From Armatimonadota bacterium (GTDB lineage Bacteria > Armatimonadota > DTGP01 > JAKQQT01), in assembly GCA_036504095.1 (NCBI GenBank), contig DASXVS010000002.1, forward strand, positions 118,184 through 182,183: DNA of 64,000 nucleotides, in the 5' to 3' direction. The notes under the pieces were generated by a model, which saw nothing but the letters and a program-made list of their open reading frames with translations, made no database searches and was not told the origin of the DNA. Within the stretch, counting starts at the first letter, position 1. Every line of letters begins with the position of its first letter. Below are positions 1 through 64,000 of this stretch, one piece after another. The translations under genes were made by a program, and so were the position numbers.

Positions 1-1554
1 TTTGATTTGTTGCGGCAAGATGGCGAAGACCTGGCTCCCCGGCCTCTGCTGGACCGCAAGGCGGCGCTGAAGGGCCTGCTGGAAACGGCTGGCAGCGATA
101 TTCTGCGGTACAGCGAACACGTTCGGGGTGACGGCGCGGAATTCCATTCCCTGGCGTGCCGCCACGGTCTGGAGGGCATCGTGTCCAAGCGGGCCGACAG
201 CGCTTACCATCCCGGCCGTGGCCTTGACTGGCTGAAGGTGAAATGCCGCCTCGTTCAGGAGTTTGTCGTTGGTGGCTACACGGAGCCCGAGGGGAGCCGA
301 AGCCATTTTGGCGCGCTGCTCGTCGGGACGTATGGCGGCGACGGCTGCCTGGTCTACGCCGGGAAGGTAGGCACCGGTTTCGATGAGCGCACGCTCGCTG
401 ACGTCGCCTCGCGCCTCGGAAAACTGGAGGCCGGCGAATCGCCGTTCTGTGCGGCGATCCCGCGCTCCGTCCAAAGAGGCGCGCGGTGGGTGAAGCCGCA
501 GATGGTCGTGGAGGCGGAGTTCGCCAACTGGACGGGCGATGGTCTCGTGCGTCAGGCGTCGTTCCAGGGCGTCCGCGAAGACAAGCCTGCCAGGGAGGTC
601 GTTCGCGAGGCGCCTTTGGCCGTTCCGGGAGTGAAAGGCGGGCCGAAGGTGAATAAGAAGGCCGCGACACCCTTGTATGCCGGTATTGAGCTCACGCACC
701 CGGACCGCATTGTCTATCCGGACATCCAGTTGACGAAAGCGGAACTGGCGGCCTATTTCGAGGCTGCGGCGCCCTGGATCCTTCCCCATCTTGCCGGGCG
801 GCCGCTCACCCTCGTCCGCTGCCCGGAAGGCGCATCGGGTAAGTGCTTCTACCAGAAGAATGCCGGCGCCAACCCTCCCGAGCACGTAGATCTGGTGTCG
901 GTGACCACGGACGACGGGCCGGCCCAGTATACGGCGATCTCGCGGATCGAGGGCCTGCTCCAACTCGTCCAGTTGGGCGTGCTGGAATTCCACACGTGGG
1001 GTGCGACGATGCCGCGTCTGGACCGGCCGGACCGAATCGTCTTCGACCTGGATCCGGATGAGGGCCTCGACCCCCAGAAGGTCGTGGAGGCCGCCAGGGC
1101 AGTCCGCGACCGCCTTTCGAATATCGGGTTGCTGAGCTTCGTCAAGACCACGGGGGGCAAGGGGCTCCACGTGGTGGTCCCGTTCTCACGCCGGCACACC
1201 TGGGAAGATGCGAAATCCTTCAGCAAAGCCATTGCGGAGAGCATGGTCCGGGAAGCCCCCGACCGATATACCTCCAACCTCCGCAAGGCGGAACGTACCG
1301 GCCGCGTCTTTATCGATTATCTGAGGAACGCCGAGGGGGCCACAGCGGTCGCCGCCTACTCCACGAGGGCACGCGCCGGTGCACCGGTCTCCGTGCCGAT
1401 CGGTTGGGAAGAACTGGACGCGAGCCTGCTCGTCGAACCGTTCACAGTCCGCACCGTCCAAACCCGCCTGTCGAGCGGAGACCCCTGGGCGGATTACGCC
1501 TCCACCCGCCAGAGCATCACCGGAAAGATGAGAAACGCCGTGGGCCTTCGCTGA
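1..1554 (+). CDS. ligD: ATP-dependent DNA ligase LigD, C-terminal part (ligase OB-fold region plus primase-polymerase domain); 5' end lies outside the window
   Basis: Frame is open to the window edge (ORF track 7..1554 is in frame with nt 1). Ligase-type segment GIVSKRADSAYHPGRGLDWLKVK followed by a LigD Pol-domain-like segment FVKTTGGKGLHVVVP. Confidence 0.75.
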   Translation, partial: FDLLRQDGEDLAPRPLLDRKAALKGLLETAGSDILRYSEHVRGDGAEFHSLACRHGLEGIVSKRADSAYHPGRGLDWLKVKCRLVQEFVVGGYTEPEGSRSHFGALLVGTYGGDGCLVYAGKVGTGFDERTLADVASRLGKLEAGESPFCAAIPRSVQRGARWVKPQMVVEAEFANWTGDGLVRQASFQGVREDKPAREVVREAPLAVPGVKGGPKVNKKAATPLYAGIELTHPDRIVYPDIQLTKAELAAYFEAAAPWILPHLAGRPLTLVRCPEGASGKCFYQKNAGANPPEHVDLVSVTTDDGPAQYTAISRIEGLLQLVQLGVLEFHTWGATMPRLDRPDRIVFDLDPDEGLDPQKVVEAARAVRDRLSNIGLLSFVKTTGGKGLHVVVPFSRRHTWEDAKSFSKAIAESMVREAPDRYTSNLRKAERTGRVFIDYLRNAEGATAVAAYSTRARAGAPVSVPIGWEELDASLLVEPFTVRTVQTRLSSGDPWADYASTRQSITGKMRNAVGLR

Positions 1555-1615
1555 CGCCTGTAGAAGCCCGTATGTGCCTCCTCAATAGCGCTGCCCCCTG
1601 GCATACAATGAAACT

Positions 1616-2278
1616 ATGGGTACGGAGACCGGTAAGGCGGGCAGGCTGAAGCACGACGAGGCGATTCGCCGCGTGCAGGAGTCGTGCGACGACCTCATCC
1701 GCATCATTACCCGCGACCACATCCCACCGGTCTCTTGCCGAGCGGGCTGCGATTGGTGCTGCCGCCAGCCGGTCTACATCACACCCCTTGAGGGAGTTGC
1801 GATTCGCGATTTCGTGACCCGGAACCGGATGGAGAAGCGCGTCCTGCGGGAAACAGAGCGCTACCTGGCGGAGGTCGGCGCGAAACGGCAAGGGCCGTCC
1901 GGCCTCGCGGCGCTGCACAAGAGCGTGCTGGGGGTGGGGCCGCCGCCGACCGACCGCCAGCGCCACGCCGTCTACGGCCCGAAGTGCATCTTCCTCAACC
2001 CGGACGGTCTCTGCTCCATCTACCCGGCGCGCCCTCTGATGTGCCGCGAGCACATCTCCTTTGACGACGTGCGGAAATGCGAGCGCGACGAGCCGTTCCT
2101 GGGGCTGGATAAGCCGAGATTTTCGGAGGTCACTTCGTACCTGACCCAGCGCTCCGTGGAACCACGCCTCCGTATGCTGCCGATTTGGGAGTACGAGCGC
2201 GCCGCCGCCCTCGCGGACGCCGCGCCCGAGGTGAAACCGGGCGAACTCAAAAAGGCGCTGCGGTGGAAAACGGGGTAG
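1616..2278 (+). CDS. YkgJ-family cysteine-cluster protein (putative Fe/Zn-chelating domain)
   Basis: 220-aa ORF with CRAGCDWCC cluster and later Cys residues typical of this family. Confidence 0.55.
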   Translation: MGTETGKAGRLKHDEAIRRVQESCDDLIRIITRDHIPPVSCRAGCDWCCRQPVYITPLEGVAIRDFVTRNRMEKRVLRETERYLAEVGAKRQGPSGLAALHKSVLGVGPPPTDRQRHAVYGPKCIFLNPDGLCSIYPARPLMCREHISFDDVRKCERDEPFLGLDKPRFSEVTSYLTQRSVEPRLRMLPIWEYERAAALADAAPEVKPGELKKALRWKTG

Positions 2279-2301
2279 AGCGAAATCCAGTGGATGAGTA
2301 A

Positions 2302-2344
2302 ATGAGTCAACGTGAGCAACGCGTCCGCGGACGCGTTGACTCAT
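2302..2344. terminator. Hairpin between convergent genes (possible bidirectional terminator)
   Basis: Inverted repeat ATGAGTCAACG...CGTTGACTCAT enclosing the perfect palindrome GCGTCCGCGGACGC, between the YkgJ-like stop and the nitroreductase stop. No U-tract. Confidence 0.4.
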
Positions 2345-3036
2345 TCACCCAATGACTTGATGCTTCCCGGATCGACTTCCTCCACCCATCGGACCTTGTC
2401 TGCCACCGGGCCCCGAGTGCCCTGCGGCCATTCGCCTTTGGGCCACCCCAGGTAGAAGAATCCGAGGAGGCGCGCCGGCGGCTTGAGGCCGACGAAACCG
2501 GCTACGTACGGGTCGATGAGCGTCGATCCGGTGGTCCACTTGCCGCCGAGACCGGCGGCCGAGGCCGCGAGGTGGAGGTTCTGGATGGCGCTTCCGACGG
2601 CGATGATCTCCTCGACCTCCGGCCTTACCGGCGTCCCATCGGGCCGCAACGCGGGCGACATCGCCACGGCGATCCACACCGGAGCGCTCCAGACCCGGTC
2701 GCGGAAGTCGTCGAATTTCGCTTGTTTGAATTCCCCGTCCGGGGTTGCCATTCGGTAGGCTTCCGAGAAAGCCTGCCCCAGGGCGCGACGCGATTCCCCA
2801 GTGTAGACGGTGAACCGCCACGGCTCGGTGCCGCCGTGGCTGGGCGCCCAGTTGGCGGCTTCGAGCAATTTCTCAATCAGAGGACGGTCCACGGGCCTGT
2901 CCGCCTGGAGACGAACGAGCGGAAAGCTGCGGCGATTCTCAATGGCTCGCAGAAGGCTGGTCAGGTTTTCCGGAAGCTCCTCAGGCATTACCCATTCCCC
3001 CGCCGACCACGACGGTACTCCGTCTTCAAACGGCAC
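2341..3036 (-). CDS. Nitroreductase family protein
   Basis: 231-aa ORF; LLRAIENRRSFP N-terminal motif and overall nitroreductase-like layout. Start may be at an internal Met (MPEELPENL). Confidence 0.7.
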   Translation of the reverse strand: MPFEDGVPSWSAGEWVMPEELPENLTSLLRAIENRRSFPLVRLQADRPVDRPLIEKLLEAANWAPSHGGTEPWRFTVYTGESRRALGQAFSEAYRMATPDGEFKQAKFDDFRDRVWSAPVWIAVAMSPALRPDGTPVRPEVEEIIAVGSAIQNLHLAASAAGLGGKWTTGSTLIDPYVAGFVGLKPPARLLGFFYLGWPKGEWPQGTRGPVADKVRWVEEVDPGSIKSLGE

Positions 3037-3173
3037 AGCCGTATGATAGCCGCCTCACTGCCGAGGGTCCACGGCGGCTATGGCGAACGCAATTCAGGAT
3101 TCGCTGAGATTGCCTTCCACGGAACACTTCGCCTCCGGCGCGGGTTCATGTCCATCGCTGCCGGAACTCCCTT

Positions 3174-4319
3174 GTGGAGCAACCGGCGCGCATGACTCCC
3201 GGACTGGAGACCAGGATGGCCTATCAGGATTCGATACATACGGCCGCGACAGAGGTTGTCGCGCCGCACACATATACTCTTCCCCCCGCGACCGGCGCCG
3301 GTTCCGCGGGATCGGGCCCATCGCCCGCTCATCTCTTTGCGGCCGTGAATGCCTTCCAGCAGACGGCTGTGCTGAAGTCGGCCGTCGAACTGGGCGTTTT
3401 CACGGCAATCGCCGATGGAGCCGCCACGCCGGCCGAAATCGGAGCGAAGTGCGGCGCCTCCGAGCGCGGAATTCGCATACTTTGCGATTTCCTCGTCGTC
3501 ATCGGCTTTCTCACCAAGGCGGGCGCAACGTATGCCCTCACGGAGGATTCCGCCGTGTTTCTCGCGCGCCAGTCCCGTGCGTATATGGGAGGCGCTCTGG
3601 ACTTCCTGCTGTCGCCGGCCATCGTCGGCGGGTTCCAGGACCTCACCGCCGCGGTGCGCAACGGTGGCACGACAATGCCGCACGAGGGAGCCCTGGCGCC
3701 AGACCACCCGATGTGGGTGCAGTTCGCGCAATCGATGGTCCCCATGATGATGATGCCGGCGCAGGCGATCGCGGGCATCGTCAACGGCGAGGCGCCGCGC
3801 TCCCTCAAAATCCTGGACATCGCCGCCGGCCACGGGATGTTCGGAATCACCATCGCGCAGCGAAACCCCGCGGCCCAAATCGTCGCCCTGGACTGGCCAA
3901 ACGTGCTGGAGATTGCCAAGGGGAATGCGCGAGACGCGGGAGTCAGCGACCGCTACGAAACCATCTCCGGCAGCGCCTTCGACGTCGATTTCGGAACCGG
4001 CTATGACGTGGTCCTGTTGACCAACTTCATACACCACTTCGACGTTCCCGCCAACGATGCTCTCCTGCGCAAAGTCCATGCCGCATTGGCGCCGGCCGGC
4101 CGGGTGGTCGCGCTGGAATTCGTGCCCAATGAAGATCGCGTCTCTCCCCCCATGCCGGCGACCTTCAGCATGATGATGCTGGCTTCCACCCCGGCCGGCG
4201 ACGCATACACCGCCGGACAGTTGACGGGCATGTACGCCGATGCTGGATTCCCAAGGTGCGAAGTGATCCCGTTGCCGCCCTCGCCTGAATCGGCCGTTGT
4301 CGGCTACAAGGAAAGCTGA
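3174..4319 (+). CDS. Class I SAM-dependent O-methyltransferase (with N-terminal dimerisation-like region)
   Basis: SAM-binding-like ILDIAAGHGMFGITIA, followed by VALDWPNV and VLLTNFIHHF. True start uncertain. Confidence 0.7.
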   Translation: MEQPARMTPGLETRMAYQDSIHTAATEVVAPHTYTLPPATGAGSAGSGPSPAHLFAAVNAFQQTAVLKSAVELGVFTAIADGAATPAEIGAKCGASERGIRILCDFLVVIGFLTKAGATYALTEDSAVFLARQSRAYMGGALDFLLSPAIVGGFQDLTAAVRNGGTTMPHEGALAPDHPMWVQFAQSMVPMMMMPAQAIAGIVNGEAPRSLKILDIAAGHGMFGITIAQRNPAAQIVALDWPNVLEIAKGNARDAGVSDRYETISGSAFDVDFGTGYDVVLLTNFIHHFDVPANDALLRKVHAALAPAGRVVALEFVPNEDRVSPPMPATFSMMMLASTPAGDAYTAGQLTGMYADAGFPRCEVIPLPPSPESAVVGYKES

Positions 4320-4342
4320 ATCGTAAGTAATACGTGGCCTTG

Positions 4343-4386
4343 TCCTGCGCCTTACCGCCTTCAGATGAGCGCGGTAAGGCGCAGGA
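4343..4386. terminator. Perfect 16-bp stem hairpin downstream of the methyltransferase gene
   Basis: TCCTGCGCCTTACCGC / GCGGTAAGGCGCAGGA inverted repeat with a 12-nt loop, 24 nt after the stop at 4319. No U-tract. Confidence 0.45.
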
Positions 4387-4480
4387 TTGCCTCGCGTGCC
4401 CGTGCGGATCCCGGCGGGATTTGCGGCCTTGATGGCGGTTCAGTACACAATGCATCATCAACGCGATGAGGTGTATCTCC

Positions 4481-7400
4481 ATGAAGACCGGTATGCGCTG
4501 TCTGCTCTGGTTTGCCGCGGTATTGTCCCTCTCCAGTTCGGCGTTAGCAGGTGCCCTCGAAACGGGCTTTCACTCGCCCCCTCCATCCGCCCGGCCGTGG
4601 GTCTACTGGTTCTGGCTGAACGGTAACATCACCCGGGAAGGCATCACGGCCGACCTGGAGGCGATGGAGCGCGTCGGCATCGGTGGCGTGCTGATCATGG
4701 AAGTGGACCAGGGCGCCCCCAGAGGCCCGGTCGATTTCATGGGCGCCCAATGGAGGGCATTGTTCGCCCACGCCGCATCTGAGGCGAAACGCCTCGGCCT
4801 CGAAATCAACATGAACAACGACGCGGGCTGGAACGGCAGCGGCGGCCCGTGGATCAAGCCAGAACAATCCATGCAGAAGGTGGTCTGGAGTGAAACCTCT
4901 CTCGCAGGTCCGCAGCGCTTCGAAGGGACGCTTCCCCAACCCCAGACCGTTGCCGGCTTCTACCGCGACATCGAGGTGCTCGCATTCCCGACACCCGGGC
5001 CGTACCGGATACCGGATATCCAGGTGAAGGCTGCGTATCAGGTGGGCGCGGTTGGCGCGGCGGAGGCAGCTGACCTGGCACCGGAGATGGTCATCGACAC
5101 GAAGCAGGTCACCGACATCACCTCCCGGATGGATGCGACCGGGCGAGTCAATTGGGACGTTCCTGCGGGAAATTGGACCGTCATGCGCTTCGGGCATACG
5201 AGCACCGGCGCCGTCAATGCGCCCGCCCCGGAAACCGGCCGTGGGCTTGAATGCGACAAGTTGAGCGTGGAAGGCGCCGAGGCGAATTTCGGCGGAATGA
5301 TGGCCAAACTCGTCGCGGACACCGGCTCCGCTCCCGGCAAGGCGCTGGTTGCCACGCACGTGGATAGCTGGGAGAACGGGTCGCAGAACTGGACCGCCCG
5401 CATGCGCGACGAGTTCCGGCACCGGCGCGGTTACGACCCGCTGCCGTTTCTGCCCGTGATGACCGGCCGCGTGGTCGGGAGCGCGGAGGTATCGGAACGA
5501 TTCCTATGGGATCTTCGCCGTACCATTTCCGAACTCGTCGTTCAGAACTACGCCGGACGCATCCGGGGCCTCGCCCACGCGAACGGCCTGAGATTCACCA
5601 CCGAGGCGTACGGCGGCCCGTGCGACGACCTCCCCTACGGAGGGCAGGCGGACGAACCGATGGGCGAGTTCTGGATGGGCGGAGGCTCCATCGAGACGTG
5701 CCGGGGCATGGCCTCGGCCGCGCACGTCTACGGCAAGCCCATCGTCGGGGCGGAGTCGTTCACCGCCGGCAGTGACGAGCGGTGGCTCCAACACCCCGCT
5801 TCAATCAAATCTCTCGGAGACCGCGCCTTCTGCGAGGGAATCAACCGCTTCGTCTTCCACCGTTACGCGATGCAGCCGTGGGTGGATAACCGGCGTCCCG
5901 GTATGACGATGGGCCCGTGGGGGCTTCACTACGAGCGCACACAAACGTGGTGGAACCAGTCTGCCGCGTGGCACACCTACCTCGCGCGCTGCCAGCAACT
6001 GCTGCGGCAGGGAAGATACGCGGCCGATATCTGCTACCTCCAGGCAGAGGCGCCACCGCAGGCGTTCAACGGACACAGGCCGGCCGGTTACGCCTGGGAC
6101 GAGTGCCCCGCCGAAGCCGTGCTCACACGCATGACGGTGAAGAACGGGCGCATCGTGCTGCCTGACGGGATGAGCTATCGGGTTCTGGTGCTGTCCGAGT
6201 CGCGAAACATGACGCCCGCCCTGCTGCGGAAGCTCGGCGACCTCGTGAAGGCCGGCGCAACCGTTATCGGCCCGCGTCCGCTGAAGTCGCCGAGCCTGAG
6301 CGGCTATCCGCAGTGCGATGACGAAGTGAAGCGACTGGCCGACGAAATATGGGGCGATTGCGACGGCAAAGGCGTGAAGGAGCACCGGTATGGCCTCGGG
6401 CGCGTGATATGGGGCGTCGCGCCGGAGAAGATTCTCTCTGGCTCGGGAACGGGACCGGATTTCACCGGCGGGCAGCGCCTGAACTGGATCCACCGCACTG
6501 TCGGAACCACGGAGATCTACTTCCTGGCCAACCCCCAGGCGAAGCGCGTGGCGGCAGCGTGCACGTTCCGCGTAAGCGGCAAGACGCCCGAGTTGTGGTG
6601 GCCGGAAGCTGGTCGCATCGAGCGCGCTCCGATATACCGCCTGGACAAGGGCGCTACGACCGTCCTGCTGCCGCTTGGGCCCAGCGAGTCCGTCTTCGTC
6701 GTCTTCCGGAGCGCCGCCGCGAAGAGCGACCCGGTGATGGCGGTCAAACGCGGCGGTACGACCGTGCTCTCCCTGGTGTCCGGTCCCGCGCTCCCGATCG
6801 TCGTGAAGAGAGCTTCGTACGGCGTTCTGGGTGACCCCGCCCGGACACGGGACGTCCGGGCAGAGGTTCAGCGCCTCGCTGACTCCGGCGAGCGCGAGTT
6901 TCAGGTCGCGGAAATGGCGGCCGGCGATGATCCCGCATACGGCATCGTCAAGACGCTCATCGTTGATTACACGTTAGGCGGTAAGCGGGCTACGGCCAGA
7001 GGCGTCGATCCTGAGCGCATAGACCTGGATTCATTCACGCCGGATACAGCCCCGCAGTGCGAGCTGGCCGGTTCGGGCAGCCTCGAGCGCCTCACCGTTT
7101 GGCAGCCGGGCCGATACACGGTCGTACGCGCAAGCGGCAGGGCTCAGATTCTGACCATGCCCGATGTTCCAGCTGCTTTGAGCATCGGAGGCCCATGGAC
7201 GGTCTCATTCCCGCCCGGTAACGGCGCACCGGAGAGGATTCGGCTGGAACGGTTGGCCTCTCTGTCCGACTATCCCGATCCGGGTGTGAAGTACTTCTCC
7301 GGAACGGCGGTGTGGCGCACGACAATACACGCGCCGGCCGGCGCGTTCGGCAACGGCCGCACGATGCGGCTGGAACTCGGCGACGTTCAGGTGATCGCCG

Positions 7401-7744
7401 AGGTGAAACTGAACGGCAAGGGCCTAGGCATCCTCTGGAAGCCCCCGTACAGCGTGGACGTAACCGCCGCGCTCAAGCCCGGCGTGAACAGCCTGGAGGT
7501 CAAGGTGACCAACCTGTGGCCGAACAGGTTGGTCGGCGACGAGCAATTGCCCGAAGACAGCGATCGTAACGGGGACGGCACGCTCAAATCCTGGCCGCAA
7601 TGGCTGATCGACGGTAAACCCAGCCCGACCGGTCGCCTCACGTTCACCAGTTGGCGCTTGTGGAGGAAGGACGATGCCCTGCTGCCATCGGGCCTGCTTG
7701 GTCCGGTGACGATCCGGGCGGGCCGAACGTTCGTAATTGAGTGA
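4481..7744 (+). CDS. Secreted glycoside hydrolase, large (~1087 aa); possibly GH106-like (alpha-L-rhamnosidase family)
   Basis: Signal peptide MKTGMRCLLWFAAVLSLSSSALA; N-terminal motif ARPWVYWFWLNGNITREGITADLEAMERVGIGGV recalled from large CAZyme families; GAGGTG Shine-Dalgarno 7 nt upstream of the ATG at 4481. Family needs HMM confirmation. Confidence 0.55.
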   Translation: MKTGMRCLLWFAAVLSLSSSALAGALETGFHSPPPSARPWVYWFWLNGNITREGITADLEAMERVGIGGVLIMEVDQGAPRGPVDFMGAQWRALFAHAASEAKRLGLEINMNNDAGWNGSGGPWIKPEQSMQKVVWSETSLAGPQRFEGTLPQPQTVAGFYRDIEVLAFPTPGPYRIPDIQVKAAYQVGAVGAAEAADLAPEMVIDTKQVTDITSRMDATGRVNWDVPAGNWTVMRFGHTSTGAVNAPAPETGRGLECDKLSVEGAEANFGGMMAKLVADTGSAPGKALVATHVDSWENGSQNWTARMRDEFRHRRGYDPLPFLPVMTGRVVGSAEVSERFLWDLRRTISELVVQNYAGRIRGLAHANGLRFTTEAYGGPCDDLPYGGQADEPMGEFWMGGGSIETCRGMASAAHVYGKPIVGAESFTAGSDERWLQHPASIKSLGDRAFCEGINRFVFHRYAMQPWVDNRRPGMTMGPWGLHYERTQTWWNQSAAWHTYLARCQQLLRQGRYAADICYLQAEAPPQAFNGHRPAGYAWDECPAEAVLTRMTVKNGRIVLPDGMSYRVLVLSESRNMTPALLRKLGDLVKAGATVIGPRPLKSPSLSGYPQCDDEVKRLADEIWGDCDGKGVKEHRYGLGRVIWGVAPEKILSGSGTGPDFTGGQRLNWIHRTVGTTEIYFLANPQAKRVAAACTFRVSGKTPELWWPEAGRIERAPIYRLDKGATTVLLPLGPSESVFVVFRSAAAKSDPVMAVKRGGTTVLSLVSGPALPIVVKRASYGVLGDPARTRDVRAEVQRLADSGEREFQVAEMAAGDDPAYGIVKTLIVDYTLGGKRATARGVDPERIDLDSFTPDTAPQCELAGSGSLERLTVWQPGRYTVVRASGRAQILTMPDVPAALSIGGPWTVSFPPGNGAPERIRLERLASLSDYPDPGVKYFSGTAVWRTTIHAPAGAFGNGRTMRLELGDVQVIAEVKLNGKGLGILWKPPYSVDVTAALKPGVNSLEVKVTNLWPNRLVGDEQLPEDSDRNGDGTLKSWPQWLIDGKPSPTGRLTFTSWRLWRKDDALLPSGLLGPVTIRAGRTFVIE

Positions 7745-7850
7745 AGGAAGGCCGGGTGGTGAATCGCCCGCCCGGCTTGCTATCCGACCTTCCAGCATGC
7801 AGTATGATGGCAGGGACGCATGGCGTCGATTGGTCTGCAATCGTGAGCAA

Positions 7851-9212
7851 ATGAGAACCCTCACTCTTCACCGCGCTCTGAAATGGCTGCTGGCGCTGTG
7901 CCTCGGCGCCGCCGCCGTGTTGTGGCTGCTGCGTCCGGTTGGGCAGGTGGCGCCGGTGTCGAACGCGGTCACCGCCGGCTCCACAGCCCGTAAAGGCAAC
8001 GTCACCGTCTGGAGCTGGAACATCGCGGCTAAGAGCCTTCAGCAGTTGGTCCCCGCCTTCGAGAAGCGCCACCCCGGGGTTCGCGTCAACGTGGACATGA
8101 CAGGCGCGCGGATGACCACCCGTCTGATGCTGTCGCTGGCCTCCGGCGTCGGCGCACCGGACGTCTCCCAATTCGAACTCAGCGACGCACCGCGTTACAT
8201 CGCCACCGGCAAACTCGCGGATCTCACGCCGGTCGCGATGAAGTACCGTTCCAGCTTCCCGGCTTACCTGTGGGACAACTGTATGATGGACGGGAGGGTC
8301 TACGCGATCCCGTGGGACATGGGCCCGTGCGCCGTCTTCTACAAGCGAAGCCTCTTCAAGAAATACGGCGTGGATCCCGATCGCATCGAGACGTGGGACG
8401 ACTATATCCGCGCCGGGCAGGCCATCTTGCGCAAGTCCGGCGGCCGCACGAAGATGCTCCCGCTGGGCGCCAATGCCTTGAACTGGACGTTTCAGATGCT
8501 GATCCAGCAGACGGGTGGCCAGATATTTGACGCTCAGGGGCGCATCGCGATCAACTCGCCACAGTCGCGCAAGGCACTGGACATCATGCGCCGGATGCGC
8601 GCCGCCGGGATCTGCTCGGATGTTCCGATATTCAGCCAGGAATACCTCGCCAGCATCAATGCGGACACCATCGCCTCCTATCCCGCCGCCGTCTGGATGG
8701 CCGGAACGATGAAGGATACCGCCCGGGACTACGCAAAGGGCGATATCACCTGGGGCGTGTTCCGCCTGCCCGCCATGGAGCACGGCGGCAAGCGCGTCGC
8801 CAACCTCGGGGGCTCCGTGCTCGTTATACCGGCCCAGTGTCGCAATAAGGAAGCCGCCTGGGCGTTCATCGAATACGCTCTTTGCACCCGCGAAGGGCAG
8901 TTGGCCCAGTATCGCAACTTCAGCCTGTTCCCGGGCTACCTCCCCGCGCTCCGCCACCCGGGCGTGGACGATCCCGACCCGTTCTTCAGCGGCCAGCCCG
9001 CCGGCAAGGTCTTCGTGACCGACGTCACCAGCATCTCCCGCCTCAACATGACCCCCAACTGGGCATCGGCCGTCGGATACCTCGACCAAGACCTCAGCCA
9101 CTGGGCCGCCACGGGGATGCGCAACGAAGGCTTCTTCGAGAACGTCGAGCGGAAGCTCCAGCGGAGGCTGGGAGTGCCTCTGGCGCCGCAAACCGGGAGG
9201 GTTCCGCGATGA
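7851..9212 (+). CDS. ABC transporter substrate-binding protein (carbohydrate, family 1 solute-binding)
   Basis: Signal peptide MRTLTLHRALKWLLALCLGAAAVLWLL; sugar-binding-protein-like layout; first gene of a three-gene transporter operon. Start moved to the internal Met by codon arithmetic. Confidence 0.75.
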   Translation: MRTLTLHRALKWLLALCLGAAAVLWLLRPVGQVAPVSNAVTAGSTARKGNVTVWSWNIAAKSLQQLVPAFEKRHPGVRVNVDMTGARMTTRLMLSLASGVGAPDVSQFELSDAPRYIATGKLADLTPVAMKYRSSFPAYLWDNCMMDGRVYAIPWDMGPCAVFYKRSLFKKYGVDPDRIETWDDYIRAGQAILRKSGGRTKMLPLGANALNWTFQMLIQQTGGQIFDAQGRIAINSPQSRKALDIMRRMRAAGICSDVPIFSQEYLASINADTIASYPAAVWMAGTMKDTARDYAKGDITWGVFRLPAMEHGGKRVANLGGSVLVIPAQCRNKEAAWAFIEYALCTREGQLAQYRNFSLFPGYLPALRHPGVDDPDPFFSGQPAGKVFVTDVTSISRLNMTPNWASAVGYLDQDLSHWAATGMRNEGFFENVERKLQRRLGVPLAPQTGRVPR

Positions 9213-10117
9213 CGAACACGCCACGGGCGCAATGGTGGGCGGAAGTGAAGCGATACCGGCACTTCTACCTCTTCGTGTCGCCGTTTTTCATCCTTTTCGC
9301 CGTCTTCGGCCTCTACCCGCTGCTGTTCTCGCTGTTCCTCAGCTTCATGAAGTGGGACGGCCTCACGGCGTGGCATTTTGTCGGCGCGTCCAACTTCGTG
9401 GCGATGGCGGACGACGAAATCCTCTGGCGCAGCCTGTGGAACACGCTGGTCATCGGACTGCTGTATATTCCGCCGATGATGATCCTGGCGTTTCTGTTCG
9501 CCCAGGTGCTGAACACGCAATGGCTGAAGATGCGGGCGTTCTACCGAGCCGCGTTCTTCCTGCCCTGCGTGACCCCGATGGTGGTCATCGCCATCGTGTT
9601 CAGCCTGATCTTCAGCGCTGAAAGGGGCGTCCTGAACTACTGGCTGGGCTTTGCGGGGGTAAAGGCGGTCCCGTGGCTCACCAGCGAGGAGTGGTCGAAG
9701 GTTTCGGTGGCCATCCTCGTCGTGTGGCGATGGACCGGCTATAACATGATCCTCATGCTGGCCGGATTGCAGGGGATCCCAGGCGAGTACTACGAGGCGG
9801 CGATGGTGGATGGCGCCGGCGCGCTTCAGCGCATGCGCGCGATCACCATGCCGATGATGCGGCCCACCTTTCTGTTCTGCGGATTGCTCTCACTGCTGGG
9901 CACCATCTATATGTTCGACGAGATCTTCGTCCTCACCAGCGGCGGCCCGGGCACTTCGTCGACCAACTTCGGGATGTACCTCTTCAACATCTCGTTCGGC
10001 GATTTCCGGTTCGGATACGCGTCGTGCGTGGCATACACGGTGGCCGTGGCCGTCTTCCTGGTGACCTGGCTTGTGTCGAAGGCCAACCGGCGCGGACTCG
10101 ATGAGGGCCACGCATGA
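9209..10117 (+). CDS. Sugar ABC transporter permease (MalF/UgpA-like)
   Basis: Multi-TM protein; ATG overlaps the upstream stop (ATGA coupling); permease-type conserved loop region around EAAMVDGAGALQRMRAITMP. Confidence 0.8.
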   Translation: MTNTPRAQWWAEVKRYRHFYLFVSPFFILFAVFGLYPLLFSLFLSFMKWDGLTAWHFVGASNFVAMADDEILWRSLWNTLVIGLLYIPPMMILAFLFAQVLNTQWLKMRAFYRAAFFLPCVTPMVVIAIVFSLIFSAERGVLNYWLGFAGVKAVPWLTSEEWSKVSVAILVVWRWTGYNMILMLAGLQGIPGEYYEAAMVDGAGALQRMRAITMPMMRPTFLFCGLLSLLGTIYMFDEIFVLTSGGPGTSSTNFGMYLFNISFGDFRFGYASCVAYTVAVAVFLVTWLVSKANRRGLDEGHA

Positions 10118-10959
10118 GAACCACCCACACCGCGCGGACTGGGTTGGGCCGTGCCCTCACCTATCTGGCGCTCACGCTGCTCGCCGCGCTGTTCATTTTC
10201 CCCTTCTACTGGCTCGTCGTGTCCGCGTTCAAAACGCAGGCTCAGATCTTCAGCACGCCGCCGCAGTGGCTGCCCAATCCGGTCACAGCCTCGAATTTCG
10301 GCGACCTGTGGCGGGAGACGGACATTCCCCGCGCGTTCCTGAACTCCGTCATCATGTCCAGCGGAAACGTGCTGCTCGCGCTGTTCCTGTGCTCGCTGGC
10401 CGGCTTCGCGTTCGCTAAATACCCGCGGGCGCCCGGCAACGGCAAGCTGCTGGCGTTCGTGTTGGGAACGATGATGATCCCCGGCGCCGTCACCCTCATC
10501 CCGTCGTTCCTCGTGATGGTCAAACTGCACCTCATCAACACCTATTGGGCGATGATCATACCGGGCACGGCCGGCGCTTTCGGCATCTTCTGGATGCGGC
10601 AGTACATGGCCGCCAACGTCCCGGATGACCTGGTCGCCGCCGCCCGCATCGACGGCTGCAGCGAGTTCGGAATCTACTGGCGCGTCGCCGCGCCGATCGC
10701 CACGCCCGCCCTTGCGGCGCTCGGCATCATGCAGCTCATCGGCAGTTGGAACAACCTGATGTGGGCCTTCATCGTGCTGCGCACCCGCGACATGCTGACG
10801 CTGCCGGTCGTTATCTACCTCTTGCAGGGGGAGATTCGCACGCCGTACGGTATGCTGATGGCGGGAGGTTTGCTGACCACCCTGCCGCTGGTCCTGGCGT
10901 TCCTGTTCTTCCAACGGCATTTCATCGCAGGCATCACCGCAGGCGCGATCAAACAATAG
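10114..10959 (+). CDS. Sugar ABC transporter permease (MalG/UgpE-like)
   Basis: Start overlaps the upstream stop; permease loop AARIDGCSEFGIYWRVAAP; 6 predicted TM segments. Confidence 0.8.
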   Translation: MRTTHTARTGLGRALTYLALTLLAALFIFPFYWLVVSAFKTQAQIFSTPPQWLPNPVTASNFGDLWRETDIPRAFLNSVIMSSGNVLLALFLCSLAGFAFAKYPRAPGNGKLLAFVLGTMMIPGAVTLIPSFLVMVKLHLINTYWAMIIPGTAGAFGIFWMRQYMAANVPDDLVAAARIDGCSEFGIYWRVAAPIATPALAALGIMQLIGSWNNLMWAFIVLRTRDMLTLPVVIYLLQGEIRTPYGMLMAGGLLTTLPLVLAFLFFQRHFIAGITAGAIKQ

Positions 10960-11062
10960 GCGGAAATGATGAAATCTGAACGATGAACGATGAACGCCGA
11001 GCTTCAAAGCGGAGGGCCGGGGGAACCGGCGGCGATCCGGCGCCTGATAAGAATCAGAGGCT

Positions 11063-12061
11063 ATGCACACCCTTTTGGCGATAAGTCTCCTGCTCCTGCC
11101 TCTCGCAACCTGTGCCGCCGCGCCCGGCCCGGCGGTTATCCGCCCCGGCGTGGTCTGGAAGGACCTCCATGGCGCCGCGATCCAGGCGCACGGCGGCGGA
11201 ATCCTCGTGCACAACGGCACGTACTACTGGTACGGCGAGGACAAAACGCACGGATGGTTCAACAGTTCCGGCGTTTCAGGCTACTCATCGCGCGACCTGG
11301 TCACCTGGAAACGCCTCGGCCTCGTGCTCCCCAAGGCAGCGTTCCCGGCCCAGTTTCAGGACACCGGTGTGTGCGAGCGGCCCAAGGTCCTCTACAACCG
11401 CAAGACCCGCAAGTACGTCATGTGGATGCACCTGGATGCCGCCAACTACAGCGTTTCCGCGGCGGGGATCGCCGTGGCCGACCGGCCGGAGGGTCCGTTC
11501 ACCTTTCAACGCTTCTTTCGCCCGCGCCCAGAAAGCACTTTCCGCGATATGAACCTGTTGCAGGACTCGGACGGCCGCGCCTATGTGTTTTATTCCGGCG
11601 AGGGCAATGCCACGATGCACGTAGTGCGTTTGAACGCGGAGTACACGGGTGTGGAAGAACCGATGGTGGAAGGGCGGACGTGGGCGCGCATTTTCGCCGG
11701 CGCGTCCCCTGAGGCTCCCGCGCCGTTCCAGTTCGGCAAGCGTTATTACATCATCACGTCCGCCTGCACGGGCTGGAAGCCCAACGCGGCGCAGTACGCA
11801 TGGGCCGATAGTGTCCTCGGACCGTGGACGGTGAAGGACAACCCGTGTGACGGCGCGGACGCCGGCACCACGTTCCAATCGCAGAGCACTTTCGTTCTCC
11901 CGCTCCCGGGCGGCAGGCCAAACGAGTTCATCTATATGGGCGACCGCTGGAAGCCCGAGGACCTCGCGGACTCGCGCTACATCTGGCTGCCCTTCGCGAT
12001 ACAGGAGGACGGTTCGTTCCGCCTGAAGTGGCAGGATGAATGGGCCTTGCCGAAGCGCTGA
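11063..12061 (+). CDS. Glycoside hydrolase family 43 protein (secreted)
   Basis: Signal peptide; five-bladed beta-propeller GH43-like motifs (HGGGILVHNGTYYWYGED, VMWMH, YVFYS). Confidence 0.75.
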   Translation: MHTLLAISLLLLPLATCAAAPGPAVIRPGVVWKDLHGAAIQAHGGGILVHNGTYYWYGEDKTHGWFNSSGVSGYSSRDLVTWKRLGLVLPKAAFPAQFQDTGVCERPKVLYNRKTRKYVMWMHLDAANYSVSAAGIAVADRPEGPFTFQRFFRPRPESTFRDMNLLQDSDGRAYVFYSGEGNATMHVVRLNAEYTGVEEPMVEGRTWARIFAGASPEAPAPFQFGKRYYIITSACTGWKPNAAQYAWADSVLGPWTVKDNPCDGADAGTTFQSQSTFVLPLPGGRPNEFIYMGDRWKPEDLADSRYIWLPFAIQEDGSFRLKWQDEWALPKR

Positions 12062-12094
12062 CGCCGGAGACGAAAGGACTGAGGGAGAGGGATT

Positions 12095-13093
12095 ATGATC
12101 GTCAACATACTTATCGTCGCGGCCGGTCTCGGCCTGGTGTTTCTGGCTCTGGAAGGAGACTGCGCTCAACCTCCGCCGAACACACCGCCTTCCGGTGGAT
12201 CAACGTTCGTGGCGGATCGCAATCCGGTCTTCCGGGGCGCGGATCCGCACGCAATCGTCGTCGGAACGACGATTTGGGTGTACCCCACCGTCGGCCGCGG
12301 CCGCTTTGATGCGTTCTCCTCGGCCGATCTGAGGACGTGGGAGCGCCATAACGCGGTGCTGGAACTGACCGGCGTCAAATGGATCCACGACGGCGGATAC
12401 ACCGACTGTCAGGCGTGGGCGCCGGGCGTGGTTCAAAAGGGGGGGAAGTTCTATATGTACTTCTCCGTGGGGCCGCAGAGCCCTGGCTACCCATCCCGCA
12501 TCGGGGTGGCGGTCGGCGATTCGCCCGCGGGCCCGTTCGTGGACTCCGGCAAGCCGTTACTCACCGGGGGCAACGGCTTTGAAGCGATCGACGCCATGGT
12601 TTTCGATGACCCGAAGACGCACAAGTTCTACTTCTATGCCGGCGGCAGCGCCGGGGCGACCCTCCGCGTATTCGAGATGAATCCCGATATGGTCAGCTTC
12701 GCCCGCGAGATCAAGGTGAACACGCCTCCGCATTTCACGGAGGGTTCGTTCATGCACTACCGGAACGGCGTCTACTACTTCACCTACAGCCACGGCTGGT
12801 GGGAGGGCGACACATACTCCGTCTACTACGTCACGTCCACCACGCCCGTTGGACCTTGGAAGGCCGGCGGCAAGATTCTGAGCAGCGACGACAAGCGCAA
12901 GGGTCCGGGGCACCACTCCATCATCAAGCACCCGGATCGCGACGAATGGTACATCGTTTATCACCGCTGGGAGAACCAATCCGGCCGCGGGCCGTACCGC
13001 GGATCCCGGCAGGTAGCGATCGACAAGCTTGAATATGGTTCTGACGGCTCCCTCAAGCCGGTGACGATGACCAACGTGCCGCCGCGACTCTGA
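12095..13093 (+). CDS. Glycoside hydrolase family 43 protein (second copy, divergent)
   Basis: GH43-like motifs (DPHAIVVGTTIWVY, QAWAPGVVQKGGKFYMYFS, EGSFMHYRNGVYYFTYS); GAGGGAGAGGG ribosome-binding site before the ATG. Confidence 0.75.
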   Translation: MIVNILIVAAGLGLVFLALEGDCAQPPPNTPPSGGSTFVADRNPVFRGADPHAIVVGTTIWVYPTVGRGRFDAFSSADLRTWERHNAVLELTGVKWIHDGGYTDCQAWAPGVVQKGGKFYMYFSVGPQSPGYPSRIGVAVGDSPAGPFVDSGKPLLTGGNGFEAIDAMVFDDPKTHKFYFYAGGSAGATLRVFEMNPDMVSFAREIKVNTPPHFTEGSFMHYRNGVYYFTYSHGWWEGDTYSVYYVTSTTPVGPWKAGGKILSSDDKRKGPGHHSIIKHPDRDEWYIVYHRWENQSGRGPYRGSRQVAIDKLEYGSDGSLKPVTMTNVPPRL

Positions 13094-13169
13094 GCTCGCA
13101 GCCCGGACCAGTTTCCTGACCTCTTTCGTCGCCGGCCACGCTCGTAAAATCGGTACTTTCGGCCCTGTC

Positions 13170-13178
13170 TGGTACAAT
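13170..13178 (+). promoter_or_regulatory. Candidate extended -10 promoter element TGgTACAAT
   Basis: TGGTACAAT about 68 nt upstream of the 13246 start; the same TGGTAYAAW word recurs upstream of brnT and of the pilin at 43312. Confidence 0.3.
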
Positions 13179-13245
13179 TTCAACGCGATAGCATCGGTTG
13201 TGAAAGGGTTGGGTGGAGGGCACACCCGGCTCGGGAGCGGGACCG

Positions 13246-16197
13246 ATGCGTTGCAGATTGGCCATCATCGTGGGTCTGGCATTCGCGGCGTCCGCATCGA
13301 ACGCGGCGGACGACCGTTTGCCGCCCGGCGCCCCGGTCCAACCACCCCTTATCCGCGCCCTTCAGCGAACGATGGCGGGCCGGCCGGTCATCGGTGTGGC
13401 CCTGCCATGTATAGCGACGGCAGAAATTCCTACCGCCTTCGGACCCGATGAGGGACTGCTTCCACGGCTGCAAGCCATCGGTGACGCCGCCAGCGCCCCG
13501 GGCCTCCGCCTCATCCCGTTTGCCGTCGGCTCGGCGTGGGCTCTCGCCCCGGAAACCCGTGAGGAATTCCGGCTGCCCGACCCGAATGCACGACCGCTGG
13601 AGTATATGGACCGCCGATCCTCGCTGATGTGGTTCCTGGCGGCGTTGACGCCGGAACAAATCGGCCAGCTGGGCTCCGCGGACGGCCTCCCCGCGCGGGA
13701 CTTGCGCGGCGCCCCGCGAGCCGCTCTGCTCCGCGCGCTTCAGCCGCCGCTCATCATCGCGGAACGGCAGGAGCCGGTGAAGCCCGCCGCCGGGGAGGGA
13801 GACTTTGAGACCCCGGTATGGCGCGACGTGCGCCGCGTGGATGACCCGCTGGATGCTTCCAGCCTCCGCGTTTTCGCCCGGCTGCAAGTCCGTGAGGCAT
13901 ACTTCCGGACCAGTGGAGACCAATATGTCAGCCTCCCTGTCGTCCCGCCGCCTGATGAACGCGCGCTGCGAGGGGATCGGGCCGGCAAGACCATTGGCCT
14001 TTATGGCAACCTTGAGATTCCCTGCATCACCATGGTCGCCAACCGCTACAAACCCTCGGATCTGACCGGCGGGACACTGCGGCAGCCGATCGGACTGGAA
14101 GGCGTCCACACGGTCAAAGAGGTCGTTGAAGCCGCATCCCGAGCGACCGGTTTGACGCTCCACGTGATTCCGATGTGGAAGGACATTCAGGTCTTCGTCG
14201 GCTCGAAGACCCTCCCGAGCGGCGACGTTATGGACACCCTTCGCCTGGCGCTGGAGGGGGCCTGGCGCAAAGTCGGGTCGGAATATGTGCTTGCCTGGGA
14301 CGTCCGCGGCCTCGCGCCCCTGCAGCGGTCCACAATCGAGTCGTTGGCCGGAACCAGCAAACGGACTGAGGGTATACTGCACTCGGCTTATCGGTCAGGC
14401 GCCTGGATCTCGATGGCGCGGAGCCTCATGTTCGACGAAGACAATTCCCTGTCGCTCACACGGGAGCAGCGGGACATTATACTGCCCGAAATCCCGGCGG
14501 GATACCCGACGATCGGCTACGAACAAATGACCCCGTACCAGCAGGCATGGGTGCAGACGCAGGCCCGGACCCGCGCGGTGACCGGGAGGACCGATAGCGG
14601 TGCGGTTTTCGAAAGGGCCATCTCACGGGACGAAGTCAGGGCCACCGCAATCAACAGCCACCTCAATATCATCATCTCGGTCGAGGAACCTTCGGTCGGA
14701 CGCCTGCGGCTCGACCCGGAGTTCGGCAGTATCGAGCTCATCGGGCAGGAGGATATCCGTCGGAGCGGGCTGAGGGACGCGGCCAAACTCTTCCCGGTGA
14801 CTCCGGAAATGATGAACTCGCCGGGCATATCGGAAGAGGCGGCGGAACCGAAGGACGAAGATGGAACGGACGAGGACCAGTCTGCGGATCCGGGCGCGTT
14901 TGGACCAGCCGCGATCCCGTCGCAAGAGCGGGCGGTGATGGTGCCCCCTACGGGGCCGGCCACACTTGGCGATCTGGCCGCCACCATGCGCCGCCACGGC
15001 TTCAACACGCTGTTCTACCCGGTCCTTTATGACGGTTACTCAACGATCCCGAGCGCGGCGTTCCCGCTGCATCCGGCGCTGCGCGGCAAGGACGGGCTGG
15101 ATGCGGCGTTTGCCGCGATGGCCGGGTCAGGCATCCAGGTCGTGCCGTACCTGAACACGCTCACGTGGCGTGGACCCGATCAACCGTCCCGAGTGCTGCG
15201 CAAGCACCCCGGATGGCTGGAGCGCGACATTCTGGGGCGCTGTCGTTCGGAATGGCTGGTGGATCATCCCCTTAAAGACGGTGATCGCGTCCTGGACGTG
15301 GCGATCGACCGCGACTACGTCCGCGGTTCGGATCCGGCGGTGGCTTCCCTGCTGCAAACGCTGCTCAAAGAGCTTTCGGCGCGGCAGGCGGTAACGGGCC
15401 TGGCCTTCAGCGACTGGCTGCCTGAGCGGTTCGAGGATAGGGCCTCCTCGAACGGGGTCTTGTCTACGTCCACGCAACCTCCCATGGGTTTCGCCGCACC
15501 AGACCGATCTGCCTGTCTGCGGGAGACCGGGATGGATCCGGTGGATCTCACCCTCTGGTGGGACCCGCCATTCATGCCGCGGACGATGTCGTCGCGCCGT
15601 GAGGATAATGAGCCGTGGGGGATTGGTTCCGATCGGTGGAACGGCGACGAGTCCGGAACCATCGGGCCCGCGGGTGCCCCTCACCCTGACGCCCGCCTGA
15701 TTTCCGCCCTCCTTGGCTCGGCGAAGGACCTGCGCCCGGACTGGGAGACGTACCTGTTCGACGCATCGGGCAAGTACCCTGAGTTGGCCGGCGGGCCGGA
15801 GTCATCAACGCCCCGGCCTGACCGGACGCTAACGCTCCCCGACCACACGATCGGCCTGATCCTGTCGACCGGCGAGCACGCGGACGGAGTATGCATCCCG
15901 TTGGCGTCTCAACTCCTCGTAAAGGCAATCCAGGCGCCCGATGTGCTCAAAACGCTCAACGAGGCGATGGACGGGTTGCGGCGCGGAGAGTGGCGCGATT
16001 TCGAATTCCACATATCTGGTCCGGACGAACCTCCGGATCGGACGCGGTATGCCCCGCCGTATACCACCGTGTTGAACTTCCAGCGGATGCCGGAGTCCAT
16101 CCGCGACACGCTTCGCCTCTTCCGCCCGCCCACTCCCAATGAACTGGCGCCGCCGAAGGTAACGAGCGCAACGAAGAAATTCGGCCCCGGTCACTGA
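13246..16197 (+). CDS. Large secreted protein of unknown function (984 aa); C-terminal third may resemble a YddW/GHL10-type glycoside-hydrolase-like TIM barrel
   Basis: Signal peptide MRCRLAIIVGLAFAASASNA; C-terminal segment HGFNTLFYPVLYDGYSTIPSAAFPLHPAL; sits directly after two GH43 genes on the same strand. Confidence 0.45.
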   Translation: MRCRLAIIVGLAFAASASNAADDRLPPGAPVQPPLIRALQRTMAGRPVIGVALPCIATAEIPTAFGPDEGLLPRLQAIGDAASAPGLRLIPFAVGSAWALAPETREEFRLPDPNARPLEYMDRRSSLMWFLAALTPEQIGQLGSADGLPARDLRGAPRAALLRALQPPLIIAERQEPVKPAAGEGDFETPVWRDVRRVDDPLDASSLRVFARLQVREAYFRTSGDQYVSLPVVPPPDERALRGDRAGKTIGLYGNLEIPCITMVANRYKPSDLTGGTLRQPIGLEGVHTVKEVVEAASRATGLTLHVIPMWKDIQVFVGSKTLPSGDVMDTLRLALEGAWRKVGSEYVLAWDVRGLAPLQRSTIESLAGTSKRTEGILHSAYRSGAWISMARSLMFDEDNSLSLTREQRDIILPEIPAGYPTIGYEQMTPYQQAWVQTQARTRAVTGRTDSGAVFERAISRDEVRATAINSHLNIIISVEEPSVGRLRLDPEFGSIELIGQEDIRRSGLRDAAKLFPVTPEMMNSPGISEEAAEPKDEDGTDEDQSADPGAFGPAAIPSQERAVMVPPTGPATLGDLAATMRRHGFNTLFYPVLYDGYSTIPSAAFPLHPALRGKDGLDAAFAAMAGSGIQVVPYLNTLTWRGPDQPSRVLRKHPGWLERDILGRCRSEWLVDHPLKDGDRVLDVAIDRDYVRGSDPAVASLLQTLLKELSARQAVTGLAFSDWLPERFEDRASSNGVLSTSTQPPMGFAAPDRSACLRETGMDPVDLTLWWDPPFMPRTMSSRREDNEPWGIGSDRWNGDESGTIGPAGAPHPDARLISALLGSAKDLRPDWETYLFDASGKYPELAGGPESSTPRPDRTLTLPDHTIGLILSTGEHADGVCIPLASQLLVKAIQAPDVLKTLNEAMDGLRRGEWRDFEFHISGPDEPPDRTRYAPPYTTVLNFQRMPESIRDTLRLFRPPTPNELAPPKVTSATKKFGPGH

Positions 16198-16226
16198 AAG
16201 CGCCTGTCCGGACCTTGGCAGTTGCG

Positions 16227-16646
16227 CTACCGCCCGGCGCGCGGCGGACGGCGGCGCTTGGGCGTGGGCGATTTGGCCTTCTTCAGCTCCGCCACGCGCA
16301 CTGCCTTGTCCATCCAGACCGCGAGTTCGTCCGGGTTGTCCAGCACGAAGGCGGGCACCTCGTAATACTGCATCACCTGATCCGGGTTGTCGAACGGCAT
16401 GAACGGCCCCATGCCCTCCGCCTCGAAATCGCCGCGATTGGAGCTGTCGACCTTGAAGTACAACCGGTCGTTGGCCATGACGGCGAAGAAAAGCCCCTCC
16501 CGGTAAAGGCCCACGCCGCCGAACATGCTCCGGTCAGTCACGTGCGCAACCAGATTCAGGACGCTCAGGGTTTCCGCGCGATATGCGGGTGTTACGGGCA
16601 CGGCGTTTCCTCCACGCGGCGACGCACATGATGGTGTACCCGCCAT
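16227..16646 (-). CDS. TfoX N-terminal-domain protein
   Basis: MFGGVGLYREGLFFAV motif characteristic of the TfoX_N domain. Confidence 0.55.
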   Translation of the reverse strand: MAGTPSCASPRGGNAVPVTPAYRAETLSVLNLVAHVTDRSMFGGVGLYREGLFFAVMANDRLYFKVDSSNRGDFEAEGMGPFMPFDNPDQVMQYYEVPAFVLDNPDELAVWMDKAVRVAELKKAKSPTPKRRRPPRAGR

Positions 16647-16708
16647 GGCTCAGCGCGCCGCTACACTGATATCATACACTCGCTGACGAGGAGACGCAAC
16701 CAACCAAA

Positions 16709-18145
16709 ATGGCTGTCACCGATCATTCAATCCTGCCGAAAACGCCCGCCGGGGAGATGCTCGCCCTCTGGCTGGACGCCGTGAACTCCGGCGACTTCGA
16801 GACGATCCGTCGTTTCATCAGCGAAAGCCATACCGCCGCTGCGCTGGCGACTCGCAACGCCAGGCAGCGGGCGGCGGCACGCGTGCGGACGTGGACCAAC
16901 ACGCGCGGCCTGACGGCGCGGCGGATCGTCGCGTCGAAGCCGCACGCTCTGAACGCCCTGCTGTTCGGGAACCTGGCGGAGGATTGGTGGAACGTTCGCA
17001 TCGAAGTGGAGCCGGATCCGCCGCACCACGTCAAATCACTCTCGCTCTCGCCCGCGGCCGCGCCGGACGACCTGCGCGAAGGCGGCCCGTTGTCGCCGCC
17101 CGAGATTGCCGAACGACTCGACGCCTACACCGCGAAGCTCGCAGATGCCGACATTTTCTCCGGCGCCTATCTGCTTGCGCGAAACGGCGAGGTGCTCACG
17201 GCCGGGGCACGCGGCCTCGCCAGCCGCGCGTGGAAAGTCCCAAACACCGTGCAAACCCGGTTCAACCTCGGGTCGTGCAACAAGATGTTCACCTCGGTCG
17301 CGATCCTTCAGCAGATCGAATCCGGACGGATCGCTCTGGACGACCGGATCGGCGGCATTCTGCCCGACTACCCCAACGAAGACGTGGCCGCGAACGTGAC
17401 GATCCGCCATCTGCTCACGCACACCTCGGGCCTGGGCTCGTTCTTCAACCAGCAGTTCGCGGGCGCATCGCGCGCGCGATTTCGCAAGGTCGCCGATTAT
17501 ACGCCCCTCTATGAGCGCGAGCCTCTCGAGTTCCGCCCCGGCGCGCGGTTCAGCTACAGCAACTCCGGCATGATGCTTCTGGGTGTGATCCTGGAGAAAG
17601 TGACCGGCGGTGACTACTTCGAGTACATTCGCGAGCGCATCTACGGGCCGGCCGGCATGACCCGCAGCGATTCCTACGACCTCGATGCGGACGAGGCGGA
17701 CATCGCGGTCGGCTACACCAGCACGGGCGCGGACGGTGGCCACCAATCCGGACCGCGCCGCAGCAATGTCTTCACACACATCGCCAAGGGCAGCCCCGCC
17801 GGTGGAGGTTTCTCAACGGTCGAGGACATGCTGCGTTTCGACCAGGCGCTCCGGGGCAACGTCCTGCTTAAGCCGGAGACCACCGCGCTGATGCTCACGC
17901 CGCAGGCATCAACGGACTTCGATCCGTCAGTGAAGATCGGATACGGGGTCTTTCTGGAAGAGTCGGCCGGCAAGCGCATCGCGGGCCACAGCGGCGTGTT
18001 CGCGGGCGTGAACTCGCAGTTGGACATGCACCTGGACACCGGGTTCACCGCTGTCATCCTGAGCAACTACGATCCGCCCGCCGCCAAGCGCGTGGCCCAC
18101 AAGGTGAGGGAGTGGGTGGCGGGGGGAGTGATGAATGATGAGTGA
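16709..18145 (+). CDS. Serine hydrolase, beta-lactamase/transpeptidase superfamily, with an extra N-terminal domain
   Basis: S-x-x-K motif (SCNK), YSN motif (YSNSG), HSG near the C-terminus; no signal peptide seen. Confidence 0.75.
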   Translation: MAVTDHSILPKTPAGEMLALWLDAVNSGDFETIRRFISESHTAAALATRNARQRAAARVRTWTNTRGLTARRIVASKPHALNALLFGNLAEDWWNVRIEVEPDPPHHVKSLSLSPAAAPDDLREGGPLSPPEIAERLDAYTAKLADADIFSGAYLLARNGEVLTAGARGLASRAWKVPNTVQTRFNLGSCNKMFTSVAILQQIESGRIALDDRIGGILPDYPNEDVAANVTIRHLLTHTSGLGSFFNQQFAGASRARFRKVADYTPLYEREPLEFRPGARFSYSNSGMMLLGVILEKVTGGDYFEYIRERIYGPAGMTRSDSYDLDADEADIAVGYTSTGADGGHQSGPRRSNVFTHIAKGSPAGGGFSTVEDMLRFDQALRGNVLLKPETTALMLTPQASTDFDPSVKIGYGVFLEESAGKRIAGHSGVFAGVNSQLDMHLDTGFTAVILSNYDPPAAKRVAHKVREWVAGGVMNDE

Positions 18146-18185
18146 TGAATGATGAGCGATGGACGCCCGGATTCAGGGGTTCAGT
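18128..18185. repeat. Word-repeat element copy (GATGAATGATGAG tandem words followed by CCCGGATTCAGGGG)
   Basis: GTGATGAATGATGAG x2 then CGATGGACGCCCGGATTCAGGGG; overlaps the last codons of the serine hydrolase (..VMNDE stop); related copies at 48697, 51245, 54800 and inverted copies at 19165, 51411. Confidence 0.6.
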
Positions 18186-18214
18186 AACCCGGCTGGGAGA
18201 GAAGGGGAGCATTT

Positions 18215-19138
18215 ATGAACAGAGACCCATTCTGGAAGGATCCTATGGAAGGGGAAAAGGCTGTCGTCTACTGGACGGGGACAAAGGAACCGCTGTGTGG
18301 AGAGTCGCTATGGGAGGGCAATATTGTCCGCCTGCCGGTTCCACCTGGGGATCCGTGGATCAGCATCGTGCTGGGTGGGGGCTTTATCCTGCCGGCAACG
18401 GATGGCAGTGGTACTGACACGATCAACCCGGTCGGGATCCTACACGATTTCTACAGCCGTGACGCCGAGGGGGCTCCGTTTCCGGAAAAGGTGACGGCGT
18501 GTCTGGCGGGAGAACGGAGGGTCTTCATCGGCTACCCGCATAGGACGTCCCACCTGTATGTTGACAGCGAGGACGACCTGGCTTTCGATATGGTCGCGAA
18601 CGACTGGCTGGAGATGATGGACGCGGCGGGTTTCAATGTCCGAGTCGCTGTCGGCGACGGTCCCAAAGACTACCCGTACGTGAGCGCTATCGGAACTGGA
18701 ACTCAGCTCGCCCGAACGCACTGGTTGAAAGGCCAATGCGAAGGGGACCCGCTCGTGTTGTTCGCATCGGACGGCGTGAGAACACCGTTGGAGGAGTTGA
18801 TCGCGAAGTGGACGCCCTCCGGATCCAAAGCGCTGCGGGACGAGCTCACTCAGCAGATGTACCGTGACCACCGACCCATTTGGCAACTCATCGCCGGCGC
18901 CGACCTGTTCTTCTCCTGCTGTGGGTTCGAGGGAGGTTACGAAGCAATTCTAAACGTGCGTGGCGTCCCAGTGGAGAGGATTCACGAAGTGCTCAAGGAA
19001 GTAGCCGAAAGTCTCGGCCTCCATCTGTACTATGGTGGCGAAGCGCCACAAGCCCGCGAGTCGACGCGGTGGAGCTACGTCTTCGATGACCATTACCGGC
19101 GGATGCCGATACCCAGCCATTGGGAGCAGATCGTGTGA
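18215..19138 (+). CDS. Hypothetical protein (307 aa), no recognisable domain
   Basis: Complete ORF with ribosome-binding-like GGGAGAGAAGGGGAG upstream; GC slightly lower than neighbours; bracketed by inverted word-repeat arms. Confidence 0.5.
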   Translation: MNRDPFWKDPMEGEKAVVYWTGTKEPLCGESLWEGNIVRLPVPPGDPWISIVLGGGFILPATDGSGTDTINPVGILHDFYSRDAEGAPFPEKVTACLAGERRVFIGYPHRTSHLYVDSEDDLAFDMVANDWLEMMDAAGFNVRVAVGDGPKDYPYVSAIGTGTQLARTHWLKGQCEGDPLVLFASDGVRTPLEELIAKWTPSGSKALRDELTQQMYRDHRPIWQLIAGADLFFSCCGFEGGYEAILNVRGVPVERIHEVLKEVAESLGLHLYYGGEAPQARESTRWSYVFDDHYRRMPIPSHWEQIV

Positions 19139-19164
19139 GGGTGAAGCGTTGGTTGCCGCATCCG

Positions 19165-19200
19165 GCTTTCATCGCTCATCGACCATCGTTCATCGTCTTC
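19165..19200. repeat. Inverted copy of the GATGAA word repeat
   Basis: CTTTCATCGCTCATCGACCATCGTTCATCG is the reverse complement of GATGAACGATGG / GATGAGCGATGAA words; lies between convergent stops. Confidence 0.55.
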
Positions 19201-19201
19201 G

Positions 19202-19633
19202 CTACAGCGCGTACACCTCCGCACTTGGGACCACCTGCACGCCGCTGGCGGCCAGCGTGTCTACCGCCTTGTCGATGTCCTCCACACGGAAGATGACCAG
19301 GGCGTTGTCGCGGAACTTCTCCGTGAACGCGTAGAGGTATTCCACACTCACATCTGCCGAGCCGAGGGCTTCCATGATGTGTGACAGGCCGCCGGGCCGG
19401 TCCGGGACTTCCACCGCGATGACATCGGTGAGTCGCGTCACGAATCCGGCGGCCTTGAGCACCAAGACGGCGGCGGCGGGGTCGGTGACGATGAGGCGCA
19501 AAACGCCGAAATCGGACGTATCGGCCAGGCAGAGCGCCCGCATGTTGATGTGCGCCTCGCCAAGCACCTTTGTGACCGCGGCCAGGCGGCCGGGCTTGTT
19601 CTCAAGAAACACGGAGAGTTGCTGTACGCGCAT
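19202..19633 (-). CDS. ACT-domain protein (small-molecule-binding regulatory domain)
   Basis: Two ACT-like beta-alpha-beta-beta-alpha-beta halves; last gene of the iorAB-paaK operon. Confidence 0.65.
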   Translation of the reverse strand: MRVQQLSVFLENKPGRLAAVTKVLGEAHINMRALCLADTSDFGVLRLIVTDPAAAVLVLKAAGFVTRLTDVIAVEVPDRPGGLSHIMEALGSADVSVEYLYAFTEKFRDNALVIFRVEDIDKAVDTLAASGVQVVPSAEVYAL

Positions 19634-19726
19634 CTTCACTCCCTCCTCATCCGAGGCATTCATGCCCCGGCATTATGGCCTTCGGCCACAAAAGCCCTGA
19701 AGGGCCTCCAAACCCCGAATCCCTGA

Positions 19727-21040
19727 CTACACTTCCCGCAGATCCACCACCCGCTTCGCCTTGCCCTCGCTCCGCGGGATGGTGCGCGGCTCCACCAGCC
19801 GGACCCTCACCGAAATTCCAAGCACGTGCGTGATCTCGCTGTGGATACGTTTCTCAAGGTCTTCGATGGCCCGGATTTCGTCGTTGAACATCGCGTCCGA
19901 CACCTCCACGCGGACCTCGATCTGGTCCAGATGCCCGGCGGCGCGGTCCACAACGATCAGGTAGTGCGGCTCCAGGTAGCCCAGTTCCAGAAGCGCCGAT
20001 TCGATCTGCGACGGGAAGACGTTCACACCGCGCACGATGAGCATGTCATCGGTGCGGCCCATCAGGCGCTCCATGCGGGTCACCGTGCGCCCGCACGCGC
20101 ACTTGTCCGTGTAGAGGCGCGAGAGGTCGCGCGTACGGTAGCGCAGCGCAGGCGCCGCCTGCCGGGAGATCGTCGTAAACACGAGTTCTCCGGTTGCGCC
20201 CGGCGGCAGGACCTCCTCCGTCTCGGGATCGATGATCTCCGGGATGAAGTGGTCCTCGCAGACATGAAGCCCGCACTGATGCGGACACTCATAGGAAACG
20301 CCAGGGCCGATCACTTCAGTCAGGCCGTAGATATCCAGCGCAGTGATCCCGAGCTTCGCCTCGATATCGCGCTGCATGGCGTTGGACCACGGCTCCGCCC
20401 CGAAGAACCCCACGCGCAGTTTCAGGGAGTCAAGCGGGATGCCTTCGTCGCGGATGGTCTCCGCCATGTACGCCGCAAACGACGGCGTGCACGCGAGAGC
20501 GGTGGCCCCGAAATCCTGAAGAAGCGTGATCTGGCGCTTGGTGTTGCCGCCCGAAACGGGAACGACCGTGGCGCCGACCCGCTCGGCCCCGTAATGAAGG
20601 CCCAGACCGCCGGTGAAAAGGCCGTAACCGTAAGCCACCTGGATGATATCGCCCGGAAAGACACCGCCGGCCGAAAGCGTCCGCGCGATGCATTCCGCCC
20701 AGAGCGCGATGTCGTCGCGCGTGTAGCCGACGACGATCGGCTTACCGGTGGTTCCCGAGGAGGCGTGAACCCGGACCACGTCGCCCATCGGGGAGGCAAA
20801 CAGGCCGAACGGGTAGTTGTCCCGCAGGTCGGTCTTCACCGTGAAAGGGAGGACATGGAGGTCGTCGATTCCACGGATGTCGCCCGGGCAGATGCCCTTC
20901 GCGTCCATCGCCTTACGGTAGTGTGGCACGTTGTCGTAGCAGCGCCGCACCGTATCGCGAAGCCGTTGTGATTGCAGTTCGCGCATGGCATCGCGATCCA
21001 TGCATTCGATCTGTTTGTTCCAGATGATGGTGTTGGTCAT
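19727..21040 (-). CDS. paaK: Phenylacetate-CoA ligase
   Basis: 437 aa; adenylate-forming motifs SSGTTGKP and YGLTE; start placed by codon arithmetic at MTNTIIWNKQ; the 5' remainder of the 696-aa track ORF is read-through. Confidence 0.85.
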   Translation of the reverse strand: MTNTIIWNKQIECMDRDAMRELQSQRLRDTVRRCYDNVPHYRKAMDAKGICPGDIRGIDDLHVLPFTVKTDLRDNYPFGLFASPMGDVVRVHASSGTTGKPIVVGYTRDDIALWAECIARTLSAGGVFPGDIIQVAYGYGLFTGGLGLHYGAERVGATVVPVSGGNTKRQITLLQDFGATALACTPSFAAYMAETIRDEGIPLDSLKLRVGFFGAEPWSNAMQRDIEAKLGITALDIYGLTEVIGPGVSYECPHQCGLHVCEDHFIPEIIDPETEEVLPPGATGELVFTTISRQAAPALRYRTRDLSRLYTDKCACGRTVTRMERLMGRTDDMLIVRGVNVFPSQIESALLELGYLEPHYLIVVDRAAGHLDQIEVRVEVSDAMFNDEIRAIEDLEKRIHSEITHVLGISVRVRLVEPRTIPRSEGKAKRVVDLREV

Positions 21041-21120
21041 TTGGCCCTCATAGAGAATTGAGGGTTGAGAATTGAGATCTGAGGGTCCGGAGTCCGGTCT
21101 CATTTCTCCATTCTCATATC

Positions 21121-21783
21121 TCAAATCTGATGCTCCCACCCCGCGGCCAGGGCGCGTCGGTTCGACTCCAGGAACTTCGGCTTCACGGTGTCCGCCAGCG
21201 CCTGCTCCCATATTTCGCGCGGCAGGCCCAGTTCCCTGCCCAGACGTCCCAGAAGCACGACGTTCGCGGCTCGGGCGTTGCCGGCTTCGCACGCGAGGCG
21301 GTCGGCGTCCATGGCGAACACCTTCCCGCGCCGTGACACCGACTTCTCGACACCCTGCGGGTATTTCGCCGTGCCAAGGATCACCGGCATTGGCGAGATG
21401 ATCTGCGTGCTCATGATAACAGCCGCATCCGGCTTCAGCATGTGCGACCAGCGCAGCGCTTCCAGTTGCTCGAAAGCCAGTATGAAATCCGCTGTTCCCG
21501 GGTCGATCGTGGGTGCGAAAATGCGGTCGCCGATTCGCACCTGGGTCACCACGGCGCCGCCGCGCTGGGCCATGCCGTGAGTTTCGGAGAACTTCACGTC
21601 TTTGCCCGCAAGTAATGCCACGCGGGACAGAATTCGCGCCGCCAGTATCGTCCCCTGCCCGCCAACACCAACAATGAGTATTGAGGTCGGGTCCAGGGCT
21701 GAGGGCTGAGGGCTGAAGGCTGGGAGAGACGCAGGTATCGGCGCGGCGCCTGAATCTTGAATCCTGGATACTGGATCCTTCAT
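21121..21783 (-). CDS. iorB: Indolepyruvate ferredoxin oxidoreductase, beta subunit (with ~25-aa repeat-derived N-terminal extension)
   Basis: ILIVGVGGQGTILAARIL core; ATG overlaps the iorA stop in an ATGA arrangement, so the extension encoded by GGGCTGAGG words is probably translated. Confidence 0.8.
   Translation of the reverse strand: MKDPVSRIQDSGAAPIPASLPAFSPQPSALDPTSILIVGVGGQGTILAARILSRVALLAGKDVKFSETHGMAQRGGAVVTQVRIGDRIFAPTIDPGTADFILAFEQLEALRWSHMLKPDAAVIMSTQIISPMPVILGTAKYPQGVEKSVSRRGKVFAMDADRLACEAGNARAANVVLLGRLGRELGLPREIWEQALADTVKPKFLESNRRALAAGWEHQI
21695..21723. repeat. GGGCTGAGG word repeat inside the iorB 5' end
   Basis: GGGCTGAGGGCTGAGGGCTGAAGGCTGGG; encodes AFSPQPSALDP on the minus strand; the same words occur at 29281 and 60800..60951. 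Confidence 0.55.
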
Positions 21784-23516
21784 AGCTCCAGCGCTCCCGT
21801 CTGGCAAACGGTGACACACAGGCCGCACGAGGTGCACATCCCTTCGTTGATCACTGGCCTCTCATCATCGCTCCAGGAAATGGCCGGGCAGCCGGGATCC
21901 ATGCACATCTGGCAACTGGCGCACGCTTCGTCCACCACTTTGACGGCCCTGCCCTCGAGGGTCGTGAGAAGCACGCACGGCCGCCGCGCGATAATGACGG
22001 ACACCTCGGGCGCCTGCGTCTCTTCCTTGAGGGCTTGCTCAAGCCCCTCGATATCCAACGCGTCCAGCACGCGGATCCGGCGCACACCGAGGCCCTTGCA
22101 GATATCCTCGAGCACGGCCTGCGGCGCCGGACGCCCCTTGGCATCCTTTCCTGTTGCCGGGTGGTCCTGATGACCCGTCATCGCGGTGGTCGCGTTGTCC
22201 AGGATCAGAACCGTCCCGTGGCTACCGTTATAGACCATGTCCAACAGGCCGGTCATCCCGCTGTGAAGGAACGTTGAATCGCCGATCACTGCGACGGTCT
22301 TCTTCGCGTTCGCGGGATCCGCCTTTTCCATGCCCAGCGCGAGGCCGATGCTGGCCCCCATGTCCATGAACATGTCCAGCGCGTTGAGCGGCGGCAGCGC
22401 GGCGAGCGTGTAACAGCCGATATCGCCGGTTACGATCAGCCTCAATCGATTCAGCGTGAGAAACACGCCGCGGTGCGGACAGCCCGGGCACAACACCGGA
22501 GGGCGTCCCGCGGCCTCTTCCGGCGCGAACGGCGCGGGCGGCGGCGGCGGTTCAGCCATCGCTTTGGCGATCGCCGTCTTCACCATCGTTGTGGAAAGCT
22601 CCCCGATGCGCGGCAGGCCGAGTGGCACGATTTTTACGCCGGCCAGTCGAACATTTTCCGCGAGGAACGGCTCCAACTCCTCGACCACGACCACCTTCTC
22701 AACGCCCTCCGCGAACTCGCGGACCAGCTTCTCCGGTAGCGGGTAGGAGCACCCCAATTTCAGCACGCTGGCATCCGGGCGAGCCTCCTTCACGTATTGA
22801 TAGGAGATCCCGGAGGTGATGATGCCGAGTTTGCGATCGCCCCATTCGATCCGGTTGATCGGCGTTGTTTCGGACCAGGCGGCCATTCGGTCGAACCGCG
22901 CCAGCACATCCGGCTGCCGGAGTTTGGCGTGCCCCGGGATCATCACGTATTTACGGACGTCCTTCTTATAGGGCCGCAGTTCGCAGGGTGTGCGCTCGCC
23001 GATCTCGACGAGGCTCTTCGAGTGCGAAATGCGCATAGTGGTCCTGAGGATCACTACCGTGTCCAGCTGCTCGGACATTTCAAGCGCCGCGCGCACCAAA
23101 TCCTTGCATTCCTGGCTGTCGGATGGCTCTAGCACAGGAATTCGCGCGAAGCGGCCATAGAAACGGTTGTCCTGCTCGTTCTGGGACGAGTGGATCCCCG
23201 GGTCGTCCGCGCTGACGAGCACGATGCCGCCGTTAACGCCGGTGTAAGCGAGGGTGAGAAGCGGGTCGGCAGCCACGTTCACGCCGACGTGCTTCATAGC
23301 CGCCAGCGAACGGGCGCCGGCCATGGACCCGCCGATGGCGACCTCCAACGCAACCTTCTCGTTAGGCGACCATTGCGCGGCGATATCGTCGTACCGCGCG
23401 ATGTTCTCCAGAATTTCAGTGCTGGGCGTGCCGGGATACGCCGCCGCCACCCGGACCCCATATTCATAAGCGCCCCGCGCAACGGCCTCGTTGCCCGAGA
23501 GCAGTTCCTTGCTCAA
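21780..23516 (-). CDS. iorA: Indolepyruvate ferredoxin oxidoreductase, alpha subunit
   Basis: 578 aa; thiamine-diphosphate-type segments (GDIGCYTL, GDSTFLHSG) and C-terminal ferredoxin-type Cys clusters (CASCQMC, CTSCGLC). Confidence 0.85.
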   Translation of the reverse strand: MSKELLSGNEAVARGAYEYGVRVAAAYPGTPSTEILENIARYDDIAAQWSPNEKVALEVAIGGSMAGARSLAAMKHVGVNVAADPLLTLAYTGVNGGIVLVSADDPGIHSSQNEQDNRFYGRFARIPVLEPSDSQECKDLVRAALEMSEQLDTVVILRTTMRISHSKSLVEIGERTPCELRPYKKDVRKYVMIPGHAKLRQPDVLARFDRMAAWSETTPINRIEWGDRKLGIITSGISYQYVKEARPDASVLKLGCSYPLPEKLVREFAEGVEKVVVVEELEPFLAENVRLAGVKIVPLGLPRIGELSTTMVKTAIAKAMAEPPPPPAPFAPEEAAGRPPVLCPGCPHRGVFLTLNRLRLIVTGDIGCYTLAALPPLNALDMFMDMGASIGLALGMEKADPANAKKTVAVIGDSTFLHSGMTGLLDMVYNGSHGTVLILDNATTAMTGHQDHPATGKDAKGRPAPQAVLEDICKGLGVRRIRVLDALDIEGLEQALKEETQAPEVSVIIARRPCVLLTTLEGRAVKVVDEACASCQMCMDPGCPAISWSDDERPVINEGMCTSCGLCVTVCQTGALEL

Positions 23517-23588
23517 ATGATGCCTCCCCTACATGCTTACGATACCGCGCCGCAAGGGGGGCAGGTCAAAAGGGGCGGGAGACGAGAA

Positions 23589-24176
23589 TCAGGATGACTG
23601 CGGATGGCCAAGCGGAGGGGGCGGGGCGTCCACATGCGCCGGTGTGCCAGCCAGGTGCTCCCGCCACCATCGTTGGACCGCCAGGAACGCGAACCCCGAC
23701 ACAACTCCGAACGCGGAACCTGCGATGACGTCTGAGGGGTAGTGCATCCCGAGATAAGGCCGCGAGTAGCAGGTGAGGAGCGTAAACGGTATCAGCGCCG
23801 CGAGCCAGATGGGGCGGCGGGCTCCGAGCAGCACGGACACAAGCCAGGCGTAATGGGCGTGGCCGGACGGAAAAGAACTCGTGTACCACAACGGCCCCAC
23901 CTGCCGCACACCATCGAGCGCAAGGAAGGGCCGCTCGCGGAATCCGTAAAGCGCCACAAGCTCAAACAGAAGGCGGTCCGCCAGGAGGAGCGCGACGCCG
24001 ACGGCAGCCCATTCCTTCCAGCGCCCCCTGGGCGCTCCGACGAGTGTGCCCAAGACCAGCATCGCCAGCAGAAGACCGTGCTCTCCGAGGTACGAGATCG
24101 GATACAGCACGGCATCGAGCGCAACGCAGTGGTGCCCGTTCATCCAGAATAAGGTGCGTACATCCCAAGCCATCAA
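23589..24176 (-). CDS. PAP2-family membrane phosphatase
   Basis: PAP2 signature residues SFPSGHA and HYPSDV; multiple TM segments. Confidence 0.7.
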   Translation of the reverse strand: MMAWDVRTLFWMNGHHCVALDAVLYPISYLGEHGLLLAMLVLGTLVGAPRGRWKEWAAVGVALLLADRLLFELVALYGFRERPFLALDGVRQVGPLWYTSSFPSGHAHYAWLVSVLLGARRPIWLAALIPFTLLTCYSRPYLGMHYPSDVIAGSAFGVVSGFAFLAVQRWWREHLAGTPAHVDAPPPPLGHPQSS

Positions 24177-24364
24177 AGGGGTTCTCCCCTCTGTTCCTCG
24201 GAGCCCACTATTCGCCCGCCCTCACCGCTAGCGAGACCCCAGGATCCTGCGCGTGACTAGACACCGATATGCTCTATCGACGGATTATATCACGATGGGT
24301 ATGCAAAGAAACCGCGCCAAACCTCTCTTCATCGCTCCTATGAGGGGCGCACGCACAACTGGAG

Positions 24365-24373
24365 TGGTATAAT
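24365..24373 (+). promoter_or_regulatory. Candidate extended -10 promoter TGgTATAAT upstream of brnT
   Basis: TGGTATAAT about 25 nt before the brnT start. Confidence 0.35.
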
Positions 24374-24397
24374 GAGGTAGCGCGGAGGCGCGGCCCG

Positions 24398-24673
24398 TTG
24401 ATTTTCGAATGGGATCCTCACAAAGCGGGGCTGAACGAAGCGAAACATGGGGTGCGGTTTGAAGAAGCCGCGAGCGCCTTGGCCGATCACTTGTCGCTGA
24501 CGAACCCGGATCCGTTGCACTCCGAAGAGGAAGACCGGTTTGTCACGTTTGGGATGTCTTCACGGCAGCGCGTGATCGTTGTCGTTCATACAGCGCGAGA
24601 AGGCCGAATTCGGCTGATAGGTGCACGCGTAGCGACACCGCGTGAAGTGAGAGCATATGAGCACAACCCTTGA
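24398..24673 (+). CDS. brnT: Type II toxin BrnT (DUF497 ribonuclease toxin)
   Basis: MIFEWDPHKAGLNEAKHGVRFEEA N-terminus matches the BrnT-family start; 91 aa. Confidence 0.75.
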   Translation: MIFEWDPHKAGLNEAKHGVRFEEAASALADHLSLTNPDPLHSEEEDRFVTFGMSSRQRVIVVVHTAREGRIRLIGARVATPREVRAYEHNP

Positions 24674-24881
24674 TCCGGACATGCTGGCTGAATATGAGTT
24701 TGAAGGTGGAGAGCGCGGCAAGTTCGCCGCGGACTACGCGCACGGCACAAACATCATAATCTTGGAACCGGAACTGATGGACGTTTTTCCGGACAGTGAA
24801 AGCGTCAACGCGGCGTTGCGCCCATTAGCGAACCTGATTCGGTCTCGAACCCTGTCGACTGCTCCATCCGCGAAGACTTAG
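24657..24881 (+). CDS. brnA: Antitoxin BrnA-like
   Basis: 74-aa ORF overlapping the brnT 3' end; YEFEGGERGKFAADYAHGTNII resembles BrnA. Confidence 0.65.
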   Translation: MSTTLDPDMLAEYEFEGGERGKFAADYAHGTNIIILEPELMDVFPDSESVNAALRPLANLIRSRTLSTAPSAKT

Positions 24882-24918
24882 CCGGCGCGGCTCAATCGGC
24901 CGCCTTCTTCGCTCCACG

Positions 24919-25719
24919 CTATAGCGCCCGTAGCCCCAGTTCGGCTTCGATCTCGACCAGAAGCTTGCGGTCCTCGTGCGTGAAATTGTGCCTCTTCAGG
25001 AGGTCCGGCCGGCGCTCCAACGTCAGGCGCATACTCTCCTTCCTGCGCCAGCGGCGGATCGCCTCGTGGTTGCCGCCCAGCAGAATCTCGGGTATCCTCC
25101 ACCCCCGATACTCCGCCGGCTTGCTGAAATGCGGGTATTCGAGCAGCCCCTCGCTGAACGATTCTTCTTCGAACGACTCGCCGCGGCCCAGCACGCCCGG
25201 GATGAGCCGCGCCACGGAGTCCACGATCGCCATTGCCGCAATCTCGCCACCGGTGAGCACATAGTCGCCGATAGAAACCTCGTCGGTCACCAGATGTTCC
25301 CGCACCCGGTCATCCACGCCTTCGTAACGCCCGCAGAGGATGACCAGGCGGCCGCACGCGGCGAACTCCTCGGCTTTGCGCTGCGTATAGGGCTTGCCGC
25401 CGGGCGTGGTGAGCACTACACGCGCGCCGGTTTCGCCCGCCGTCAGGTCCTCCACGCAACGGAAAATCGGATCCGGGATCATCACCATGCCGGCCCCGCC
25501 GCCGAACGGCGTGTCGTCCGTCTGGTGGTGTTTATCCGTGGTGTAATCGCGCAAATTCACCGCGCGCAGATCGAGCAAGCCCTTGTCCCGGCCGATCTTG
25601 AGCATCGAGTTGTTCAGCACGCCGTCGAGCATCTCGGGGAAGATGGTCACTATGTCTACACGCAGCCTCGCGGCAGTAATCGCGTTGACCTCGTTCTTCT
25701 CGATCGGGCAATCATTCAT
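24919..25719 (-). CDS. trmD: tRNA (guanine37-N1)-methyltransferase
   Basis: 266 aa; VDIVTIFPEML near the N-terminus, SPOUT-type SIGDYVLTGGE; start placed by codon arithmetic. The rest of the 869-aa track ORF is the antisense shadow of the gene at 25780..27834. Confidence 0.8.
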   Translation of the reverse strand: MNDCPIEKNEVNAITAARLRVDIVTIFPEMLDGVLNNSMLKIGRDKGLLDLRAVNLRDYTTDKHHQTDDTPFGGGAGMVMIPDPIFRCVEDLTAGETGARVVLTTPGGKPYTQRKAEEFAACGRLVILCGRYEGVDDRVREHLVTDEVSIGDYVLTGGEIAAMAIVDSVARLIPGVLGRGESFEEESFSEGLLEYPHFSKPAEYRGWRIPEILLGGNHEAIRRWRRKESMRLTLERRPDLLKRHNFTHEDRKLLVEIEAELGLRAL

Positions 25720-25779
25720 ACTGCAATTGTAGACCGCCTGCGCCCGCGCCAGGCTGCACCATGAGGAACCGGAATCTGT

Positions 25780-27834
25780 ATGCAACCTATCGTGAACCTG
25801 TGGAACGACTCGGAGGCCGCCGCGCTCGGCGACGTCGATATCCTCGCCTATGTGTCCCGTCTGCTCGGCGCGGATCCCAGCCTCGTCGTCTGGGGTGGAG
25901 GCAACACATCCATCAAGACCAGTGAGACGGATTTCCGAGGCCGCCACGTCGCGGTGCTCCGCGTGAAAGGCAGCGGCAGCGACCTCAAGGCCGCCAAGCC
26001 CGCCGATTTCCCTGCGGTTTTCATGGACGACCTGCTGCCGCTGCTCAACCGCGGCGCGATGAACGACGAGGAGATGGTCTCGTGGGTGAACCACTCCCTC
26101 CTCGAACCGAACTCGCCGCGCCCGAGCATTGAGACGCTCCTCCACGCCTTCGTGCCCGCGAAATGCGTTCTGCACAGCCACGCTGACGCCATCGTGGCGC
26201 TCACCAACAACGAACGCGGCGAAGAGGTTATCCGCGAGGTATTCGGCGAAGACCTTGGCGTCATCCCGTACATTCGGCCCGGCTTCCGGATGTCTCAGAT
26301 GGTCGGCGAGGCAGCCCGCAAAAACCCGGCGCTGAAAGGCGTCGTCCTGATGAACCACGGGCTGGTCACATGGCATGACGACCCGCGCGAAGCCTATGCG
26401 CTGCACGTGGAAATGGCGAACCGCGCCGTTGCCGGCATCCGGCATCCTGCATTCAGCATTCAGACTCCAGAGTCCGTCCTGGATGCTGAATGCAGGATGC
26501 AGAATGCTGCGTCTCTCGCGCCGACGCTGCGCGGCCTTCTGGGCGCGGACAAGCGCGTGGTGATGCGGTACGACGACTCCGAAGATGTCCTTCGGTTCGT
26601 GAACTGGGACCGCGCGCCGGAAGCGACCCGGAAGGGCGCCGCCACGCCGGACCACATCCTCAGCAGCAAGCGCCGTCCGATGTGGGTGATCGCGGACAAC
26701 CCGGCCGACATCGAAAGCCTCCGCACCGCCGCGCGGGAAGGCCTGGAGGACTGGCACCGCGATTACCGCCAGTGGTACGAAACGTTCAACTCCGGCGAGG
26801 AAATGCTGCCGCCGTACCCCCGCGTCATACTCGTGAAGGGATTGGGCATGTTCACCGCGTGGGACAACTCGGCCAGGGCCGTTATCCCGGCGGATATCTA
26901 CCACCATACCATCTCCATCATCGAAGCGGCGGAAAGCATCGCCCCGTACCGAAGCCAGTCCGACGCCGACGCCTTCGCCTCGGAATACTGGCCGCTGGAA
27001 CTCTACAAGCTCACGCTCGCGCCGCCGGAAAAGGAACTCGCCCGGCGCGTGGCGCTGGTGACGGGCGCCGCCGGCGCGATCGGCGCGGGCATCGCGCGCA
27101 AGTTCGCCGCCGCGGGCGCACACGTAATCTGCGCCGATCTCGACCTGCCGAAAGCGCCATCGCTGGCTTCTGACATCACCGCCGCGAACAAGGCGAACCC
27201 CGCGTTGGCCGTCGAAATGGACGTCACGAGCGAGCCGTCGGTCCAGGCAGCGTTCCGGCAGATCGCTCTGGCGTACGGCGGCATCGACATTCTCGTTTCC
27301 AACGCCGGCATCGCGCATAGCTGCCCCATTGACTGTCTGGAACTCGCCGACTGGCAGCGAAGCCTCGATGTGAACGCCACCGGCCATTTCCTGGTAGCGC
27401 GCGAAGCGCTGCGGATGATGAAGCAGCAGGGGACCGGTGGAAGCCTTGTTTTCATCGCGACCAAGAATGTCACCTCGCCCGGAAAGGACTTCGCGGCCTA
27501 CAGCGCGGCGAAATCCGCCGAGGCGCAATTGGCGAAGGTTCTGGCGCTGGAGGCGGGCCCGTTCGGCATCCGCAGCAATATGGTTAATCCGGATGCGGTA
27601 TTCGAGGGCAGCGGATTATGGTCGGACGAGGTGCGGGAGCAGCGTGCGAAGGCGCAGGGTATCCGGCCGGAGGAAATCGAGGAGTTCTATCGGAAGCGCA
27701 ACATCCTGCAGGCGAACGTAACGGCCGAGGATGTGGCGGAAGCGGCGTTGTTCCTGGCATCGGACCGCAGCGCCAAGACGACGGGCGCGATGATCCCGGT
27801 TGACGGCGGGATCAAGGACGCGTTTCCTCGGTAG
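25780..27834 (+). CDS. Bifunctional rhamnulose-1-phosphate aldolase / short-chain dehydrogenase
   Basis: N-terminal class II aldolase-like domain and C-terminal SDR domain (TGAAGAIG Rossmann motif, YSAAK catalytic motif); 684 aa. Confidence 0.8.
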   Translation: MQPIVNLWNDSEAAALGDVDILAYVSRLLGADPSLVVWGGGNTSIKTSETDFRGRHVAVLRVKGSGSDLKAAKPADFPAVFMDDLLPLLNRGAMNDEEMVSWVNHSLLEPNSPRPSIETLLHAFVPAKCVLHSHADAIVALTNNERGEEVIREVFGEDLGVIPYIRPGFRMSQMVGEAARKNPALKGVVLMNHGLVTWHDDPREAYALHVEMANRAVAGIRHPAFSIQTPESVLDAECRMQNAASLAPTLRGLLGADKRVVMRYDDSEDVLRFVNWDRAPEATRKGAATPDHILSSKRRPMWVIADNPADIESLRTAAREGLEDWHRDYRQWYETFNSGEEMLPPYPRVILVKGLGMFTAWDNSARAVIPADIYHHTISIIEAAESIAPYRSQSDADAFASEYWPLELYKLTLAPPEKELARRVALVTGAAGAIGAGIARKFAAAGAHVICADLDLPKAPSLASDITAANKANPALAVEMDVTSEPSVQAAFRQIALAYGGIDILVSNAGIAHSCPIDCLELADWQRSLDVNATGHFLVAREALRMMKQQGTGGSLVFIATKNVTSPGKDFAAYSAAKSAEAQLAKVLALEAGPFGIRSNMVNPDAVFEGSGLWSDEVREQRAKAQGIRPEEIEEFYRKRNILQANVTAEDVAEAALFLASDRSAKTTGAMIPVDGGIKDAFPR
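26440..26512. repeat. Imperfect palindrome embedded in the aldolase/SDR coding sequence
   Basis: GCATCCTGCATTCAG ... CTGAATGCAGGATGC perfect 15-bp inverted repeat with flanking CATTCAG/CTGAATG words, coding for ..GIRHPAFSIQTPESVLDAECRMQNAAS.. Confidence 0.5.
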
Positions 27835-27837
27835 CGC

Positions 27838-28176
27838 TCAGGAGCCCGTGGCCGGCGGCCACGGCAGGGAACGCAGCACCTCCGTGTCTGAGAAACCGCA
27901 GTCCAGACAGGCAGGCACGTCCGAACCGCCCTCGATCGGGGGGACGAAGGCGTGCTCAACCGGGCGGTGGCACTGGCTGCACCATCGCCATTTCTCATCC
28001 ACGAGGAAGCGGTAATAGTCGCGAGCCATATGCTTCCAGTGGTACAGGGCGGGTCTCATGATCCCATCCTCCGTTGGAAGACCCCTGTTGGCGTCTTCCC
28101 TCCACAGGATATATACCACACTGGGGCGCGCCATCAAACAGTTAGCGGACGGACATTGGATGCGCCATTCGCCCAC
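27838..28176 (-). CDS. Small Cys-rich hypothetical protein (possible zinc ribbon)
   Basis: C-x2-C ... C-x2-C arrangement (CSQCH, CLDCG); weak call. Confidence 0.3.
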   Translation of the reverse strand: MGEWRIQCPSANCLMARPSVVYILWREDANRGLPTEDGIMRPALYHWKHMARDYYRFLVDEKWRWCSQCHRPVEHAFVPPIEGGSDVPACLDCGFSDTEVLRSLPWPPATGS

Positions 28177-28446
28177 TTCCGCCCGTCGGCCAAAGCGGTC
28201 GGATAGCCCTGTCGGTTGGTCGATCCGCCGATTCCAAACGCCGCCTATGCGCTCGTTACAACCGCGGCGTCCGCCGTCGGACGGTTCCCCGTTCCCGTCT
28301 AAACCTGCGTCAGTCGGTGCGCCACTCGTTCACGGTGCGTCGGGCAAGGGAACACGCGTGGAATACGGCTCGCGGCCGCTATGCCGGGGGCCCTTCGTTT
28401 GGGCGAGCGCCCGGGAAGGTAAACATGTAAGCAAGGGAGAAGAAAA

Positions 28447-29181
28447 ATGTTGATCAACCATAGTCGGATCCTGGCGGTCGTGGTCCTGGCGGGCCTGGCC
28501 ACCGGATGCAGCAGTTCGAGCAGCCTGTTCAAGCCCAGCGTGGCCGACCAGAAGAAGCTGGGCGACCAGGCCGCCGTGGACCTCGAAAAACAGAGCAAGA
28601 TGGTCGCCGGACCGCGCCTAGCCCGCGTGGAGCACGTTGGACAGAGGCTTGTGAACGCCCTGCCGTCCAACGACCGCAAGACGTGGGATTTCCGGTTCCA
28701 CGTCATCGACAGCAAGGAGGTCAATGCCTTCGCGCTTCCAGGCGGCAACATGTTCATCTACACCGGCCTGCTCGACCGCATCAAGACGGACGATGAACTG
28801 GCCGCGGTGATGGGGCACGAGATGACGCACGTCCGTAAGGAACACTGGGCCAATATGGCCGCGAAAGACCAGGAGCGCTCGGCCGGGCTTGGAATCCTCC
28901 TGGGCGTTACGAGGGCCAGCCGCGACTGGTACAACGTGGCCGGGGTGGCTAATTCCCTGGTGAACCTCCGGTACTCCCGCAAGGATGAGGATCAGGCGGA
29001 CGAAGGCGGCCTGAACAACATGGTCGCCGCAGGGTACAGACCCAGCGGTATGCTGGACCTGTTCCACACCCTGGAAGTGGCGGCCAGGGAGGGCAGCACG
29101 CCCACCTTCCTGCGCGATCATCCGCTGACCTCCACACGCATAGCCAAAACGAAGCAGCGCATCGCCAGGATGAATCGCTGA
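28447..29181 (+). CDS. M48-family zinc metallopeptidase lipoprotein
   Basis: Lipobox LATGCSS after the signal peptide; HEMTHV zinc-binding HExxH motif. Confidence 0.7.
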   Translation: MLINHSRILAVVVLAGLATGCSSSSSLFKPSVADQKKLGDQAAVDLEKQSKMVAGPRLARVEHVGQRLVNALPSNDRKTWDFRFHVIDSKEVNAFALPGGNMFIYTGLLDRIKTDDELAAVMGHEMTHVRKEHWANMAAKDQERSAGLGILLGVTRASRDWYNVAGVANSLVNLRYSRKDEDQADEGGLNNMVAAGYRPSGMLDLFHTLEVAAREGSTPTFLRDHPLTSTRIAKTKQRIARMNR

Positions 29182-29288
29182 CGCATAGAGGGCGAGATAA
29201 GGGGAAGGCGCAACGACGCGCTTTCCCCTCCCACTTTGGTGCCCGCCACCGCACAAATCCACGTAGCTCTGACGCCTGCTCCCGTCCC

Positions 29289-30152
29289 TCAGCCTTTACC
29301 CCTCAGCCCTCGAATCACGTCCAGGTTCCGCCTGTCGTCGTCCGGGTTGTTCTTGGGGGTCTCGAGGATGAACGGAACATGCGCGAGGCGTGGGTCGTTC
29401 ACAAGCGCGCGGAACGCATCGGGGCCGATCTGCCCCTCCCCGATGTCCTGATGAACGTCAGATTTCCCACCCAACGCCTTGCGGTTGTCGTTGGCGTGGA
29501 TGCAAAGCAGGCGGTCGAGGCCCACCAGCGCATCGAACTCGTCGATCATCGCCGTTGTGCCTTCGGCGCTGGAGATGTCGTATCCCGTGGCCCATACGTG
29601 GGCGGTGTCGATACAGATGGCAACGCGGTCCGCCACGGGCCCGCACAACTCGAGAACGCTCTCCAGTTCCTCGAAGCGCGAACCAACCAGTTTCCCCGAT
29701 CCATTGGTCGTCTCCAGGAGCACGGTCGTGCCGCTCCCGTCCTCGGAAAGCACCTCGACCAGCGCGGCCGCCACGCGCCGGATGCCGGCGTCCATCCCTG
29801 CCCCGAGGTGGCTGCCGATATGGCTGTTCACGTACTCGCTGCCGCTGCGCTCGGCCTGCGCCAGTGCGTCGCGTAGCATCTGCTTTGAGCGGCCCCAGTT
29901 GAAATCGTCAGGCGATGCGAGGTTGATGAGGTAGGGCGTGTGCAGCACGCACGGCTTCATGTCCAGGCGTTCTCGCTCGGCGCAGAAAAAGGCACAGTCG
30001 GCCTCCTTCCACGCGGTCCCCTTCCAGGCGCCGGGGTTGCCACTGAAGATCTGGAGGCAGTTGCAGGTGGCGTCCTCGGCCCATTTCAATGAGCCGCGGA
30101 GGCCGCCCGACAGCGGCGCGTGGACTCCGAAGCGTTCAGGTAGGGCGCTCAA
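29289..30152 (-). CDS. nfo: Endonuclease IV (AP endonuclease)
   Basis: TIM-barrel Nfo motifs (HAPLSGGL, CLQIFSGNP, CIDTAHVWATGYD, CIHANDN); proposed TTG start at 30152 is in frame (codon 145 of the track ORF) and abuts the upstream stop. Confidence 0.75.
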   Translation of the reverse strand: MSALPERFGVHAPLSGGLRGSLKWAEDATCNCLQIFSGNPGAWKGTAWKEADCAFFCAERERLDMKPCVLHTPYLINLASPDDFNWGRSKQMLRDALAQAERSGSEYVNSHIGSHLGAGMDAGIRRVAAALVEVLSEDGSGTTVLLETTNGSGKLVGSRFEELESVLELCGPVADRVAICIDTAHVWATGYDISSAEGTTAMIDEFDALVGLDRLLCIHANDNRKALGGKSDVHQDIGEGQIGPDAFRALVNDPRLAHVPFILETPKNNPDDDRRNLDVIRGLRGKG

Positions 30153-30574
30153 ATCGTCTTCCCGCTCTCTGCCGCCGCGGGCGCCTTGGCCGTCGCAGGC
30201 TTCTTCATCGACTGCGCGAAAAGGTTGATCGCCGCCAGGATGAGGAAGATCGCGAACACGCGCTTCAGTATCTGCGGGTTCAGGCTGAGGTTCATCCGCG
30301 ACCCTACCACGTTGCAGACCGCAAACCCGATGGCGACCCACAATACGATGCGCCAGTCTATCTGGCCCGCACGGTGGAAAGTGATCACGCCGGGAAGCGC
30401 GACCGGTAGCACAACGATCGCCAGGGAAGTCGCCGCCGCCCTGTGCGGGTCCATCTTCATCAAAATCGTGAAGATGGGCAGCATGATCAGCCCGCCTCCG
30501 ATCCCGAACAACCCGCTGGCCACCCCAGCAATTGCGCCCACACACAATAGTCCCACCGCCGACTGAAGCCACAT
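30149..30574 (-). CDS. TauE/SafE-like (DUF81) membrane protein, single-repeat half-length form
   Basis: GIGGGLIMLPIF motif and about 4 TM helices in 141 aa; full-length family members are roughly twice as long. Confidence 0.5.
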   Translation of the reverse strand: MWLQSAVGLLCVGAIAGVASGLFGIGGGLIMLPIFTILMKMDPHRAAATSLAIVVLPVALPGVITFHRAGQIDWRIVLWVAIGFAVCNVVGSRMNLSLNPQILKRVFAIFLILAAINLFAQSMKKPATAKAPAAAESGKTI

Positions 30575-30722
30575 CTTCGCTCATCCCCCCTGTGAAAACA
30601 TCGTTTCATTCAGTATGTATCCGCAATCGCCCCGCCGTATCGGGCACGGGAGTTGCTATCAATACCGCAACGAACAAAGGCTCCGCCGATGGCGGAGCCC
30701 AGGGTAACCGGAAGGAGGCAGG

Positions 30723-30968
30723 TCAGCGGCAGCGACGGGTGTTATCGGCGAAGGCCAGGATCGCATCGGCGAGGTCCCCGGCGGAGGGGTTGAACTTTCC
30801 GGCGGCCATCCGGCGGCGAACCTCCCGCACTTTGTCCAAACGAATATCCGGTAGCGCGGCGTAAGCTGCGCGAGCGCGCAGGGCCTGTTCCGCCGGAATC
30901 GCCGGCGCGGTTGTGGCCGCCACAGCGCCACGGTCCCCGATAATCGCCCCGTCATGTGTGTAAATCAC
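30723..30968 (-). CDS. FlgM-like anti-sigma factor (tentative)
   Basis: C-terminal segment IRLDKVREVRRRMAAGKFNPSAGDLADAIL resembles the FlgM C-terminal helix; no flagellar genes in the window. Confidence 0.4.
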   Translation of the reverse strand: MIYTHDGAIIGDRGAVAATTAPAIPAEQALRARAAYAALPDIRLDKVREVRRRMAAGKFNPSAGDLADAILAFADNTRRCR

Positions 30969-31104
30969 GTGCTTCTCCCCGCTCTGGCGCCCGCGGCGGC
31001 GCCGTCCCGTCTGCTCACACTAACAGTTTCGACGGTGCAGCGCCGAAACTTGAGCGGGATTCACATCTGTACCACATTTCCGGAGAATTCTCACAAGACT
31101 TTTT

Positions 31105-31950
31105 TCAGCCGGCCAAATCCCATGCCTCCTCGCCCAGGCGACGCATGGCCAGCGACTGCTGCCAACGGTCGGACGTCTCGCGCCCCTGCGCGTCCACGAT
31201 GCCGTAAGTCGGCGGCCCCAGTTCGCTGACGAACGGCAGGATATCGCCGGGAACCGCAGCGCGCTTCCAGTGCGCCATCGCGATGGTCCAGAGCCGTACA
31301 AAATCTCGAGCCGGCCCGGACAACCCGTCGCCGACATCCACCTGGATCTGCTGGCCGTTGGAGACGCGCGCGTGGAATGACGAAACGCGCTCCAGCACCG
31401 GCGCGAGGTGCTCCTCCGTCATCGCCGTGAACTCGGACCCGACGGCGAAGTGCGAGAGGTCCGCGCAAAAACGCACGTCCGGCACGCGCCGGACCAGTTC
31501 CCACACACGGAAGAGGTTCTCAGTCACGGTACCCCGGTGCGTCTCCACGAAAACGGGCAGCCCCACGTCATCGGATAGCGCCATCAGGTCCCGGACCAGC
31601 GCCTCAATCTCATCGTCGGTGTTGTAAGGCCCTTCCACGTGGCAGTTGGCATAATCCGCCCCCAGCGAGACCGCGTGTTTGAGTTTGCCCTCAAAACCGG
31701 TGATATTCCCGCTCCGCGCGCCGTATCCGAGGCGCAGCCCGTGCCGGCCAAGCGTATCCCTTATCTCCGGGCCGGTCTTCTCGTCAGGCCAGCACTCGAC
31801 CGCTTCGAAACCGGCCTCCGCCACGCGACGGAATTTCTCGTCCAGGCTCCATTCGGGACCGCCGCGGGGCAGTTCGATCAGCGCCCACATCGCGTGGGTC
31901 GGTCTCAGGCGCGGCGGGTTGGCACTACCATCGTTCAGACGGCTCGGCAT
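31105..31950 (-). CDS. Sugar phosphate isomerase/epimerase-like TIM-barrel protein
   Basis: Xylose-isomerase-like barrel features (VETHRGTVTE, CADLSHFAVGSE); tentative. Confidence 0.5.
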   Translation of the reverse strand: MPSRLNDGSANPPRLRPTHAMWALIELPRGGPEWSLDEKFRRVAEAGFEAVECWPDEKTGPEIRDTLGRHGLRLGYGARSGNITGFEGKLKHAVSLGADYANCHVEGPYNTDDEIEALVRDLMALSDDVGLPVFVETHRGTVTENLFRVWELVRRVPDVRFCADLSHFAVGSEFTAMTEEHLAPVLERVSSFHARVSNGQQIQVDVGDGLSGPARDFVRLWTIAMAHWKRAAVPGDILPFVSELGPPTYGIVDAQGRETSDRWQQSLAMRRLGEEAWDLAG

Positions 31951-32051
31951 AAGTGACTCCTTGATCTGTGTTAGTCGGAGTCACAACACAGCATGCCTGC
32001 GCCGGGTTCAAGGGAGGCGCGGAGGCAGAAATCAGGCCTATGCAGGGAGGC

Positions 32052-32786
32052 TCACGGGAGGCCCGGCGCCGCCACGATGTTCGCCCGCACTTCGTTCCAG
32101 GGGCGGGCGGCCGCGTGACCGTCGCAGTAGACCGATACCGTGAGGCCGTCCCACTCCATGTAGGCGGGACGTCCCTGCGGCGGCGAATGCCACGGCAGCA
32201 CGTCCGTGATCAGCACCACGCGCGTCGGCCGCGCAACTACCGACGTCGGACGGGCGGCCAGGGCAGAGTTCTCGGGCTTGGGATAGGGGTTCTCGTCCAC
32301 CACCCGCGCGTACATATCGCGATAGAAATAACTGGCGCCGCCGTCTTTCCAGAACGGGCGGGCGGGGCCGGTCATCCAGTAATCGCTGAACTTGAGATTC
32401 AGGCCGGTGTCCGAGGGGCAGCGCCATATCTCGCGGGCCGCGCCGTACGGAGAGACGGCCTCGATAATGCCGGGCGTGCCTTCGATGAACGGTCCGAATG
32501 ACGCGTACTGCGGCGTGTTCCATTCGTTCCACGCGGCGGGGAAGGTGTCATTCCAGTCGTCCGCGTACGCGCGGATAGCGACGCCTATCTGTTGCAGGTT
32601 TGAGAGGCAGACGGCACGATCTGCTTTCGTACGTGAACGCGATAGAACAGGCAGCGCGATGCCCGCCAGAATGGCGATGATCCCGCTCACCACCAGCATC
32701 TCCAGCAGTGTGAAGCCGGCCCGGGCAGTAGGCAGGAGGCAGGAGACAAAAGAGGGTGTCCCGCGCACCGAACCCCGATTCCTCAT
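32052..32786 (-). CDS. Prepilin-type N-terminal cleavage/methylation-domain protein with DUF1559-like C-terminal region
   Basis: GFTLLEMLVVSGIIAILAGIALPV prepilin signal; CLSNLQQIGVAIRAYADD and a C-terminal YCDGH motif typical of the H-X9-DG family. Confidence 0.75.
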   Translation of the reverse strand: MRNRGSVRGTPSFVSCLLPTARAGFTLLEMLVVSGIIAILAGIALPVLSRSRTKADRAVCLSNLQQIGVAIRAYADDWNDTFPAAWNEWNTPQYASFGPFIEGTPGIIEAVSPYGAAREIWRCPSDTGLNLKFSDYWMTGPARPFWKDGGASYFYRDMYARVVDENPYPKPENSALAARPTSVVARPTRVVLITDVLPWHSPPQGRPAYMEWDGLTVSVYCDGHAAARPWNEVRANIVAAPGLP

Positions 32787-32794
32787 ATACAATC

Positions 32795-32860
32795 TGCAGT
32801 ACCTCCGCGCTACCTCCACGTTCCTCTGCGTCCTCCGCGTCCTCTGCGCTGAACTCCTAC
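32795..32860. repeat. CCTCCGCG / GCGTCCTC word-repeat element
   Basis: ACCTCCGCGCTACCTCCACGTTCCTCTGCGTCCTCCGCGTCCTCTGCG; reverse-complement words of the GCGGAGG family seen at 48697 and 51245. Confidence 0.5.
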
Positions 32861-33013
32861 GTCCAGGACTACTGAAGCAAGATCGATGCCCGGTGTTGTA
32901 ACCTCGCGATTCGCGCCGCCGTATCGGCTTTGGACGCGCTGGTGGCATCGCGTCATACACTATTGCCGATGGCTACCCAGGCCGCGACGCGGCGAAAGGA
33001 CGGTTTACCACAC

Positions 33014-33559
33014 ATGGGTTATTCTGTCGTACTCATTGCTCTGGCAGTGGTTTTCACCATCGTCACCTACAACCGGTTGGTCGCGCTTCGAAACCGCGTG
33101 AAGAACGCGTGGGCGCAGGTGGACGTGCAATTGAAGCGCCGCCACGACCTCATTCCGAACCTCATCGAGACGGCGAAGGGCTACATGGCCCACGAGGCCT
33201 CCGTGCTCGAAAGCGTCACCCAGGCGCGCAATCAGGCCATGGGGGCGAGCGGCGTCGCCGGCGCCGCGCAGGCTGAGAACGCTCTCACACAGAGTCTGCG
33301 CTCGCTTTTCGCCGTCGCCGAGGCCTATCCGGACCTGAAGGCCAACACCAACATGCTCGCCCTGCAGGAGGAGCTTTCCAGCACGGAAAACAAGATCGCG
33401 TTCGCCCGCCAGTTCTACAACGACTCCGTGATGGGCTACAACAACTCCATTCAGCAGTTTCCCGGCAACTATTTCGCGGGCATGTTCGGCTTTCACGAGG
33501 AAGCGCTCTTCCAACTTGAAGACCCCGCCGAACGGGAAGTGCCCCAGGTTAAGTTCTAG
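33014..33559 (+). CDS. lemA: LemA-family protein
   Basis: N-terminal TM helix then conserved LemA block YNRLVALRNRVKNAWAQVDVQLKRRHDLIPNLIETAKGY. Confidence 0.8.
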   Translation: MGYSVVLIALAVVFTIVTYNRLVALRNRVKNAWAQVDVQLKRRHDLIPNLIETAKGYMAHEASVLESVTQARNQAMGASGVAGAAQAENALTQSLRSLFAVAEAYPDLKANTNMLALQEELSSTENKIAFARQFYNDSVMGYNNSIQQFPGNYFAGMFGFHEEALFQLEDPAEREVPQVKF

Positions 33560-33575
33560 GTTCCAGGAGAATTGA

Positions 33576-34019
33576 ATGTCTGACAACACACACGAATCCG
33601 CCGGTTTTCACCACCTGGCCATGAAGGTCTGGGATTTCGACGCCACCCTGTCCTTTTACCGCGAAGCGCTCGGTTTCATCCCGGCGTACTCGTGGGGCGC
33701 GGACGAACGCGCTGCCGGGGGAACCGATTCACGAGCGGCCTTCCTGGACGGAGGAAACGGGAACTACATGGAGATCTTCGCCGGCGGCAGTCGACCGCCG
33801 ACCGAGGAGCCTCCGGAAGGTGTCCTCCTACATATCGCGCTCCGCGCGCAGGATTGTGACGCCGCCCTCACACGCGCCCGCACCGCTGGAGCGAAGGTCA
33901 CGATGGAGACGGCGGACATACCGGTCGCCGGAACGCCGCCGACCACCGTCCGCATCGCCTTCATCAAGGGCCCGGACAACGAAATCATCGAGTTCTTCCA
34001 GAACGATTTGCTCCGTTAG
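33576..34019 (+). CDS. VOC-family (glyoxalase/bleomycin-resistance/dioxygenase fold) protein
   Basis: HHLAMKVWDFDATLSFYREALGF N-terminal beta-alpha-beta-beta-beta module. Confidence 0.65.
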   Translation: MSDNTHESAGFHHLAMKVWDFDATLSFYREALGFIPAYSWGADERAAGGTDSRAAFLDGGNGNYMEIFAGGSRPPTEEPPEGVLLHIALRAQDCDAALTRARTAGAKVTMETADIPVAGTPPTTVRIAFIKGPDNEIIEFFQNDLLR

Positions 34020-34085
34020 GGTATCGGGTGCGGGGTCCAGGGTCTAGCCACTCAACCCTACACCCTGGACCCCATACCCTAGACC
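34017..34085. repeat. Long imperfect GC-rich hairpin (GGGTAT / GGGGTCCAGGGT words and their complements)
   Basis: GGGTATCGGGTGCGGGGTCCAGGGTCTAG ... CTACACCCTGGACCCCATACCCTAGACCC, immediately after the VOC stop. Confidence 0.5.
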
Positions 34086-34091
34086 CTTGCC

Positions 34092-35006
34092 ATGTACGAT
34101 CAGATTGCCGCGAACAAACGGGACTCCGGATTGCTGCTCATCGGCGTGATGCTGCTTCTGCTGGGCATCGGCTACGTTTTCGCGCGCGCCGAGGGCCTTC
34201 CTGTTGAGTTCGGCCTCTTTGCCGCCGCTTGCGTCGGCGTGGTCGCGTGGTTGACGGCCTATTTTGGCGGAAGCTCGATGCTCCTCGCGGCGAGCAGCGC
34301 ACGGCAGATATCGCACGAGGACGCACCGCAGCTCTTCAATGTCGTTGAGGAGATGTCGATCGCGGCCGGGCTGCCGATGCCGAAGGTGTACATCATCGAT
34401 GACTCGGCGCCCAACGCGTTCGCCACGGGCCGCAGCCCGGAGACCGCCAGCCTCGCCATCACTACCGGCCTGCTGGAGAAACTCAGCCGCGATGAGCTTC
34501 AGGGCGTGATGGCGCACGAGATGTCGCACGTCCGCAACTTTGACACCCGGCTCATGATGCTCCTGGCCGTGCTCGTCGGCGGCATCGTGCTCGCGGCGGA
34601 CGCCTTCTGGCGCATCAGCTATTTCGGCGGCGGACGGCGGCGAGACAGGGACAGCGACGGCGGCGGGCAGTTGCAGCTGCTCTTCATGGTACTCGCGATC
34701 GCCCTGGCGATCCTGGCCCCCATCTTCGCCAAGATGCTCGAAATGGCGGTCTCCCGCCAGCGCGAATACCTGGCCGACGCCAGCGCCGCGCTCATCACTC
34801 GCTATCCGGCGGGGCTCGCCGCAGCCCTTGAAAAGATCAGCGCCGACCCCGAGCCGCTGGAGGCCGCCAATCGCGCTACCCAGCACCTCTATATCGTGAA
34901 TCCGCTCAAGGGCGCCACGCAGAAGGCCGCCGGCCTGTTCGATACCCACCCTCCCATTGAGGAGCGCGTAAGAAGGCTGCGCGCGATGGAAAGCCATCCG
35001 GCATAG
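34092..35006 (+). CDS. htpX: HtpX-like M48 membrane metalloprotease
   Basis: HEMSHV zinc motif, N-terminal TM helices, second metal-ligand region EYLADASAA. Confidence 0.8.
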   Translation: MYDQIAANKRDSGLLLIGVMLLLLGIGYVFARAEGLPVEFGLFAAACVGVVAWLTAYFGGSSMLLAASSARQISHEDAPQLFNVVEEMSIAAGLPMPKVYIIDDSAPNAFATGRSPETASLAITTGLLEKLSRDELQGVMAHEMSHVRNFDTRLMMLLAVLVGGIVLAADAFWRISYFGGGRRRDRDSDGGGQLQLLFMVLAIALAILAPIFAKMLEMAVSRQREYLADASAALITRYPAGLAAALEKISADPEPLEAANRATQHLYIVNPLKGATQKAAGLFDTHPPIEERVRRLRAMESHPA

Positions 35007-35098
35007 AGTTCCGGGTTTCGAGTTCCGGGTTCCGAGTTCCGGGTTCCGAGTTCCGGGTTCCGGGTTCAGGGTTCAGGGTTTCGGGTTCCGGATTCCGA
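35005..35098. repeat. Tandem heptamer/14-mer array (GAGTTCC GGGTTCC)n, about 13 heptamer units
   Basis: GAGTTCCGGGTTTCGAGTTCCGGGTTCCGAGTTCCGGGTTCC... directly after the htpX stop. Confidence 0.7.
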
Positions 35099-35128
35099 TC
35101 ACACGGTACGACCGGCGTCCCGCCGGTC

Positions 35129-35164
35129 ATTCACCCGGTGGGCCCGCAATCAATCTCCCACCGG
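35129..35164. repeat. Perfect 11-bp stem hairpin inside the structured intergenic element
   Basis: CACCCGGTGGG (14-nt loop) CCCACCGGGTG. Confidence 0.5.
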
Positions 35165-35270
35165 GTGCGCTTCGCGCTTGTTGTCGACGAGTTTCTTTGC
35201 TCCGCTCAGAATGACAAAGGCCAGGACCCTCCGCACCTTTCCCCGTGTTAGGCCTATATTGAGACGTAAG

Positions 35271-35300
35271 GCTCGGAACCCGGAACTCGAAACTCGAAAC
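35271..35300. repeat. Inverted partial copy of the 35005 heptamer array
   Basis: CGGAACCCGGAACTCGAAACTCGAAACCC is the reverse complement of the array start (17 nt identical). Confidence 0.6.
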
Positions 35301-35306
35301 CCAAAC

Positions 35307-36620
35307 ATGCCCAAACACGAATACAACGGCGCGCTCATAACCGCCATCGAACCCGGCAGCATCGCCGATGAAGCCGGCTTGGAACCGGGCGACCGCATCC
35401 TCAAGATCAACGGCGAGGAACTGCGGGACGTTCTGGACTACCAGATGCACGCCTATGACGAAGACGTGGACCTGGAGGTCGCGCGCGGCGACCAGGCCGA
35501 ACTCATCCAGATCGAGAAATACGCCGGCGAGGGACTCGGCCTGGAACTGGGCGATGTGGTGTTTGACGGCGTCAAGCAGTGCACCAACCGCTGCGTTTTC
35601 TGTTTCATCCATCAGAACCCGAAGGGCATGCGCGAGACCATCTGGGTGAAGGACGATGATTACCGCCTCTCCTTCCTGGAGGGCCATTTCGTCACGCTCA
35701 CGAATCTGTCCGATGTCGAATGGCGCCGCATCGTGGACGAGCGGATGTCGCCGATGCGGGTCAGCGTTCACGCCACGGACCCGGCCGTGCGGCAGAAGAT
35801 GATCCTCCACAAAAACGCCGGCAAGGTGATGGAGCAGATCCGGGAACTCGTTTCGGTCGGCATCACGGTCCACTGCCAGGTGGTCCTGTGCCCCGGCTGG
35901 AACGACGGCGAGGTGCTGCGCCGCACGGTCTATGATCTCGCCCCGTTGTACCCGGGCGTGGAATCGCTGGCCATCGTGCCCGTGGGCCTCACGAAATACC
36001 GCAAGAACCTGCCGGACCTCGTTCCCGTAACCCCGGAGATAGCGCGCGACGTCATCAAGACGGTTGGCGGCTACCAGCGCGATCTCAAGCGCACCATCGG
36101 CAGCCGCTTCGTTTATCTGGGCGATGAGTTCTACCTCCAGGCCGGGATTGCGCTTCCGAAATACACGGAGTACGAAGGCTATCCGGCTCTGGATGACGGC
36201 GTGGGAACGTGCCGCTGGTGGGACCATCGTTGGCGCAACGCCCGCAAGAACCTGCCGGAAGGCATCGCCAAGCCGCGCCGCGTAACGGTTGTGACCGGCG
36301 AAATGGCCGGGCCGTTCCTCCAGAAATCGGTGGACCGCCTGAACGAGATCGCGAACGTGGATGCAACTCTAATCCCGGTGAAAAACGAGTTCTACGGAGG
36401 CGGCATCAATGTGGCCGGCCTCGTCACCGGATCGGACATCGTCACCGCCCTTGCCGGGACGGATGTGGGACAGGAGACGATCGTGCCGGAGATCATGGTC
36501 CGCCAGGGCCGCTTCCTCGACGACGTGACGCTGGAGGACATTCAAAGGGCCACCGGCCGCCCGGTCCGCGTGGTAAGCACGGATCCCGCCGGCCTCATCG
36601 ATGGGGTGTTAGGACTGTGA
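35307..36620 (+). CDS. PDZ-domain radical-SAM-like protein with DUF512-type C-terminal region
   Basis: PDZ-like GSIADEAGLEPGDRILKING; CTNRCVFC (C-x3-C-x2-C) radical-SAM cluster motif; 437 aa. Confidence 0.65.
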   Translation: MPKHEYNGALITAIEPGSIADEAGLEPGDRILKINGEELRDVLDYQMHAYDEDVDLEVARGDQAELIQIEKYAGEGLGLELGDVVFDGVKQCTNRCVFCFIHQNPKGMRETIWVKDDDYRLSFLEGHFVTLTNLSDVEWRRIVDERMSPMRVSVHATDPAVRQKMILHKNAGKVMEQIRELVSVGITVHCQVVLCPGWNDGEVLRRTVYDLAPLYPGVESLAIVPVGLTKYRKNLPDLVPVTPEIARDVIKTVGGYQRDLKRTIGSRFVYLGDEFYLQAGIALPKYTEYEGYPALDDGVGTCRWWDHRWRNARKNLPEGIAKPRRVTVVTGEMAGPFLQKSVDRLNEIANVDATLIPVKNEFYGGGINVAGLVTGSDIVTALAGTDVGQETIVPEIMVRQGRFLDDVTLEDIQRATGRPVRVVSTDPAGLIDGVLGL

Positions 36621-37058
36621 CGCGGCCACAAAGGGATCGATGAAGCGCACTCCCTCGACGGTGCGGTCGTTTTGGAAGTCTTCGCTGTAAAGCACCGTGG
36701 CGCCAGCTTCTCTGGCTGCTGCCCAGATGAGCGCATCCCAGAAGGAGAAGCCATAATTGGGCATCGCATCCAGGGCAAGAAAAGTCAGCGATGCTGTCAG
36801 CGGGACTACGGTGGCAGCGCTCGCAAGAAGGTAGACCATTTCGCTCGCCACCGTGTGGCTAAGTGCCGGCGGCTTCATCGGACGCGTAGCGACCGAGTAG
36901 AACTCATTCAGAACCTGCACGCTCACCACAAGGGAACCGCTATCGCGGAGCAGTTCCAATAACGCGAGGGCCGCGTCGTGTTTGGCCCCGGCGTCCGGAT
37001 CAGCCGAGTAGACCAGGACATTGGTGTCAACGAAGCTCGCGTTTGCGGTCGGCCACAC
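36609..37058 (-). CDS. vapC: PIN-domain toxin (VapC-like)
   Basis: FVDTNVLVY with the conserved Asp at the N-terminus and later acidic residues; overlaps the upstream small gene. Confidence 0.75.
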   Translation of the reverse strand: MWPTANASFVDTNVLVYSADPDAGAKHDAALALLELLRDSGSLVVSVQVLNEFYSVATRPMKPPALSHTVASEMVYLLASAATVVPLTASLTFLALDAMPNYGFSFWDALIWAAAREAGATVLYSEDFQNDRTVEGVRFIDPFVAASQS

Positions 37059-37290
37059 GATCGTGAATCTCCTCGCGAGTGGGGTATGGCGGCCCCCCGA
37101 GGGGAACCCCCTGCCTGAAACGGCCTATCAACCGCTCTAGCGCTTCTCGACGCTCGGCTGGGCCCACTTCGGCCGACTGCGCGAACGTCACCAGGACACG
37201 GGCATCGTCCCGGGCGAAACTTGGCTTCTCGTCCAACTCGACCTTGCCGTCTCGGTATGTGCCTTCCACTGTCAGCAGTCCCATGGGCAA
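37027..37290 (-). CDS. Putative antitoxin (VapB-like)
   Basis: 87-aa ORF overlapping the vapC start by 32 nt; assignment by position and size. Confidence 0.5.
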   Translation of the reverse strand: MPMGLLTVEGTYRDGKVELDEKPSFARDDARVLVTFAQSAEVGPAERREALERLIGRFRQGVPLGGPPYPTREEIHDRVADRKRELR

Positions 37291-37641
37291 ACCTCTTGAT
37301 TCACATGATACGCTGACGGGTGTTCAATGTACAACAGCAAGAACTCGTTGAAGCCGCACCAAACCTCCTCTGGTTGATGGTAGGTGCGCTTGCGCCTGCG
37401 ATCCTTCTCGTTTCACTGCGGGATCTGTTTGACGGCGAAATGAGAGTGGGGAAACGGGGGAATGGACTCATTCCCTCATTTCCCCACTTTCCCCGTTTCC
37501 CTTGCCCGTCCCACGGGAAAGGCCGCGAGCGTATCTTATGGTCAAGGGTAGCGCGGGCTAATGGTGCGTATCAAACGATCAATCGGCCTGATTTGTCTAC
37601 GCCGTACCACTGACGCCCCATTCCCCATCCCCTCCTCCGTG

Positions 37642-37671
37642 TTGACGCTCACAGACACCGGGGCGTACAAT
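37642..37671 (+). promoter_or_regulatory. Candidate sigma70-type promoter TTGACG-N18-TACAAT
   Basis: TTGACG then an 18-nt spacer then TACAAT, about 65 nt before the 37737 start. Confidence 0.35.
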
Positions 37672-37736
37672 ATAGCGTGTGGGGCGCCCCGGCGGGCGCC
37701 CCCATTTTACATACGTCCGCTCGGAGGAGCCCCCTG

Positions 37737-39089
37737 ATGGAAAACGTCCTGTTGTCGGATCCAGGCTACGGCGAAGCTCGGCTCGCCAACGCCCGCGCAA
37801 AAGGCCAATATGAAGCCCTCGCGCAAGCCCTGCAAAAGGGCGCGGATTCCGTGCTGGACGCTGTCGGCGAATCGGGCCTCCGGGGACGCGGAGTCGGCTG
37901 GCCCGTCCACGACAAGTGGCTCACATACCGCAAATCGCCCACGGAAACGAAATACCTCATTTGCAACGCCCACGAAGGCGAGCCCGGCAGTTTCAAGGAT
38001 CGGGCGCTGCTGGAGCGCTTCCCGCACAAAGTGTTGGAGGGCATTCTCCTCGCAGCCTTCGCCGGCGGCGCCACGAAGGGCATCTACTACACCGATGAGA
38101 ACCACGATGACGCCCTCTCCGCGATCAACAAGGCTATGGACGAAGCCCGTGAGGCCAACCTCCTGGGCGCGAACATCCTCGGATCCGGTTGGGACTTCGA
38201 AATCGAGGTCGCCGTCTTCAACAGCTCGCAGTTCCCGAACTACGTGAACGTCAGCGGCGAAGAGACCGCCATCTGCGAGTTTCTGGAAGGCCGGCGTCCG
38301 CTCCCGCGGCAGAAGCCCCCTTACGCCGTCGAGGCCGGCCTCCGCGGCAAGCCAACACTCGTCCACAACGTTGAAACGTTCGCCCAACTCCCCGCCATCA
38401 TCCGCAACGGCGCCCGTTGGTTCAGGTCGATGGGCACAGCGGCCACCCCGGGCACGCTGCTGATGAGCCTGATGGGCCCCGTCAACAACCCGGACGTCTA
38501 CGAGGTTGAGGCCGGCACCAGCCTCCGCTACCTCATCGATACGCTGGGCGGCGGGTTGATCGAGAACCGGGCGCTCAAGGCCGTCGCGCCGGGCGGACCG
38601 GCGTCCGAGTTCATCCTCGGCAGCGCCGCCGATGTCGCCATCGACTACGCCCCGCTCGAGGCGGTTGGCACGCGCCTCGGCGTCGGCGCGGTGTGGGTCA
38701 TCCCGGCCGGCACGTGCATGGTCGAGGAATGTCTCAAAATGTCGCGCTGGTACGAGCGCATGTCCTGCCGCCAGTGCACCGGCTGCGGCATGGGAAGCAG
38801 CGTCATCTTCAGCAACCTCGGCGATATCCGGCGCGGCGTGGTCGGCGTGGAGTACCTCGACTACCTGGCCAGCGTCTGCGAATGGATGCCGGGAAACGGC
38901 ATCTGCGAATTCGTCGACCGCGTGCCGCGCCACATATTGAGCGCCATGAACCTCTTCCCCGAGGATTTCCTGCAGCACCTCAAAGAAGGCCGCTGCGCGG
39001 ACGGCTCATTCAGCCTCGTCAACAAGAAGTTCTTCGACCCAACGGCGGTCCTGCAAACCGGCGATGAGGACATGCCGATCAGGCCTTAG
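37737..39089 (+). CDS. NuoF-like (complex I 51-kDa subunit family) protein with degenerate FMN-binding loop
   Basis: NADH-site-like ICNAHEGEPGSFKDR and Fe-S motif SCRQCTGCG are present, but the canonical GRGGAGFPTG loop reads GRGVGWPVHD; no nuoE or other complex I genes adjacent. Confidence 0.7.
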   Translation: MENVLLSDPGYGEARLANARAKGQYEALAQALQKGADSVLDAVGESGLRGRGVGWPVHDKWLTYRKSPTETKYLICNAHEGEPGSFKDRALLERFPHKVLEGILLAAFAGGATKGIYYTDENHDDALSAINKAMDEAREANLLGANILGSGWDFEIEVAVFNSSQFPNYVNVSGEETAICEFLEGRRPLPRQKPPYAVEAGLRGKPTLVHNVETFAQLPAIIRNGARWFRSMGTAATPGTLLMSLMGPVNNPDVYEVEAGTSLRYLIDTLGGGLIENRALKAVAPGGPASEFILGSAADVAIDYAPLEAVGTRLGVGAVWVIPAGTCMVEECLKMSRWYERMSCRQCTGCGMGSSVIFSNLGDIRRGVVGVEYLDYLASVCEWMPGNGICEFVDRVPRHILSAMNLFPEDFLQHLKEGRCADGSFSLVNKKFFDPTAVLQTGDEDMPIRP

Positions 39090-39180
39090 CGCCGGAACTG
39101 ACTTGTGAGCACCTGGAGATGAGGTTTCGAAATCAGGAACCCATTTCCCAGGTTCTCAAGTCTATAACCTCAATACTCGA

Positions 39181-39924
39181 ATGACTTCATACGAAACAAC
39201 CGACGATCTGAAGAATCTGCCGATCCACGACAACGGCGAGCCGCTTGTGGATTTTCGCACCTGCGGCGCGGTGTTCGCGCCGCGCCACAGCGTGTTCCCG
39301 TTCCCGCGGCTGCCGCTTCTGCGTTGGGGCGTCGTGGCCAGGCTCGTCGAGGTGGTGAAAGCGCTTCCCGTCGGCTGGACGCTGCACATCAACGAGGGCT
39401 TCCGGCCCATCGAGGTCCAGCGCCTTCAGTTTGAGGCGGGCCGGCGTCGCTTCGAATCGATGTTCCCGGACATGGATCCCGCTGAACGCGCCGCACTGCT
39501 CGAGGATTTCACCGCGCCGCCCGACGTCCCCGAGGTCCCGCCGCCGCACAGCACCGGCGGCGCATTGGACATCCGGCTGCTGGATGCTAACGGCGAGGAG
39601 GTAGACCTTGTCTCGCCGTTCGCGCGGGACGATACCTTGCACGTCGCCGCGTGGGATGCGCCCGTTTCACCTGAAGCGCGCGCGAACCGCGAGATACTGG
39701 GGGCCGCAATGGCAGCCGGCGGCATCACGAACTACCCCGCAGAGTACTGGCACTGGAGTTATGGCGACCAGGGCTGGGCCCACCGCGGCGGCCACCCCGC
39801 CGCGATCTACGGACGCCTGGACTACACGATTGCCGGCCTTGAGGCGATGACCGGCATACTCGCAAACCGCGAGAATCCCCTGCACGACTGGCCCGTGGAC
39901 CTCCCAAAGGAAATCATCACATAG
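39181..39924 (+). CDS. D-Ala-D-Ala dipeptidase (VanX-like, M15 family)
   Basis: HSTGGALDI zinc-ligand motif and EYWHWSYG motif. Confidence 0.7.
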   Translation: MTSYETTDDLKNLPIHDNGEPLVDFRTCGAVFAPRHSVFPFPRLPLLRWGVVARLVEVVKALPVGWTLHINEGFRPIEVQRLQFEAGRRRFESMFPDMDPAERAALLEDFTAPPDVPEVPPPHSTGGALDIRLLDANGEEVDLVSPFARDDTLHVAAWDAPVSPEARANREILGAAMAAGGITNYPAEYWHWSYGDQGWAHRGGHPAAIYGRLDYTIAGLEAMTGILANRENPLHDWPVDLPKEIIT

Positions 39925-39989
39925 CAGACGGCCGGGGGCAGGGAGCCAGGGTTCTCCCCTGACCCCCAGCCGTTGCGGCACACCCTGCG

Positions 39990-41216
39990 TCAGTCTTCTT
40001 CCCAGCTCTTCGGGCTGAAGCCGGTGACCACACCCTTAACGTTCTGAAGCGCTTCGTCGTAATGCAGAACGGTGCCGTTGCCGTTGAAAGATACGGTCTT
40101 CCCGGCCAGGGAACCGTACACGTTCCCGGAGGTGCCGGCGCCGTTCAGCACGATGTCGGCTTCAGGGGCGTACACGGCCGCGGAAAGCGCCCCGTTGCCG
40201 GAGATGCTCACGCTGGTGCAGGTCGGCGTGCCGTAGAGGATGAGATCGCACGGCCGCGCCAGCCTGCCGGTCATATCGTTGTTGTTCACGATGCCGTTGC
40301 CGCCAATGAACATGCTGCCTGTAACGTAAAGGTACACGCGACCGCTGGTGGTGACGATGCTGTTACCGGTCAGGCTGATCGAATCGCAATAGTACGTGCC
40401 CGCAGGGATGGCCAGCGAGCCGGTGATGGCATTCCTGCCGCCATTGATCCTCGAAATCGGGATGGCGTCGCCCGGAATGGCCACATCGGGCATAGTGGCG
40501 GTTGCCGGGGCCGACAGTACGCTGCCGGATATGCGGCTGCGATCCAGCGTCACGCTGTTCAGATTCGTGCTTGGACCGTAGATCACGTTTCCGCCGCAGT
40601 GGCCGTTGTTCAAGATGGTGATGGCGCTGGGGTTCGTGGAATCCGTCCGAATGTCTCCCTTGGTGCCCACGTTGGTGCCGCCGTACGTACCGCCGCCCGT
40701 GGCGGGATCGGAGTTGTACGAGTCCGTTTCGCCGTTGGCCAGCGGAACGCCGTTACGGCCGAACGCCGCCGCGCTGAATGGTGTACCCCAACGCTTGTAT
40801 GCTATCACCCGCACCTGCTTGGCCAACTTGCCCCGCCCGTTGGCGGCAGGGGAGTATCCATGCGCCGTCACCTGCAGGTAGTCACCCCCCAGTTCGATGA
40901 TCGGATCCACCGTATAGGTTCCGATGGTGGTGGTCGCCCCGCCAACCGTTTCGACCAGCGGCTTATCGGTGAAATCCACCGGGCTGCCGGTGCAGCGCCA
41001 CACAGGGTTCGTGTTCATCTGGTTCAGCGCGCGTTCGATACCGGCCTCCGCCAGATTCCGAACGATGAGCGTCTGGCCGCCCGCGCGCGTGGATTTCTGC
41101 TCCGATGTAGCCATCGTTGTCATCGCCACCCCCAGCGCGAGCACGATGACCATGAACGCCAGCGCCGCTATCATGGCGAACCCACGGCGCTTTCGATTGT
41201 GATTGATATCAGTCAT
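39990..41216 (-). CDS. PilX-like minor pilin / pilus assembly protein
   Basis: N-terminal RRGFAMIAALAFMVIVLALGVAM hydrophobic segment, then a Gly/Thr/Asn-rich beta-rich region; last gene of the pilin cluster. Confidence 0.45.
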   Translation of the reverse strand: MTDINHNRKRRGFAMIAALAFMVIVLALGVAMTTMATSEQKSTRAGGQTLIVRNLAEAGIERALNQMNTNPVWRCTGSPVDFTDKPLVETVGGATTTIGTYTVDPIIELGGDYLQVTAHGYSPAANGRGKLAKQVRVIAYKRWGTPFSAAAFGRNGVPLANGETDSYNSDPATGGGTYGGTNVGTKGDIRTDSTNPSAITILNNGHCGGNVIYGPSTNLNSVTLDRSRISGSVLSAPATATMPDVAIPGDAIPISRINGGRNAITGSLAIPAGTYYCDSISLTGNSIVTTSGRVYLYVTGSMFIGGNGIVNNNDMTGRLARPCDLILYGTPTCTSVSISGNGALSAAVYAPEADIVLNGAGTSGNVYGSLAGKTVSFNGNGTVLHYDEALQNVKGVVTGFSPKSWEED

Positions 41217-41244
41217 TTTGTGTATCCTCTCGCGATGGGCAAAG

Positions 41245-42204
41245 TCAGACCTGTGGTGGGACGTTTACCGTCACGGAAGACGCCGCCGCCTCCCGACCCA
41301 CAACAACGTTGGTGACCGTGGCCGCCGCGCCGTCGGTGGGTGATGCCGTGACGGAGTACGTCCCTTCCATCAGGCCATAAAGTTCAAAGGTCCCGATCGC
41401 GTCCGAAGTGGTGGAAATTACGATGGTGCCGACAGGGTAGGCGCCGGTGGTGCTGGTATACGTAGCCTTCACAACGGCATTTGGCACGCCCACGCCGTTG
41501 CGCATCACGCACCCGGGGATGCTTCCGCTGCGCATGTTCCGAAGCCGCACCCCGGTCACCGAGACGGGGCACTCGCCGCTGGCCCTGCCGGTACCCAGAA
41601 TCTGCGTCTGGAAGTCGATGGAAGCGACCCTCGGGCCGGCGGTGGCGGCGACCGGCGTTCCGTCGCGATTTTTCAGTACAAGCGTGAACTGCTGGACATT
41701 GCGGGCTATTACCGCGGATCTCTCCGCCGAACGGTAGCTGGTTCGCGGCGAGTGCGCATCGTTGGTTACCACATTGACGGCCGGAACCACGGTTCGCCGC
41801 AGCGTCTGGTCCGCGGGATTGATGTAGTAGATAACAGTGTCCGTCACGATCGCCTGGGGCGTCGCCGTTCCGACCCCGTAGTACAGCAGACCGTAGGCGT
41901 CCTGCGAGGGAACCTGCAGAATCAAGCAGGCAGCCGGGCTCGGCCCGGAGGATGCCGTATAGGACACGCCGTCCACGATTGTGGAACTGAGAAATGCGGT
42001 TGCGCCGCGCGCGTCGGTGGCCATGCGGTCCAGCACCGTGCGCGTGCGAAGCTGCGCGTAGGTACGCGCCTGCTCGTTATGAAAGCCTCTGGTGCCTCCG
42101 ACGTAAAGCCCGACGGCGGTGGCCATCAGACCGCCGGAAATAGCGGTCGCCACCACCGTTTCCATCAATGATACACCGTAACGGCCTATTCTGAATCGTT
42201 TCAT
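41245..42204 (-). CDS. Pilin-like protein (prepilin-type leader) with C-terminal Ig-like/carboxypeptidase-regulatory-like domain
   Basis: GVSLMETVVATAISGGLMA resembles a G/xxxxE prepilin cleavage motif; start overlaps the upstream stop. Confidence 0.45.
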   Translation of the reverse strand: MKRFRIGRYGVSLMETVVATAISGGLMATAVGLYVGGTRGFHNEQARTYAQLRTRTVLDRMATDARGATAFLSSTIVDGVSYTASSGPSPAACLILQVPSQDAYGLLYYGVGTATPQAIVTDTVIYYINPADQTLRRTVVPAVNVVTNDAHSPRTSYRSAERSAVIARNVQQFTLVLKNRDGTPVAATAGPRVASIDFQTQILGTGRASGECPVSVTGVRLRNMRSGSIPGCVMRNGVGVPNAVVKATYTSTTGAYPVGTIVISTTSDAIGTFELYGLMEGTYSVTASPTDGAAATVTNVVVGREAAASSVTVNVPPQV

Positions 42205-42776
42205 CGTGCCCCGATTCCTCCCTGGGCGATGATGGTGCCCATAACCGCGTATCGCGGCTGCTTGTTGGGATCCGTCCAGCGCACGATGACGGTCACATGC
42301 TTGGCCGGGTACGTCGCGGTTGTGCCATTCGGGCCCAAGGTGGTGCTGGTGCCGTTCGAGTCGTTGGTGATGATTACACCGCCGCTGCCGCCGCTGAGAT
42401 TGGCGAGGTTGGGGATCTGCCCCGGATAGCCGGCGTCACCCGGTCTTGAGGCATCGGAAGTCCCATCCGCCTTCAGAAAGCGGGCTTCCTGCGTCCCGGC
42501 CGGGGTCGGCGCCTTTATGATGGTCTGCAACGTCGCGAAGGGGATGTTGCGCACCAGTTCGATCTCGAGCTGCGCTGCCTGGTAGGCCTGGGCCATGTTC
42601 CTGGCATCGGAGTTGCCAACCGTGCTGATGGCCACCAGGTAAAATGCCGATACGATTCCCACTACGGTAAGGACGATCGCGCACAGAACCTCCACAAGCG
42701 TGAAGCCCCGGCGTTTCCCTCGGTGAATTGCAGCATGGCCGCTTCGGCGCGGCGCGCCTGAATCCGGTTTTCTCAA
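42201..42776 (-). CDS. Prepilin-type pseudopilin / minor pilin
   Basis: RRGFTLVEVLCAIVLTVVGIV; proposed TTG start is in frame (codon 63 of the track ORF) and preceded by AAGGAGG with a 5-nt spacer. Confidence 0.65.
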   Translation of the reverse strand: MRKPDSGAPRRSGHAAIHRGKRRGFTLVEVLCAIVLTVVGIVSAFYLVAISTVGNSDARNMAQAYQAAQLEIELVRNIPFATLQTIIKAPTPAGTQEARFLKADGTSDASRPGDAGYPGQIPNLANLSGGSGGVIITNDSNGTSTTLGPNGTTATYPAKHVTVIVRWTDPNKQPRYAVMGTIIAQGGIGAR

Positions 42777-42841
42777 GGCAGCCTCCTTTACAGGCTCTAT
42801 AGTCGCGGGCGATCCCTGGTGAGCGCCACGGGGAACGCAGA

Positions 42842-43312
42842 TCACTGCAGGACCGGATCCGTTGCGGTGGCGGGGGCCCCGTTGTTCACAACGGATCGAA
42901 TTGCGCCGCTCGCGTCGATGAAGAACGAACGCCGGCCGGTTGTCCCGAATTGAATGGGGCACGCGGTGATGGCGTAGTTGCTGGCGTCGCCGCCGCCCGC
43001 GAAAGCGTATCCGGACTTCTGCCCTGACGCGAGAATCGGGTCCAGTTCCGGTGGCACGAGCGCCCCCAGGTCCTGGATATGGGAGGGATAGGCGTAGTTC
43101 CCGCCCACGTTCCGCAGCTGATAGGTCTCCATCGCCTTCGAGATGACGCGCATCGAACCGATCGCGCTACTCTCGTTGGCGGCCATCCGGGACTCCAGCA
43201 TGTTCGGTATGGCAAGCCCTGCCAGGATAAGGATGACCGTGATCACGATCAACAGCTCCACGAGTGTGAAGCCTCTCGGCCGGCGGCGGTACGCGTTTGC
43301 TATCAAAGACAT
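42842..43312 (-). CDS. Type IV pilin-like protein (156 aa), paralog of the pilin at 45898..46368
   Basis: RGFTLVELLIVITVILILAGLAIPN class III signal; AGGAG ribosome-binding site 7 nt before the ATG; shares the AANESSAI motif with the paralog. Confidence 0.75.
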   Translation of the reverse strand: MSLIANAYRRRPRGFTLVELLIVITVILILAGLAIPNMLESRMAANESSAIGSMRVISKAMETYQLRNVGGNYAYPSHIQDLGALVPPELDPILASGQKSGYAFAGGGDASNYAITACPIQFGTTGRRSFFIDASGAIRSVVNNGAPATATDPVLQ

Positions 43313-43367
43313 GTACAAACTCCTGTGTAGGCGAACAACCACCCCATACGAAGAGGGCGGTCCCATG

Positions 43368-43378
43368 CCTTTATACCA
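43368..43378 (-). promoter_or_regulatory. Candidate extended -10 element TGgTATAAA upstream of the pilin gene
   Basis: Minus-strand TCGTGGTATAAAG about 55 nt upstream of the pilin ATG. Confidence 0.3.
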
Positions 43379-43638
43379 CGACGCCGGGGCCATCCGGCAG
43401 GGGGGAGCAGTACCAACTCATGTCCGCCCTAGTATGAAGGAGCCTGGTCGTTTACACTGAGGAGGCGGGAGGCTCAGGCAAAGCTGGCGGAGGTTCGAGG
43501 CATCCTGGCCGAAACGGAGCGGGGAACGAGCCCAGTGGAGACGAAAGACGCCTCCTCCTTCAACTTCGCCAGTCCGGGCCGGAATCGGCGCCGTGTCGCT
43601 CCCGCTCCCACACACCCCCTCCCGTATCGCCCCGGTCC

Positions 43639-45756
43639 CTACCGCGTCAGGCCTTTTCCCCTCCACGGCGCGAGTTCGGGGTGGTCCGGATAGGAATCCG
43701 CCGCCCAACCGAGCAAACGATCGCTCAGATCCGGCCGGTTTTCGTCCCGGAAAATGCCGGCAAGGCGCACATACGCCGACGGGTCCAACGGCTCCGACTC
43801 GATGGCGGCGCGTAACGTGTACTTTTCGCCGTAAGCGTTTCCGCTGGCCCGGTAGGCGCGCGAAAGGGCCATCCAGGTTGTGGACGATACCGGCGCTTCC
43901 CGCACGGCCTGGCGTGCCTGCGTAACGGCCTCACGCGTGTTCAGATAGCAAAGCGCTTGCGCCAGCCCCGCGCGCCATATGCCGTTGCGCGGCTCGGCGG
44001 CGAGGTTTGCCGAGTACGCCTCGGCAGCGTCCTCCGCCGGTCCCATCACCTCCATGCCGCTTTTCGCTGCGGCGGCTTCCAGCGCTGTCTCACCCAGCGC
44101 GCGACGATAGCCAACTTCCGACGGGTCGATCAAGGATGCCGCGCGGTAATACGGCACGGCTGCCCCCGGCCGGCCTTGCGCTCTTAAGTGCGCGCCAAAA
44201 CCGCTCGCAGTGTCCGCTCCAAGGGTTGAGAGAGCTGCCACGATGGCCGCGGCGCCCCAGCCATATCCGGCGATTCGGGTTGCGTGGGCGGGTACGGTCC
44301 AACGCCTGCGGACAACAGGCTCCAGCGCCGCCGTCAGCCCCCAGCACAGCGCCAGGCACAGCGTGGTGGTTGGCGCGCGAGGAGTGAAGCTTCCCTGGAT
44401 AACAAACGCGGCGATCGCGCCGAAAACCGCGGCGGCCGTGTCTGCGCGGCGCATTGCAGTTGGACTCCCGCCCGGTGTCGGAACCGGCCGCCCCTTCCTG
44501 GCCAACAGGCCGGCTTCTTCCCGCGCCCGGTCCGAGGCCAGGCCCGCGATCAACACCACGAGGAGCGCCCAGGCCACAAGTCCGAGTGCGCCGCCTTCAA
44601 CGGCCGCGGAATACCACTCGCTTTGCGCGTTCTGGTGCGGCAGCAGGAGGGCGTCAGGCATATTTACAGAATCGTGGGCGATCGTCGACGCCGCGATCCG
44701 ATAGCCATCCGGGCCGTAACCCAGGAACGGCCGCTGGCCGAAGAGGCCGCTGGCGACGCCCCACAACGTCTTGCGAGCCGACGCCGCCTGAGTTTCGGCG
44801 GTGGCCCGCCTCTCCGTACGCGCCGCCGAGCCGGGTAGATGCGTGTCCGCGAACACGGCTAGTGCGGCAACGGCCAGGCCGACCGCAAGCGCACGTCGGG
44901 CGGCGCTGAATCCCGGCAGCGATGCGAGCCACCATATGAGGAAGGCGCCCAGCGGCGCCGAAAGCGCGAATGCCGCGGAATGGGAACGCGTCCAGACGAT
45001 TGGGAGCGCCATCATGATGATCATCGCTATCCCGCCGAGGCTGGGATTCAACGGCCTGGAAGAACCCCGGCCCGCGGCGTAAATCGTCACGATCAGTCCC
45101 GCCGCTGCCGCTACCCACGCGGCGCGCGCATAGGTCAACACCAGCGCGACGACGATCGCCGCGATGGCCGGTGTCAGCCAGCGAGGACTCCTCCGCATCC
45201 GGGAAATCGCCAGCGCAAACGGCAGCGCCAGCGCGAGGAACGCCCCCAGGTAAACGGGTGAACCCACCGTGCCTGCCGCCGCATATGCCCGATTCGCCGC
45301 GCCCCCTTGGAGAAGATCGAGGGCGTAGTGCTGCGCAATGGCGTAGGCCGAGGAGATGCCGGCCGATGCGACCAACGCGAGCATCAACCGCCGACGCGCC
45401 CCCGCCTTCCTCGCCACCTCCGCGAAGGCCAGCGCCAGCACAGCCCCCGGCAGCAGGTTCAGCGCCGCCCACGCACTGCTGACCCGCGATACCGCCGCCA
45501 TCACCGTAACGAGCGTTGCGAGCATCCAGAACACCCCTGGCCAGAGGAGTCGCGATGGCAGCGCCGCCTTGCGCAATCTGCTGAAGAGGAATCCGGCGCC
45601 GCCGGCGGCCGCCCACATCGCGGCGATTTTGATCCTCCCACAAAGCGATTGCCCCAACGGGTTCATCAGCAGCGGAGTGAGAAACAGAACCAGGACGGCC
45701 AGCCTCTCAAGGGCGCGCCGTGCCTGTTGTGCCGCCAACCGTTCTCTGTTGTCCAT
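43639..45756 (-). CDS. O-antigen ligase (Wzy_C) family polytopic membrane protein with C-terminal TPR-like region
   Basis: Many Ala/Leu-rich TM helices; LTYARAAWVAAAAGL resembles the conserved ligase block; C-terminal soluble region with TPR-like helices; lies between two pilin paralogs. Confidence 0.65.
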   Translation of the reverse strand: MDNRERLAAQQARRALERLAVLVLFLTPLLMNPLGQSLCGRIKIAAMWAAAGGAGFLFSRLRKAALPSRLLWPGVFWMLATLVTVMAAVSRVSSAWAALNLLPGAVLALAFAEVARKAGARRRLMLALVASAGISSAYAIAQHYALDLLQGGAANRAYAAAGTVGSPVYLGAFLALALPFALAISRMRRSPRWLTPAIAAIVVALVLTYARAAWVAAAAGLIVTIYAAGRGSSRPLNPSLGGIAMIIMMALPIVWTRSHSAAFALSAPLGAFLIWWLASLPGFSAARRALAVGLAVAALAVFADTHLPGSAARTERRATAETQAASARKTLWGVASGLFGQRPFLGYGPDGYRIAASTIAHDSVNMPDALLLPHQNAQSEWYSAAVEGGALGLVAWALLVVLIAGLASDRAREEAGLLARKGRPVPTPGGSPTAMRRADTAAAVFGAIAAFVIQGSFTPRAPTTTLCLALCWGLTAALEPVVRRRWTVPAHATRIAGYGWGAAAIVAALSTLGADTASGFGAHLRAQGRPGAAVPYYRAASLIDPSEVGYRRALGETALEAAAAKSGMEVMGPAEDAAEAYSANLAAEPRNGIWRAGLAQALCYLNTREAVTQARQAVREAPVSSTTWMALSRAYRASGNAYGEKYTLRAAIESEPLDPSAYVRLAGIFRDENRPDLSDRLLGWAADSYPDHPELAPWRGKGLTR

Positions 45757-45897
45757 GCCGTCGCTGCCTCCATTTGCGCGTTGTTCGCCGTTCGTTTACC
45801 TATCGTCGGTCGCTGGCGCCAACCTGAGCCGGCCCCAAAAGAGTGGGGGCGGTCCCGTCTCCGGAGCCGCCCCCAAACATCTTGCTCGCTATCAGCG

Positions 45898-46368
45898 TTA
45901 CTGGATCGGGGTGCCTGCGCCCACTGCAACGGCAGCGGAGCCGGCGCGGATAACGCCCGTCTGGTCCACGGAGAAGAAGCGGTCGCCGGAAGAACCAACG
46001 GTCGTCGGTGCGGCGGTGAAGCCATAGGTGTTGGCGAAGGCGTCCGTCGAGACTGGCGCGCTGAACGTGTAACCGCTCTTGATACCGGTGGCCAGCACCG
46101 GGTCGATGAGGTTGGCGGCATCGCCATCGGCGACGAACAGGGCGACCGTGTTAGCGCCGGTCAGGGAACTGGCATAAAGGTGGCTGGCGCTGCGGGCGCG
46201 GAATGTCTCCTGCGCAGAAACCAGGGTGCGCAGCGAGGAAATAGCGCTGGACTCGTTCGCGGCCTTGCGGCTGGAGAGCAGGTTCGGGATCGCGATGGCC
46301 GCCAAAATGGCGATGACCGCGATGACGATCAAGAGTTCGATCAGGGTGAAGCCCTTGTTGGCTTTCAT
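45898..46368 (-). CDS. Type IV pilin-like protein (156 aa)
   Basis: KGFTLIELLIVIAVIAILAAIAIPN class III signal; AAGGAGAA ribosome-binding site upstream; start by codon arithmetic. Confidence 0.75.
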   Translation of the reverse strand: MKANKGFTLIELLIVIAVIAILAAIAIPNLLSSRKAANESSAISSLRTLVSAQETFRARSASHLYASSLTGANTVALFVADGDAANLIDPVLATGIKSGYTFSAPVSTDAFANTYGFTAAPTTVGSSGDRFFSVDQTGVIRAGSAAVAVGAGTPIQ

Positions 46369-46835
46369 GTTCTTGCGCACTGTGGTTCTCCTTGGATTCG
46401 CAGTCCAAATGATTGAGACGGCTTCCGGCCGCCTGGTATGATGGCGAATCACCGTTCGAAATTGTCGTCGGGCATCCACTGTCGGCCTCTCTGGACTCTG
46501 TCACCCTCTCGGGGACCCCAGGAGACGCTGGGTGGGAGCGCCTGCGCGTTCTATGATCGAACTGTGTGGTTCACCGCGGCCGTGGCCGCTTGTCTACTAG
46601 CCGATAGGTCTCCGTCCACCACGCTCCGCCTCAGTTACGATGGGCCAACCCCCTGGTTCGCTCCTCTGCGTCGCGCACCGCCCGTGACCATCTACTCTCT
46701 TCTTCCACACTGCCCAGCACACCGGATACAGGATTGGTAGGAACATCGCTTCACCACGTAGCCAAAAAGCAAAACGGCCGGCGAATAGCCGGCCGCTTGC
46801 CTGTACCCCAACCGCGGATTCCCAACCCTCAATTC

Positions 46836-47300
46836 TCAGCCCCGCGTGCTCTCCATCAGGCGTTTCACGTTGTTGGTGCTGAACGACTTGTTGCCCTTGC
46901 GCTGGATGATCTCGTGGATGACCCCCGTCTGGGCAACGGGCTTGGTGAAGATCTGGAGCAGGTTGGCGTCCTCCAGGATATCGGCGGAGAGAAACTCCAC
47001 GCCCTTTGCCTTGAGGTCTTTTACTGCGGCGTGGATGTCCGGCACGGCGTAGGCCACGTGGTGCAGCGCGTTGCCGTGCAGGCGCACCCACTCCTTCACT
47101 ACCCCGCCGTCGCCGACGCCTTCACTGATGAAAATCTGGATCGAGCCGGCGTTCAACGCGGCGCAATTGGCGTGCGTTCCGTCCTCAAAATCGATCTCAA
47201 ACCGGTCCGCCACCTCCAGCCCGATCACGCCGGTGTAGAAAGCCAGCGCCTTCTCCAGGTCGTCCACGCGGAAGGCGATGTGGTCGATTGGTCCTATCAT
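46836..47300 (-). CDS. VOC-family protein
   Basis: IDHIAFRVDDLEKALAFYTGVIGLEV and a second module HHVAYAVPDIHAAVKDLKAKGVEF. Confidence 0.65.
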   Translation of the reverse strand: MIGPIDHIAFRVDDLEKALAFYTGVIGLEVADRFEIDFEDGTHANCAALNAGSIQIFISEGVGDGGVVKEWVRLHGNALHHVAYAVPDIHAAVKDLKAKGVEFLSADILEDANLLQIFTKPVAQTGVIHEIIQRKGNKSFSTNNVKRLMESTRG

Positions 47301-47530
47301 CTGCGTCCTCCTGTTTACAGAATGACCCGCGTGACAGCTTGAAAGTTCGGGGGAAGGAGTCACAAGGGAGGTGGCGGCATCCGGGATGCACCGCGGGGGA
47401 TTTCCTGCCGCGAAGCCGCTGAGGAAACCGAGGGACCGGGAGGCTTCTCACCCCTCCGGTTGAATCCCCTCATGACTCTGTGGACCTCTGTGCTCCTTCG
47501 TGCCCTCGGTGGTGAACCCGGGCCCACCGC

Positions 47531-48007
47531 TCATCGTTCTTCGTTCAGCGTTTGCGTGGGCAGGGGGTTCGTCATCCCCTCGGGAACGAGCTCATTGGCG
47601 AACTCGATGACCTTGTCGTCGTTCAATTCGGCGTCATCGTACCCGTTCCACTTCTCCAGGCTCCAGATCTCGGCCACGTTGCCGTTGCCGATAACCACCA
47701 CGTCGCCCTGGATTTCCGCCTTGTCCCGAAGGTATTTCGGAATCAGCACCCGTCCCGCCTCATCCGGCGTCACTTCGGTGGCGGCGCCCATATAGAACCG
47801 CCGCAAAGCGAGGGCCTTCTTATCGGTGTCGGCGATCCGGCCCAGTTTGTCGAGGATCGTCTGCCACTGAGCCGGCGGGTAGAGCGCGATGCAGCCGCTG
47901 AACCCGCGCGTCAGGACGTAGGGCGCCTCGAACGCCTCCCGTAATTTCACGGGAAGAACGAGGCGACCCTTGCTGTCCAGGTTGTGGGTTGTGGAGCCGG
48001 AATACAT
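47531..48007 (-). CDS. mraZ: Transcriptional regulator MraZ
   Basis: LDSKGRLVLPVKLR and a second half VVVIGNGNVAEIWSLEKW; duplicated MraZ/SpoVT-AbrB-like halves; 158 aa. Confidence 0.8.
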   Translation of the reverse strand: MYSGSTTHNLDSKGRLVLPVKLREAFEAPYVLTRGFSGCIALYPPAQWQTILDKLGRIADTDKKALALRRFYMGAATEVTPDEAGRVLIPKYLRDKAEIQGDVVVIGNGNVAEIWSLEKWNGYDDAELNDDKVIEFANELVPEGMTNPLPTQTLNEER

Positions 48008-48039
48008 GGTTCTGGGGGGCCGCTGAGCGGCTCGGGCCG

Positions 48040-48534
48040 TCAGGCCATCGCGACCGCGGGCGCCCTTCGCGCGGTGGCCTCGCTGGCCATATCACGCGCG
48101 CAGACCGTGCAATACACCTTTTCCGACGGGCGGATCTCACCGTCCTCGCCCGGAAGCATCATCGGGGCCGAGAAGGGGTCGACGGCGCCGCACACGCCGC
48201 AGGTTTCAAACGGGATGGACTCACTGCCGGTCGCCCGGACCACATCCTCGATAACCGCCAGAACGATATCCTGCAACGGCAGCTCGACCCGTCCGAACGC
48301 GAAATCGCGCTTCAGGGTGATCTCCAGCCCGTCGAGCAGCGGCAGGGCGCTCACCGGCAGACGGACAAGATACGTCACGACGGGACCGTCGCTGTACAGG
48401 CGTATCTGCCCGACCTGCGCCAGCCCGGCGGCGTATCCCGCCAGATCGTCGCGTTCCACCGTGTTTCTCGGCTCGGCGAAAAAGACCGCGTCCACCGTCT
48501 TTTCGGCCCCACATTGCCTGCTGGCGCGCTTCAT
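48040..48534 (-). CDS. Hypothetical protein with C-terminal zinc-ribbon-like Cys pairs (possibly YceD/DUF177-like)
   Basis: ETCGVCG ... YCTVCARD; 32 nt upstream of mraZ on the same strand. Confidence 0.35.
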   Translation of the reverse strand: MKRASRQCGAEKTVDAVFFAEPRNTVERDDLAGYAAGLAQVGQIRLYSDGPVVTYLVRLPVSALPLLDGLEITLKRDFAFGRVELPLQDIVLAVIEDVVRATGSESIPFETCGVCGAVDPFSAPMMLPGEDGEIRPSEKVYCTVCARDMASEATARRAPAVAMA

Positions 48535-48566
48535 TGCTTGTCTGCCCCCTCTGGAATGGTCGTAAA

Positions 48567-48609
48567 TACCACAAAATGGCTCGGTCTGACACTGCCTACC
48601 ACAAAATGG
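48567..48609 (-). promoter_or_regulatory. Direct repeat TACCACAAAATGG x2 (30-bp periodicity) in the promoter region of the 48040..48534-mraZ operon
   Basis: Two identical 13-mers at 48567..48579 and 48597..48609; the transcribed strand reads CCATTTTGTGGTA. Confidence 0.4.
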
Positions 48610-48696
48610 ATTATGACATGTCCCGTCATGGCGCAGAGGGATCAGGAATGGATTTTCACGCCGGCCGGGTGTTGATAAGTGGCATCAGGCCGGTAC

Positions 48697-48757
48697 GATG
48701 AAGCCGGATTCACCGCGGAGGACGCAGGGGAACGCGGAGGTCGCGCGGAGGAATCAG
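48697..48757. repeat. Dispersed word-repeat element copy (GATGAAGCCGGATTCACCGCGGAGG...)
   Basis: About 88% identical over 43 nt to the copy at 51245..51297. Confidence 0.65.
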
Positions 48758-48863
48758 TAGGACGGGCGTCTCGCCCGCTACCGGGAAAACTTAGCAGGGC
48801 CAATCAAAAGGCGAAACGCGCCCACCGGAAAGGCGCAATCCGGCTCAGCACTTCGGTCAGTAC

Positions 48864-50330
48864 TTACTTCTTCCGCCCATACCCGACTGCCCAGGCGCCT
48901 GCCAACGCGCACAGCGCCACGAACCAGTCGCCGAACCGCACATACGGGGTACGGTCGTTACGCAAGCCCACTGTGCCGCTGAGGGTGCCCGCCTGTCCGA
49001 GCGGCAGCGATTCCTGGACCTCGCCGGAAGGCGAAATGAGCGCGGAGATGCCGGTATGGCCGCACCGGACGACCCAGCGGCGCGTCTCGATGGCCCGTAG
49101 TCGCGCCGCCTCCAGGTGCTGGACCGCCATGCCGGTGCGCCCGAACCAGGCGTCGTTGGTGATGACCACCAGGAGGTTGGCCCCTTCGCGAACGAACGCT
49201 CGGGCGGCTTTGGGAGACGCCGATTCGAAGCAGATCGGCACGCCTAGACGCAAATCCCCCGCCGAGAGCACTTCGTACTTCATCCCCGGCTCTTCATCGC
49301 GTTCCACAACCCCGAAATCGCCCAGGAACGGCAGCACGTGGCGGAGCGGAACGAACTCCCCGAACGGCACCAATTGTCGCTTTCGATAGATCCCCGCGAC
49401 GCTTCGATCCGGCCCGAACAGAACGGCGGCGTTGAACGGCGCGCCGCTTGCCCCGTACCCGATGGCGCCGGTCAGCAGCGGCGCATCGAGGCGGGCCGGA
49501 ACGTCGGTCGCTCGCTGAAGGAGCGCCGGGTCCGCCAGGATGGCCCCCGGCGCAGAAGATTCCGACCACACGATGAGGCCGGCCCCTCCGCCGGCTTTCA
49601 GCGTCGCCGCCCGCATCGCCTCGAACGCGCGGTAGCCCCCGGCGCTGCTCCACGCATCGTTGGAGTCGCCCTGAACACACAGCACCGTCCCAAATTGATG
49701 ATCGCTGTCCGCCGCGCCTGCTCGCGCCCACTCGCTCATCCCATAGCCGATGCCCGTTGCCAACAGCACAACGATGAGACCAGCTATACCGGCGCGTCGC
49801 CCGGCGCGATCCCCTCGGACCAAAAGGAACAACGCGGTTCCCGCGAACGCGACCATCGCGCTCACCATATAGCAACCGCCGATCGAGGCCCATTGCGCCA
49901 CCGGTGTCGCGACGGCCGGCGTTGACAGACCGCCGAACGGGAAGCCATAGGTGCCACTGCCCCGCGCCCATTCTGCAACCGCCCAGATCGCGGGCACGCC
50001 GGCCAGAATCGCCACCCTGGAGCGCCGCAGCACCGCGGCCAGCGCCACCGCGATAGGGATGAACCAGAGCGCCTCGATCGCCGTGAACAACGCCCACGGC
50101 AGGACCGCCATCCAGATCACGCCCTCGCCGAATGAGGTCGTGAACAGGCCGACCCCGCCCATGAATGCCAGACCCATCAGATAGCCGCGGCCGACCGCCT
50201 GTTTCGGCGTCGCGCCGCTCAACGACCACAGCAGTGGAATCAGGGCGAACCAGACGAGGGTATCCCACCCGAACGGCGGAAAGCATGCCGCCAGGAGCAA
50301 ACCGGACAAAAGAGCGGCCAGGGCGCGCAT
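48864..50330 (-). CDS. lnt: Apolipoprotein N-acyltransferase
   Basis: N-terminal multi-TM region followed by a CN-hydrolase domain (LIVWSESS, ICFESA); start by codon arithmetic at MRALAALLSGLLLAAC. Confidence 0.8.
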   Translation of the reverse strand: MRALAALLSGLLLAACFPPFGWDTLVWFALIPLLWSLSGATPKQAVGRGYLMGLAFMGGVGLFTTSFGEGVIWMAVLPWALFTAIEALWFIPIAVALAAVLRRSRVAILAGVPAIWAVAEWARGSGTYGFPFGGLSTPAVATPVAQWASIGGCYMVSAMVAFAGTALFLLVRGDRAGRRAGIAGLIVVLLATGIGYGMSEWARAGAADSDHQFGTVLCVQGDSNDAWSSAGGYRAFEAMRAATLKAGGGAGLIVWSESSAPGAILADPALLQRATDVPARLDAPLLTGAIGYGASGAPFNAAVLFGPDRSVAGIYRKRQLVPFGEFVPLRHVLPFLGDFGVVERDEEPGMKYEVLSAGDLRLGVPICFESASPKAARAFVREGANLLVVITNDAWFGRTGMAVQHLEAARLRAIETRRWVVRCGHTGISALISPSGEVQESLPLGQAGTLSGTVGLRNDRTPYVRFGDWFVALCALAGAWAVGYGRKK

Positions 50331-50379
50331 TTGCCCAGGCCGATTGAGGCATCCTGAGCGCAGCGCAGCGCCCCACCGA

Positions 50380-50470
50380 CTGAAGGCGGCGGTTGTTGCC
50401 CCCCAAAGTCGGCTGAAGCCGACTGCGAACCAGCCGGCTTCAGCCGTCTTCGTACGGCAGACGTTGGCTT
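50380..50470. repeat. GGCTGAAGCCG / CGGCTTCAGCC alternating-orientation word repeats
   Basis: GTCGGCTGAAGCCGAC ... CCGGCTTCAGCCG ... GGCTTCAGCC in the lnt upstream region. Confidence 0.5.
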
Positions 50471-50525
50471 CAGCCAATGGGGCAACGGAATGGTTCAGCG
50501 GGCCTCGGGCGGCTATCATGGGGTC

Positions 50526-51224
50526 ATGAAAATCGTGTCGCTCGTTCACATCGGTATGGTATCATTGTCGGCCGCACTTTTGGCAGGCTGCGCCCGCACT
50601 CCACCCGGAGCCACCACGGGCGCACAGACCCTCGTGACGTTCGAGGTGCAGGTGGCCGGGCAGATCGTACCCGGCGACCCAAATGCCTACTACTACATCG
50701 TTCTGGATACCGACAACAACCCGGCCACCGGGCCGATTCCGGTCGTGGCCCGCCCATGGGGAAACGGGTACGCCGCGGGCTCCTATACCCACTACGTGCT
50801 CTACCATAACGGCGTGTTCGGCGTCTACGAGTCCATCGACCCCAACCATACCACCTCGACCTACCTGGGGCGGCCCCTGCAGGGCGGCATCACAACCACC
50901 AACCGGCCCAACGACACCCTGTTCGTCCAGGTGGACCGCGCTCAGATCGCCGATATTCACCCGGACGTCCGCGCCATCGACGTCAATGTCATCAGCACCG
51001 ACCGCGTGCCGCTCGACCCCCAGGAACTCACCGTTAAGGTAGTGGACGGCCTCGGAGCCTCAGGAAATGACTACGTGACCATCCCGTTCGGCTTCACCAC
51101 CGTCTACACAAACGGCGTGGACCCCGACCCCGCCCATCCCGAGACTCCCCGCGACGCCGACGGACTCGCGAACAACCCTAACCTCGACCTCATTAACTGG
51201 CGCATCACCGTCCAGACACAGTGA
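50526..51224 (+). CDS. Hypothetical lipoprotein
   Basis: Signal peptide with lipobox LLAGCA; no recognisable domain. Confidence 0.5.
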   Translation: MKIVSLVHIGMVSLSAALLAGCARTPPGATTGAQTLVTFEVQVAGQIVPGDPNAYYYIVLDTDNNPATGPIPVVARPWGNGYAAGSYTHYVLYHNGVFGVYESIDPNHTTSTYLGRPLQGGITTTNRPNDTLFVQVDRAQIADIHPDVRAIDVNVISTDRVPLDPQELTVKVVDGLGASGNDYVTIPFGFTTVYTNGVDPDPAHPETPRDADGLANNPNLDLINWRITVQTQ

Positions 51225-51244
51225 CTGGGAAACGATGAATGATG

Positions 51245-51297
51245 TGCGACGAACGATGAAACCGGATTCAGCGCGGAGGATGCAGAGGTAACGCGGA
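51245..51297. repeat. Dispersed word-repeat element copy (direct orientation)
   Basis: CGATGAATGATGTGCGACGAACGATGAAACCGGATTCAGCGCGGAGGATGCAGAGGTAACGCGGAG. Confidence 0.65.
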
Positions 51298-51360
51298 GCA
51301 ATCCCTGACCCAGCGCTGAGCCGTGGGGCCAGCCCCACGTCCGCGGGCGGAAATGGCACT

Positions 51361-51477
51361 AATAGATTCCTCCGTGCACCTCCGTGTGCTCAGTGTCCTC
51401 CGTGGTGAAATTCTCCGCGTTACCTCTGCGTCCCGCTGCGTCCTCCGCGGTGAAGTCGGGAACCTCCGCGTTGAATC
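51361..51477. repeat. Inverted copies of the CGGAGG word-repeat element
   Basis: CTCCGCGTTACCTCTGCGTCC...CCTCCGCGTTGAATCCG is the reverse complement of the 51245 copy; together they bracket the convergent junction with a CGTGGGGC..GCCCCACG mini-hairpin between. Confidence 0.65.
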
Positions 51478-51483
51478 CGAACC

Positions 51484-53703
51484 CTAGAATCCTGGCGGCA
51501 AACTCGACGCCGTGCTGCTCTGCAAATCCCCGCCGCCGATGTTCAAGTTCTCGCCGAACATGCCGGTGGTGAACGGGTCGGCCATCGGGAACGCCTTGAT
51601 CCGTATCAGCACGCGGATCCCCGTCTCGTTGCGCCAGCCTTTGTCGTTGATCAGCGCGACGGACGCCTCGGTGCAACCCATATCCTTCGCGACGAGGAAG
51701 TGGCGGTATCGCTGTCCGCTGTCCGTGCCGGCGAGAGCCCGCACGCGCCAGTCGCGGCCGACGGGCGTGTCGAGGCTGCCCAGCAGCCGTCCGAACCGTC
51801 CTGTCGCCGGTATGTAGCGGCCTTCGCCGTCGAAGTGGAGCCCGCCCAGCCGCAGCCGAAGGCCGCTGTTCACGTAGCGCACTTTTGACGTCTCGCCCGG
51901 CGCCTTGCCGTTCACGTTGATCGCCGCGTTGGTCACCCATCGTATCCCGGGAGTGGGCTGCACGATCGCCATCGCCAGGAGGTCGCGCCAGGGCGTGAGG
52001 TGGTTGCGGAAGTCATACGCCGTGCCGGCGCGGAGCTCCAGGGCGCGCATATCGGCCAGTTTCACTGTGCCGCTGAGGCTCTCGTACGCGAACGGACGGT
52101 CGAACTGGAACGGCGTGTAGCCCTTCGGCTTCGAGACGCTGTAGCTCAGCGTGAAGTCCGATTTGCGACCGAGAGGCTGCGTGACGCCCAGGTTGCCGGT
52201 CAGCGTGTAGAGCGCTGCGTCACTTGTGTAGATCGCCTGCCGAAATCCGCCGCCCACGTTCAACGTCAGCGATCCGGCCTTCCACCGCCGGTTCGGCGCG
52301 GTTGCCTCGAACAACTGCCGCCCCCCGCGATGCCCGTTCGCCTCGAACGAGCCGTCCGCCAGCGTGAGCGCAACCGGCGCCGATTTGGACGCGGTCAGCC
52401 CGAGCCTATACGCGTCCGATTTGAGCGTGAGTTCCGGCAGCCGCTGGACCGGCAGATACAGCCCGCCCGTTTCGCCGCCTCCGTGGACCGCTATATGGTT
52501 GGCCGCCAGTTCCACATCCACCGCGTTGAAGCCCTGCGCCACGCTGATCTTGTGGTCTACTTCGCTCGTGGCCGGGATGCCCGCCGATGACTGCCGCGTG
52601 CTGTCGACGCCGAATTGGAGGGTCCCCTTGGGGTCGAATTTGTACGCCTGCGCGAATCCTGCCGTCACGCCCTGGTATTTGCCGCCGCCCGACTTGCTGC
52701 CGTTGTAGCGGAGCGACAAACGGGTGTCCGATGCGCCCACCGCGCGTGCCATCGAGATCCCGGCGCTGCGCGACGTGCTGCCGGGCACATACAGGTAGGA
52801 GTTCTTCCGAAGTTCGCCTTCCAGCTGCGTGTCGAAGCCAAGGATCTTGCGGTTGTCGCGCAGATTGGCGCTCAGGTTGCGCCCCGCCTGCCCCGTCACC
52901 GAATACAACGACACCTCCCCCTTGCCGTTGGGCGCATAGTCGTGCGTAACTCCGAGGCCGAGCCCCTGCTTCTGCATTACGTCCACATGCACCGCGCCCG
53001 TCTGCCCGCCCCGGGCATAGTTCAGCAGCGTCTTAAGGAAGAAGCCTTCCTCCGTGCTCTGCCCCACCACCGGCACGACCGGCGCCTGCCCGCCCTGCTG
53101 CTTGATAGGAAAAACCAGCGTCGGCACGGTGGCCAGCCTCCGTCCGAACAGCAGCGTGGTCGCGTGCCGTGCGATGACCTTCCGGTCCGGCAGGATGGTC
53201 ACCTCTCGGGCGACGACCTCGTACTGCGGCCGCACCGGATCGCACGAGGTGATGTGCGCGTTGTAGAGCGTGATCTCGCGCCTGGATCCCTTAATGCTCT
53301 CCGCCATCACGTGGAATGGTGAAAGCGCGCCCACGGGGGTCACATCCGTGGTCGACTTGCTCATCGACCACTCCCGCGTCTTGATGTTGAACTCCAGGAA
53401 GCTGTCCGCGCCGCCGCTGACGGTCTCTTTGCCGGTGTCCAGCGCCACGTTTCCGCGCAGGATGGCCGTCGACGTCGTCTCGTCGAAATCGCCCGCGTCC
53501 CCGGTCAAAACGTACTGCTTGTGCGTGATGCGAACGTGGCCCGCCGCGACCCAGTGCTTCGCGGACTCCTCGTAGTGGGTGATATCGGCCGAAATTGTGG
53601 CGTTCGGCGCGGGCGCGAGCGGCAGGCCGGGCGCGGTCTGCCCCAGTGCGCGCGGGGCGCAGAGGAGGGCAATCGCAGCGACGGCGGTTATTCCTCGCGC
53701 CAT
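51484..53703 (-). CDS. lptD: LPS-assembly protein LptD-like (OstA N-terminal domain plus outer-membrane beta-barrel)
   Basis: Signal peptide MARGITAVAAIALLCAPRALGQ; OstA-like N-terminal segment; long beta-rich C-terminal region; start by codon arithmetic. Confidence 0.65.
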   Translation of the reverse strand: MARGITAVAAIALLCAPRALGQTAPGLPLAPAPNATISADITHYEESAKHWVAAGHVRITHKQYVLTGDAGDFDETTSTAILRGNVALDTGKETVSGGADSFLEFNIKTREWSMSKSTTDVTPVGALSPFHVMAESIKGSRREITLYNAHITSCDPVRPQYEVVAREVTILPDRKVIARHATTLLFGRRLATVPTLVFPIKQQGGQAPVVPVVGQSTEEGFFLKTLLNYARGGQTGAVHVDVMQKQGLGLGVTHDYAPNGKGEVSLYSVTGQAGRNLSANLRDNRKILGFDTQLEGELRKNSYLYVPGSTSRSAGISMARAVGASDTRLSLRYNGSKSGGGKYQGVTAGFAQAYKFDPKGTLQFGVDSTRQSSAGIPATSEVDHKISVAQGFNAVDVELAANHIAVHGGGETGGLYLPVQRLPELTLKSDAYRLGLTASKSAPVALTLADGSFEANGHRGGRQLFEATAPNRRWKAGSLTLNVGGGFRQAIYTSDAALYTLTGNLGVTQPLGRKSDFTLSYSVSKPKGYTPFQFDRPFAYESLSGTVKLADMRALELRAGTAYDFRNHLTPWRDLLAMAIVQPTPGIRWVTNAAINVNGKAPGETSKVRYVNSGLRLRLGGLHFDGEGRYIPATGRFGRLLGSLDTPVGRDWRVRALAGTDSGQRYRHFLVAKDMGCTEASVALINDKGWRNETGIRVLIRIKAFPMADPFTTGMFGENLNIGGGDLQSSTASSLPPGF

Positions 53704-54782
53704 ATCAGCCACGCTCCCACGCCGGTGAAGACCGCGTTCGGCAGCCACGCCGCCAGCACAGGCGGCAGCACCGAACCGCCCATTTCCTTGAAGAACAGGT
53801 ATCCCTGCACGTAGAGGAAGAAGAGCACCAGCGCGATCAGGATGCCCGTGAAGCCGCCACCGCGGCCGAAATGCACCGCCAGCGGCAGACTGATGATCGT
53901 CAGCACCACGCACGCGAACGGCAGCGCGAATTTCAGGTAGTAATCCACCTTCCATTCCCGCGTGTTCGGGTTGCCGGTCCTCACCCCCTCCGCGATCGCC
54001 CGCGACAACTGCATCGCGTTCATCTCGTCCGTCGTCTGCGCCATCGTCCACAGCGTGCCCACCGTCCGGTCAACGTCGAACGTGAACTTGGGGAACGCGA
54101 CCTCGTTGGTGGTGAACCCGCGCGCATCCATCTCGCGCCGCACGCCCCGGTACAGAGTCCATTTGGTGCCGCTGGCGGTGGCCGTCTCGGCGGTGTACAG
54201 GACCGGATACGTGCCGGACCGCATCTCGTAGACCATCACGCGCGTCAGCAGAAACGCCACCTCGTTCGGGTTGGCGGAATCCCGCGTCTTCTGCATGTCG
54301 CCGATGTAGAACTTGAACTGCCCCGTGCCGAAGAAGACGTCGCTGCGGATGGAGATCGGTCGCACCTTGAAGAACAGGCGGTACTCCGCCATCGACGCGC
54401 GGTGGTTCATCATCGGGGCGATGGTCTCATTGATGTAGAAGCTCGCCACGCTGATCAGCGCGGCGACGACCATCATGGGGACGAGGATGCGCTTCAACGG
54501 CATCCCGCTCAGGCGCATGACGGTGATCTCGTTCTCGCGCGCCATCCGGTTCACGCCCAGCGACACGCCGAACAGCACCGCCACCGGCAGCGCGTATACG
54601 ATGAACTGCGGCATCCGGTAGGCGATGACCTTCGCTACTTGCGAAAGCGCCGCGCGGTCGTTCATCACCAGCCGGAACAGGTTCATCAGCACCGCGCTGA
54701 CCTGCATCAGCAGGAAGCCGAACACCCCAACGAGGAACGGCGCCAGCAGCTCGCGCGCCAGATATCGGTCGGCCGTCTTCAC
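53688..54782 (-). CDS. LPS export ABC permease LptF/LptG family (YjgP/YjgQ)
   Basis: DRYLARELLAPFLVGVFGFLLM N-terminus and permease layout; proposed GTG start at codon 28 because the upstream 27 codons are encoded by a GATGAA word repeat. Confidence 0.7.
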   Translation of the reverse strand: MKTADRYLARELLAPFLVGVFGFLLMQVSAVLMNLFRLVMNDRAALSQVAKVIAYRMPQFIVYALPVAVLFGVSLGVNRMARENEITVMRLSGMPLKRILVPMMVVAALISVASFYINETIAPMMNHRASMAEYRLFFKVRPISIRSDVFFGTGQFKFYIGDMQKTRDSANPNEVAFLLTRVMVYEMRSGTYPVLYTAETATASGTKWTLYRGVRREMDARGFTTNEVAFPKFTFDVDRTVGTLWTMAQTTDEMNAMQLSRAIAEGVRTGNPNTREWKVDYYLKFALPFACVVLTIISLPLAVHFGRGGGFTGILIALVLFFLYVQGYLFFKEMGGSVLPPVLAAWLPNAVFTGVGAWLIWREE

Positions 54783-54783
54783 G

Positions 54784-54850
54784 CTATGAGTATAGGGAAC
54801 GAAGCGATGAATGATGAACGATGGGCGATGAATAGCGGAGGCGGATTGAG
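54784..54850. repeat. Diverged copy of the GATGAA/CGGAGG word-repeat element
   Basis: GAACGAAGCGATGAATGATGAACGATGGGCGATGAATAGCGGAGGCGGATTGAGC. Confidence 0.55.
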
Positions 54851-55039
54851 CTTGGAGGGACACAGAGAAAGCTGGTGATGGGCGTCCGGACAGGAGTGGA
54901 AGACCGAAGCGCTACCTTCCGTCCGCTCTCTTCCAAGGAATCACCGTTCCTGACGGGACCGGTCCTTCACGGTGAAAGTATGGTCCAGCCCTGCCGGACG
55001 CCCGGGATTGGCGTCCAGCAGGACACACCACTTGGACCG

Positions 55040-55726
55040 TTATTCTGGCACGGGAGGCGCAGCCTCCAATCGCGACTTTTCGTCTTTCTCTTGCTGCTTG
55101 ATTCTGCTCAATGTCGCTAAGGCCTCCTCTCGCACGTCGAAAGTGATCGTATTGGAATTGAGAAGGTCATCAAGCAGTTTCTTGATGGGAGCACGATCAT
55201 TGAGAGTCAGCGTGACCCCTTTGGAGACGATCTCGTCGCTCGACAAGAGGACCGATCCACCCAGCGCCACGTGGCGGATCTCCCCCGGTGTTCGGCCATG
55301 AACCTCAATCCAAATGATGGATTGCGAGATATAGGCGCCAAGCGCCGGGATTATAGTCTTCAGGACTACCGGATCCTTGGTAGTGCGCGCAGCGGTGATC
55401 AGCCATGGAAGCAATCGCCGATCGAGCAAATGCGACACACCGTCCGCAACAGGCTTGAGCCACGTTGCATCAGCACGGGTCTGTTCGATGAAGTCCAGAT
55501 AGACGGGCGCGGCGTCTATGCCATAGAATGGAAGGCTCTTGAGGGCATCCTCTTTCTTCGTGCGAACAGTAGTGCTGCTTTTCAATATCCTCTGGATGCT
55601 CACAGCGCCCGCTTTGCCATTCCCATATTTCTGGAACAGAGACTCGCGCTCTCCGGCATAGGCGGGGGGCGATGCCGCCGCCATTACAGCGAGATACCCG
55701 ATGTAGATGAATGATAGGGATTTCAT
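55040..55726 (-). CDS. Hypothetical secreted protein in a low-GC islet
   Basis: Signal peptide MKSLSFIYIGYLAVMAAASPPAYA; local GC about 52% against about 65% in flanks. Confidence 0.45.
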   Translation of the reverse strand: MKSLSFIYIGYLAVMAAASPPAYAGERESLFQKYGNGKAGAVSIQRILKSSTTVRTKKEDALKSLPFYGIDAAPVYLDFIEQTRADATWLKPVADGVSHLLDRRLLPWLITAARTTKDPVVLKTIIPALGAYISQSIIWIEVHGRTPGEIRHVALGGSVLLSSDEIVSKGVTLTLNDRAPIKKLLDDLLNSNTITFDVREEALATLSRIKQQEKDEKSRLEAAPPVPE

Positions 55727-55739
55727 GTTCAGTATCCTT

Positions 55740-64000: not shown

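Follow-up and report, generated by a model that had tools for sequence, protein, structure and literature searches.

The closest described relatives of the protein analyzed here belong to the GHL10 family (PF02638). One is Cwp19 of Clostridioides difficile (PDB 5OQ2/5OQ3), a lytic transglycosylase acting on peptidoglycan. The other, DigH (YddW) of E. coli, localizes to the divisome and hydrolyzes peptidoglycan glycans that lack peptides ("denuded" glycans). DigH is a lipoprotein of 439 aa with no part other than the barrel, and it is single-copy and widespread. In contrast, the proteins of the family described below are about 900 aa long, multi-copy and found in one phylum only. Cwp19 is only 12-14% identical to our target and carries C-terminal CWB2 wall-binding repeats, in place of which the target has a 470-aa N-terminal module. 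For the second family that enters the comparison, GHL6 (PF14871, "hypothetical glycosyl hydrolase 6"), we found no characterized member. The C-terminal domain of PgaB/BpsB (GH153) and the GH20/GH84-type N-acetylhexosaminidases show no detectable sequence homology to the target, which lacks their D-E or D-D pair. The N-terminal domain of PgaB is a CE4 deacetylase with a His-His-Asp metal site; the N-terminal module of the target, in contrast, has no conserved His.

The target gene occupies positions 13246..16197 of a 64-kb window (the whole stretch of DNA that was analyzed), and all features given below with coordinates lie on the same, + strand. Its ORF is intact, with the stop ending at 16197, and encodes 983 aa plus stop. 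The original prediction of a 984-aa protein thus described a real ORF but gave the number of codons including the stop. The longest frame begins at a GTG at 13213 (994 aa), whereas a start at the ATG at 13246 reproduces the 983-aa NCBI/JGI protein exactly (identity and coverage both 100%), a "hypothetical protein" of an Armatimonadota metagenome-assembled genome. A ribosome-binding site read from the sequence, GGGAG (13233..13237), lies 8 nt 5' of this ATG and is conserved in L001, the locus of the only close ortholog, P0002. Long spurious ORFs are abundant in high-GC DNA, and this locus is overlapped by several minus-strand ones. Nevertheless, the notion that the frame arose by chance in GC-rich DNA, or is a pseudogene, is hardly credible and can be considered refuted: the target is about 54-55% identical to P0002 over its full length, scores 924 bits against the family profile (hmmsearch), keeps 67 of 74 family-conserved positions, belongs to a family with hundreds of members and yields a confident structure model, and the overlapping minus-strand ORFs have no Pfam matches. 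No tandem repeats were found in the target gene region.

Inspection of the N-terminus, MRCRLAIIVGLAFAASASNA followed by ADD, reveals the n-h-c layout of a Sec signal peptide. The predicted Sec-type signal peptide comprises residues 1-20 (13246..13305), with cleavage expected after SNA. Its parts are MRCR, LAIIVGLAFAA and SASNA (before A), its best 12-residue Kyte-Doolittle window is 2.47, it has no lipobox, and a heuristic check places it with type I signals. Among 117 full-length relatives, 95 have a comparable hydrophobic N-terminus and only 9 have a lipobox-like motif. The signal peptide of the original prediction is borne out by these features, and the target is predicted to be exported by the Sec system to the cell envelope or extracellular space; if so, it shares an envelope location with DigH.

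At the level of primary sequence, the original statement that no domain could be confidently assigned holds: scans of the target gave no Pfam family at E<=0.01 and no NCBIfam match, a PDB sequence search gave no match passing threshold, and PDB searches with 2-sequence and 50-sequence profiles gave chance-level matches only. Word-indexed homolog searches, with the single protein and then with a 50-sequence profile, returned only the target itself and one ortholog. The family was revealed instead by an exhaustive profile search, which gave 456 cluster representatives, mostly of 870-980 aa. Taxonomy could be recovered for 19 members, all of them from Armatimonadota, and some genomes carry at least four copies. 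Copies are often in tandem. The family is previously undescribed, highly diversified and multi-copy, and so far appears restricted to Armatimonadota. The number of copies per genome and their strong divergence suggest that substrates have diversified. Members are present in relatives of Capsulimonas, of which cultured strains exist, so experiments should be feasible. A long, fast-evolving target branch was considered and rejected, the median identity of the target to its subfamily being 28.6%, versus 25.7% within the subfamily.

The C-terminal part of the target, residues ~556-960 (14911..16125), is a (beta/alpha)8 barrel and a remote homolog of GHL10. A structure model built from a two-sequence alignment was useless (pLDDT 28.6). 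In the confident model, the barrel fold is closest to the solved GHL10 structure, Cwp19; its structural neighbors also include GH29, GH42 and GH5 barrels. The only weak Pfam signal in the target is to GHL6, at residues 577-671 (E 0.027, 15.1 bits versus a cut-off of 35), a region covering beta1/beta2 to beta3. In the relatives, GHL6 is the most frequent Pfam signal, matching 18 of 50 (best E 9.3e-10). GHL10, with a gathering score of 27.9 bits, has no match in the target even at E<=10, and matches 7 of 50 relatives (best E 2.4e-7). Because of the weak GHL6 signal, the loose GHL-like resemblance originally noted was correct, but the extent was not: the barrel makes up about 41% of the protein, rather than a C-terminal third. 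When the C-terminal family profile was aligned by hhalign with a Cwp19 and DigH template, the probability was 94% (E 1.4e-7, 131 columns, target residues 572-727). This match covers the first half of the barrel only, and global alignment gives 49%. Global alignment with Cwp19 has zero confidence in the second barrel half, which holds Cwp19 S250, Q295, Y297, G328 and the cis-peptide F367-S368, and in the same half the target model has low-confidence insertions. Compared with Cwp19, the target barrel has large insertions at 640-696, 725-745, 780-812, 840-865 and 890-935. DigH shares the same remote homology and, by inspection, its PDGTALWPS resembles the family consensus YDGYATFPS and its LFR at beta8 resembles the family DFR. 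Together, these results support placing the C-terminal part in the GHL10/GHL6 lineage as a glycoside-hydrolase-type (beta/alpha)8 barrel, and the protein itself falls in no curated family. The original label, a candidate novel carbohydrate-active enzyme or binding protein, is thus fair.

Conserved residues were placed in the barrel pocket from strand ends only. At the C-terminal end of beta4, S722-D723-W724 (15409..15417) aligns by hhalign with D195-D196-Y197 of Cwp19, for which the role of D196 and the pocket residues have been described (PMC5765458). The D196 equivalent is kept (D723) and the D195 equivalent is lost (S722), so that the DD pair of Cwp19 is SD in the target. From the alignment, D723 is the best candidate for a catalytic acid. 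Among 121 relatives, 97 have an acid at 722 or 723 and 8 at both; the beta4 acid is missing in about 20%, among them one of the two tandem copies in L004. Most of the other GHL10 pocket residues have also been exchanged: hhalign pairs Cwp19 Q77 with P592, W127 with Y635 and R132 with T640, and comparison of the beta1 sequences by eye pairs W36 with M565. Within the family, W641 and D659 are near-invariant. D764 and D767 are strictly invariant, but may be structural, as both precede rather than follow a predicted strand. The target departs from its relatives at several of the family-conserved pocket positions. At R649-V650 (15190..15195), nearly all subfamily-A relatives have His-Trp, which P0002 keeps. 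N944 (16075..16077) sits at the C-terminal end of predicted beta8, a position with Asp or Glu in 114 of 121 relatives; Asn is found only in the target, P0002 and P0056. Given the replacements D944N, H649R, W650V and D659E in the target lineage, the target probably differs from its paralogs in specificity and may be less active.

The N-terminal module (residues ~30-500; 13333..14745) is modeled as a mixed alpha/beta structure with pLDDT mostly >90. It is joined to the barrel by an acidic linker at residues 501-555 (14746..14910; pLDDT 41-64, conservation 0.12-0.29, gaps up to 63%). G147, K269, R341 and D352 are invariant across the family. The module has no Pfam match even at E<=10 in eight members, a PDB profile search was empty, and no relatives outside the family were detected. 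In the model, residues 286-350 (14101..14295) form a beta-alpha-beta-beta-alpha-beta-beta unit with the element order of STN/secretin-N0 domains (FecA, the C-terminal domains of FecR/PupR, and DotD), and this unit is possibly a secretin-N0/STN-like domain. When the module was aligned by hhalign with E. coli FecA and FecR, the best local alignments fell on the STN regions, at a probability of 1-5%, which is not significant. A Foldseek search of a viral fold library returned mostly TIM barrels again, plus a single weak match to a DotD fragment (E 0.23, probability 0.69). The STN HMMs (PF07660 and relatives) had no match at E<=10 in eight N-terminal segments. Moreover, the context differs, the target being a secreted glycoside hydrolase-like protein rather than a TonB-dependent transducer, an anti-sigma factor or a secretin.

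As originally described, the neighbors of the target gene include two GH43 genes and sugar ABC genes, all on the + strand; the run comprises GH106, SBP, two permease and two GH43 genes, with the target as its last gene and a convergent TfoX_N gene as its boundary. The accompanying claim of tight spacing does not survive: the intergenic region between the stop of the nearer GH43 gene, GH43b (13093), and the target ATG is 152 bp (13094..13245), the largest gap in the run (the others are -8, -4, 33, 103 and 146 bp). This gap is probably the gene's own control region. The upstream regions of the target and its ortholog align without gaps from a shared block to the ATG. The AAAATCGGTAC block (13146..13156) is common to the ortholog upstream region at about -100 to -90 from the ATG and occurs once in the window; in this comparison of two sequences only, it is possibly an operator or promoter element. 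An extended -10-like motif, TGGTACAAT (13170..13178), lies 68-76 nt upstream of the ATG. TGNTAYAAT occurs three times in the window versus 0.53 expected. Because the motif is not conserved in L001, it is only a candidate promoter. An Rfam search of the 5' gap for riboswitches and other known RNAs gave no match.

On this arrangement, the target might serve the GH106/ABC/GH43 locus in an accessory role, as a carbohydrate-active enzyme or a binding protein, co-transcribed with it and acting on plant arabinan, arabinogalactan or rhamnogalacturonan side chains. The shared strand and terminal position would fit, as would predicted secretion and a barrel with GH29, GH42 and GH5 among its structural neighbors; and since terminator prediction gave no candidate site between GH43b and the target, read-through co-transcription from GH43b is possible. 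However, we regard this as unlikely. Homologs of the GH106, SBP, permease and GH43 genes of the window are absent from 17 of 17 related loci, and the only close ortholog, which adjoins a Roco GTPase gene and a PEP-CTERM gene, keeps the 5' block despite its unrelated upstream neighbors. These observations, with the size of the gap, go against the link to the GH43/sugar-ABC block implied by the original prediction, and operon organization is in any case poor in Armatimonadota genomes (PMC4959169). The substrates then proposed, arabinan, xylan and arabinogalactan, fare no better, as the nearest characterized relatives of the barrel act on the glycan strands of peptidoglycan and on other N-acetylhexosamine polymers rather than on plant arabinans. 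The target gene appears independent, lying outside the neighboring GH43 plant-sugar cluster. For annotation in Armatimonadota, adjoining a GH43/ABC cluster is poor evidence of shared function.

We favor, at a probability of roughly 45%, a Sec-exported protein of an Armatimonadota family whose GHL10-like barrel cleaves an N-acetylhexosamine-type glycan and whose gene is transcribed from its own 5' region, apart from the plant-glycan system. The most likely activity would be on an amino-sugar or cell-envelope glycan. The barrel would cleave glycosidic bonds in an N-acetylhexosamine-type polymer, either the glycan strands of peptidoglycan or a related polysaccharide of the envelope or the extracellular space. 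The mechanism would use a single acid, either as in lytic transglycosylases or with assistance from the substrate, and this catalytic acid would be D723, which lies at the end of beta4 and corresponds to D196 of Cwp19. The N-terminal module, with its invariant K269, R341 and D352, would hold the substrate in position or mediate docking of the enzyme to a partner. Transcription would most likely start in the gene's own 5' region, independently of the GH106/ABC/GH43 system. Several observations count against this overall reading: the replaced GHL10 pocket residues, the roughly 20% of relatives that lack the beta4 acid, Asn944 of the target where 94% of relatives have an acid, the second barrel half with its low-confidence insertions and unreliable alignment to Cwp19, and the lack of a terminator between GH43b and the target gene. 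In addition, housekeeping enzymes of peptidoglycan do not usually occur in so many copies or diverge so extremely. With an active barrel, this would be a new family of glycoside hydrolases or lytic transglycosylases restricted to one phylum, with a pocket unlike that of its nearest relatives and a large uncharacterized partner module. It would be useful for CAZy-type classification and for the study of envelope or polysaccharide turnover in the poorly studied Armatimonadota.

Some of the same observations could instead indicate a non-catalytic pseudoenzyme, in which a GHL10-derived barrel binds or senses glycan and is coupled to the N0/STN-like unit, with a role in envelope signaling or as a structural or adhesive envelope component. 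The largely replaced GHL10 pocket, the loss of the beta4 acid in a fifth of members (one L004 tandem copy included), D944N, H649R and W650V in the target, the possibly structural D764 and D767, and the weak pointers to an N0/STN fold would all suit such a protein. So would the relative P0085, in which an ECF sigma factor is fused in frame to a hydrophobic segment and a family ectodomain. We nonetheless consider a pseudoenzyme doubtful: the beta4 acid in 80% and the beta8 acid in 94% of relatives, with near-invariant W641 and D659, make a pattern typical of an active site, the STN similarity lacks statistical significance, and the sigma fusion is found in one of 155 proteins, from a single contig. 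Nor do sigma or anti-sigma genes adjoin family genes; in L004-type loci, one ECF sigma gene lies ~3 kb from the family gene, on the opposite strand. A still less probable extension, a long shot in our estimation, is that the family is an Armatimonadota-specific glycan-sensing system, with the barrel as ligand sensor and the N-terminal module (the N0/STN-like unit with K269, R341 and D352) relaying to envelope partners; P0085 would be the one-polypeptide version, tied to ECF-sigma-controlled transcription. If this were true, it would offer a phylum without operons a means of controlling its dispersed carbohydrate genes.

The target gene (13246-16197, +) lies in a frame that runs without interruption from a GTG at 13213 to 16197 in the window sequence. 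A ribosome-binding-type GGGAG (13233-13237, +) stands 8 nt upstream of the ATG at 13246, and the product from this start is 983 aa long, with 100% identity and coverage to VGM51_00740, deposited as a "hypothetical protein" from an Armatimonadota MAG. The original prediction had the ORF right, and its length of 984 aa included the stop codon. The signal peptide it called is borne out: the N-terminus, MRCR-LAIIVGLAFAA-SASNA/ADD, fits the type I Sec layout and lacks a lipobox. The target is an exported protein. A spurious ORF was considered and discarded as extremely improbable; Pfam matches nothing in the long ORFs that overlap it on the minus strand, and no tandem repeats were found in the region. 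That no domain could be confidently assigned also holds, as the target has no Pfam match at E<=0.01 and none in NCBIfam or among PDB sequences. At Pfam E<=10 the sole relevant signal is GHL6 (PF14871; residues 577-671, E 0.027), scoring 15.1 bits against a cut-off of 35.

A word-indexed search of 5.8 billion proteins returned only the target itself and one close ortholog, P0002 (54% identity over the full length). When 1.84 billion cluster representatives were searched exhaustively with a HMMER profile, 456 matched at E<=1e-3, of which 206 reach E<=1e-10 and 66 reach E<=1e-30. With few exceptions they measure 870-980 aa and match in two blocks, at residues ~20-490 and 555-780 or beyond; the source names are all "hypothetical protein," and 95 of 117 full-length members have a signal-like hydrophobic N-terminal segment. 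The family appears restricted to the phylum Armatimonadota: every member bearing an organism name comes from it, as do all eight loci from a 185,579-species genome collection (Armatimonadales, Capsulimonas, Capsulimonadaceae), and the distant subfamily maps onto those genomes too. Divergence is extreme, with a median pairwise identity of ~26% inside the target's subfamily; the target itself does not sit on an unusually long branch. Copy numbers are high. At least four, on three contigs, occur in the MAG SMAG_U4717, a second member, VGM51_08985, comes from the same MAG as the target, and tandem pairs 34-45% identical are frequent, on the related contigs L003, L004-L006/L008, L007 and L010, with two copies inside 8 kb on L014. 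The paired genes overlap or abut (L004:8001-13708; also L003, L007, L008, L010 and L014). In the L004 tandem, the first copy has a GHL10-like Asp-Asp at beta4 and the second has Ser-Gln, without the beta4 acid, which hints at an enzyme with a non-catalytic partner.

AlphaFold run on a two-sequence alignment reached a pLDDT of 28.6; with a 50-sequence family alignment, mean pLDDT was 81.8 and pTM 0.84, with 514 residues at pLDDT >=90. The model comprises a mixed alpha/beta N-module (residues ~30-500, pLDDT mostly >90), an acidic, poorly conserved linker of low confidence (501-555), and a (beta/alpha)8 barrel (~556-960) whose first half is very confident and whose second half carries low-confidence insertions. 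A pTM this high points to a defined packing arrangement of the two modules. Among 50 relatives scanned against Pfam, 18 match GHL6 (best E 9e-10) and 7 match GHL10 (best E 2.4e-7), without exception in the C-terminal block. The barrel model and these matches substantiate the earlier impression that the C-terminal third is loosely GHL10-like. The matches also agree with Cwp19 being the structural representative of Pfam GHL10. The family's C-terminal profile aligned by local hhalign with Cwp19 (chain rebuilt from the HMMER alignment of DigH with 5OQ2; chain index + 5 = native numbering) and DigH/YddW (sequence from the E. coli K-12 genome) at 94% probability (E 1.4e-7, 131 columns, target residues 572-727). 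The barrel is a remote homolog of GHL10, and we put the probability that the target belongs to a new GHL10-related family at about 85%.

In the hhalign alignment, Cwp19 D195-D196-Y197 corresponds to target S722-D723-W724, at the end of beta4. Cwp19 D196 is a proposed catalytic or intermediate-stabilising residue (PMC5765458). Other pocket positions differ: Q77 is replaced by P592, W127 by Y635 and R132 by T640, and W36 by M565 when the beta1 sequences are aligned by eye. The second half of the barrel did not align with Cwp19 with any confidence. Across 121 full-length relatives, an acid is present at 722 or 723 in 97 and at both in 8. G147, R341 and G748 are invariant; R754, D764 and D767 are each kept in 120, K269 in 114, D352 in 113, W641 in 105, and D659 in 110, with Glu in 4 more. 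At position 944, which falls where predicted beta8 ends on its C-terminal side, 114 have Asp or Glu. Which of these residues would line one pocket is judged from their positions at strand C-terminal ends; D764 and D767 precede a strand in the model and may be structural. The target matches the family at 67 of its 74 well-conserved positions. H649R and W650V are its own departures, and D659E and D944N are common to it and P0002; within the set, Asn at 944 is otherwise found only in one relative, P0056. D944N need not inactivate if the residue only polarises or orients substrate; GH85 enzymes have Asn where GH18 and GH20 have Asp. Even so, D944N probably marks the target lineage as functionally distinct from its paralogs.

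The N-module always co-occurs with the barrel; N-module-only matches resemble fragments without Pfam domains. Pfam matches none of the scanned members in the N-terminal half at thresholds as loose as E<=10. The AlphaFold model shows a beta-alpha-beta-beta-alpha-beta-beta unit at residues 286-350, with the sequence pattern V.DVL..LA..TGL.L...PVF.GS...GDVLD.LRL.L.AAWRK.GD.Y.L.WD, which to our eye resembles STN/secretin-N0 domains. Pfam finds no STN in the module, and hhalign of the N-module against E. coli FecA(1-130) and FecR gave probabilities of 1-5% (pairwise P 0.009 and 0.046); with both references the top local alignment, of low probability, fell on the STN helix-strand. Foldseek against viral models weakly matched a fragment of DotD (E 0.23, probability 0.69, 92 columns, 23% identity); the DotD fold resembles the N0 domain. 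Three conserved helix starts of the form LT/MT-x-x-Q (LTPEQ, LTREQ and MTPYQ at residues 134-138, 404-408 and 428-432; window ~13645-14541) may constitute an internal repeat. Q408 and Q432 are highly conserved, and one relative has a weak Pfam ALTTAQ-repeat match (E 0.016).

Cwp19 is a lytic transglycosylase yielding 1,6-anhydroMurNAc products (PMC6016235), and DigH specifically hydrolyses denuded glycans (PMC12288456). Next among the structural neighbours come GH153 and GH20, which act on N-acetylhexosamine polymers with acids at the end of beta4. Because the characterised GHL10 enzymes cleave peptidoglycan glycan strands and GH153/GH20 act on amino-sugar polymers, a glycan-cleaving enzyme is favoured. 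The barrel would cut an amino-sugar polymer belonging to the envelope or the extracellular matrix. D723 would serve as its catalytic acid, by a one-acid mechanism of lytic-transglycosylase-like or substrate-assisted type, and the N-module would bind substrate or a partner; the Lys, Arg and Asp that are invariant in this module might, speculatively, suit an anionic ligand. This full mechanism is tentative, at a little under even odds. That the target is instead a non-catalytic binding or sensing protein is unlikely, even with the GHL10 pocket residues replaced, the beta4 acid missing in 20% of members (including one L004 tandem copy), and one sigma fusion in the family. The fusion, P0085 (1204 aa; L018:1607-5221), is a distant relative on a single metagenomic contig and joins in frame an ECF sigma factor (sigma-70 regions 2 and 4, residues 45-200), a hydrophobic segment (~263-292) and a two-module family ectodomain. 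It may be genuine, a sigma/sensor in one polypeptide, or it may have arisen in assembly; no further sigma fusions or adjacent sigma genes were found in the family.

Pfam annotation of the window confirms the neighbours described originally: on the + strand, an O-methyltransferase, a GH106 rhamnosidase, a solute-binding protein, two permeases, two GH43 genes and the target, the run ending at a convergent TfoX_N gene (16227-16646, -). An accessory role in the GH43 locus is nonetheless improbable. Read-through from the second GH43 gene (GH43b) is possible, since no terminator is predicted in the intervening gap. However, phmmer with the window proteins found homologs of GH106, the solute-binding protein, the permeases or GH43 at none of 17 related loci, and P0002 has unrelated neighbours, with a Roco (LRR-Roc-COR) gene on one side and a divergent PEP-CTERM gene on the other. 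Moreover, the 5' region aligns with that of the ortholog while the neighbours differ, so the target kept its own 5' region as its neighbours changed. The comparative evidence thus argues against membership of the GH43 system; the GH-type barrel of the original reading stands, and its GH43-locus context gives way to an amino-sugar polymer as the favoured substrate. The genomes of C. calidirosea and F. ginsengisoli, which carry numerous ECF sigma factors, GHs and ABC transporters, have been called "disorganized," with functionally related genes dispersed (PMC4959169), so that proximity counts for little as evidence in this phylum.

The fold and superfamily of the barrel are already known. New are the family, its apparent restriction to Armatimonadota, its occurrence in multiple and tandem copies, a changed pocket and a 470-residue N-module without detectable relatives. 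CAZyme discovery and work on the Armatimonadota envelope would both have a sound target in this family, but nothing so far shows a new principle.

Several features of these loci stand apart. The Roco gene upstream of the ortholog (L001:3-2831; LRR, Roc GTPase, COR-A, COR-B) is truncated by the contig end. Other members, the P0005/P0018/P0015 lineage (L002:3952-8847, L004:13824-18826, L007:5040-6702), share a downstream order in which the gene or paralogous pair is followed by a convergent ORF of only 73-86 aa (the L002 copy, when scanned, had no Pfam match) and a MiaB-like radical-SAM gene, with a GH116 gene a few kb further along in L002 and L004; the target lacks this neighbourhood. Beyond the TfoX_N gene lies a 478-aa beta-lactamase-fold protein (PF00144; 16709-18145, +) with no established link to the target. 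The PF00144 family includes peptidoglycan DD-peptidases.

The gap upstream of the target, 152 bp, is the widest of the run (the others are 146, -8, -4, 103 and 33 bp), contrary to the tight spacing originally described. No known RNA family is found in it. It holds a candidate promoter motif, the extended -10-like TGGTACAAT (+; TGNTAYAAT pattern). This motif is not kept upstream of the ortholog. An 11-nt block, AAAATCGGTAC (13146-13156, +; ~4190-4205 on the ortholog's contig, L001), stands at roughly -100 to -90 relative to the ATG of target and ortholog alike and occurs once in the window; the two upstream regions align without gaps from AAAATCGGTAC through a CGC.ATA.CATC block to the GGGAG site. 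Judging from these two sequences, AAAATCGGTAC may be a regulator binding site. TGNTAYAAT occurs three times in the 64-kb window against 0.53 expected. The other two copies, TGATATAAT and TGGTATAAT (24284-24292, -, and 24365-24373, +), sit 73 nt apart on opposite strands and look like a divergent promoter pair. Further along, an 869-aa ORF (24919-27528, -) has its TrmD (tRNA m1G methyltransferase) domain confined to residues 648-841 and overlaps a 684-aa class II aldolase/short-chain dehydrogenase fusion (25780-27834, +); the TrmD ORF probably starts too far upstream, its 5' end running on through a GC-rich shadow frame.

Follow-up and report, generated by a model that had tools for sequence, protein, structure and literature searches.

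Heptanucleotide repeat arrays at gene boundaries of an Armatimonadota genome and their predicted reading as protein heads, tails and linkers

In the minus-strand operon formed by iorA (23516-21780), iorB (21783-21121), a gene for a PaaK-type phenylacetate-CoA ligase (21040-19727) and an ACT-domain gene, short repeated words lie between the start codon of iorB and the codons for the conserved core of its product, which raises the question of whether such words are read as protein and, if so, by what rule. The operon is part of a 64-kb stretch of DNA (~64% G+C) from an Armatimonadota bacterium, which was analysed as a whole and is referred to here as the window. The proteins encoded in it are identical over every residue to those of a 218-kb contig from an Armatimonadota metagenome-assembled genome (NCBI HEY34115xx/HEY34116xx). 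A first-pass annotation of this DNA had named four genes with repeat-encoded ends (iorB, a serine hydrolase gene, nfo and lptF/G) and had proposed that repeat elements insert at gene boundaries, so that terminal residues are added or replaced. Of the four examples, three hold and that of lptF/G fails. The features concerned are listed in Table 1.

Table 1. Genes, arrays and motifs discussed in the text, numbered from the first nucleotide of the window.
Feature	Coordinates	Strand	Description
Serine hydrolase (beta-lactamase fold) CDS, 478 aa	16709..18145	+	Pfam PF00144 residues 142-466; NCBI same length
Array GAGTGAT/GAATGAT x5	18126..18161	+	First 20 nt = last 6 hydrolase residues and TGA 18143-18145
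Inverted heptamer-array pair, iorB-paaK spacer	21041..21123	-	Tandem Repeats Finder rows 21053 and 21098; first unit holds iorB TGA
iorB CDS, 220 aa	21121..21783	-	NCBI HEY3411566.1; Pfam POR (PF01558) residues 41-216, E 1.6e-38
Heptamer array 2	21695..21722	-	Sense CAGCCTT CAGCCCT x3; plus strand AGGGCTG x4; IorB residues 21-30 (PAFSPQPSAL)
Heptamer array 1	21749..21776	-	Sense ATCCAGT ATCCAGG ATTCAAG ATTCAGG; IorB residues 3-12 (DPVSRIQDSG)
iorA (indolepyruvate:ferredoxin oxidoreductase alpha)	21780..23516	-	Pfam POR_N, TPP_enzyme_C, Fer4; TGA 21782-21780
GGGAG, Shine-Dalgarno-like	21794..21798	-	10 nt upstream of iorB start, inside iorA codons T-G-A
Inverted heptamer-array pair, RhaD-like aldolase/SDR gene	26432..26507	+	GGCATCC/AGCATTC ... 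CTGAATGC/AGGATGC; read as linker AGIRHPAFSIQTPESVLDAECRMQNA
AGGGCTG-type array	29280..29310	-	Sense AGGGCTG AGGGGTA AAGGCTG AGGGACG; encodes nfo tail GLRGKG and TGA (29291-29289)
nfo (deoxyribonuclease IV) CDS, 287 aa, TTG start	29289..30152	-	NCBIfam TIGR00587; NCBI annotation
Array CTCCTGC x3 (sense)	32724..32745	-	Part of prepilin-type leader peptide (..VSCLLPTA..)
lptF/G permease CDS, 364 aa, GTG start 54782	53688..54782	-	LptG profile position 2 aligns to residue 4
GATGAAT-family array (sense TTCATCG...), lptF/G 5' UTR, non-coding	54806..54832	-	Repeat scan
Array-built hairpin	60795..60955	.	GAGGGCT and CCCTCAG arrays, long stem-loop between convergent genes

The IorB protein was assigned as the beta subunit of indolepyruvate:ferredoxin oxidoreductase on its POR domain, its N-terminal GxGGQG strand and the position of iorA directly upstream, and its residues V38-G44 were invariant in the homologue alignment. 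The start of iorB in an ATGA overlap with the iorA stop, already described in the first-pass annotation, was confirmed (ATG 21783-21781 on TGA 21782-21780). From this ATG the frame is open to the ILIVGVGGQG core, with no in-frame ATG, GTG or TTG between position 21783 and the core. About 20 of the 34 IorB residues before the core are encoded by two heptamer arrays, which are unrelated to each other and separated by a 26-nt non-repeat spacer (predicted repeat-coded head peptides: IQDSGAAPIPASLPAFSPQPSALDPTSILIVGVGGQGTILAAR and DPVSR). The earlier reading, in which the first ~25 codons were built from repeat words, was right in that the region is repeat-coded but too simple in its detail, as GGGCTGAGG-type units give residues 21-30 only and residues 3-12 come from the unrelated array.

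A head of this size sets the protein apart from its homologues: 34 residues precede ILIV here, compared to 5-9 in 13 full-length aligned homologues (52-69% identity), and the head was missing in every aligned homologue at 69% identity or less. In an AlphaFold2 model based on the homologue alignment, residues 1-32 had pLDDT values of 49-57 and no secondary structure, while nearly all of the rest exceeded 90; the model thus indicates a head that is probably disordered. The RNA of the iorB 5' region showed no unusual structure when folded against shuffles (z +0.49), and the two arrays are not palindromic.

Closer relatives informative for the junction were obtained via protein search, cluster look-up and contig look-ups, whereas a metagenome-contig scan with IorB returned only relatives of 45-57% identity, none of them informative for the junction. 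In relative L005, from the same 90%-identity cluster, iorB starts in an ATGA overlap followed by GGATTCA x4 and GTTCATC x4, with 34 residues before the core. In L001 (83% identity), the start is a GTG overlapping the iorA TGA (GTGA), followed by AGCATTC x4 and CCTCGGC-type x4 units, and 28 residues precede the core. Extensions are thus present in both relatives, but their sequences differ from that of the window and from each other, and the outgroups L003 and L150 have an 8-nt iorA/iorB overlap and no arrays. We conclude that the IorB head is a real, lineage-specific, fast-changing and repeat-coded N-terminal extension that is probably disordered. The second array of L005 belongs to a different unit family from that of the window, though the protein cores share a 90%-identity cluster, and slippage alone is therefore insufficient; replacement is needed as well.

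The relatives also bear on whether the head is translated at all. If the arrays between iorA and iorB were an untranslated spacer, IorB would start downstream at a non-canonical codon (CTG 21694, or ATA/ATT by the core) and no extension would be made. Consistent with this, the ATG of shorter homologues falls on CTG 21694-21692 in the alignment, codon scoring favours dropping the repeat-coded region, and L005 carries an in-frame TTG inside ISILIV. However, the window, L005 and L001 have no near-cognate start in common, and no Shine-Dalgarno motif accompanies any such codon. What all three genomes retain, despite array content and length that differ, is an ATG or GTG overlapping the iorA stop, GGGAG at -10 with equal spacing to this start, and a stop-free in-frame path from it to the core. 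We therefore regard an untranslated spacer as improbable. Translation probably begins at ATG 21783, with GGGAG as the putative ribosome-binding site of iorB. With no usable start other than the one coupled to the iorA stop, the head would be kept in frame, and it would be tolerated because it lies ahead of the first beta-strand; the extension may well be neutral.

The 3' end of iorB meets a further array. The iorB TGA is found in the first unit of the downstream array in both the window and L001, and the IorB C-terminus past ..AAGW differs in every relative. The iorB-paaK spacer (21041-21120) folds with -32.5 kcal/mol (z -4.7); an array pair occupies the same position in L001, a different GC-rich palindrome is found there in L005, and L150 has no spacer, only an ATGA overlap.

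Two other genes named in the first-pass annotation were also found to end on arrays. The GAGTGAT x5 array at the end of the serine hydrolase gene encodes ..GVMNDE and the TGA, resulting in the C-terminus ..REWVAGGVMNDE, as compared to ..REWLT seven residues earlier in the L003 ortholog. Similarly, the nfo product ends in ..DVIRGLRGKG* with its stop codon within AGGGCTG-type units, as compared to ..DVIRGYQR* in L006 from the same 90%-identity cluster, where the tail ends on a single GCTGAGGG word. Neither the hydrolase nor the nfo array leaves a frame open on the sense strand, and the RNA of the hydrolase 3' array folded no better than shuffles (z +0.25). In the hydrolase, nfo and iorB products alike, the C-terminal tails diverge from those of orthologs exactly at array onset. 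The hydrolase and nfo tails are lineage-specific, and the array supplies the TGA on which each ends. Arrays thus do add terminal residues or replace them, as the first-pass annotation had proposed.

For lptF/G, the first 27 codons had been read as a GATGAA repeat. The 364-aa form of the protein is recorded at NCBI, ENA and JGI, while the 391-aa form is on record in none of the three; the 81 nt (27 codons) in question are an upstream extension of the open reading frame, within which the repeat covers only the 5' UTR array. In L151, an in-frame stop is located 23 codons upstream of the start with no ATG, GTG or TTG between, and the 13 nt preceding the GTG are identical in the window and L151, while the array farther upstream differs. 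Given the GTG start shared by the three sources and the stop in L151, a repeat-coded N-terminus was rejected for lptF/G as an artefact of ORF extension.

The same objection could be made to all of the terminal extensions, as artefacts of maximal-ORF reading or of misassembled repeats. The sequences compared all stem from metagenome assemblies, in which repeats are error-prone, and gene callers disagree on the starts of both iorB (NCBI 220 aa, JGI 166 aa) and the prepilin-type gene described below. Nevertheless, the 166-aa form of IorB would be without GxGGQG, and no other iorB start retains this essential strand; three independent assemblies keep the iorB frame, the NCBI and JGI assemblies of the window genome give identical proteins, and the hydrolase and nfo stop codons lie unambiguously inside arrays. 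Apart from lptF/G, where it holds, we find this explanation improbable.

The repeat words at these genes belong to a pattern that extends over the window. GGGCTGAGG was counted 7 times (0.9 expected) and GATGAATGA 5 times (0.36 expected), and both are pieces of 7-nt tandem arrays. Such arrays were detected by Tandem Repeats Finder, which returned many period-7 rows, and by a separate scan of periods 5-12. The window contains 19 period-7 arrays, compared to 1-10 arrays for each other period and to a mean of 1.7 period-7 arrays (maximum 5) in shuffled sequence. Head-to-tail 7-nt units in at least 3 copies were found at 18126-18161 (x5), 21695-21722 (x4) and 35008-35097 (x13). The units do not reduce to a single dominant one for the genome, with at least six families in 64 kb (GATGAAT, GGGCTGA, GGATTCA/GCATTCA, GTTCCGG, GGGTCTA and GAGAATT); G-runs are present in only some of them (GGGCTGA, GGGTCTA), and about half carry TGA. 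Most arrays occupy short intergenic spacers and touch the adjoining stop or start codon, several of them beginning at or containing the stop, and at conserved sites (the iorB junction, the linker of a RhaD-like gene and the lptF/G 5' UTR) both array length and sequence differ between close relatives. A 5' repeat of mraZ (2 units, 47980-47994) lies within the conserved MraZ N-terminus and was dropped as a chance match.

Many of the arrays form inverted pairs whose predicted folding is much stronger than that of shuffled sequence, such as those at 34020-34091 (z -4.8) and 60800-60949 (-102 kcal/mol, z -7.3); in the array surrounding the latter, the first unit is the TGA of a beta-helix gene (60955-60953). 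No Rfam family reached its gathering threshold across the window, and the arrays and hairpins are thus not a described RNA family. Canonical intrinsic terminators were considered and rejected, as terminator-like sites were as numerous as in shuffles and none coincided with an array hairpin. The hairpins resemble REP/BIME sequences in their location in short spacers, at gene 3' ends and between convergent genes. A REP/BIME is, in contrast, a single palindrome of 20-40 bp, whereas the stems in the window consist of tandem heptamers with periodic mismatches, and neither a T-tract nor a RAYT gene was seen with them.

The strand on which an array is read decides the outcome: open reading frames are capped by stop-rich strands, and stop-free strands allow read-through. 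On the purine-rich strands (GATGAAT, GGGCTGA, TTGAGAA) each unit includes a TGA, and all three frames are closed within ~7 codons. Accordingly, 0-1 sense-strand frames are open in arrays at 3' ends, three in stop-free translated arrays, and two in the second arm of the RhaD-like array pair. In the iorB head, both array 1 and array 2 are open in 3/3 sense frames, and no antisense frame of array 2 is open. It follows from this rule that tails are at most ~7 residues, while heads and linkers can be long.

Such a linker is encoded by the RhaD-like aldolase/SDR gene (25780-27834), and translated arrays are therefore not restricted to gene termini as the first-pass annotation had it: its account of ends stands for iorB, the hydrolase and nfo, but an array is also found inside a gene here, and a prepilin leader likewise carries a translated one. 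The arms of the RhaD-like hairpin match at 26/29 positions (29-bp stem; -50.3 kcal/mol, z -6.5), and the aldolase domain, delimited by a PDB search, ends at approximately residue 222, just before the hairpin. The linker is hypervariable in all homologues and repeat-coded in relatives L026-L029; in the relatives it consists of other arrays or a GC-rich palindrome, in frame every time. A net insertion was rejected, since the protein has the total length expected from the family profile and its linker is variable across all homologues, which points to turnover of a repeat-coded linker and not to added length. Rickettsia palindromic elements (RPEs) are in-frame selfish DNA in protein genes, 100-150 bp in length and with a family consensus. 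The RhaD-like palindrome is similar to them in that it lies in frame in the gene of a conserved enzyme, which is left intact, at a variable and probably surface-exposed site. In contrast to RPEs, no consensus beyond 7-nt words was observed in the window, and the iorB arrays are not palindromic. RPEs may, by analogy, be the nearest counterpart of the RhaD-like hairpin, without the long consensus that defines them. In the prepilin-type gene (32052-32768), the array is translated under the NCBI start (238 aa), while the JGI start (215 aa) is placed 23 residues further in and gives a protein that lacks the GFTLLE motif.

Taken together, we propose, at a probability of roughly three in four, that arrays with fast turnover in gene gaps meet reading frames by the strand rule, and that the coupled iorB start reads two stop-free arrays as a tolerated disordered head. 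Heptamer arrays of at least six families would sit in short gene gaps, singly or as inverted pairs with long hairpins, and would turn over quickly, probably via in-place slippage and recombination. A TGA-bearing strand would end an open reading frame with a few repeat-coded residues, as in the hydrolase, nfo, the iorB 3' end and the beta-helix gene, while the complementary strands, having no stops, could be read through. At iorB, the start would be fixed at the iorA stop by translational coupling (ATGA; GGGAG lies 10 nt upstream), and since two stop-free arrays lie between this start and the GxGGQG core, they would be translated as a disordered, non-conserved N-terminal extension of 28 residues.

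How the arrays reach their positions is a separate matter, which the first-pass annotation had put as insertion. They could be carried by a mobile element (MITE-, REP- or RPE-like) transposing preferentially into gene boundaries, as suggested by the presence/absence or replacement at the same site in close relatives (iorB-paaK spacer of the window, L001, L005 and L150), by the occurrence of the same unit families at several loci and in many phyla, and by the resemblance of the RhaD-like hairpin to RPEs. An exact (GGGCTGA)3 array was present in over 120 genome stretches spanning many phyla, in several cases as inverted pairs, and this distribution, along with the recurrence of unit families at several loci of the window, is not explained by a purely local origin. 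On the other hand, a dispersed-repeat search of the window recovered only array-level families (D2, D6, D12) and no consensus longer than the arrays, neither terminal inverted repeats nor target duplications were found in the window, and no transposase adjoins the arrays examined. Moreover, the differences between relatives in unit sequence and copy number are continuous, and the single period shared by the many unit families suggests slippage that depends on length. Insertion in the literal sense is thus not borne out, and a mobile element seems unlikely to us; in-situ slippage and turnover fits at least as well, and we infer that the arrays grow in place and not by transposition.

Selection for in-frame arrays, either as phase-variation switches or as functional flexible linkers and tails, was also considered. 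Each unit change in a heptamer tract would shift the frame, and the window and L005 have exactly 34 residues before the core although their sequences differ; yet L001 has 28 and the sequence of the extension is not conserved, the arrays are short (~4 units) and degenerate and hence poor substrates for slippage, and the affected genes are housekeeping or metabolic and do not encode surface antigens. This explanation appears very improbable. In a stronger version of our own proposal, the arrays would systematically generate new protein ends and linkers, with a preference for seeding or landing at TGA stops and ATGA/GTGA coupled junctions, where gain or loss of units could switch iorB-like genes in or out of frame; we mention it as speculation with little likelihood.

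Heptamer arrays are known from other bacteria. In MacGregor 2015 (PMC4679880), TAACTGA direct repeats are described in marine Beggiatoaceae, Cyanobacteria and Bacteroidetes as intergenic and abutting genes, mostly just upstream of start codons, and as not predicted to fold. Forward copies contain stops in all three frames and overlap stop codons by at most 18 nt, affecting only the last few codons, while reverse copies are read as protein close to the N- or C-terminus and outside conserved domains. That system shares with the window the intergenic 7-nt arrays abutting genes and the strand rule; it differs in having one dominant unit where the window has at least six families, in phylum (the window being from Armatimonadota), and in that its repeats are unfolded by prediction while many window arrays pair up in inverted orientation and form strong hairpins. 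Rehm et al. 2015 (PMC4692102) studied GGGAATC repeats of Xanthomonas and GGGGA(C/T)T repeats of Nostoc, which are over-represented heptamers, mostly intergenic, with most copies less than 50 bp from a stop codon (overlaps included), with inverted pairs in convergent arrangement, and with repeat length and sequence varying between close Xanthomonas species at conserved positions. These repeats and the cyanobacterial STRR heptamers are comparable to the window arrays in period, intergenic and near-stop location, inverted pairs and variation between relatives. In contrast, they were studied as formers of G-quadruplexes and as one G-rich family, whereas the window families are diverse and only some have G-runs, and the translation of repeats into conserved enzymes, seen in the window genes, was not the subject of that work. 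Rehm et al. also cite polymerase slippage as an idea for the period of 7 and several STRR families reported for Calothrix; on that account, the multiple families of the window are nearer to the Calothrix situation than to genomes with one unit.

The strand logic and its consequences for ORF ends are thus already known from other heptamers, and the window arrays reveal no new mechanism; what is new is the occurrence in Armatimonadota and with several unit families, which extends a phenomenon of Beggiatoaceae, Cyanobacteria and Xanthomonas to this phylum. For annotation, this means that gene starts and ends beside heptamer arrays are unreliable in repeat-rich, high-GC metagenome-assembled genomes, and that maximal ORFs can yield false extensions, as for lptF/G. 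With regard to protein evolution, conserved enzymes would acquire disordered heads, tails and linkers from non-coding simple repeats, with the strand rule predicting the outcome.

Two more arrays within genes were found in relative L001. Its GH38 mannosidase gene has an internal (GGATTCA)x4 array, and its KpsF-like gene has an 8-nt coupled start with (AGGAGAC)x4 at codons 4-12. Two coupled starts, those of iorB in the window and of the KpsF-like gene in L001, hence directly precede arrays.

The inverted heptamer pair inside the gene for a bifunctional rhamnulose-1-phosphate aldolase/SDR forms a near-perfect hairpin, with 26 of 29 arm positions pairing, and other repeats recode the linker of this enzyme in each close relative. 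In three of the relatives compared over this linker (L027–L029) it contains a GC-rich palindrome of the GGTCGGGCCTCCGTGCCCGAC type, read as ..VGRASVPD.., which is duplicated to two copies in L028. A palindrome similar to this type is also found in L005, a close relative from the same 90%-identity IorB cluster, where it takes the place of the array hairpin in the spacer between iorB and the PaaK-type ligase gene (L005 860–880).

Repeat features in the window and in the close relative L001 (IorB 83% identical)
Feature	Source	Position	Location	Remark
Inverted heptamer array pair, hairpin	Window	26432-26507	Inside CDS 25780-27834	In frame, linker
CTCCTGC x3	Window	32724-32745	CDS 32052-32768, minus	Codes part of pseudopilin leader
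GTTCCGG x13 and inverted CGGAACC-type partner	Window	35007-35306		Enclose ~175 nt
Second repeat class, period 9, CCTCCGCGT / CGCGGAGGA words	Window	32802-32850, 47480-47530, 48690-48760, 51270-51300, 51400-51460	Intergenic spacers	
(AGGAGAC)x4	L001	1758-1786	KpsF-like gene	3' of translationally coupled start
(GGATTCA)x4	L001	5244-5274	Within GH38 mannosidase	In frame, read as ..EDSGFGIQDSG..

The leader of the prepilin-type pseudopilin is unusually long (17 residues), and the annotated start of this protein differs by source, giving 238 aa (NCBI) or 215 aa (JGI).

Considering all arrays in the window, roughly one in two unit families has a TGA on one of its strands. A rough estimate of chance places TGA in ~15% of random heptamers of the window's base composition. 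Several arrays moreover start precisely at the TGA of a gene. This pattern may reflect seeding of arrays from stop-codon contexts or, alternatively, selection for arrays with stops in all frames.

A hypothetical ORF of 307 aa (18215–19138) lies wholly between two GATGAAT-family arrays in opposite orientations (18126–18161 and 19169–19203), and the ORF with its inverted flanking arrays could represent a cassette. An NCBIfam search with this ORF gave no match, and the outgroup L003 encodes other genes at its position. The GTTCCGG array is the longest found; together with its partner and the enclosed stretch, which holds GC-rich palindromes, it fully takes up the spacer between two same-strand genes.

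The G+C content of positions 54000–58000 is 0.59 vs ~0.64 elsewhere, and ORFs at 55040–57375 have weak codon scores; this segment beside the lptF/G permease gene may have been recently acquired. At some sites, the period-9 repeats adjoin GATGAAT arrays and a CCGGATTCA motif.

Follow-up and report, generated by a model that had tools for sequence, protein, structure and literature searches.

Among the long simple-sequence repeats of bacteria, heptamers are reported to be over-represented most strongly (PMC4679880, citing Mrazek et al. 2007). In Xanthomonas and Nostoc, heptameric arrays preferentially consist of four units, frequently form convergent pairs, lie near stop codons and show under-representation within coding sequence (PMC4692102). 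Within open reading frames (ORFs), heptamer direct repeats are tolerable at permissive places only, such as the junctions of modular proteins (PMC4679880). In the literature searched, no heptamer repeats were found for Armatimonadetes.

Template switching perfects imperfect inverted repeats, with one arm serving as the template for the other. This quasi-palindrome mutagenesis was reportedly described by Ripley in 1982 and, in E. coli, by the Lovett laboratory. Rickettsia palindromic elements (RPE), which are said to have been described by Ogata et al. in 2000, are MITE-like palindromes that stand in frame in protein genes. Here we report a palindrome with arms of heptanucleotide units inside an enzyme gene of an Armatimonadota bacterium, which was analysed together with the surrounding 64,000 nucleotides of the genome (the window). 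The coordinates of all features are given in Table 1.

Table 1. Palindrome, host gene and other heptamer arrays, in positions of the window.
Feature	Position	Strand	Sequence or remark
Bifunctional rhamnulose-1-phosphate aldolase / short-chain dehydrogenase, 684 aa	25780-27834	+	ORF list, Pfam
Left (5') arm	26435-26463	+	units GCATCCG GCATCCT GCATTCA GCATTCA, then G
Left perfect core, 18 nt	26442-26459	+	GCATCCTGCATTCAGCAT
Left 15-mer	26442-26456		GCATCCTGCATTCAG
Extra exact CATTCAG word, left side	26457-26463		
Hairpin loop, 15 nt	26464-26478	+	ACTCCAGAGTCCGTC; codons T229-V233
Right (3') arm	26479-26507	+	units CTGGATG CTGAATG CAGGATG CAGAATG, then C
Right perfect core, 18 nt	26483-26500	+	ATGCTGAATGCAGGATGC
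Right 15-mer	26486-26500		CTGAATGCAGGATGC
One-mismatch word variant CTGGATG, right side	26479-26485		
One-mismatch word variant CAGAATG, right side	26500-26506		
Period-7 rows of Tandem Repeats Finder	26432-26452, 26449-26463, 26483-26507		
Lag-7 array over left arm	26432-26463		score 13
Other inverted array pairs	21053/21098, 34032/34062, 35008/35277, 60799/60914		
Intergenic array fold	21040-21135		-32.5 kcal/mol
Intergenic array fold	34025-34095		-37.2 kcal/mol
Intergenic array fold	60795-60960		-98.8 kcal/mol

Results

The palindrome occupies codons 219-243 of the aldolase/SDR ORF, directly after the Aldolase_II domain. A sequence-only reading had described it as an inverted repeat of two 15-mers separated by 23 nt. 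The inverted repeat was recovered, but the 15-mers are 29 nt apart; the spacer of 23 nt is that between the perfect cores of 18 nt, which represent the maximal repeat. With mismatches tolerated, the arms extend to 29 nt and are 90% complementary (26 Watson-Crick pairs, one G-U pair and two mismatches), with a loop of 15 nt and a core stem of 22 nt (21 Watson-Crick pairs and one G-U pair). Each arm is made up of four degenerate 7-nt tandem units. The same reading had placed extra CATTCAG and CTGAATG words on the two sides, of which the left one is exact, whereas the right side has one-mismatch variants only.

No other perfect inverted repeat of the window is as long as the 18-nt core pair. Across 100 dinucleotide-shuffled versions of the window (perfect arms, loop <=60), the longest such repeat had a mean length of 11.4 nt and did not exceed 14 nt. 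The RNA fold of the palindrome has an energy of -50.6 kcal/mol, compared with -29 +/- 3.5 kcal/mol for the shuffled sequences (z -6.2; equalled by none of 200 shuffles), and the DNA fold one of -28.9 kcal/mol (z -6.0). The palindrome was thus confirmed to be real, beyond chance and stronger than first described. When the same peptide was recoded synonymously 1000 times, 986 of the variants folded less well than the palindrome and 14 as well; this null is only mildly informative because the peptide itself stems from the palindrome.

The host protein is 100% identical to HEY3411572.1 (P0001) of the MAG TPA Armatimonadota and contains the Pfam domains Aldolase_II (residues 22-214) and adh_short (residues 423-678). 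The stand-alone aldolase-like protein of PDB entry 3m4r aligns with residues 7-222, and a search of genome contigs with the host protein yielded distant homologues only (Paenibacillus at 47% identity, and others) and no relatives from the clade. The left arm codes for (G)IRHPAFSIQ (codons ~219-228), a segment that is variable in the homologue alignment; the right arm codes for LDAECRMQNA (L234-A243), which includes the near-invariant residues R239 and A243. In the AlphaFold model, the left arm corresponds to the end of a helix (202-219) and to a low-pLDDT loop (220-235; mean pLDDT of 55 over residues 221-230), into which the codons of the hairpin loop also fall, and the right arm to the start of the following helix (236-254). 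The TCCGT portion of the hairpin loop has its homologous counterpart in the S-V codons of the orthologues. The GC3 at the palindrome is 0.56, compared with 0.82 for the whole gene, and is the third lowest among 660 windows; rare codons (GCA, GCT, CCT, CCA, ACT, AGG, AAT, ATT) are abundant in the segment. The sequence is thus set by the repeat pattern and not by codon bias. An 869-aa antisense ORF that spans the palindrome (24919-27528) was rejected as an artefact of a GC-rich genome; it runs into the real trmD gene.

The palindrome represents no net insertion. It had been suggested that some 20-25 residues were inserted in frame into a tolerant linker, but the linker of the window (H209 to A247, 37 aa) is among the shorter ones of 22 homologues (34-58 aa). 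It has the same length in the orthologue with 87% identity (L001), and the orthologues without the left arm have linkers of 34, 35 and 45 aa. An inserted origin does not fit the right arm either, which is coding sequence of old standing, because it codes for R239, A243 and an E-x-R motif that are conserved family-wide; its ECR motif is also present in a homologue of 56% identity. The idea of a tolerant segment held up, since the linker is hypervariable among the homologues in both sequence and length and the left arm extends into the low-pLDDT loop. Two observations had been proposed to speak against an inserted repeat; one of them, the uniqueness of the exact palindrome, was found in the window, while the other, a conservation of the left-arm residues across lineages, was not.

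Enrichment of period-7 arrays was sampled on 64 kb of the genome. The window contains 13 lag-7 arrays with a score of >=9, compared with 0-2 arrays at lags 5, 6, 8, 9 and 10. At a score of >=12, there are six lag-7 arrays and none at all other lags from 4 to 12, and no lag-7 array of this score occurred in 20 shuffles. The arrays are nearly all intergenic; most of them begin at most ~25 nt from the stop codon of the neighbouring gene (several at 6-17 nt), and the palindrome is the sole strong lag-7 array within a called CDS. Each intergenic hairpin in the window has its own heptamer unit, without a multicopy consensus. The likeness to intergenic word-repeat elements that had been noted at the outset is therefore well founded: the arms of the palindrome are 7-nt tandem arrays, and such arrays are enriched here and often stand in inverted pairs.

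Among the five sequences of the clade, the four syntenic orthologues (L001, L002, L004 and L005) all show a recognisable, degenerate version of the right-hand heptamer array at the homologous position, with a weak periodicity in L002 and L004 that is under the detection threshold. L001, which comes from an independent sample (ENA ERZ27272751), has the same architecture at 87% protein identity. Its hairpin keeps the register, has a loop that is likewise 15 nt long and is weaker than that of the window (-39 kcal/mol, z -2.3). L002, L004 and L005 are without the left array. A different, small hairpin of 7 bp stands in their linker; between L002 and L004, it differs by a C/G swap that is compensatory. 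The linker folds of all three are no better than those of shuffled sequences (z -0.6 to -1.5). The more distant homologues have no comparable sequence.

The left units of the window (GCAT...) and of L001 (GGAT/GGGG...) all differ at the same unit position, which indicates that the array turned over in concert and that the units did not acquire point mutations independently. For just one of these differences, the right arm has a compensating change (26450/26492, C-G to G-C), and the concerted C-to-G change in the four left units of L001 broke three of the four unit pairings. The two sequences additionally differ by one mismatch-to-pair double change.

Searches for known signals were carried out on both strands. 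No matches to the covariance models of Rfam 15 at the gathering score were obtained for the whole window, and the promoter and terminator consensus scan was negative, with no terminator-like site at positions 25500-28300. An intrinsic (Rho-independent) terminator or attenuator was rejected, as the stem lacks the terminator consensus and is followed by CTGCGTCTCTCGCG. A -1 programmed frameshift signal was also rejected, as there is no X XXY YYZ in the upstream codons (GCG AAC CGC GCC GTT GCC GGC ATC). A relic of an intergenic terminator that predates the aldolase-SDR fusion was likewise discarded; the fusion is common to the Chloroflexota and Firmicutes homologues, whereas the hairpin is restricted to two genomes.

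Discussion

The palindrome probably arose in place as an inverted pair of four-unit degenerate heptanucleotide arrays that are kin to the intergenic 7-nt arrays of the same genome. The right-hand array would be the older part, as it overlaps the conserved E-x-R...A-A codons and exists in degenerate form in the four syntenic orthologues. A heptamer array with TGA in its unit cannot remain perfect in an ORF because 7 and 3 share no factor; the alternation of CTGAATG and CAGGATG in the right arm holds TGA out of frame and retains the Arg codon. The left-hand array appears to have grown in the lineage that the window shares with L001, within the unconstrained loop after the aldolase domain, and was apparently seeded on an ancestral ...CGCATCC... 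sequence. Replication slippage would have driven this growth, probably together with an intrastrand (quasi-palindrome) template switch in which the right arm templated the left one, and the array would have replaced earlier loop sequence without adding length. Slippage within the array accounts for the concerted change of the four left units better than template switching does. Since the clade comparison comprises five sequences only, with the window, L001 and L002 branching as a trichotomy, the direction and timing of these events are as we infer them. The hairpin would be tolerated because the changes hit loop residues only, and the growth of the array may have been nearly neutral. The hairpin in the mRNA or single-stranded DNA would then be a by-product of array growth, with an effect on expression that is presumably at most minor, such as a slowing of the ribosome at the domain boundary.

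Selection may instead have kept the mRNA or single-stranded DNA hairpin, either because it slows the ribosome for co-translational folding or as a processing or stability site of the RNase III type that tunes expression. The stem is nearly perfect and of very high stability, surpasses most synonymous recodings and is located exactly at the domain boundary; L001 retains its register and loop length, with the C-G to G-C pair as compensation, and the different 7-bp hairpin in the linker of L002, L004 and L005 has a compensatory swap of its own. A nearly perfect stem and a compensatory pair are also what would be expected under selection for pairing. We nevertheless regard such selection as unlikely, since the hairpin is missing from three of the five clade members, whose linkers fold no better than shuffles, and has no counterpart in more distant homologues. 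Moreover, the changes in the left units of L001 disrupted most unit pairings and left a fold of modest z-score, and the hairpin is without an Rfam match, a terminator consensus or an upstream slippery heptamer.

A more far-reaching proposal, which is speculative and distinctly unlikely, is that of an undescribed cross-phylum system. In such a system, arrays with CTGA/GAAY cores would form inverted 'zipper' arms around gene 3' ends, both in Armatimonadota and Acidobacteriota and, in a related form, in Xanthomonas. They would depend on a dedicated mechanism or binding protein and function as unconventional terminators or RNA-stability elements; the in-gene copy would be actively maintained and would modulate the expression of the aldolase/SDR at the boundary of its domains. 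If this were true, the complementarity within the gene would be maintained by hairpin-templated repair or by selection.

It is quite improbable that the palindrome is a mobile or spreading palindromic repeat (RPE- or MITE-like, with heptamer-array arms) that landed in frame or by gene conversion and replaced part of the linker. The codon usage of the segment looks foreign, and the exact 18-nt left core recurs at no fewer than 6-7 further loci in metagenomes, within intergenic hairpins of inverted heptamer arrays that share a unit family (GAATGCA/GAATTCA ... GCATCCT/GCATTCA/GCATTCT). One host of such a hairpin probably belongs to Vicinamibacterales (Acidobacteriota) and thus to another phylum, although this assignment of L014 is approximate and based on the cluster membership of the homologues of a neighbour gene (~76% identity). 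An intergenic (GCATTCA)x5.7 array is also present in a second Armatimonadota genome of the same sample (L012:12587). The recurrence of the 18-nt arm in unrelated soil contigs may reflect a preference for certain sequences or an element that spreads, and it counts against pure local slippage because local slippage does not predict it. However, of the 20 matches of the 18-mer in the metagenomes, ~13 are apparently due to chance and several are from duplicate loci, with the contig of the window itself absent; by a rough estimate, chance alone would give an 18-mer a few tens of matches in so large a collection. Among the metagenome hairpins, the loops are unrelated to the loop of the palindrome and to each other, each intergenic hairpin of the window has a unit of its own, and no second copy of the palindrome exists in the window even when three mismatches are allowed. 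The reading as a mobile element is weakened further by the absence of a gain in length over the orthologues and by the conserved ECR motif in the right arm, which is shared with the homologue of 56% identity. As to a target-site duplication, the only flanking direct repeats seen are the array units themselves (e.g., CCGGCAT x2 at 26432-26445), but one of great age may have been lost by decay.

That the palindrome is due to chance or to faulty assembly is hardly conceivable, because, even though the source is metagenome-assembled and chimeric assembly can create short inverted repeats, shuffles do not yield more than 14 nt, the host ORF has its normal length and is intact, JGI contig L006 of the source metagenome matches the window without a difference along its 22 kb, and the independent sample L001 has the same architecture.

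The palindrome provides a clean case of a non-triplet 7-nt array with a -50 kcal/mol hairpin inside an intact and conserved enzyme gene, where the array degenerates exactly at the positions at which an in-frame stop or the loss of the conserved Arg would arise, and the new arm lies in a disordered loop where two domains meet. It may serve as a natural experiment on genome-wide mutational repeat processes that shape protein linkers. Heptameric repeat hairpins, hitherto reported mainly from Xanthomonas and cyanobacteria, are extended to Armatimonadota and probably to Acidobacteriota. For annotation, palindromes within a CDS should not be taken as insertions or regulatory RNAs unless comparative evidence says so. 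If the stem proved to be selected, it would be a candidate for a translational pause or processing element at the domain junction.

Comparison with known repeat systems

Quasi-palindrome template switching, which we invoke by inference, is a mutational mechanism and not a family of elements; it would account for clustered complementary changes without selection for structure. The palindrome resembles RPE in that palindromic DNA is located in an intact ORF and is translated as a tolerated, surface-exposed segment. RPE, however, are multicopy elements of ~100-150 bp with a family consensus and add length in comparison to orthologues, whereas the palindrome is a single structure of ~73 nt that consists of 7-nt units, has no repeated consensus, adds no net insertion and includes one arm of ancestral coding sequence.

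The TAACTGA repeats of marine Beggiatoaceae, Cyanobacteria and Bacteroidetes (PMC4679880) are likewise intergenic 7-nt direct repeats with a CTGA core that contains a stop codon, and are scattered across phyla without an evident mechanism of transposition. They consist of one fixed heptamer, are located mostly upstream of start codons and are almost never inverted. In contrast, the arrays of the window have varying units, stand mostly downstream of stop codons and are commonly paired into hairpins.

The closest resemblance is to the heptamers of Xanthomonas (GGGAATC / GGGANTN), Nostoc (GGGGAYT) and Calothrix (STRR), which also form 7-nt tandem units, often degenerate, with a preference for about four units per array. 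The Xanthomonas and Nostoc arrays (PMC4692102) share the convergent stem-loop pairs, the enrichment of period 7, the proximity to stop codons and the rarity in coding sequences, and also the turnover of length and sequence between related genomes at a locus that is kept. They differ in that the units reported here (GCATCCK, GCATTCA, GGATGCW and GAATGCW) lack a run of three or more G, so that the G-quadruplex role proposed for Xanthomonas and Nostoc does not apply. In the Armatimonadota host, moreover, the unit differs from locus to locus, with CTGA/TCAG in many of them. Finally, unlike the arrays near stop codons, the palindrome is a copy that stands in frame inside a CDS, with one arm coding for conserved residues.

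Results

The palindrome in the aldolase/SDR gene is real, statistically strong and beyond chance. The two 15-mers named in the sequence-only reading lie at 26442-26456 and 26486-26500, but they are 29 nt apart; the 23 nt given there separate the arms of the maximal perfect repeat, which are 18 nt long (26442-26459 and 26483-26500). When mismatches are allowed, the arms reach 29 nt around a 15-nt loop, with 26 Watson-Crick pairs, one G-U pair and two mismatches. No perfect inverted repeat in the 64-kb window is longer than the 18-nt one, and dinucleotide shuffles (n = 100) reached at most 14 nt. Folding energies are -50.6 kcal/mol for the sense RNA (z -6.2; shuffles -29 +/- 3.5) and -28.9 kcal/mol for the single-stranded DNA (z -6.0). 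At the locus, a consensus scan found no terminator or promoter and no slippery site was present upstream; a search of the window returned no Rfam family. The second-longest perfect inverted repeat of the window (4343-4386; 16-bp stem TCCTGCGCCTTACCGC, 12-nt loop) contains no heptamers, lies 23 nt past a gene end and is a candidate conventional 3'-end hairpin.

Each arm is a tandem array of four degenerate 7-nt units (see table). Because 7 and 3 have no common factor, a perfect CTGAATG array would produce an in-frame TGA within three units; with the CAGGATG alternation of the right arm the reading frame stays open and R239 is retained. Rare codons are abundant in the region and its GC3 (0.56) is among the lowest in the gene (mean 0.82); the sequence is dictated by nucleotide pattern rather than by codon adaptation.

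The host protein, which has an identical match in an Armatimonadota MAG, carries the palindrome in codons 219-243, immediately past the Aldolase_II domain (residues 22-214); the alignment with the solved stand-alone homologue 3m4r (222 aa) covers residues 7-222 and ends there. The AlphaFold2 model (mean pLDDT 84) has a helix at 202-219, a loop at 220-235 (pLDDT ~55 at residues 221-230) and a helix at 236-254, so that the left arm and the hairpin loop are predicted to code mostly for a floppy protein loop. The right arm encodes L234-A243, the start of a helix with the near-invariant R239 and A243. An 869-aa antisense ORF across the palindrome (24919-27528, minus strand), whose mirror peptide (…ILHPAFSIQ…LNAECRMPD…) results from the palindromic DNA, was rejected as a gene; it is a high-GC artefact fused to the real trmD (24919-25719). 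Near trmD, a small gene of the BrnT toxin family (24398-24673) and an overlapping 74-aa gene (24657-24881) likely form a BrnT/BrnA-type toxin-antitoxin pair.

An in-frame insertion into a tolerant linker had been suggested. The linker is indeed tolerant, being hypervariable among homologues and of low pLDDT in the model, but no length has been gained: the segment between the invariant H209 and A247 measures 37 residues in the window and 34-58 in 22 homologues. It is equally long in the nearest orthologue (P0002, 87% identity), and has 34, 35 and 45 residues in orthologues without a left arm. Even a 56%-identical homologue has a peptide (…D-T-E-C-R-R-Q…) similar to that of the right arm (…D-A-E-C-R-M-Q…).

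The DNA of four syntenic orthologues was compared (trmD lies upstream where the flank is long enough). Contig L001 (87% identity), which stems from an independent sample, aligns codon for codon and has the same hairpin register and 15-nt loop, with a weaker fold (-39 kcal/mol, z -2.3). It differs from the window at 2 of 29 nt in the right arm and at 9 of 29 in the left, where the same C-to-G change is seen in all four units (GCAT... to GGAT/GGGG...), a case of concerted array turnover; a compensating change in the right arm accompanies just one of the four (26450/26492, C-G to G-C). The left array is absent from the other three orthologues. In its place, L002:8490-8520 has a 7-bp hairpin (GTCCGGC-CTCCGT-GCCGGAC), of which GTCGGGC...GCCCGAC in L004:3815-3845 is a compensatory swap, and in L005:10660-10725 the segment is duplicated in tandem (30 nt, TVGWASVPD x2). 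At the right-arm position all five genes have a degenerate array (CTGAATC/CTGAATG/NGAATCC-like), weak in L002 and L004, in which the Arg codon varies (AGG, AGA, CGC, CGA) and Arg itself is constant. In the protein tree, L004 and L005 fall outside an unresolved group of the window, L001 and L002; the linker of a 67% outgroup has no heptamers. Judged from these sequences, the parsimonious history would be an old, protein-constrained right array and a left array that arose later, in place, in the window/L001 lineage.

Tandem arrays of period 7 are specifically enriched in this genome. With a score of at least 9 there are 13 per 64 kb at lag 7 and 0-2 at lags 5, 6, 8, 9 and 10; at 12 or more there are six at lag 7 and none at any other lag or, for lag 7, in shuffles. 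According to gene calls for 15780-37834 and crude calls for the rest of the window, nearly all are intergenic, and most begin less than ~25 nt (several 6-17 nt) from a neighbour's stop codon; the strong array inside a called coding sequence is the palindrome. Those arrays whose core is (N)NGATGA / TGAACGA contain TGA in all three frames, are located at or just past gene ends, and may be triple-frame stop arrays or 3'-end elements. At 5003-5030, within the crude ORF 4466-7744, (TACCGGA)x2.3 precedes a near-palindrome (ACCGGATATCCAGGT); this may be another weak heptamer/palindrome feature in a coding sequence.

A second Armatimonadota contig of the same metagenome (L012), which carries the 67% orthologue, has eight intergenic heptamer arrays in four inverted pairs, one with (GCATTCA)x5.7. 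In this pair (L012:12580-12725, between convergent genes), (GCAUUCA)x5.7 and (GCUGAUM)n pair through only 5 nt per 7 (UCAGC:GCUGA), so that a periodic zipper, interrupted by 2x2 internal loops, encloses a perfect central 26-bp hairpin (-107 kcal/mol, z -17); L012:6605-6735 was grouped with this observation. Given the intergenic arrays and inverted pairs of the window and L012, the resemblance to intergenic word repeats had been correctly noticed.

A metagenome-wide scan with the 18-mer arm gave 20 single matches, the majority of which look like chance. At least 6-7 (L014, L020, L022, L023, L024, L027, possibly L013) fall within heptamer arrays whose units belong to the same family, with (GAATGCA/GAATTCA)n on one side and (GCATCCT/GCATTCA/GCATTCT)n on the other side of an unrelated loop. 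The hairpin is intergenic wherever its context was read. A gene neighbouring the L014 hairpin is closest to Vicinamibacterales proteins (~76%); the host probably belongs to this group of Acidobacteriota, in which case the recurrence of the arm crosses phyla. Among 31 unit consensuses, a partly search-biased set (window and L012 arrays plus loci from the 18-mer pattern search), 25 contain CTG/CAG and 17 contain TGA/TCA (~15% expected for the latter).

Location of the host gene, palindrome arms and heptamer features
Feature	Position	Units	Fold, kcal/mol (z)	Remarks
Bifunctional rhamnulose-1-phosphate aldolase/short-chain dehydrogenase	25780-27834 (+)			684 aa
Palindrome, left arm	26435-26463	GCATCCG, GCATCCT, GCATTCA, GCATTCA
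Palindrome, right arm	26479-26507	CTGGATG, CTGAATG, CAGGATG, CAGAATG
Inverted pair	34025-34095	GGGTCCA ... ACCCTRG	-37.2 (-5.0)	Intergenic; locus-specific unit
Inverted pair	21040-21135	GAGAATT/GAGGGTT ... TCTCATT	-32.5 (-3.4)	Intergenic; locus-specific unit
Inverted arrays	60795-60960	(TGAGGGC)n and (GCCCTCA / GCCCTACCCCCTCA)n	-98.8 (-7.0), RNA	Zip around 3 small internal hairpins; + gene ends 60794, convergent - gene ends 60953
Longest array	35008-35306	(GTTCCGG/GTTCCGA/GTTCAGG) x ~13		Begins just 3' of stop codon at 35006; inverted partner CGGAACC/CGAAACT ends 6 nt ahead of gene start at 35307; ~180 nt between arrays with own 11-bp hairpin (35132/35157)
Core arrays	18126-18161	(N)NGATGA / TGAACGA		Overlaps stop codon of beta-lactamase-family gene
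Core arrays	10977-10996, 19169-19203, 47531-47552, 54805-54832	(N)NGATGA / TGAACGA
Hairpin with exact 18-nt arm	L014:4362-4431			Soil metagenome; between stop codons of two convergent genes
Hairpin with exact 18-nt arm	L022:1012-1092			Soil metagenome; begins one base past a stop codon
Hairpins with exact 18-nt arm	L023:242-304, L024:1895-1960, L027:1620-1692			Soil metagenome

Discussion

The palindrome is probably the product of slippage-type heptamer dynamics combined with intrastrand template switching from arm to arm. The left array would have been seeded on ancestral ...CGCATCC... codons and would have displaced the loop sequence at unchanged length; these processes would have acted in a protein loop free of constraint, and the strong hairpin would be a tolerated by-product. 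Selection for an mRNA or DNA hairpin, a candidate site of pausing or processing where the domains meet, would account for the perfection of the stem, the register common to L001 and the one compensatory pair, but is unlikely, since the hairpin is missing in three of five relatives and the concerted change in L001 was left uncompensated. Purely local slippage does not account for the recurrence of the arm across contigs, which keeps alive a reading as a spreading element or sequence preference. We consider an actively maintained, cross-phylum heptamer-hairpin system rather unlikely, and a mobile palindromic element quite improbable here, as hairpin loops are unrelated between loci and there is no net insertion. 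Chance or artefact has a negligible probability in view of the shuffles, L001 and a JGI contig of the source metagenome that is identical over 22 kb.

Rickettsia palindromic elements, which are defined by a multicopy consensus and added length, have in common with the palindrome only that it is translated inside a protein; the palindrome is unique in the window, shares no multicopy consensus and adds no length. A literature search found no report on heptamer repeats in Armatimonadetes. According to a passage in PMC4679880 (citing Mrazek 2007), no other long simple-sequence repeats of bacteria are as over-represented as heptamers, and polymerase slippage is a possible cause. The closest likeness is to the GGGAATC/GGGANTN arrays of Xanthomonas, the heptameric arrays of Nostoc and cyanobacterial STRR, which have heterogeneous 7-nt units with four units favoured; those of Xanthomonas and Nostoc lie near stop codons, are scarce in coding sequences and turn over fast between species, with 70-75 convergent array pairs per Xanthomonas genome (PMC4692102). 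Unlike these, the units described here lack G-tracts, and thus form no G-quadruplex, and are locus-specific; the host is an armatimonadote and one copy lies in frame within a coding sequence.

Follow-up and report, generated by a model that had tools for sequence, protein, structure and literature searches.

The STRRs of heterocystous cyanobacteria are reportedly heptamers of three families. Enterobacterial REPs, another group of short intergenic elements, have a conserved consensus of ~35 nt and are spread by RAYT transposases. REP/BIME hairpins at gene 3' ends or between cistrons are said to shield the upstream mRNA from 3' exonucleases, and a REP close to a stop codon can reportedly interfere with terminating ribosomes. 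Unlike REP/BIME elements, the stems described here have no common consensus and are made of tandem 7-mers.

The GGGAATC and GGGGA(C/T)T heptamers of Xanthomonas and Nostoc (Rehm et al. 2015, PLoS One, PMC4692102) resemble the arrays that we describe here in several respects. They are strongly intergenic tandem 7-nt units, present there in 2-26 copies, with a G-rich coding strand at most 50 bp after a stop codon (overlap included) or a C-rich one at most 50 bp before a start codon. They are rare between divergent genes, and they occur in convergent (inverted) pairs, of which there are 70-75 per genome. Among close species their length and sequence vary, but whether they are single or paired usually does not, and they are not associated with mobile elements or surface genes (all PMC4692102). 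The arrays described here differ from them in that several unrelated unit families occur in one genome instead of one consensus, in that most units are incapable of forming a G-quadruplex, in that several pairs fill the entire gap between stop and start, and in their host, an uncultured Armatimonadota lineage.

TAACTGA repeats are known from Beggiatoaceae, Cyanobacteria and Bacteroidetes (MacGregor 2015, PMC4679880). Like the arrays here, STRRs and TAACTGA repeats are intergenic heptamers, often directly upstream of start codons that lack a Shine-Dalgarno (SD) motif, and have a patchy, lineage-specific distribution; a post-transcriptional role was proposed for them (PMC4679880). TAACTGA sets are, unlike those here, almost always direct (1 inverted set among 170), with one unit sequence and no complementary counterpart behind the stop codon of the preceding gene (PMC4679880). 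Geobacter metallireducens has GGGACCG (x4) at 49 sites and MTYCTGA (x5), whose sites are drawn as strand-switching pairs (PMC2700814). Shared features are the 4-5 tandem heptamers, the many genomic copies, some of them in inverted pairs, and an annotation as putative regulatory elements; unlike here, the Geobacter units fall into defined families with one consensus each, some are intragenic, and no comparative evidence of turnover or compensatory change is given for them (PMC2700814).

Architecture of the locus

We analyzed a 64-kb stretch of Armatimonadota DNA (the window), and in particular the gap between htpX and a downstream radical-SAM gene. The original prediction had described a single composite element at 35005-35300, consisting of a heptamer array, a hairpin and an inverted copy of the array start. 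The features of this gap and its surroundings are, in window coordinates:

34017..34094, + strand: one inverted heptamer hairpin filling the whole glyoxalase-to-htpX gap, flush with TAG and ATG (fold, -44.8 kcal/mol)
34092-35006, + strand: htpX ORF (Pfam Peptidase_M48 on the identical JGI gene call)
35004..35006, + strand: htpX stop codon TAG, the G of which is base 1 of the first heptamer unit
35006..35098, + strand (sense): array A, 13 heptamers GRGTTYC directly after the htpX stop (TRF, repeat search)
35110..35128, + strand: perfect 8-bp GC-rich hairpin GACCGGCG-TCC-CGCCGGTC, with CACACGGTA just before it (sequence, fold)
35132-35142 and 35157-35167, + strand: perfect 11-bp stem CACCCGGTGGG / CCCACCGGGTG with a 14-nt loop (inverted-repeat search)
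35221..35261, + strand: conserved block CCAGGACCCTCCGCACC-N5-CCCGTGTTAGGCCTATATTG (MAFFT alignment of four orthologous spacers)
35272..35305, + strand: array A', about five C/A-rich heptamers, reverse complement of array A (inverted-repeat search; TRF 35277-35306)
35307..36620, + strand: gene for a PDZ, radical SAM and DUF512 protein (Pfam PDZ, Radical_SAM_2 and DUF512 on the identical JGI gene call; homologues)

All three parts of the prediction are real. The tandem array, described as about 13 GGGTTCC/GAGTTCC units at 35005..35098, has 13 units at 35006-35098, and the inverted copy placed at 35271..35300 is the partner array at 35272-35305. A perfect 11-bp stem also exists, 3 nt to the right of the position first given for it (35132-35167 instead of 35129..35164).

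TRF reports array A at 35008-35097, with period 7, 12.9 copies, 84% matches and a score of 124; if at least 3-4 head-to-tail copies of a 7-nt unit are taken as the mark of a heptamer array, array A belongs to the class. In register, its units read GAGTTCC or GGGTTCC, with the variants GGGTTTC, GGGTTCA and GGATTCC, and GAG alternates with GGG over units 1-8. The TAG-G junction, in which stop codon and first unit share a base, is also present in two orthologous loci (L164 and L165).

Array A' (CTCGGAA, CCCGGAA, CTCGAAA, CTCGAAA, CCCAAA) is complementary to the start of array A over 29 nt at 93%, or over 34 nt at 85%, with the arms 235 nt apart. It ends 1 nt upstream of the ATG of the next gene (35307), spanning -35 to -2, and by an upstream-region scan it leaves no Shine-Dalgarno motif there. 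Neither htpX nor the radical-SAM gene has an SD-like motif, which precedes about half of the other genes. Both arrays lie outside ORFs, A upstream and A' downstream of a -10-like box, and the flanking genes are housekeeping genes; in phase-variation contingency repeats, the units are found inside an ORF or between -35 and -10, where their number switches expression, and there is a link to surface or restriction genes.

Between the arrays, the 8-bp hairpin at 35110-35128 is additional to the features noted earlier. From its sequence it is a candidate htpX 3'-end hairpin with no U tract, and the two GC-rich hairpins together probably mark the htpX 3' end. An intrinsic (rho-independent) terminator was considered and rejected, as a terminator scan of 35007-35306 found none and the GC-rich stems have no U tract. 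Sequence inspection revealed no T run after 35128, 35167 or 35305, which explains why no terminator was called at the 11-bp stem. This stem is specific to the present lineage, with no counterpart in L163, L164 or L165.

The only piece of the spacer that is kept across the four orthologous loci is the block at 35221-35261 (~45 nt; 35 nt align with L165 at 89% in BLAST). It contains a -10-like TATATT at 35255-35260, and its motif occurs once in the 64-kb window. Since a promoter scan with an E. coli-type consensus gave nothing at 35221-35261, we infer from conservation only that the block may be a promoter or operator of the downstream gene.

Turnover of the arrays in orthologous gaps

Syntenic relatives were obtained through an HtpX protein search, and HtpX identity among those compared is 83-88%. 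Scans of genomes and metagenomes with the radical-SAM protein returned mostly distant Firmicutes and Latescibacterota loci, with no arrays. Just one other assembly of this strain (L082) was found. It is 100% identical, and its contig ends inside array A; another contig (L168) ends 3 nt past the htpX stop codon, where the array would begin.

Array A has 13 copies here, 8 in L165, 6 in L164 and 0 in L163, and the inverted partner A' is present in two of these four lineages only. L165 keeps A', with a 40-bp A/A' stem that is again flush with TAG and ATG. In L164 the array is retained, and the A' site before the ATG is occupied by a non-complementary array, (CCCAACA)n. L163 has neither array A nor A': directly after the htpX stop it carries CACACGGTA and a different hairpin with no heptamer array, and the A' site holds an (ATTCTCA)n hairpin arm. 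A, A' and the hairpins thus vary independently of one another among L163, L164 and L165. Arrays expand, contract and are replaced between close relatives, as expected of slipped-strand mispairing. As A/A' pairing is found in only two of the four lineages, it is dispensable at this locus.

These comparisons bear directly on the original prediction, which had offered three interpretations (a miniature inverted-repeat element, a small structured RNA and a variable-number tandem repeat). Only the last is borne out, by the 13, 8, 6 and 0 units of the four lineages. An array that is absent, or that varies without its inverted partner, had been named in advance as evidence against a composite element, and this is the situation in L163 and L164, respectively.

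A miniature inverted-repeat element or a small structured RNA gene spanning 35005-35300 as one unit would account for the inverted ends of 29-34 nt and the structured core; we nevertheless regard it as extremely unlikely. Neither the 64-kb window nor ~110 kb of related contigs contains another copy of the core (35099-35271, 173 nt); BLAST of the core against the window and nine related loci matched only itself and the orthologous promoter-like block. No target-site duplication flanks the locus, the sequences being CCGGCATA on the left and CATGCCCA on the right, with no direct repeat. Presence or absence as a single unit was not seen at the orthologous sites, where the parts come and go separately. 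Rfam gave no match at gathering thresholds, with only microRNA-hairpin noise at E <= 5, and across the four loci there is no conservation of the 11-bp hairpin or of the long stem. The supposed terminal inverted repeats are the tandem heptamer arrays themselves, members of a genome-wide class whose units differ by locus. Period-7 arrays are common across the window, and the locus is not a discrete element.

Compensatory change in the adjacent gap

The gap on the other side of htpX behaves differently. The hairpin at 34017..34094 is laid out as four GGGNNNN units, a loop and 4-5 NNNNCCC units. Across four lineages, pairing covers 107 of 124 cells; sliding the partner reduces this to 45-61. Of 31 columns, 17 are compensatory. 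G.U pairs account for 3 of the 107 paired cells. The number of units per arm (4), the stop-codon register, the GG/CC and the total length (72-80 nt) are constant in the four lineages; GG is invariant at unit positions 1-2, positions 3-7 drift, and the arms have diverged to 36-64% identity. Abutting arms stay complementary through compensatory change. Because this hairpin is kept in four lineages with so many compensatory columns, the stems of the array class appear to be maintained.

Period-7 arrays across the window and in relatives

A single detector found 11 period-7 arrays in the window, versus 0-2 for every other period from 4 to 12. A 326-nt region at the locus folds with z = -5.7 (+ strand) and -5.3 (- strand) relative to dinucleotide shuffles. 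The excess of period 7 and these z-scores together indicate that the feature is not due to chance.

The arrays show a strong intergenic bias and an orientation tied to that of the neighboring genes. Seven of the 11 arrays lie in the intergenic 9.5% of the window, a ~17-fold enrichment. Polarity (G-rich coding strand after a stop codon, complement before a start codon) is as expected at 11 of 12 window loci, the exception (26431) being inside an ORF; it is also broken by an array in L169 (6354-6393), where the C-rich strand follows the stop. GATGAAY is on the sense strand after stop codons at 5 loci, and AGTCGTC is consistently oriented at 4/4 loci in the L001/L169 genome (L169 and L170 are one and the same sequence). 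None of the six divergent (promoter-only) gaps in the window has an array, a count that is not statistically significant in 64 kb. The same class was found in the related Armatimonadota contigs L001, L169, L163, L164 and L165, and was absent from the more distant contigs L171, L175, L083 and L134.

Unit sequences vary among loci. There are at least six families in the window (GRGTTCC, GATGAAY, GAGGGCT, GAGAATT, GCATTCA and GGGTNNN) in place of one dominant G-quadruplex-capable consensus for the genome. Inverted pairs with locus-specific units are found at 21053/21098, 26431/26479, 34020/34058, 35006/35272 and 60798/60914, and no palindrome consensus of ~35 nt of the REP/BIME type is shared among the stems. 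In six cases the stem runs from within the stop codon to a point 3-5 nt upstream of an ATG that lacks an SD motif. Mismatches and wobble pairs across the stems (14 G.U versus 6 A.C versus 12 other) are too few and too mixed to pick the strand on which RNA pairing would occur.

Two further ideas were dropped. A TGA in every post-stop unit, which would put a stop in each reading frame, is seen in GATGAAY, GAGGGCT and GAGAATT but not in GRGTTCC, GGGTNNN and AGTCGTC (L001/L169), so that it is not a general rule. An RNA thermometer for the heat-shock gene htpX was rejected because, at -45 to -52 kcal/mol, the stems are much too stable for that, and because the same architecture stands beside unrelated genes.

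Discussion

We consider it reasonably probable that the htpX-to-radical-SAM gap contains a convergent pair from a lineage-wide class of long simple-sequence repeats, namely hypervariable intergenic heptanucleotide arrays, which would form a REP/BIME-like intercistronic stem. Heptamer pairs that are flush with stop and start codons probably act as such stems. In transcripts reading through from htpX, A would pair with A' in a stem of ~30 bp, looping out the 235-nt spacer and masking the SD-less leader of the downstream gene; the action of a stem that masks this leader would therefore be REP/BIME-like. By analogy with REP/BIME-type intercistronic hairpins, the stem may protect the upstream 3' end or serve in its processing, and it may tie or limit the translation of the downstream cistron. 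Transcripts from the internal promoter-like block would carry only the unstructured, C/A-rich A' leader. Against a stem at the RNA level, + and - strands fold equally well. The arms might pair as a cruciform in DNA instead, or not at all. With equal folding of both strands and rare G.U pairs, there is no strand-specific RNA signature, and homogenisation at the DNA level by template switching fits too.

The arrays might also be a functionless by-product of replication or repair machinery that readily slips by 7 nt and switches template at quasi-palindromes; they would survive only where they are harmless, after stop codons and in non-promoter gaps. The slippage hypothesis of Mrazek, quoted in PMC4692102, counts in favor of such an origin, as do the rapid turnover at 83-88% HtpX identity (0 to 13 units, replaced units, a lost partner), the almost pure Watson-Crick stems, in which G.U pairs are scarce and strand bias is absent, and the restriction of the array burst to one clade. 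We consider it possible, though rather unlikely, since the glyoxalase-to-htpX hairpin keeps its units, register, GG/CC and length in four lineages despite the divergence of its arms, every unit family is consistently oriented to the genes (GATGAAY, AGTCGTC), and arrays are flush with stop as well as start codons. The hairpins could also be a selected, lineage-wide device that loops out the entire spacer, with the stop codon and the next start codon at the base of the same helix. A ribosome that terminates there would then open the lowest part of the stem and start again on its far side, the 7-nt register letting the stem re-pair stepwise, in a bacterial analogue of shunt-like coupling of termination and reinitiation that would take the place of SD-led initiation. 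Such a device seems improbable to us.

Other readings take the unit sequence rather than the pairing as the active property. A G-quadruplex formed by the G-rich array, either in the mRNA or on the non-template strand, could make RNA polymerase or ribosomes pause, a mechanism proposed for the Xanthomonas GGGAATC repeats, of which (GGGAATC)4 forms a G-quadruplex in vitro (PMC4692102). A motif scan indeed found a canonical motif (G3N4 x4) inside array A at 35055-35078, and 5 of the 11 such motifs in the window are inside heptamer arrays. However, the orthologous arrays of L165 and L164 have no such motif, the first eight units of array A alternate GAG with GGG, and most unit families are unable to form a G-quadruplex (GATGAAY, GAGAATT and GCATTCA in the window, GGAGACA in L164), which makes this a very unlikely explanation. 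The arrays could instead be binding sites for a protein recognizing a motif of 7-nt period in DNA (nucleoid or regulatory) or RNA (S1, Csp or CsrA-like), the inversion being secondary. RNA binding by S1, Csp or CsrA-like proteins was proposed for the TAACTGA repeats of Beggiatoaceae (PMC4679880), and an effect of heptamer repeats on recF/recO expression was reported in Nostoc (bioRxiv 10.1101/2022.06.06.494920). The invariant GG with drifting positions 3-7, and the pre-start arrays standing in place of the Shine-Dalgarno region, would fit a binding array. It is quite unlikely all the same, as a single sequence-specific binder would not cover the many unrelated units of one genome, and compensatory change in two arms points to pairing and not to sequence read-out.

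There are also practical consequences. Heptamer arrays can pass for mobile elements or RNA genes, and they may break short-read assemblies, given that L082 ends inside the array and L168 3 nt after the htpX stop.

Heptanucleotide arrays have for decades been a curiosity without established function, known from cyanobacteria, Xanthomonas, Geobacter and Beggiatoaceae, and the present lineage extends them to another phylum. New with respect to the published surveys consulted (among them PMC4692102, PMC2700814 and PMC4679880) is an orthologous hairpin that is kept by 17 compensatory columns while its units drift, next to a gap whose arrays freely change copy number and partner. The contrast between the two gaps speaks for the maintenance of at least some arrays as stems, as opposed to pure slippage debris, and it offers concrete loci at which effects on transcript ends and downstream translation can be studied.

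Structure of the htpX-to-radical-SAM spacer

The spacer of 300 nt between the htpX stop codon (TAG, 35004-35006) and the ATG (35307) of the downstream gene, which encodes PDZ, radical SAM and DUF512 domains, is made up as follows.

Parts of the spacer
35006-35098: array A, 13 heptamer units in tandem (GAGTTCC/GGGTTCC with minor variants) opening the spacer
35110-35128: perfect 8-bp hairpin between the arrays
35132-35142 / 35157-35167: perfect 11-bp hairpin between the arrays
35272-35305: array A', about 5 units, reverse complement of array A, closing the spacer

For array A, TRF reported period 7, 12.9 copies and a score of 124. The two arms, 235 nt apart, are 93% complementary over 29 nt, and the predicted long-range stem surrounds all other structures of the spacer, a region that folds with z = -5.7 and -5.3 relative to shuffled sequences on the two strands. 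The composite of array, hairpin and inverted copy described in the original prediction is present with all its parts, except that the 11-bp hairpin lies 3 nt from its predicted position. The window sequence is identical to contig Ga0376481_000140 of JGI metagenome 3300035523, and NCBI assigns its HtpX and radical-SAM proteins to an Armatimonadota MAG.

Orthologous spacers

Syntenic contigs of relatives were found by HtpX search (88, 87, 85 and 83% identity).

Spacers in relatives
L165 (83% HtpX): 187 nt; array A 8 units; A' 6 units
L164 (85%): 256 nt; array A 6 units; (CCCAACA)n before the ATG, not complementary to A
L163 (87%): 454 nt; array A absent; leader with local (TGAGAAT)/(ATTCTCA) hairpin

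In L165, A and A' can form a 40-bp stem flush with TAG and ATG (capacity about 30 bp in the window), and the spacer has an additional (GAGGGCT)n array. L163 carries CACACGGTA and a hairpin directly 3' of the htpX stop, followed by a 9-mer array, and in L168 (88%) GGGTTCCGAG lies within the end of the coding sequence. Since array A copy number and the presence of its partner vary in this way, an outcome that the original prediction itself named as counting against it, the spacer is not the unitary element originally proposed. The reading as a variable-number tandem repeat holds between lineages (13, 8, 6 and 0 units of array A).

A miniature inverted-repeat element, also suggested, was rejected: no second copy of the 173-nt core (35099-35271) was found in the window or related loci, the flanks contain no target-site duplication, and the parts of the spacer vary independently of one another in relatives. 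The small structured RNA was likewise rejected, as an Rfam search found nothing above gathering thresholds and, with the cutoff relaxed to E <= 5, returned microRNA-hairpin noise alone, and none of the relatives compared has an equivalent of the 11-bp hairpin.

The sole conserved piece is a block of about 45 nt (window 35221-35261; CCAGGACCCTCCGCACC-N5-CCCGTGTTAGGCCTATATTG) with a -10-like box, TATATT in the window and TATAGT or TATGAT in relatives. It is a putative promoter or operator for the radical-SAM gene; an E. coli-type promoter scan made no call there.

Two independent short-read assemblies break off at the htpX locus, L082 (same strain) inside the heptamer array at window 35064 and L168 3 nt beyond the htpX stop codon, the point at which an array would start. 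These breaks suggest that heptamer arrays interrupt metagenome assembly and may be polymorphic in length.

Compensatory change in the glyoxalase-to-htpX hairpin

The preceding gap (72 nt, 34020-34091) consists of one inverted heptamer hairpin that abuts TAG and ATG (-44.8 kcal/mol, 34017-34094), with no Shine-Dalgarno motif. The complete gap could be compared in four lineages. In all four, the 5' arm consists of four units whose register to the stop codon is unchanged, the stem is strictly symmetric, and positions 1-2 of each unit are invariably GG. L168, the 88% relative, has a shorter hairpin. Arm identity between lineages is just 36-64%, yet 107 of 124 cells are paired, versus 45-61 after the partner is shifted by 1-3 nt, and 17 of 31 stem columns show double-sided compensatory change. 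Because pairing was kept while the arm sequences diverged, these alignments argue against pure slippage debris. DNA-level homogenisation of the two arms would also fit as a source of complementarity, consistent with the near-absence of G.U pairs (3/107) and of any strand bias.

The neighboring LemA-to-glyoxalase gap has gained or lost arrays among close relatives: in the window it spans 16 nt and includes a Shine-Dalgarno motif (33560-33575), in L165 (850-945) an inverted (GTTTCTA)/(TAGAAAC) pair lies between the stop and the kept motif, and in L163 (2900-2975) there is a single (GAGGGCT)x6 array.

Period-7 arrays across the window and clade

The htpX-spacer array is one of several. A single detector applied across the window found 11 period-7 arrays, versus 0-2 for each other period from 4 to 12. 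Intergenic sequence is 9.5% of the window yet holds 7 of the 11; one of the other four overlaps the 3' end of a gene. Many form inverted pairs, and the unit changes with the locus.

Inverted pairs and the GATGAAY family
21053-21130: GAGAATT/AATTCTC
26431-26507: GCATTCA/TGAATGC
34020-34091: GGGTNNN/NNNACCC
60798-60955: TGAGGGC/GCCCTCA
10969-10997, 18125-18161, 19169-19196, 47531-47552, 51232-51262, 54805-54832: GATGAAY, six loci

Of 12 window loci, 11 keep one polarity: the G/purine-rich version is in the sense orientation at or shortly after a stop codon, and its complement takes that orientation immediately ahead of a start codon. GATGAAY is in the sense orientation, at or shortly after the stop codon, at 5/6 loci; at 54805 the pyrimidine-rich complement is just upstream of a minus-strand start. 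Arrays occupy gaps between co-directional and convergent genes and none of the 6 divergent gaps in the window, a number too small for significance. The arrays belong to a genome-wide class of hypervariable tandem repeats, oriented relative to genes and flush with stop and start codons.

The stop codon itself can be a TGA inside an array (GATGAAY at 18143-18145 and 47531-47533, TGAGATA/TGAGAAT at 21121-23); tandem units containing TGA provide stops in all three frames. Between convergent genes at 60795-60952, inverted (TGAGGGC)n arrays directly adjoin the two stop codons (60792-94, 60953-55) and surround three local GC-rich hairpins; the total predicted fold (-99 kcal/mol) looks like a bidirectional 3'-end structure. 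The 26431-26507 pair, (CCGGCAT/TCAGCAT)n then (CTGAATG/CAGGATG)n, is in frame within a 684-aa ORF (25780-27834; Aldolase_II at residues 22-214, short-chain dehydrogenase at 423-678), as residues ~218-243 just C-terminal to the aldolase domain, with polarity opposite to the intergenic pairs.

The nearest genome match, an Armatimonadota MAG (radical-SAM 75% identity), has inverted heptamer pairs with units AGTCGTC, CGGATTC and GTCAGCC. No arrays were found in more distant Armatimonadota contigs (71% and 67% relatives, a Chthonomonadales contig, two short metagenome contigs) or in Latescibacterota and Chloroflexia loci, so the heptamer arrays are a clade-specific burst. The related contig L001 has a heptamer array after its radical-SAM gene (7153-7256). 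The window has none there, perhaps because a convergent minus-strand gene pair, a PIN-domain (VapC-like) gene (36609-37058) and a small upstream gene (37027-37290), overlaps the 3' end by 12 nt.

A second repeat class comprises 9-mer arrays, GCGGAGGNN (complement CCTCCGCNN), at window 32802-32850, 48704-48760 and 51262-51300 with 51375-51475, and at L163 4450-4510. They often adjoin the motif CCGGATTCA (18167, 48704, 51262, 60886), and those between convergent genes at 51225-51483 fold into a long inverted structure (-121.5 kcal/mol).

Possible roles and known heptamer systems

In read-through transcripts, the A/A' stem would loop out the spacer and mask the downstream leader. RNA started at the promoter-like block within the spacer would have the C/A-rich arm alone, which is unstructured. 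The radical-SAM gene and htpX have no Shine-Dalgarno-like motif, versus about half of the other genes with one. REP/BIME-type intercistronic hairpins protect or process 3' ends and interfere with terminating or initiating ribosomes, and are probably the nearest functional analogy for the A/A' stem. That heptamer stems couple termination to reinitiation, by setting stop and start codons together at the base of the loop-out, seems improbable. Array A contains a canonical G-quadruplex motif (35055-35078), but orthologous arrays have none and most unit families could not form one, which makes this an unlikely conserved role.

At 1590-1618, a TACAAT -10-like box precedes the ATG at 1616 by ~8 nt, which suggests a leaderless mRNA; further TACAAT boxes are near 13172, 37666 and 63437.

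The closest known matches, the repeat classes with unit GGGAATC in Xanthomonas and GGGGA(C/T)T in Nostoc (PMC4692102), share with the window arrays the heptamer unit, the intergenic bias and the rule for placement and strand around stop and start codons. Those classes are under-represented between divergent genes, occur at 70-75 convergent pairs per genome, and differ in length between sister species while keeping their type (PMC4692102). Heptamer repeats are reported to influence recF/recO expression in Nostoc (bioRxiv 10.1101/2022.06.06.494920), TAACTGA repeats of Beggiatoaceae lie upstream of start codons without Shine-Dalgarno motifs (PMC4679880), and Geobacter metallireducens has heptanucleotide multicopy elements (PMC2700814). 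A literature search for heptamer repeats in Armatimonadetes returned no relevant report. Unlike the known systems, the window arrays comprise several unit families in one genome, mostly lack G-quadruplex potential, form pairs spanning whole gaps and come with comparative evidence of compensatory maintenance. They are of a known, functionally unexplained kind, here from another phylum.
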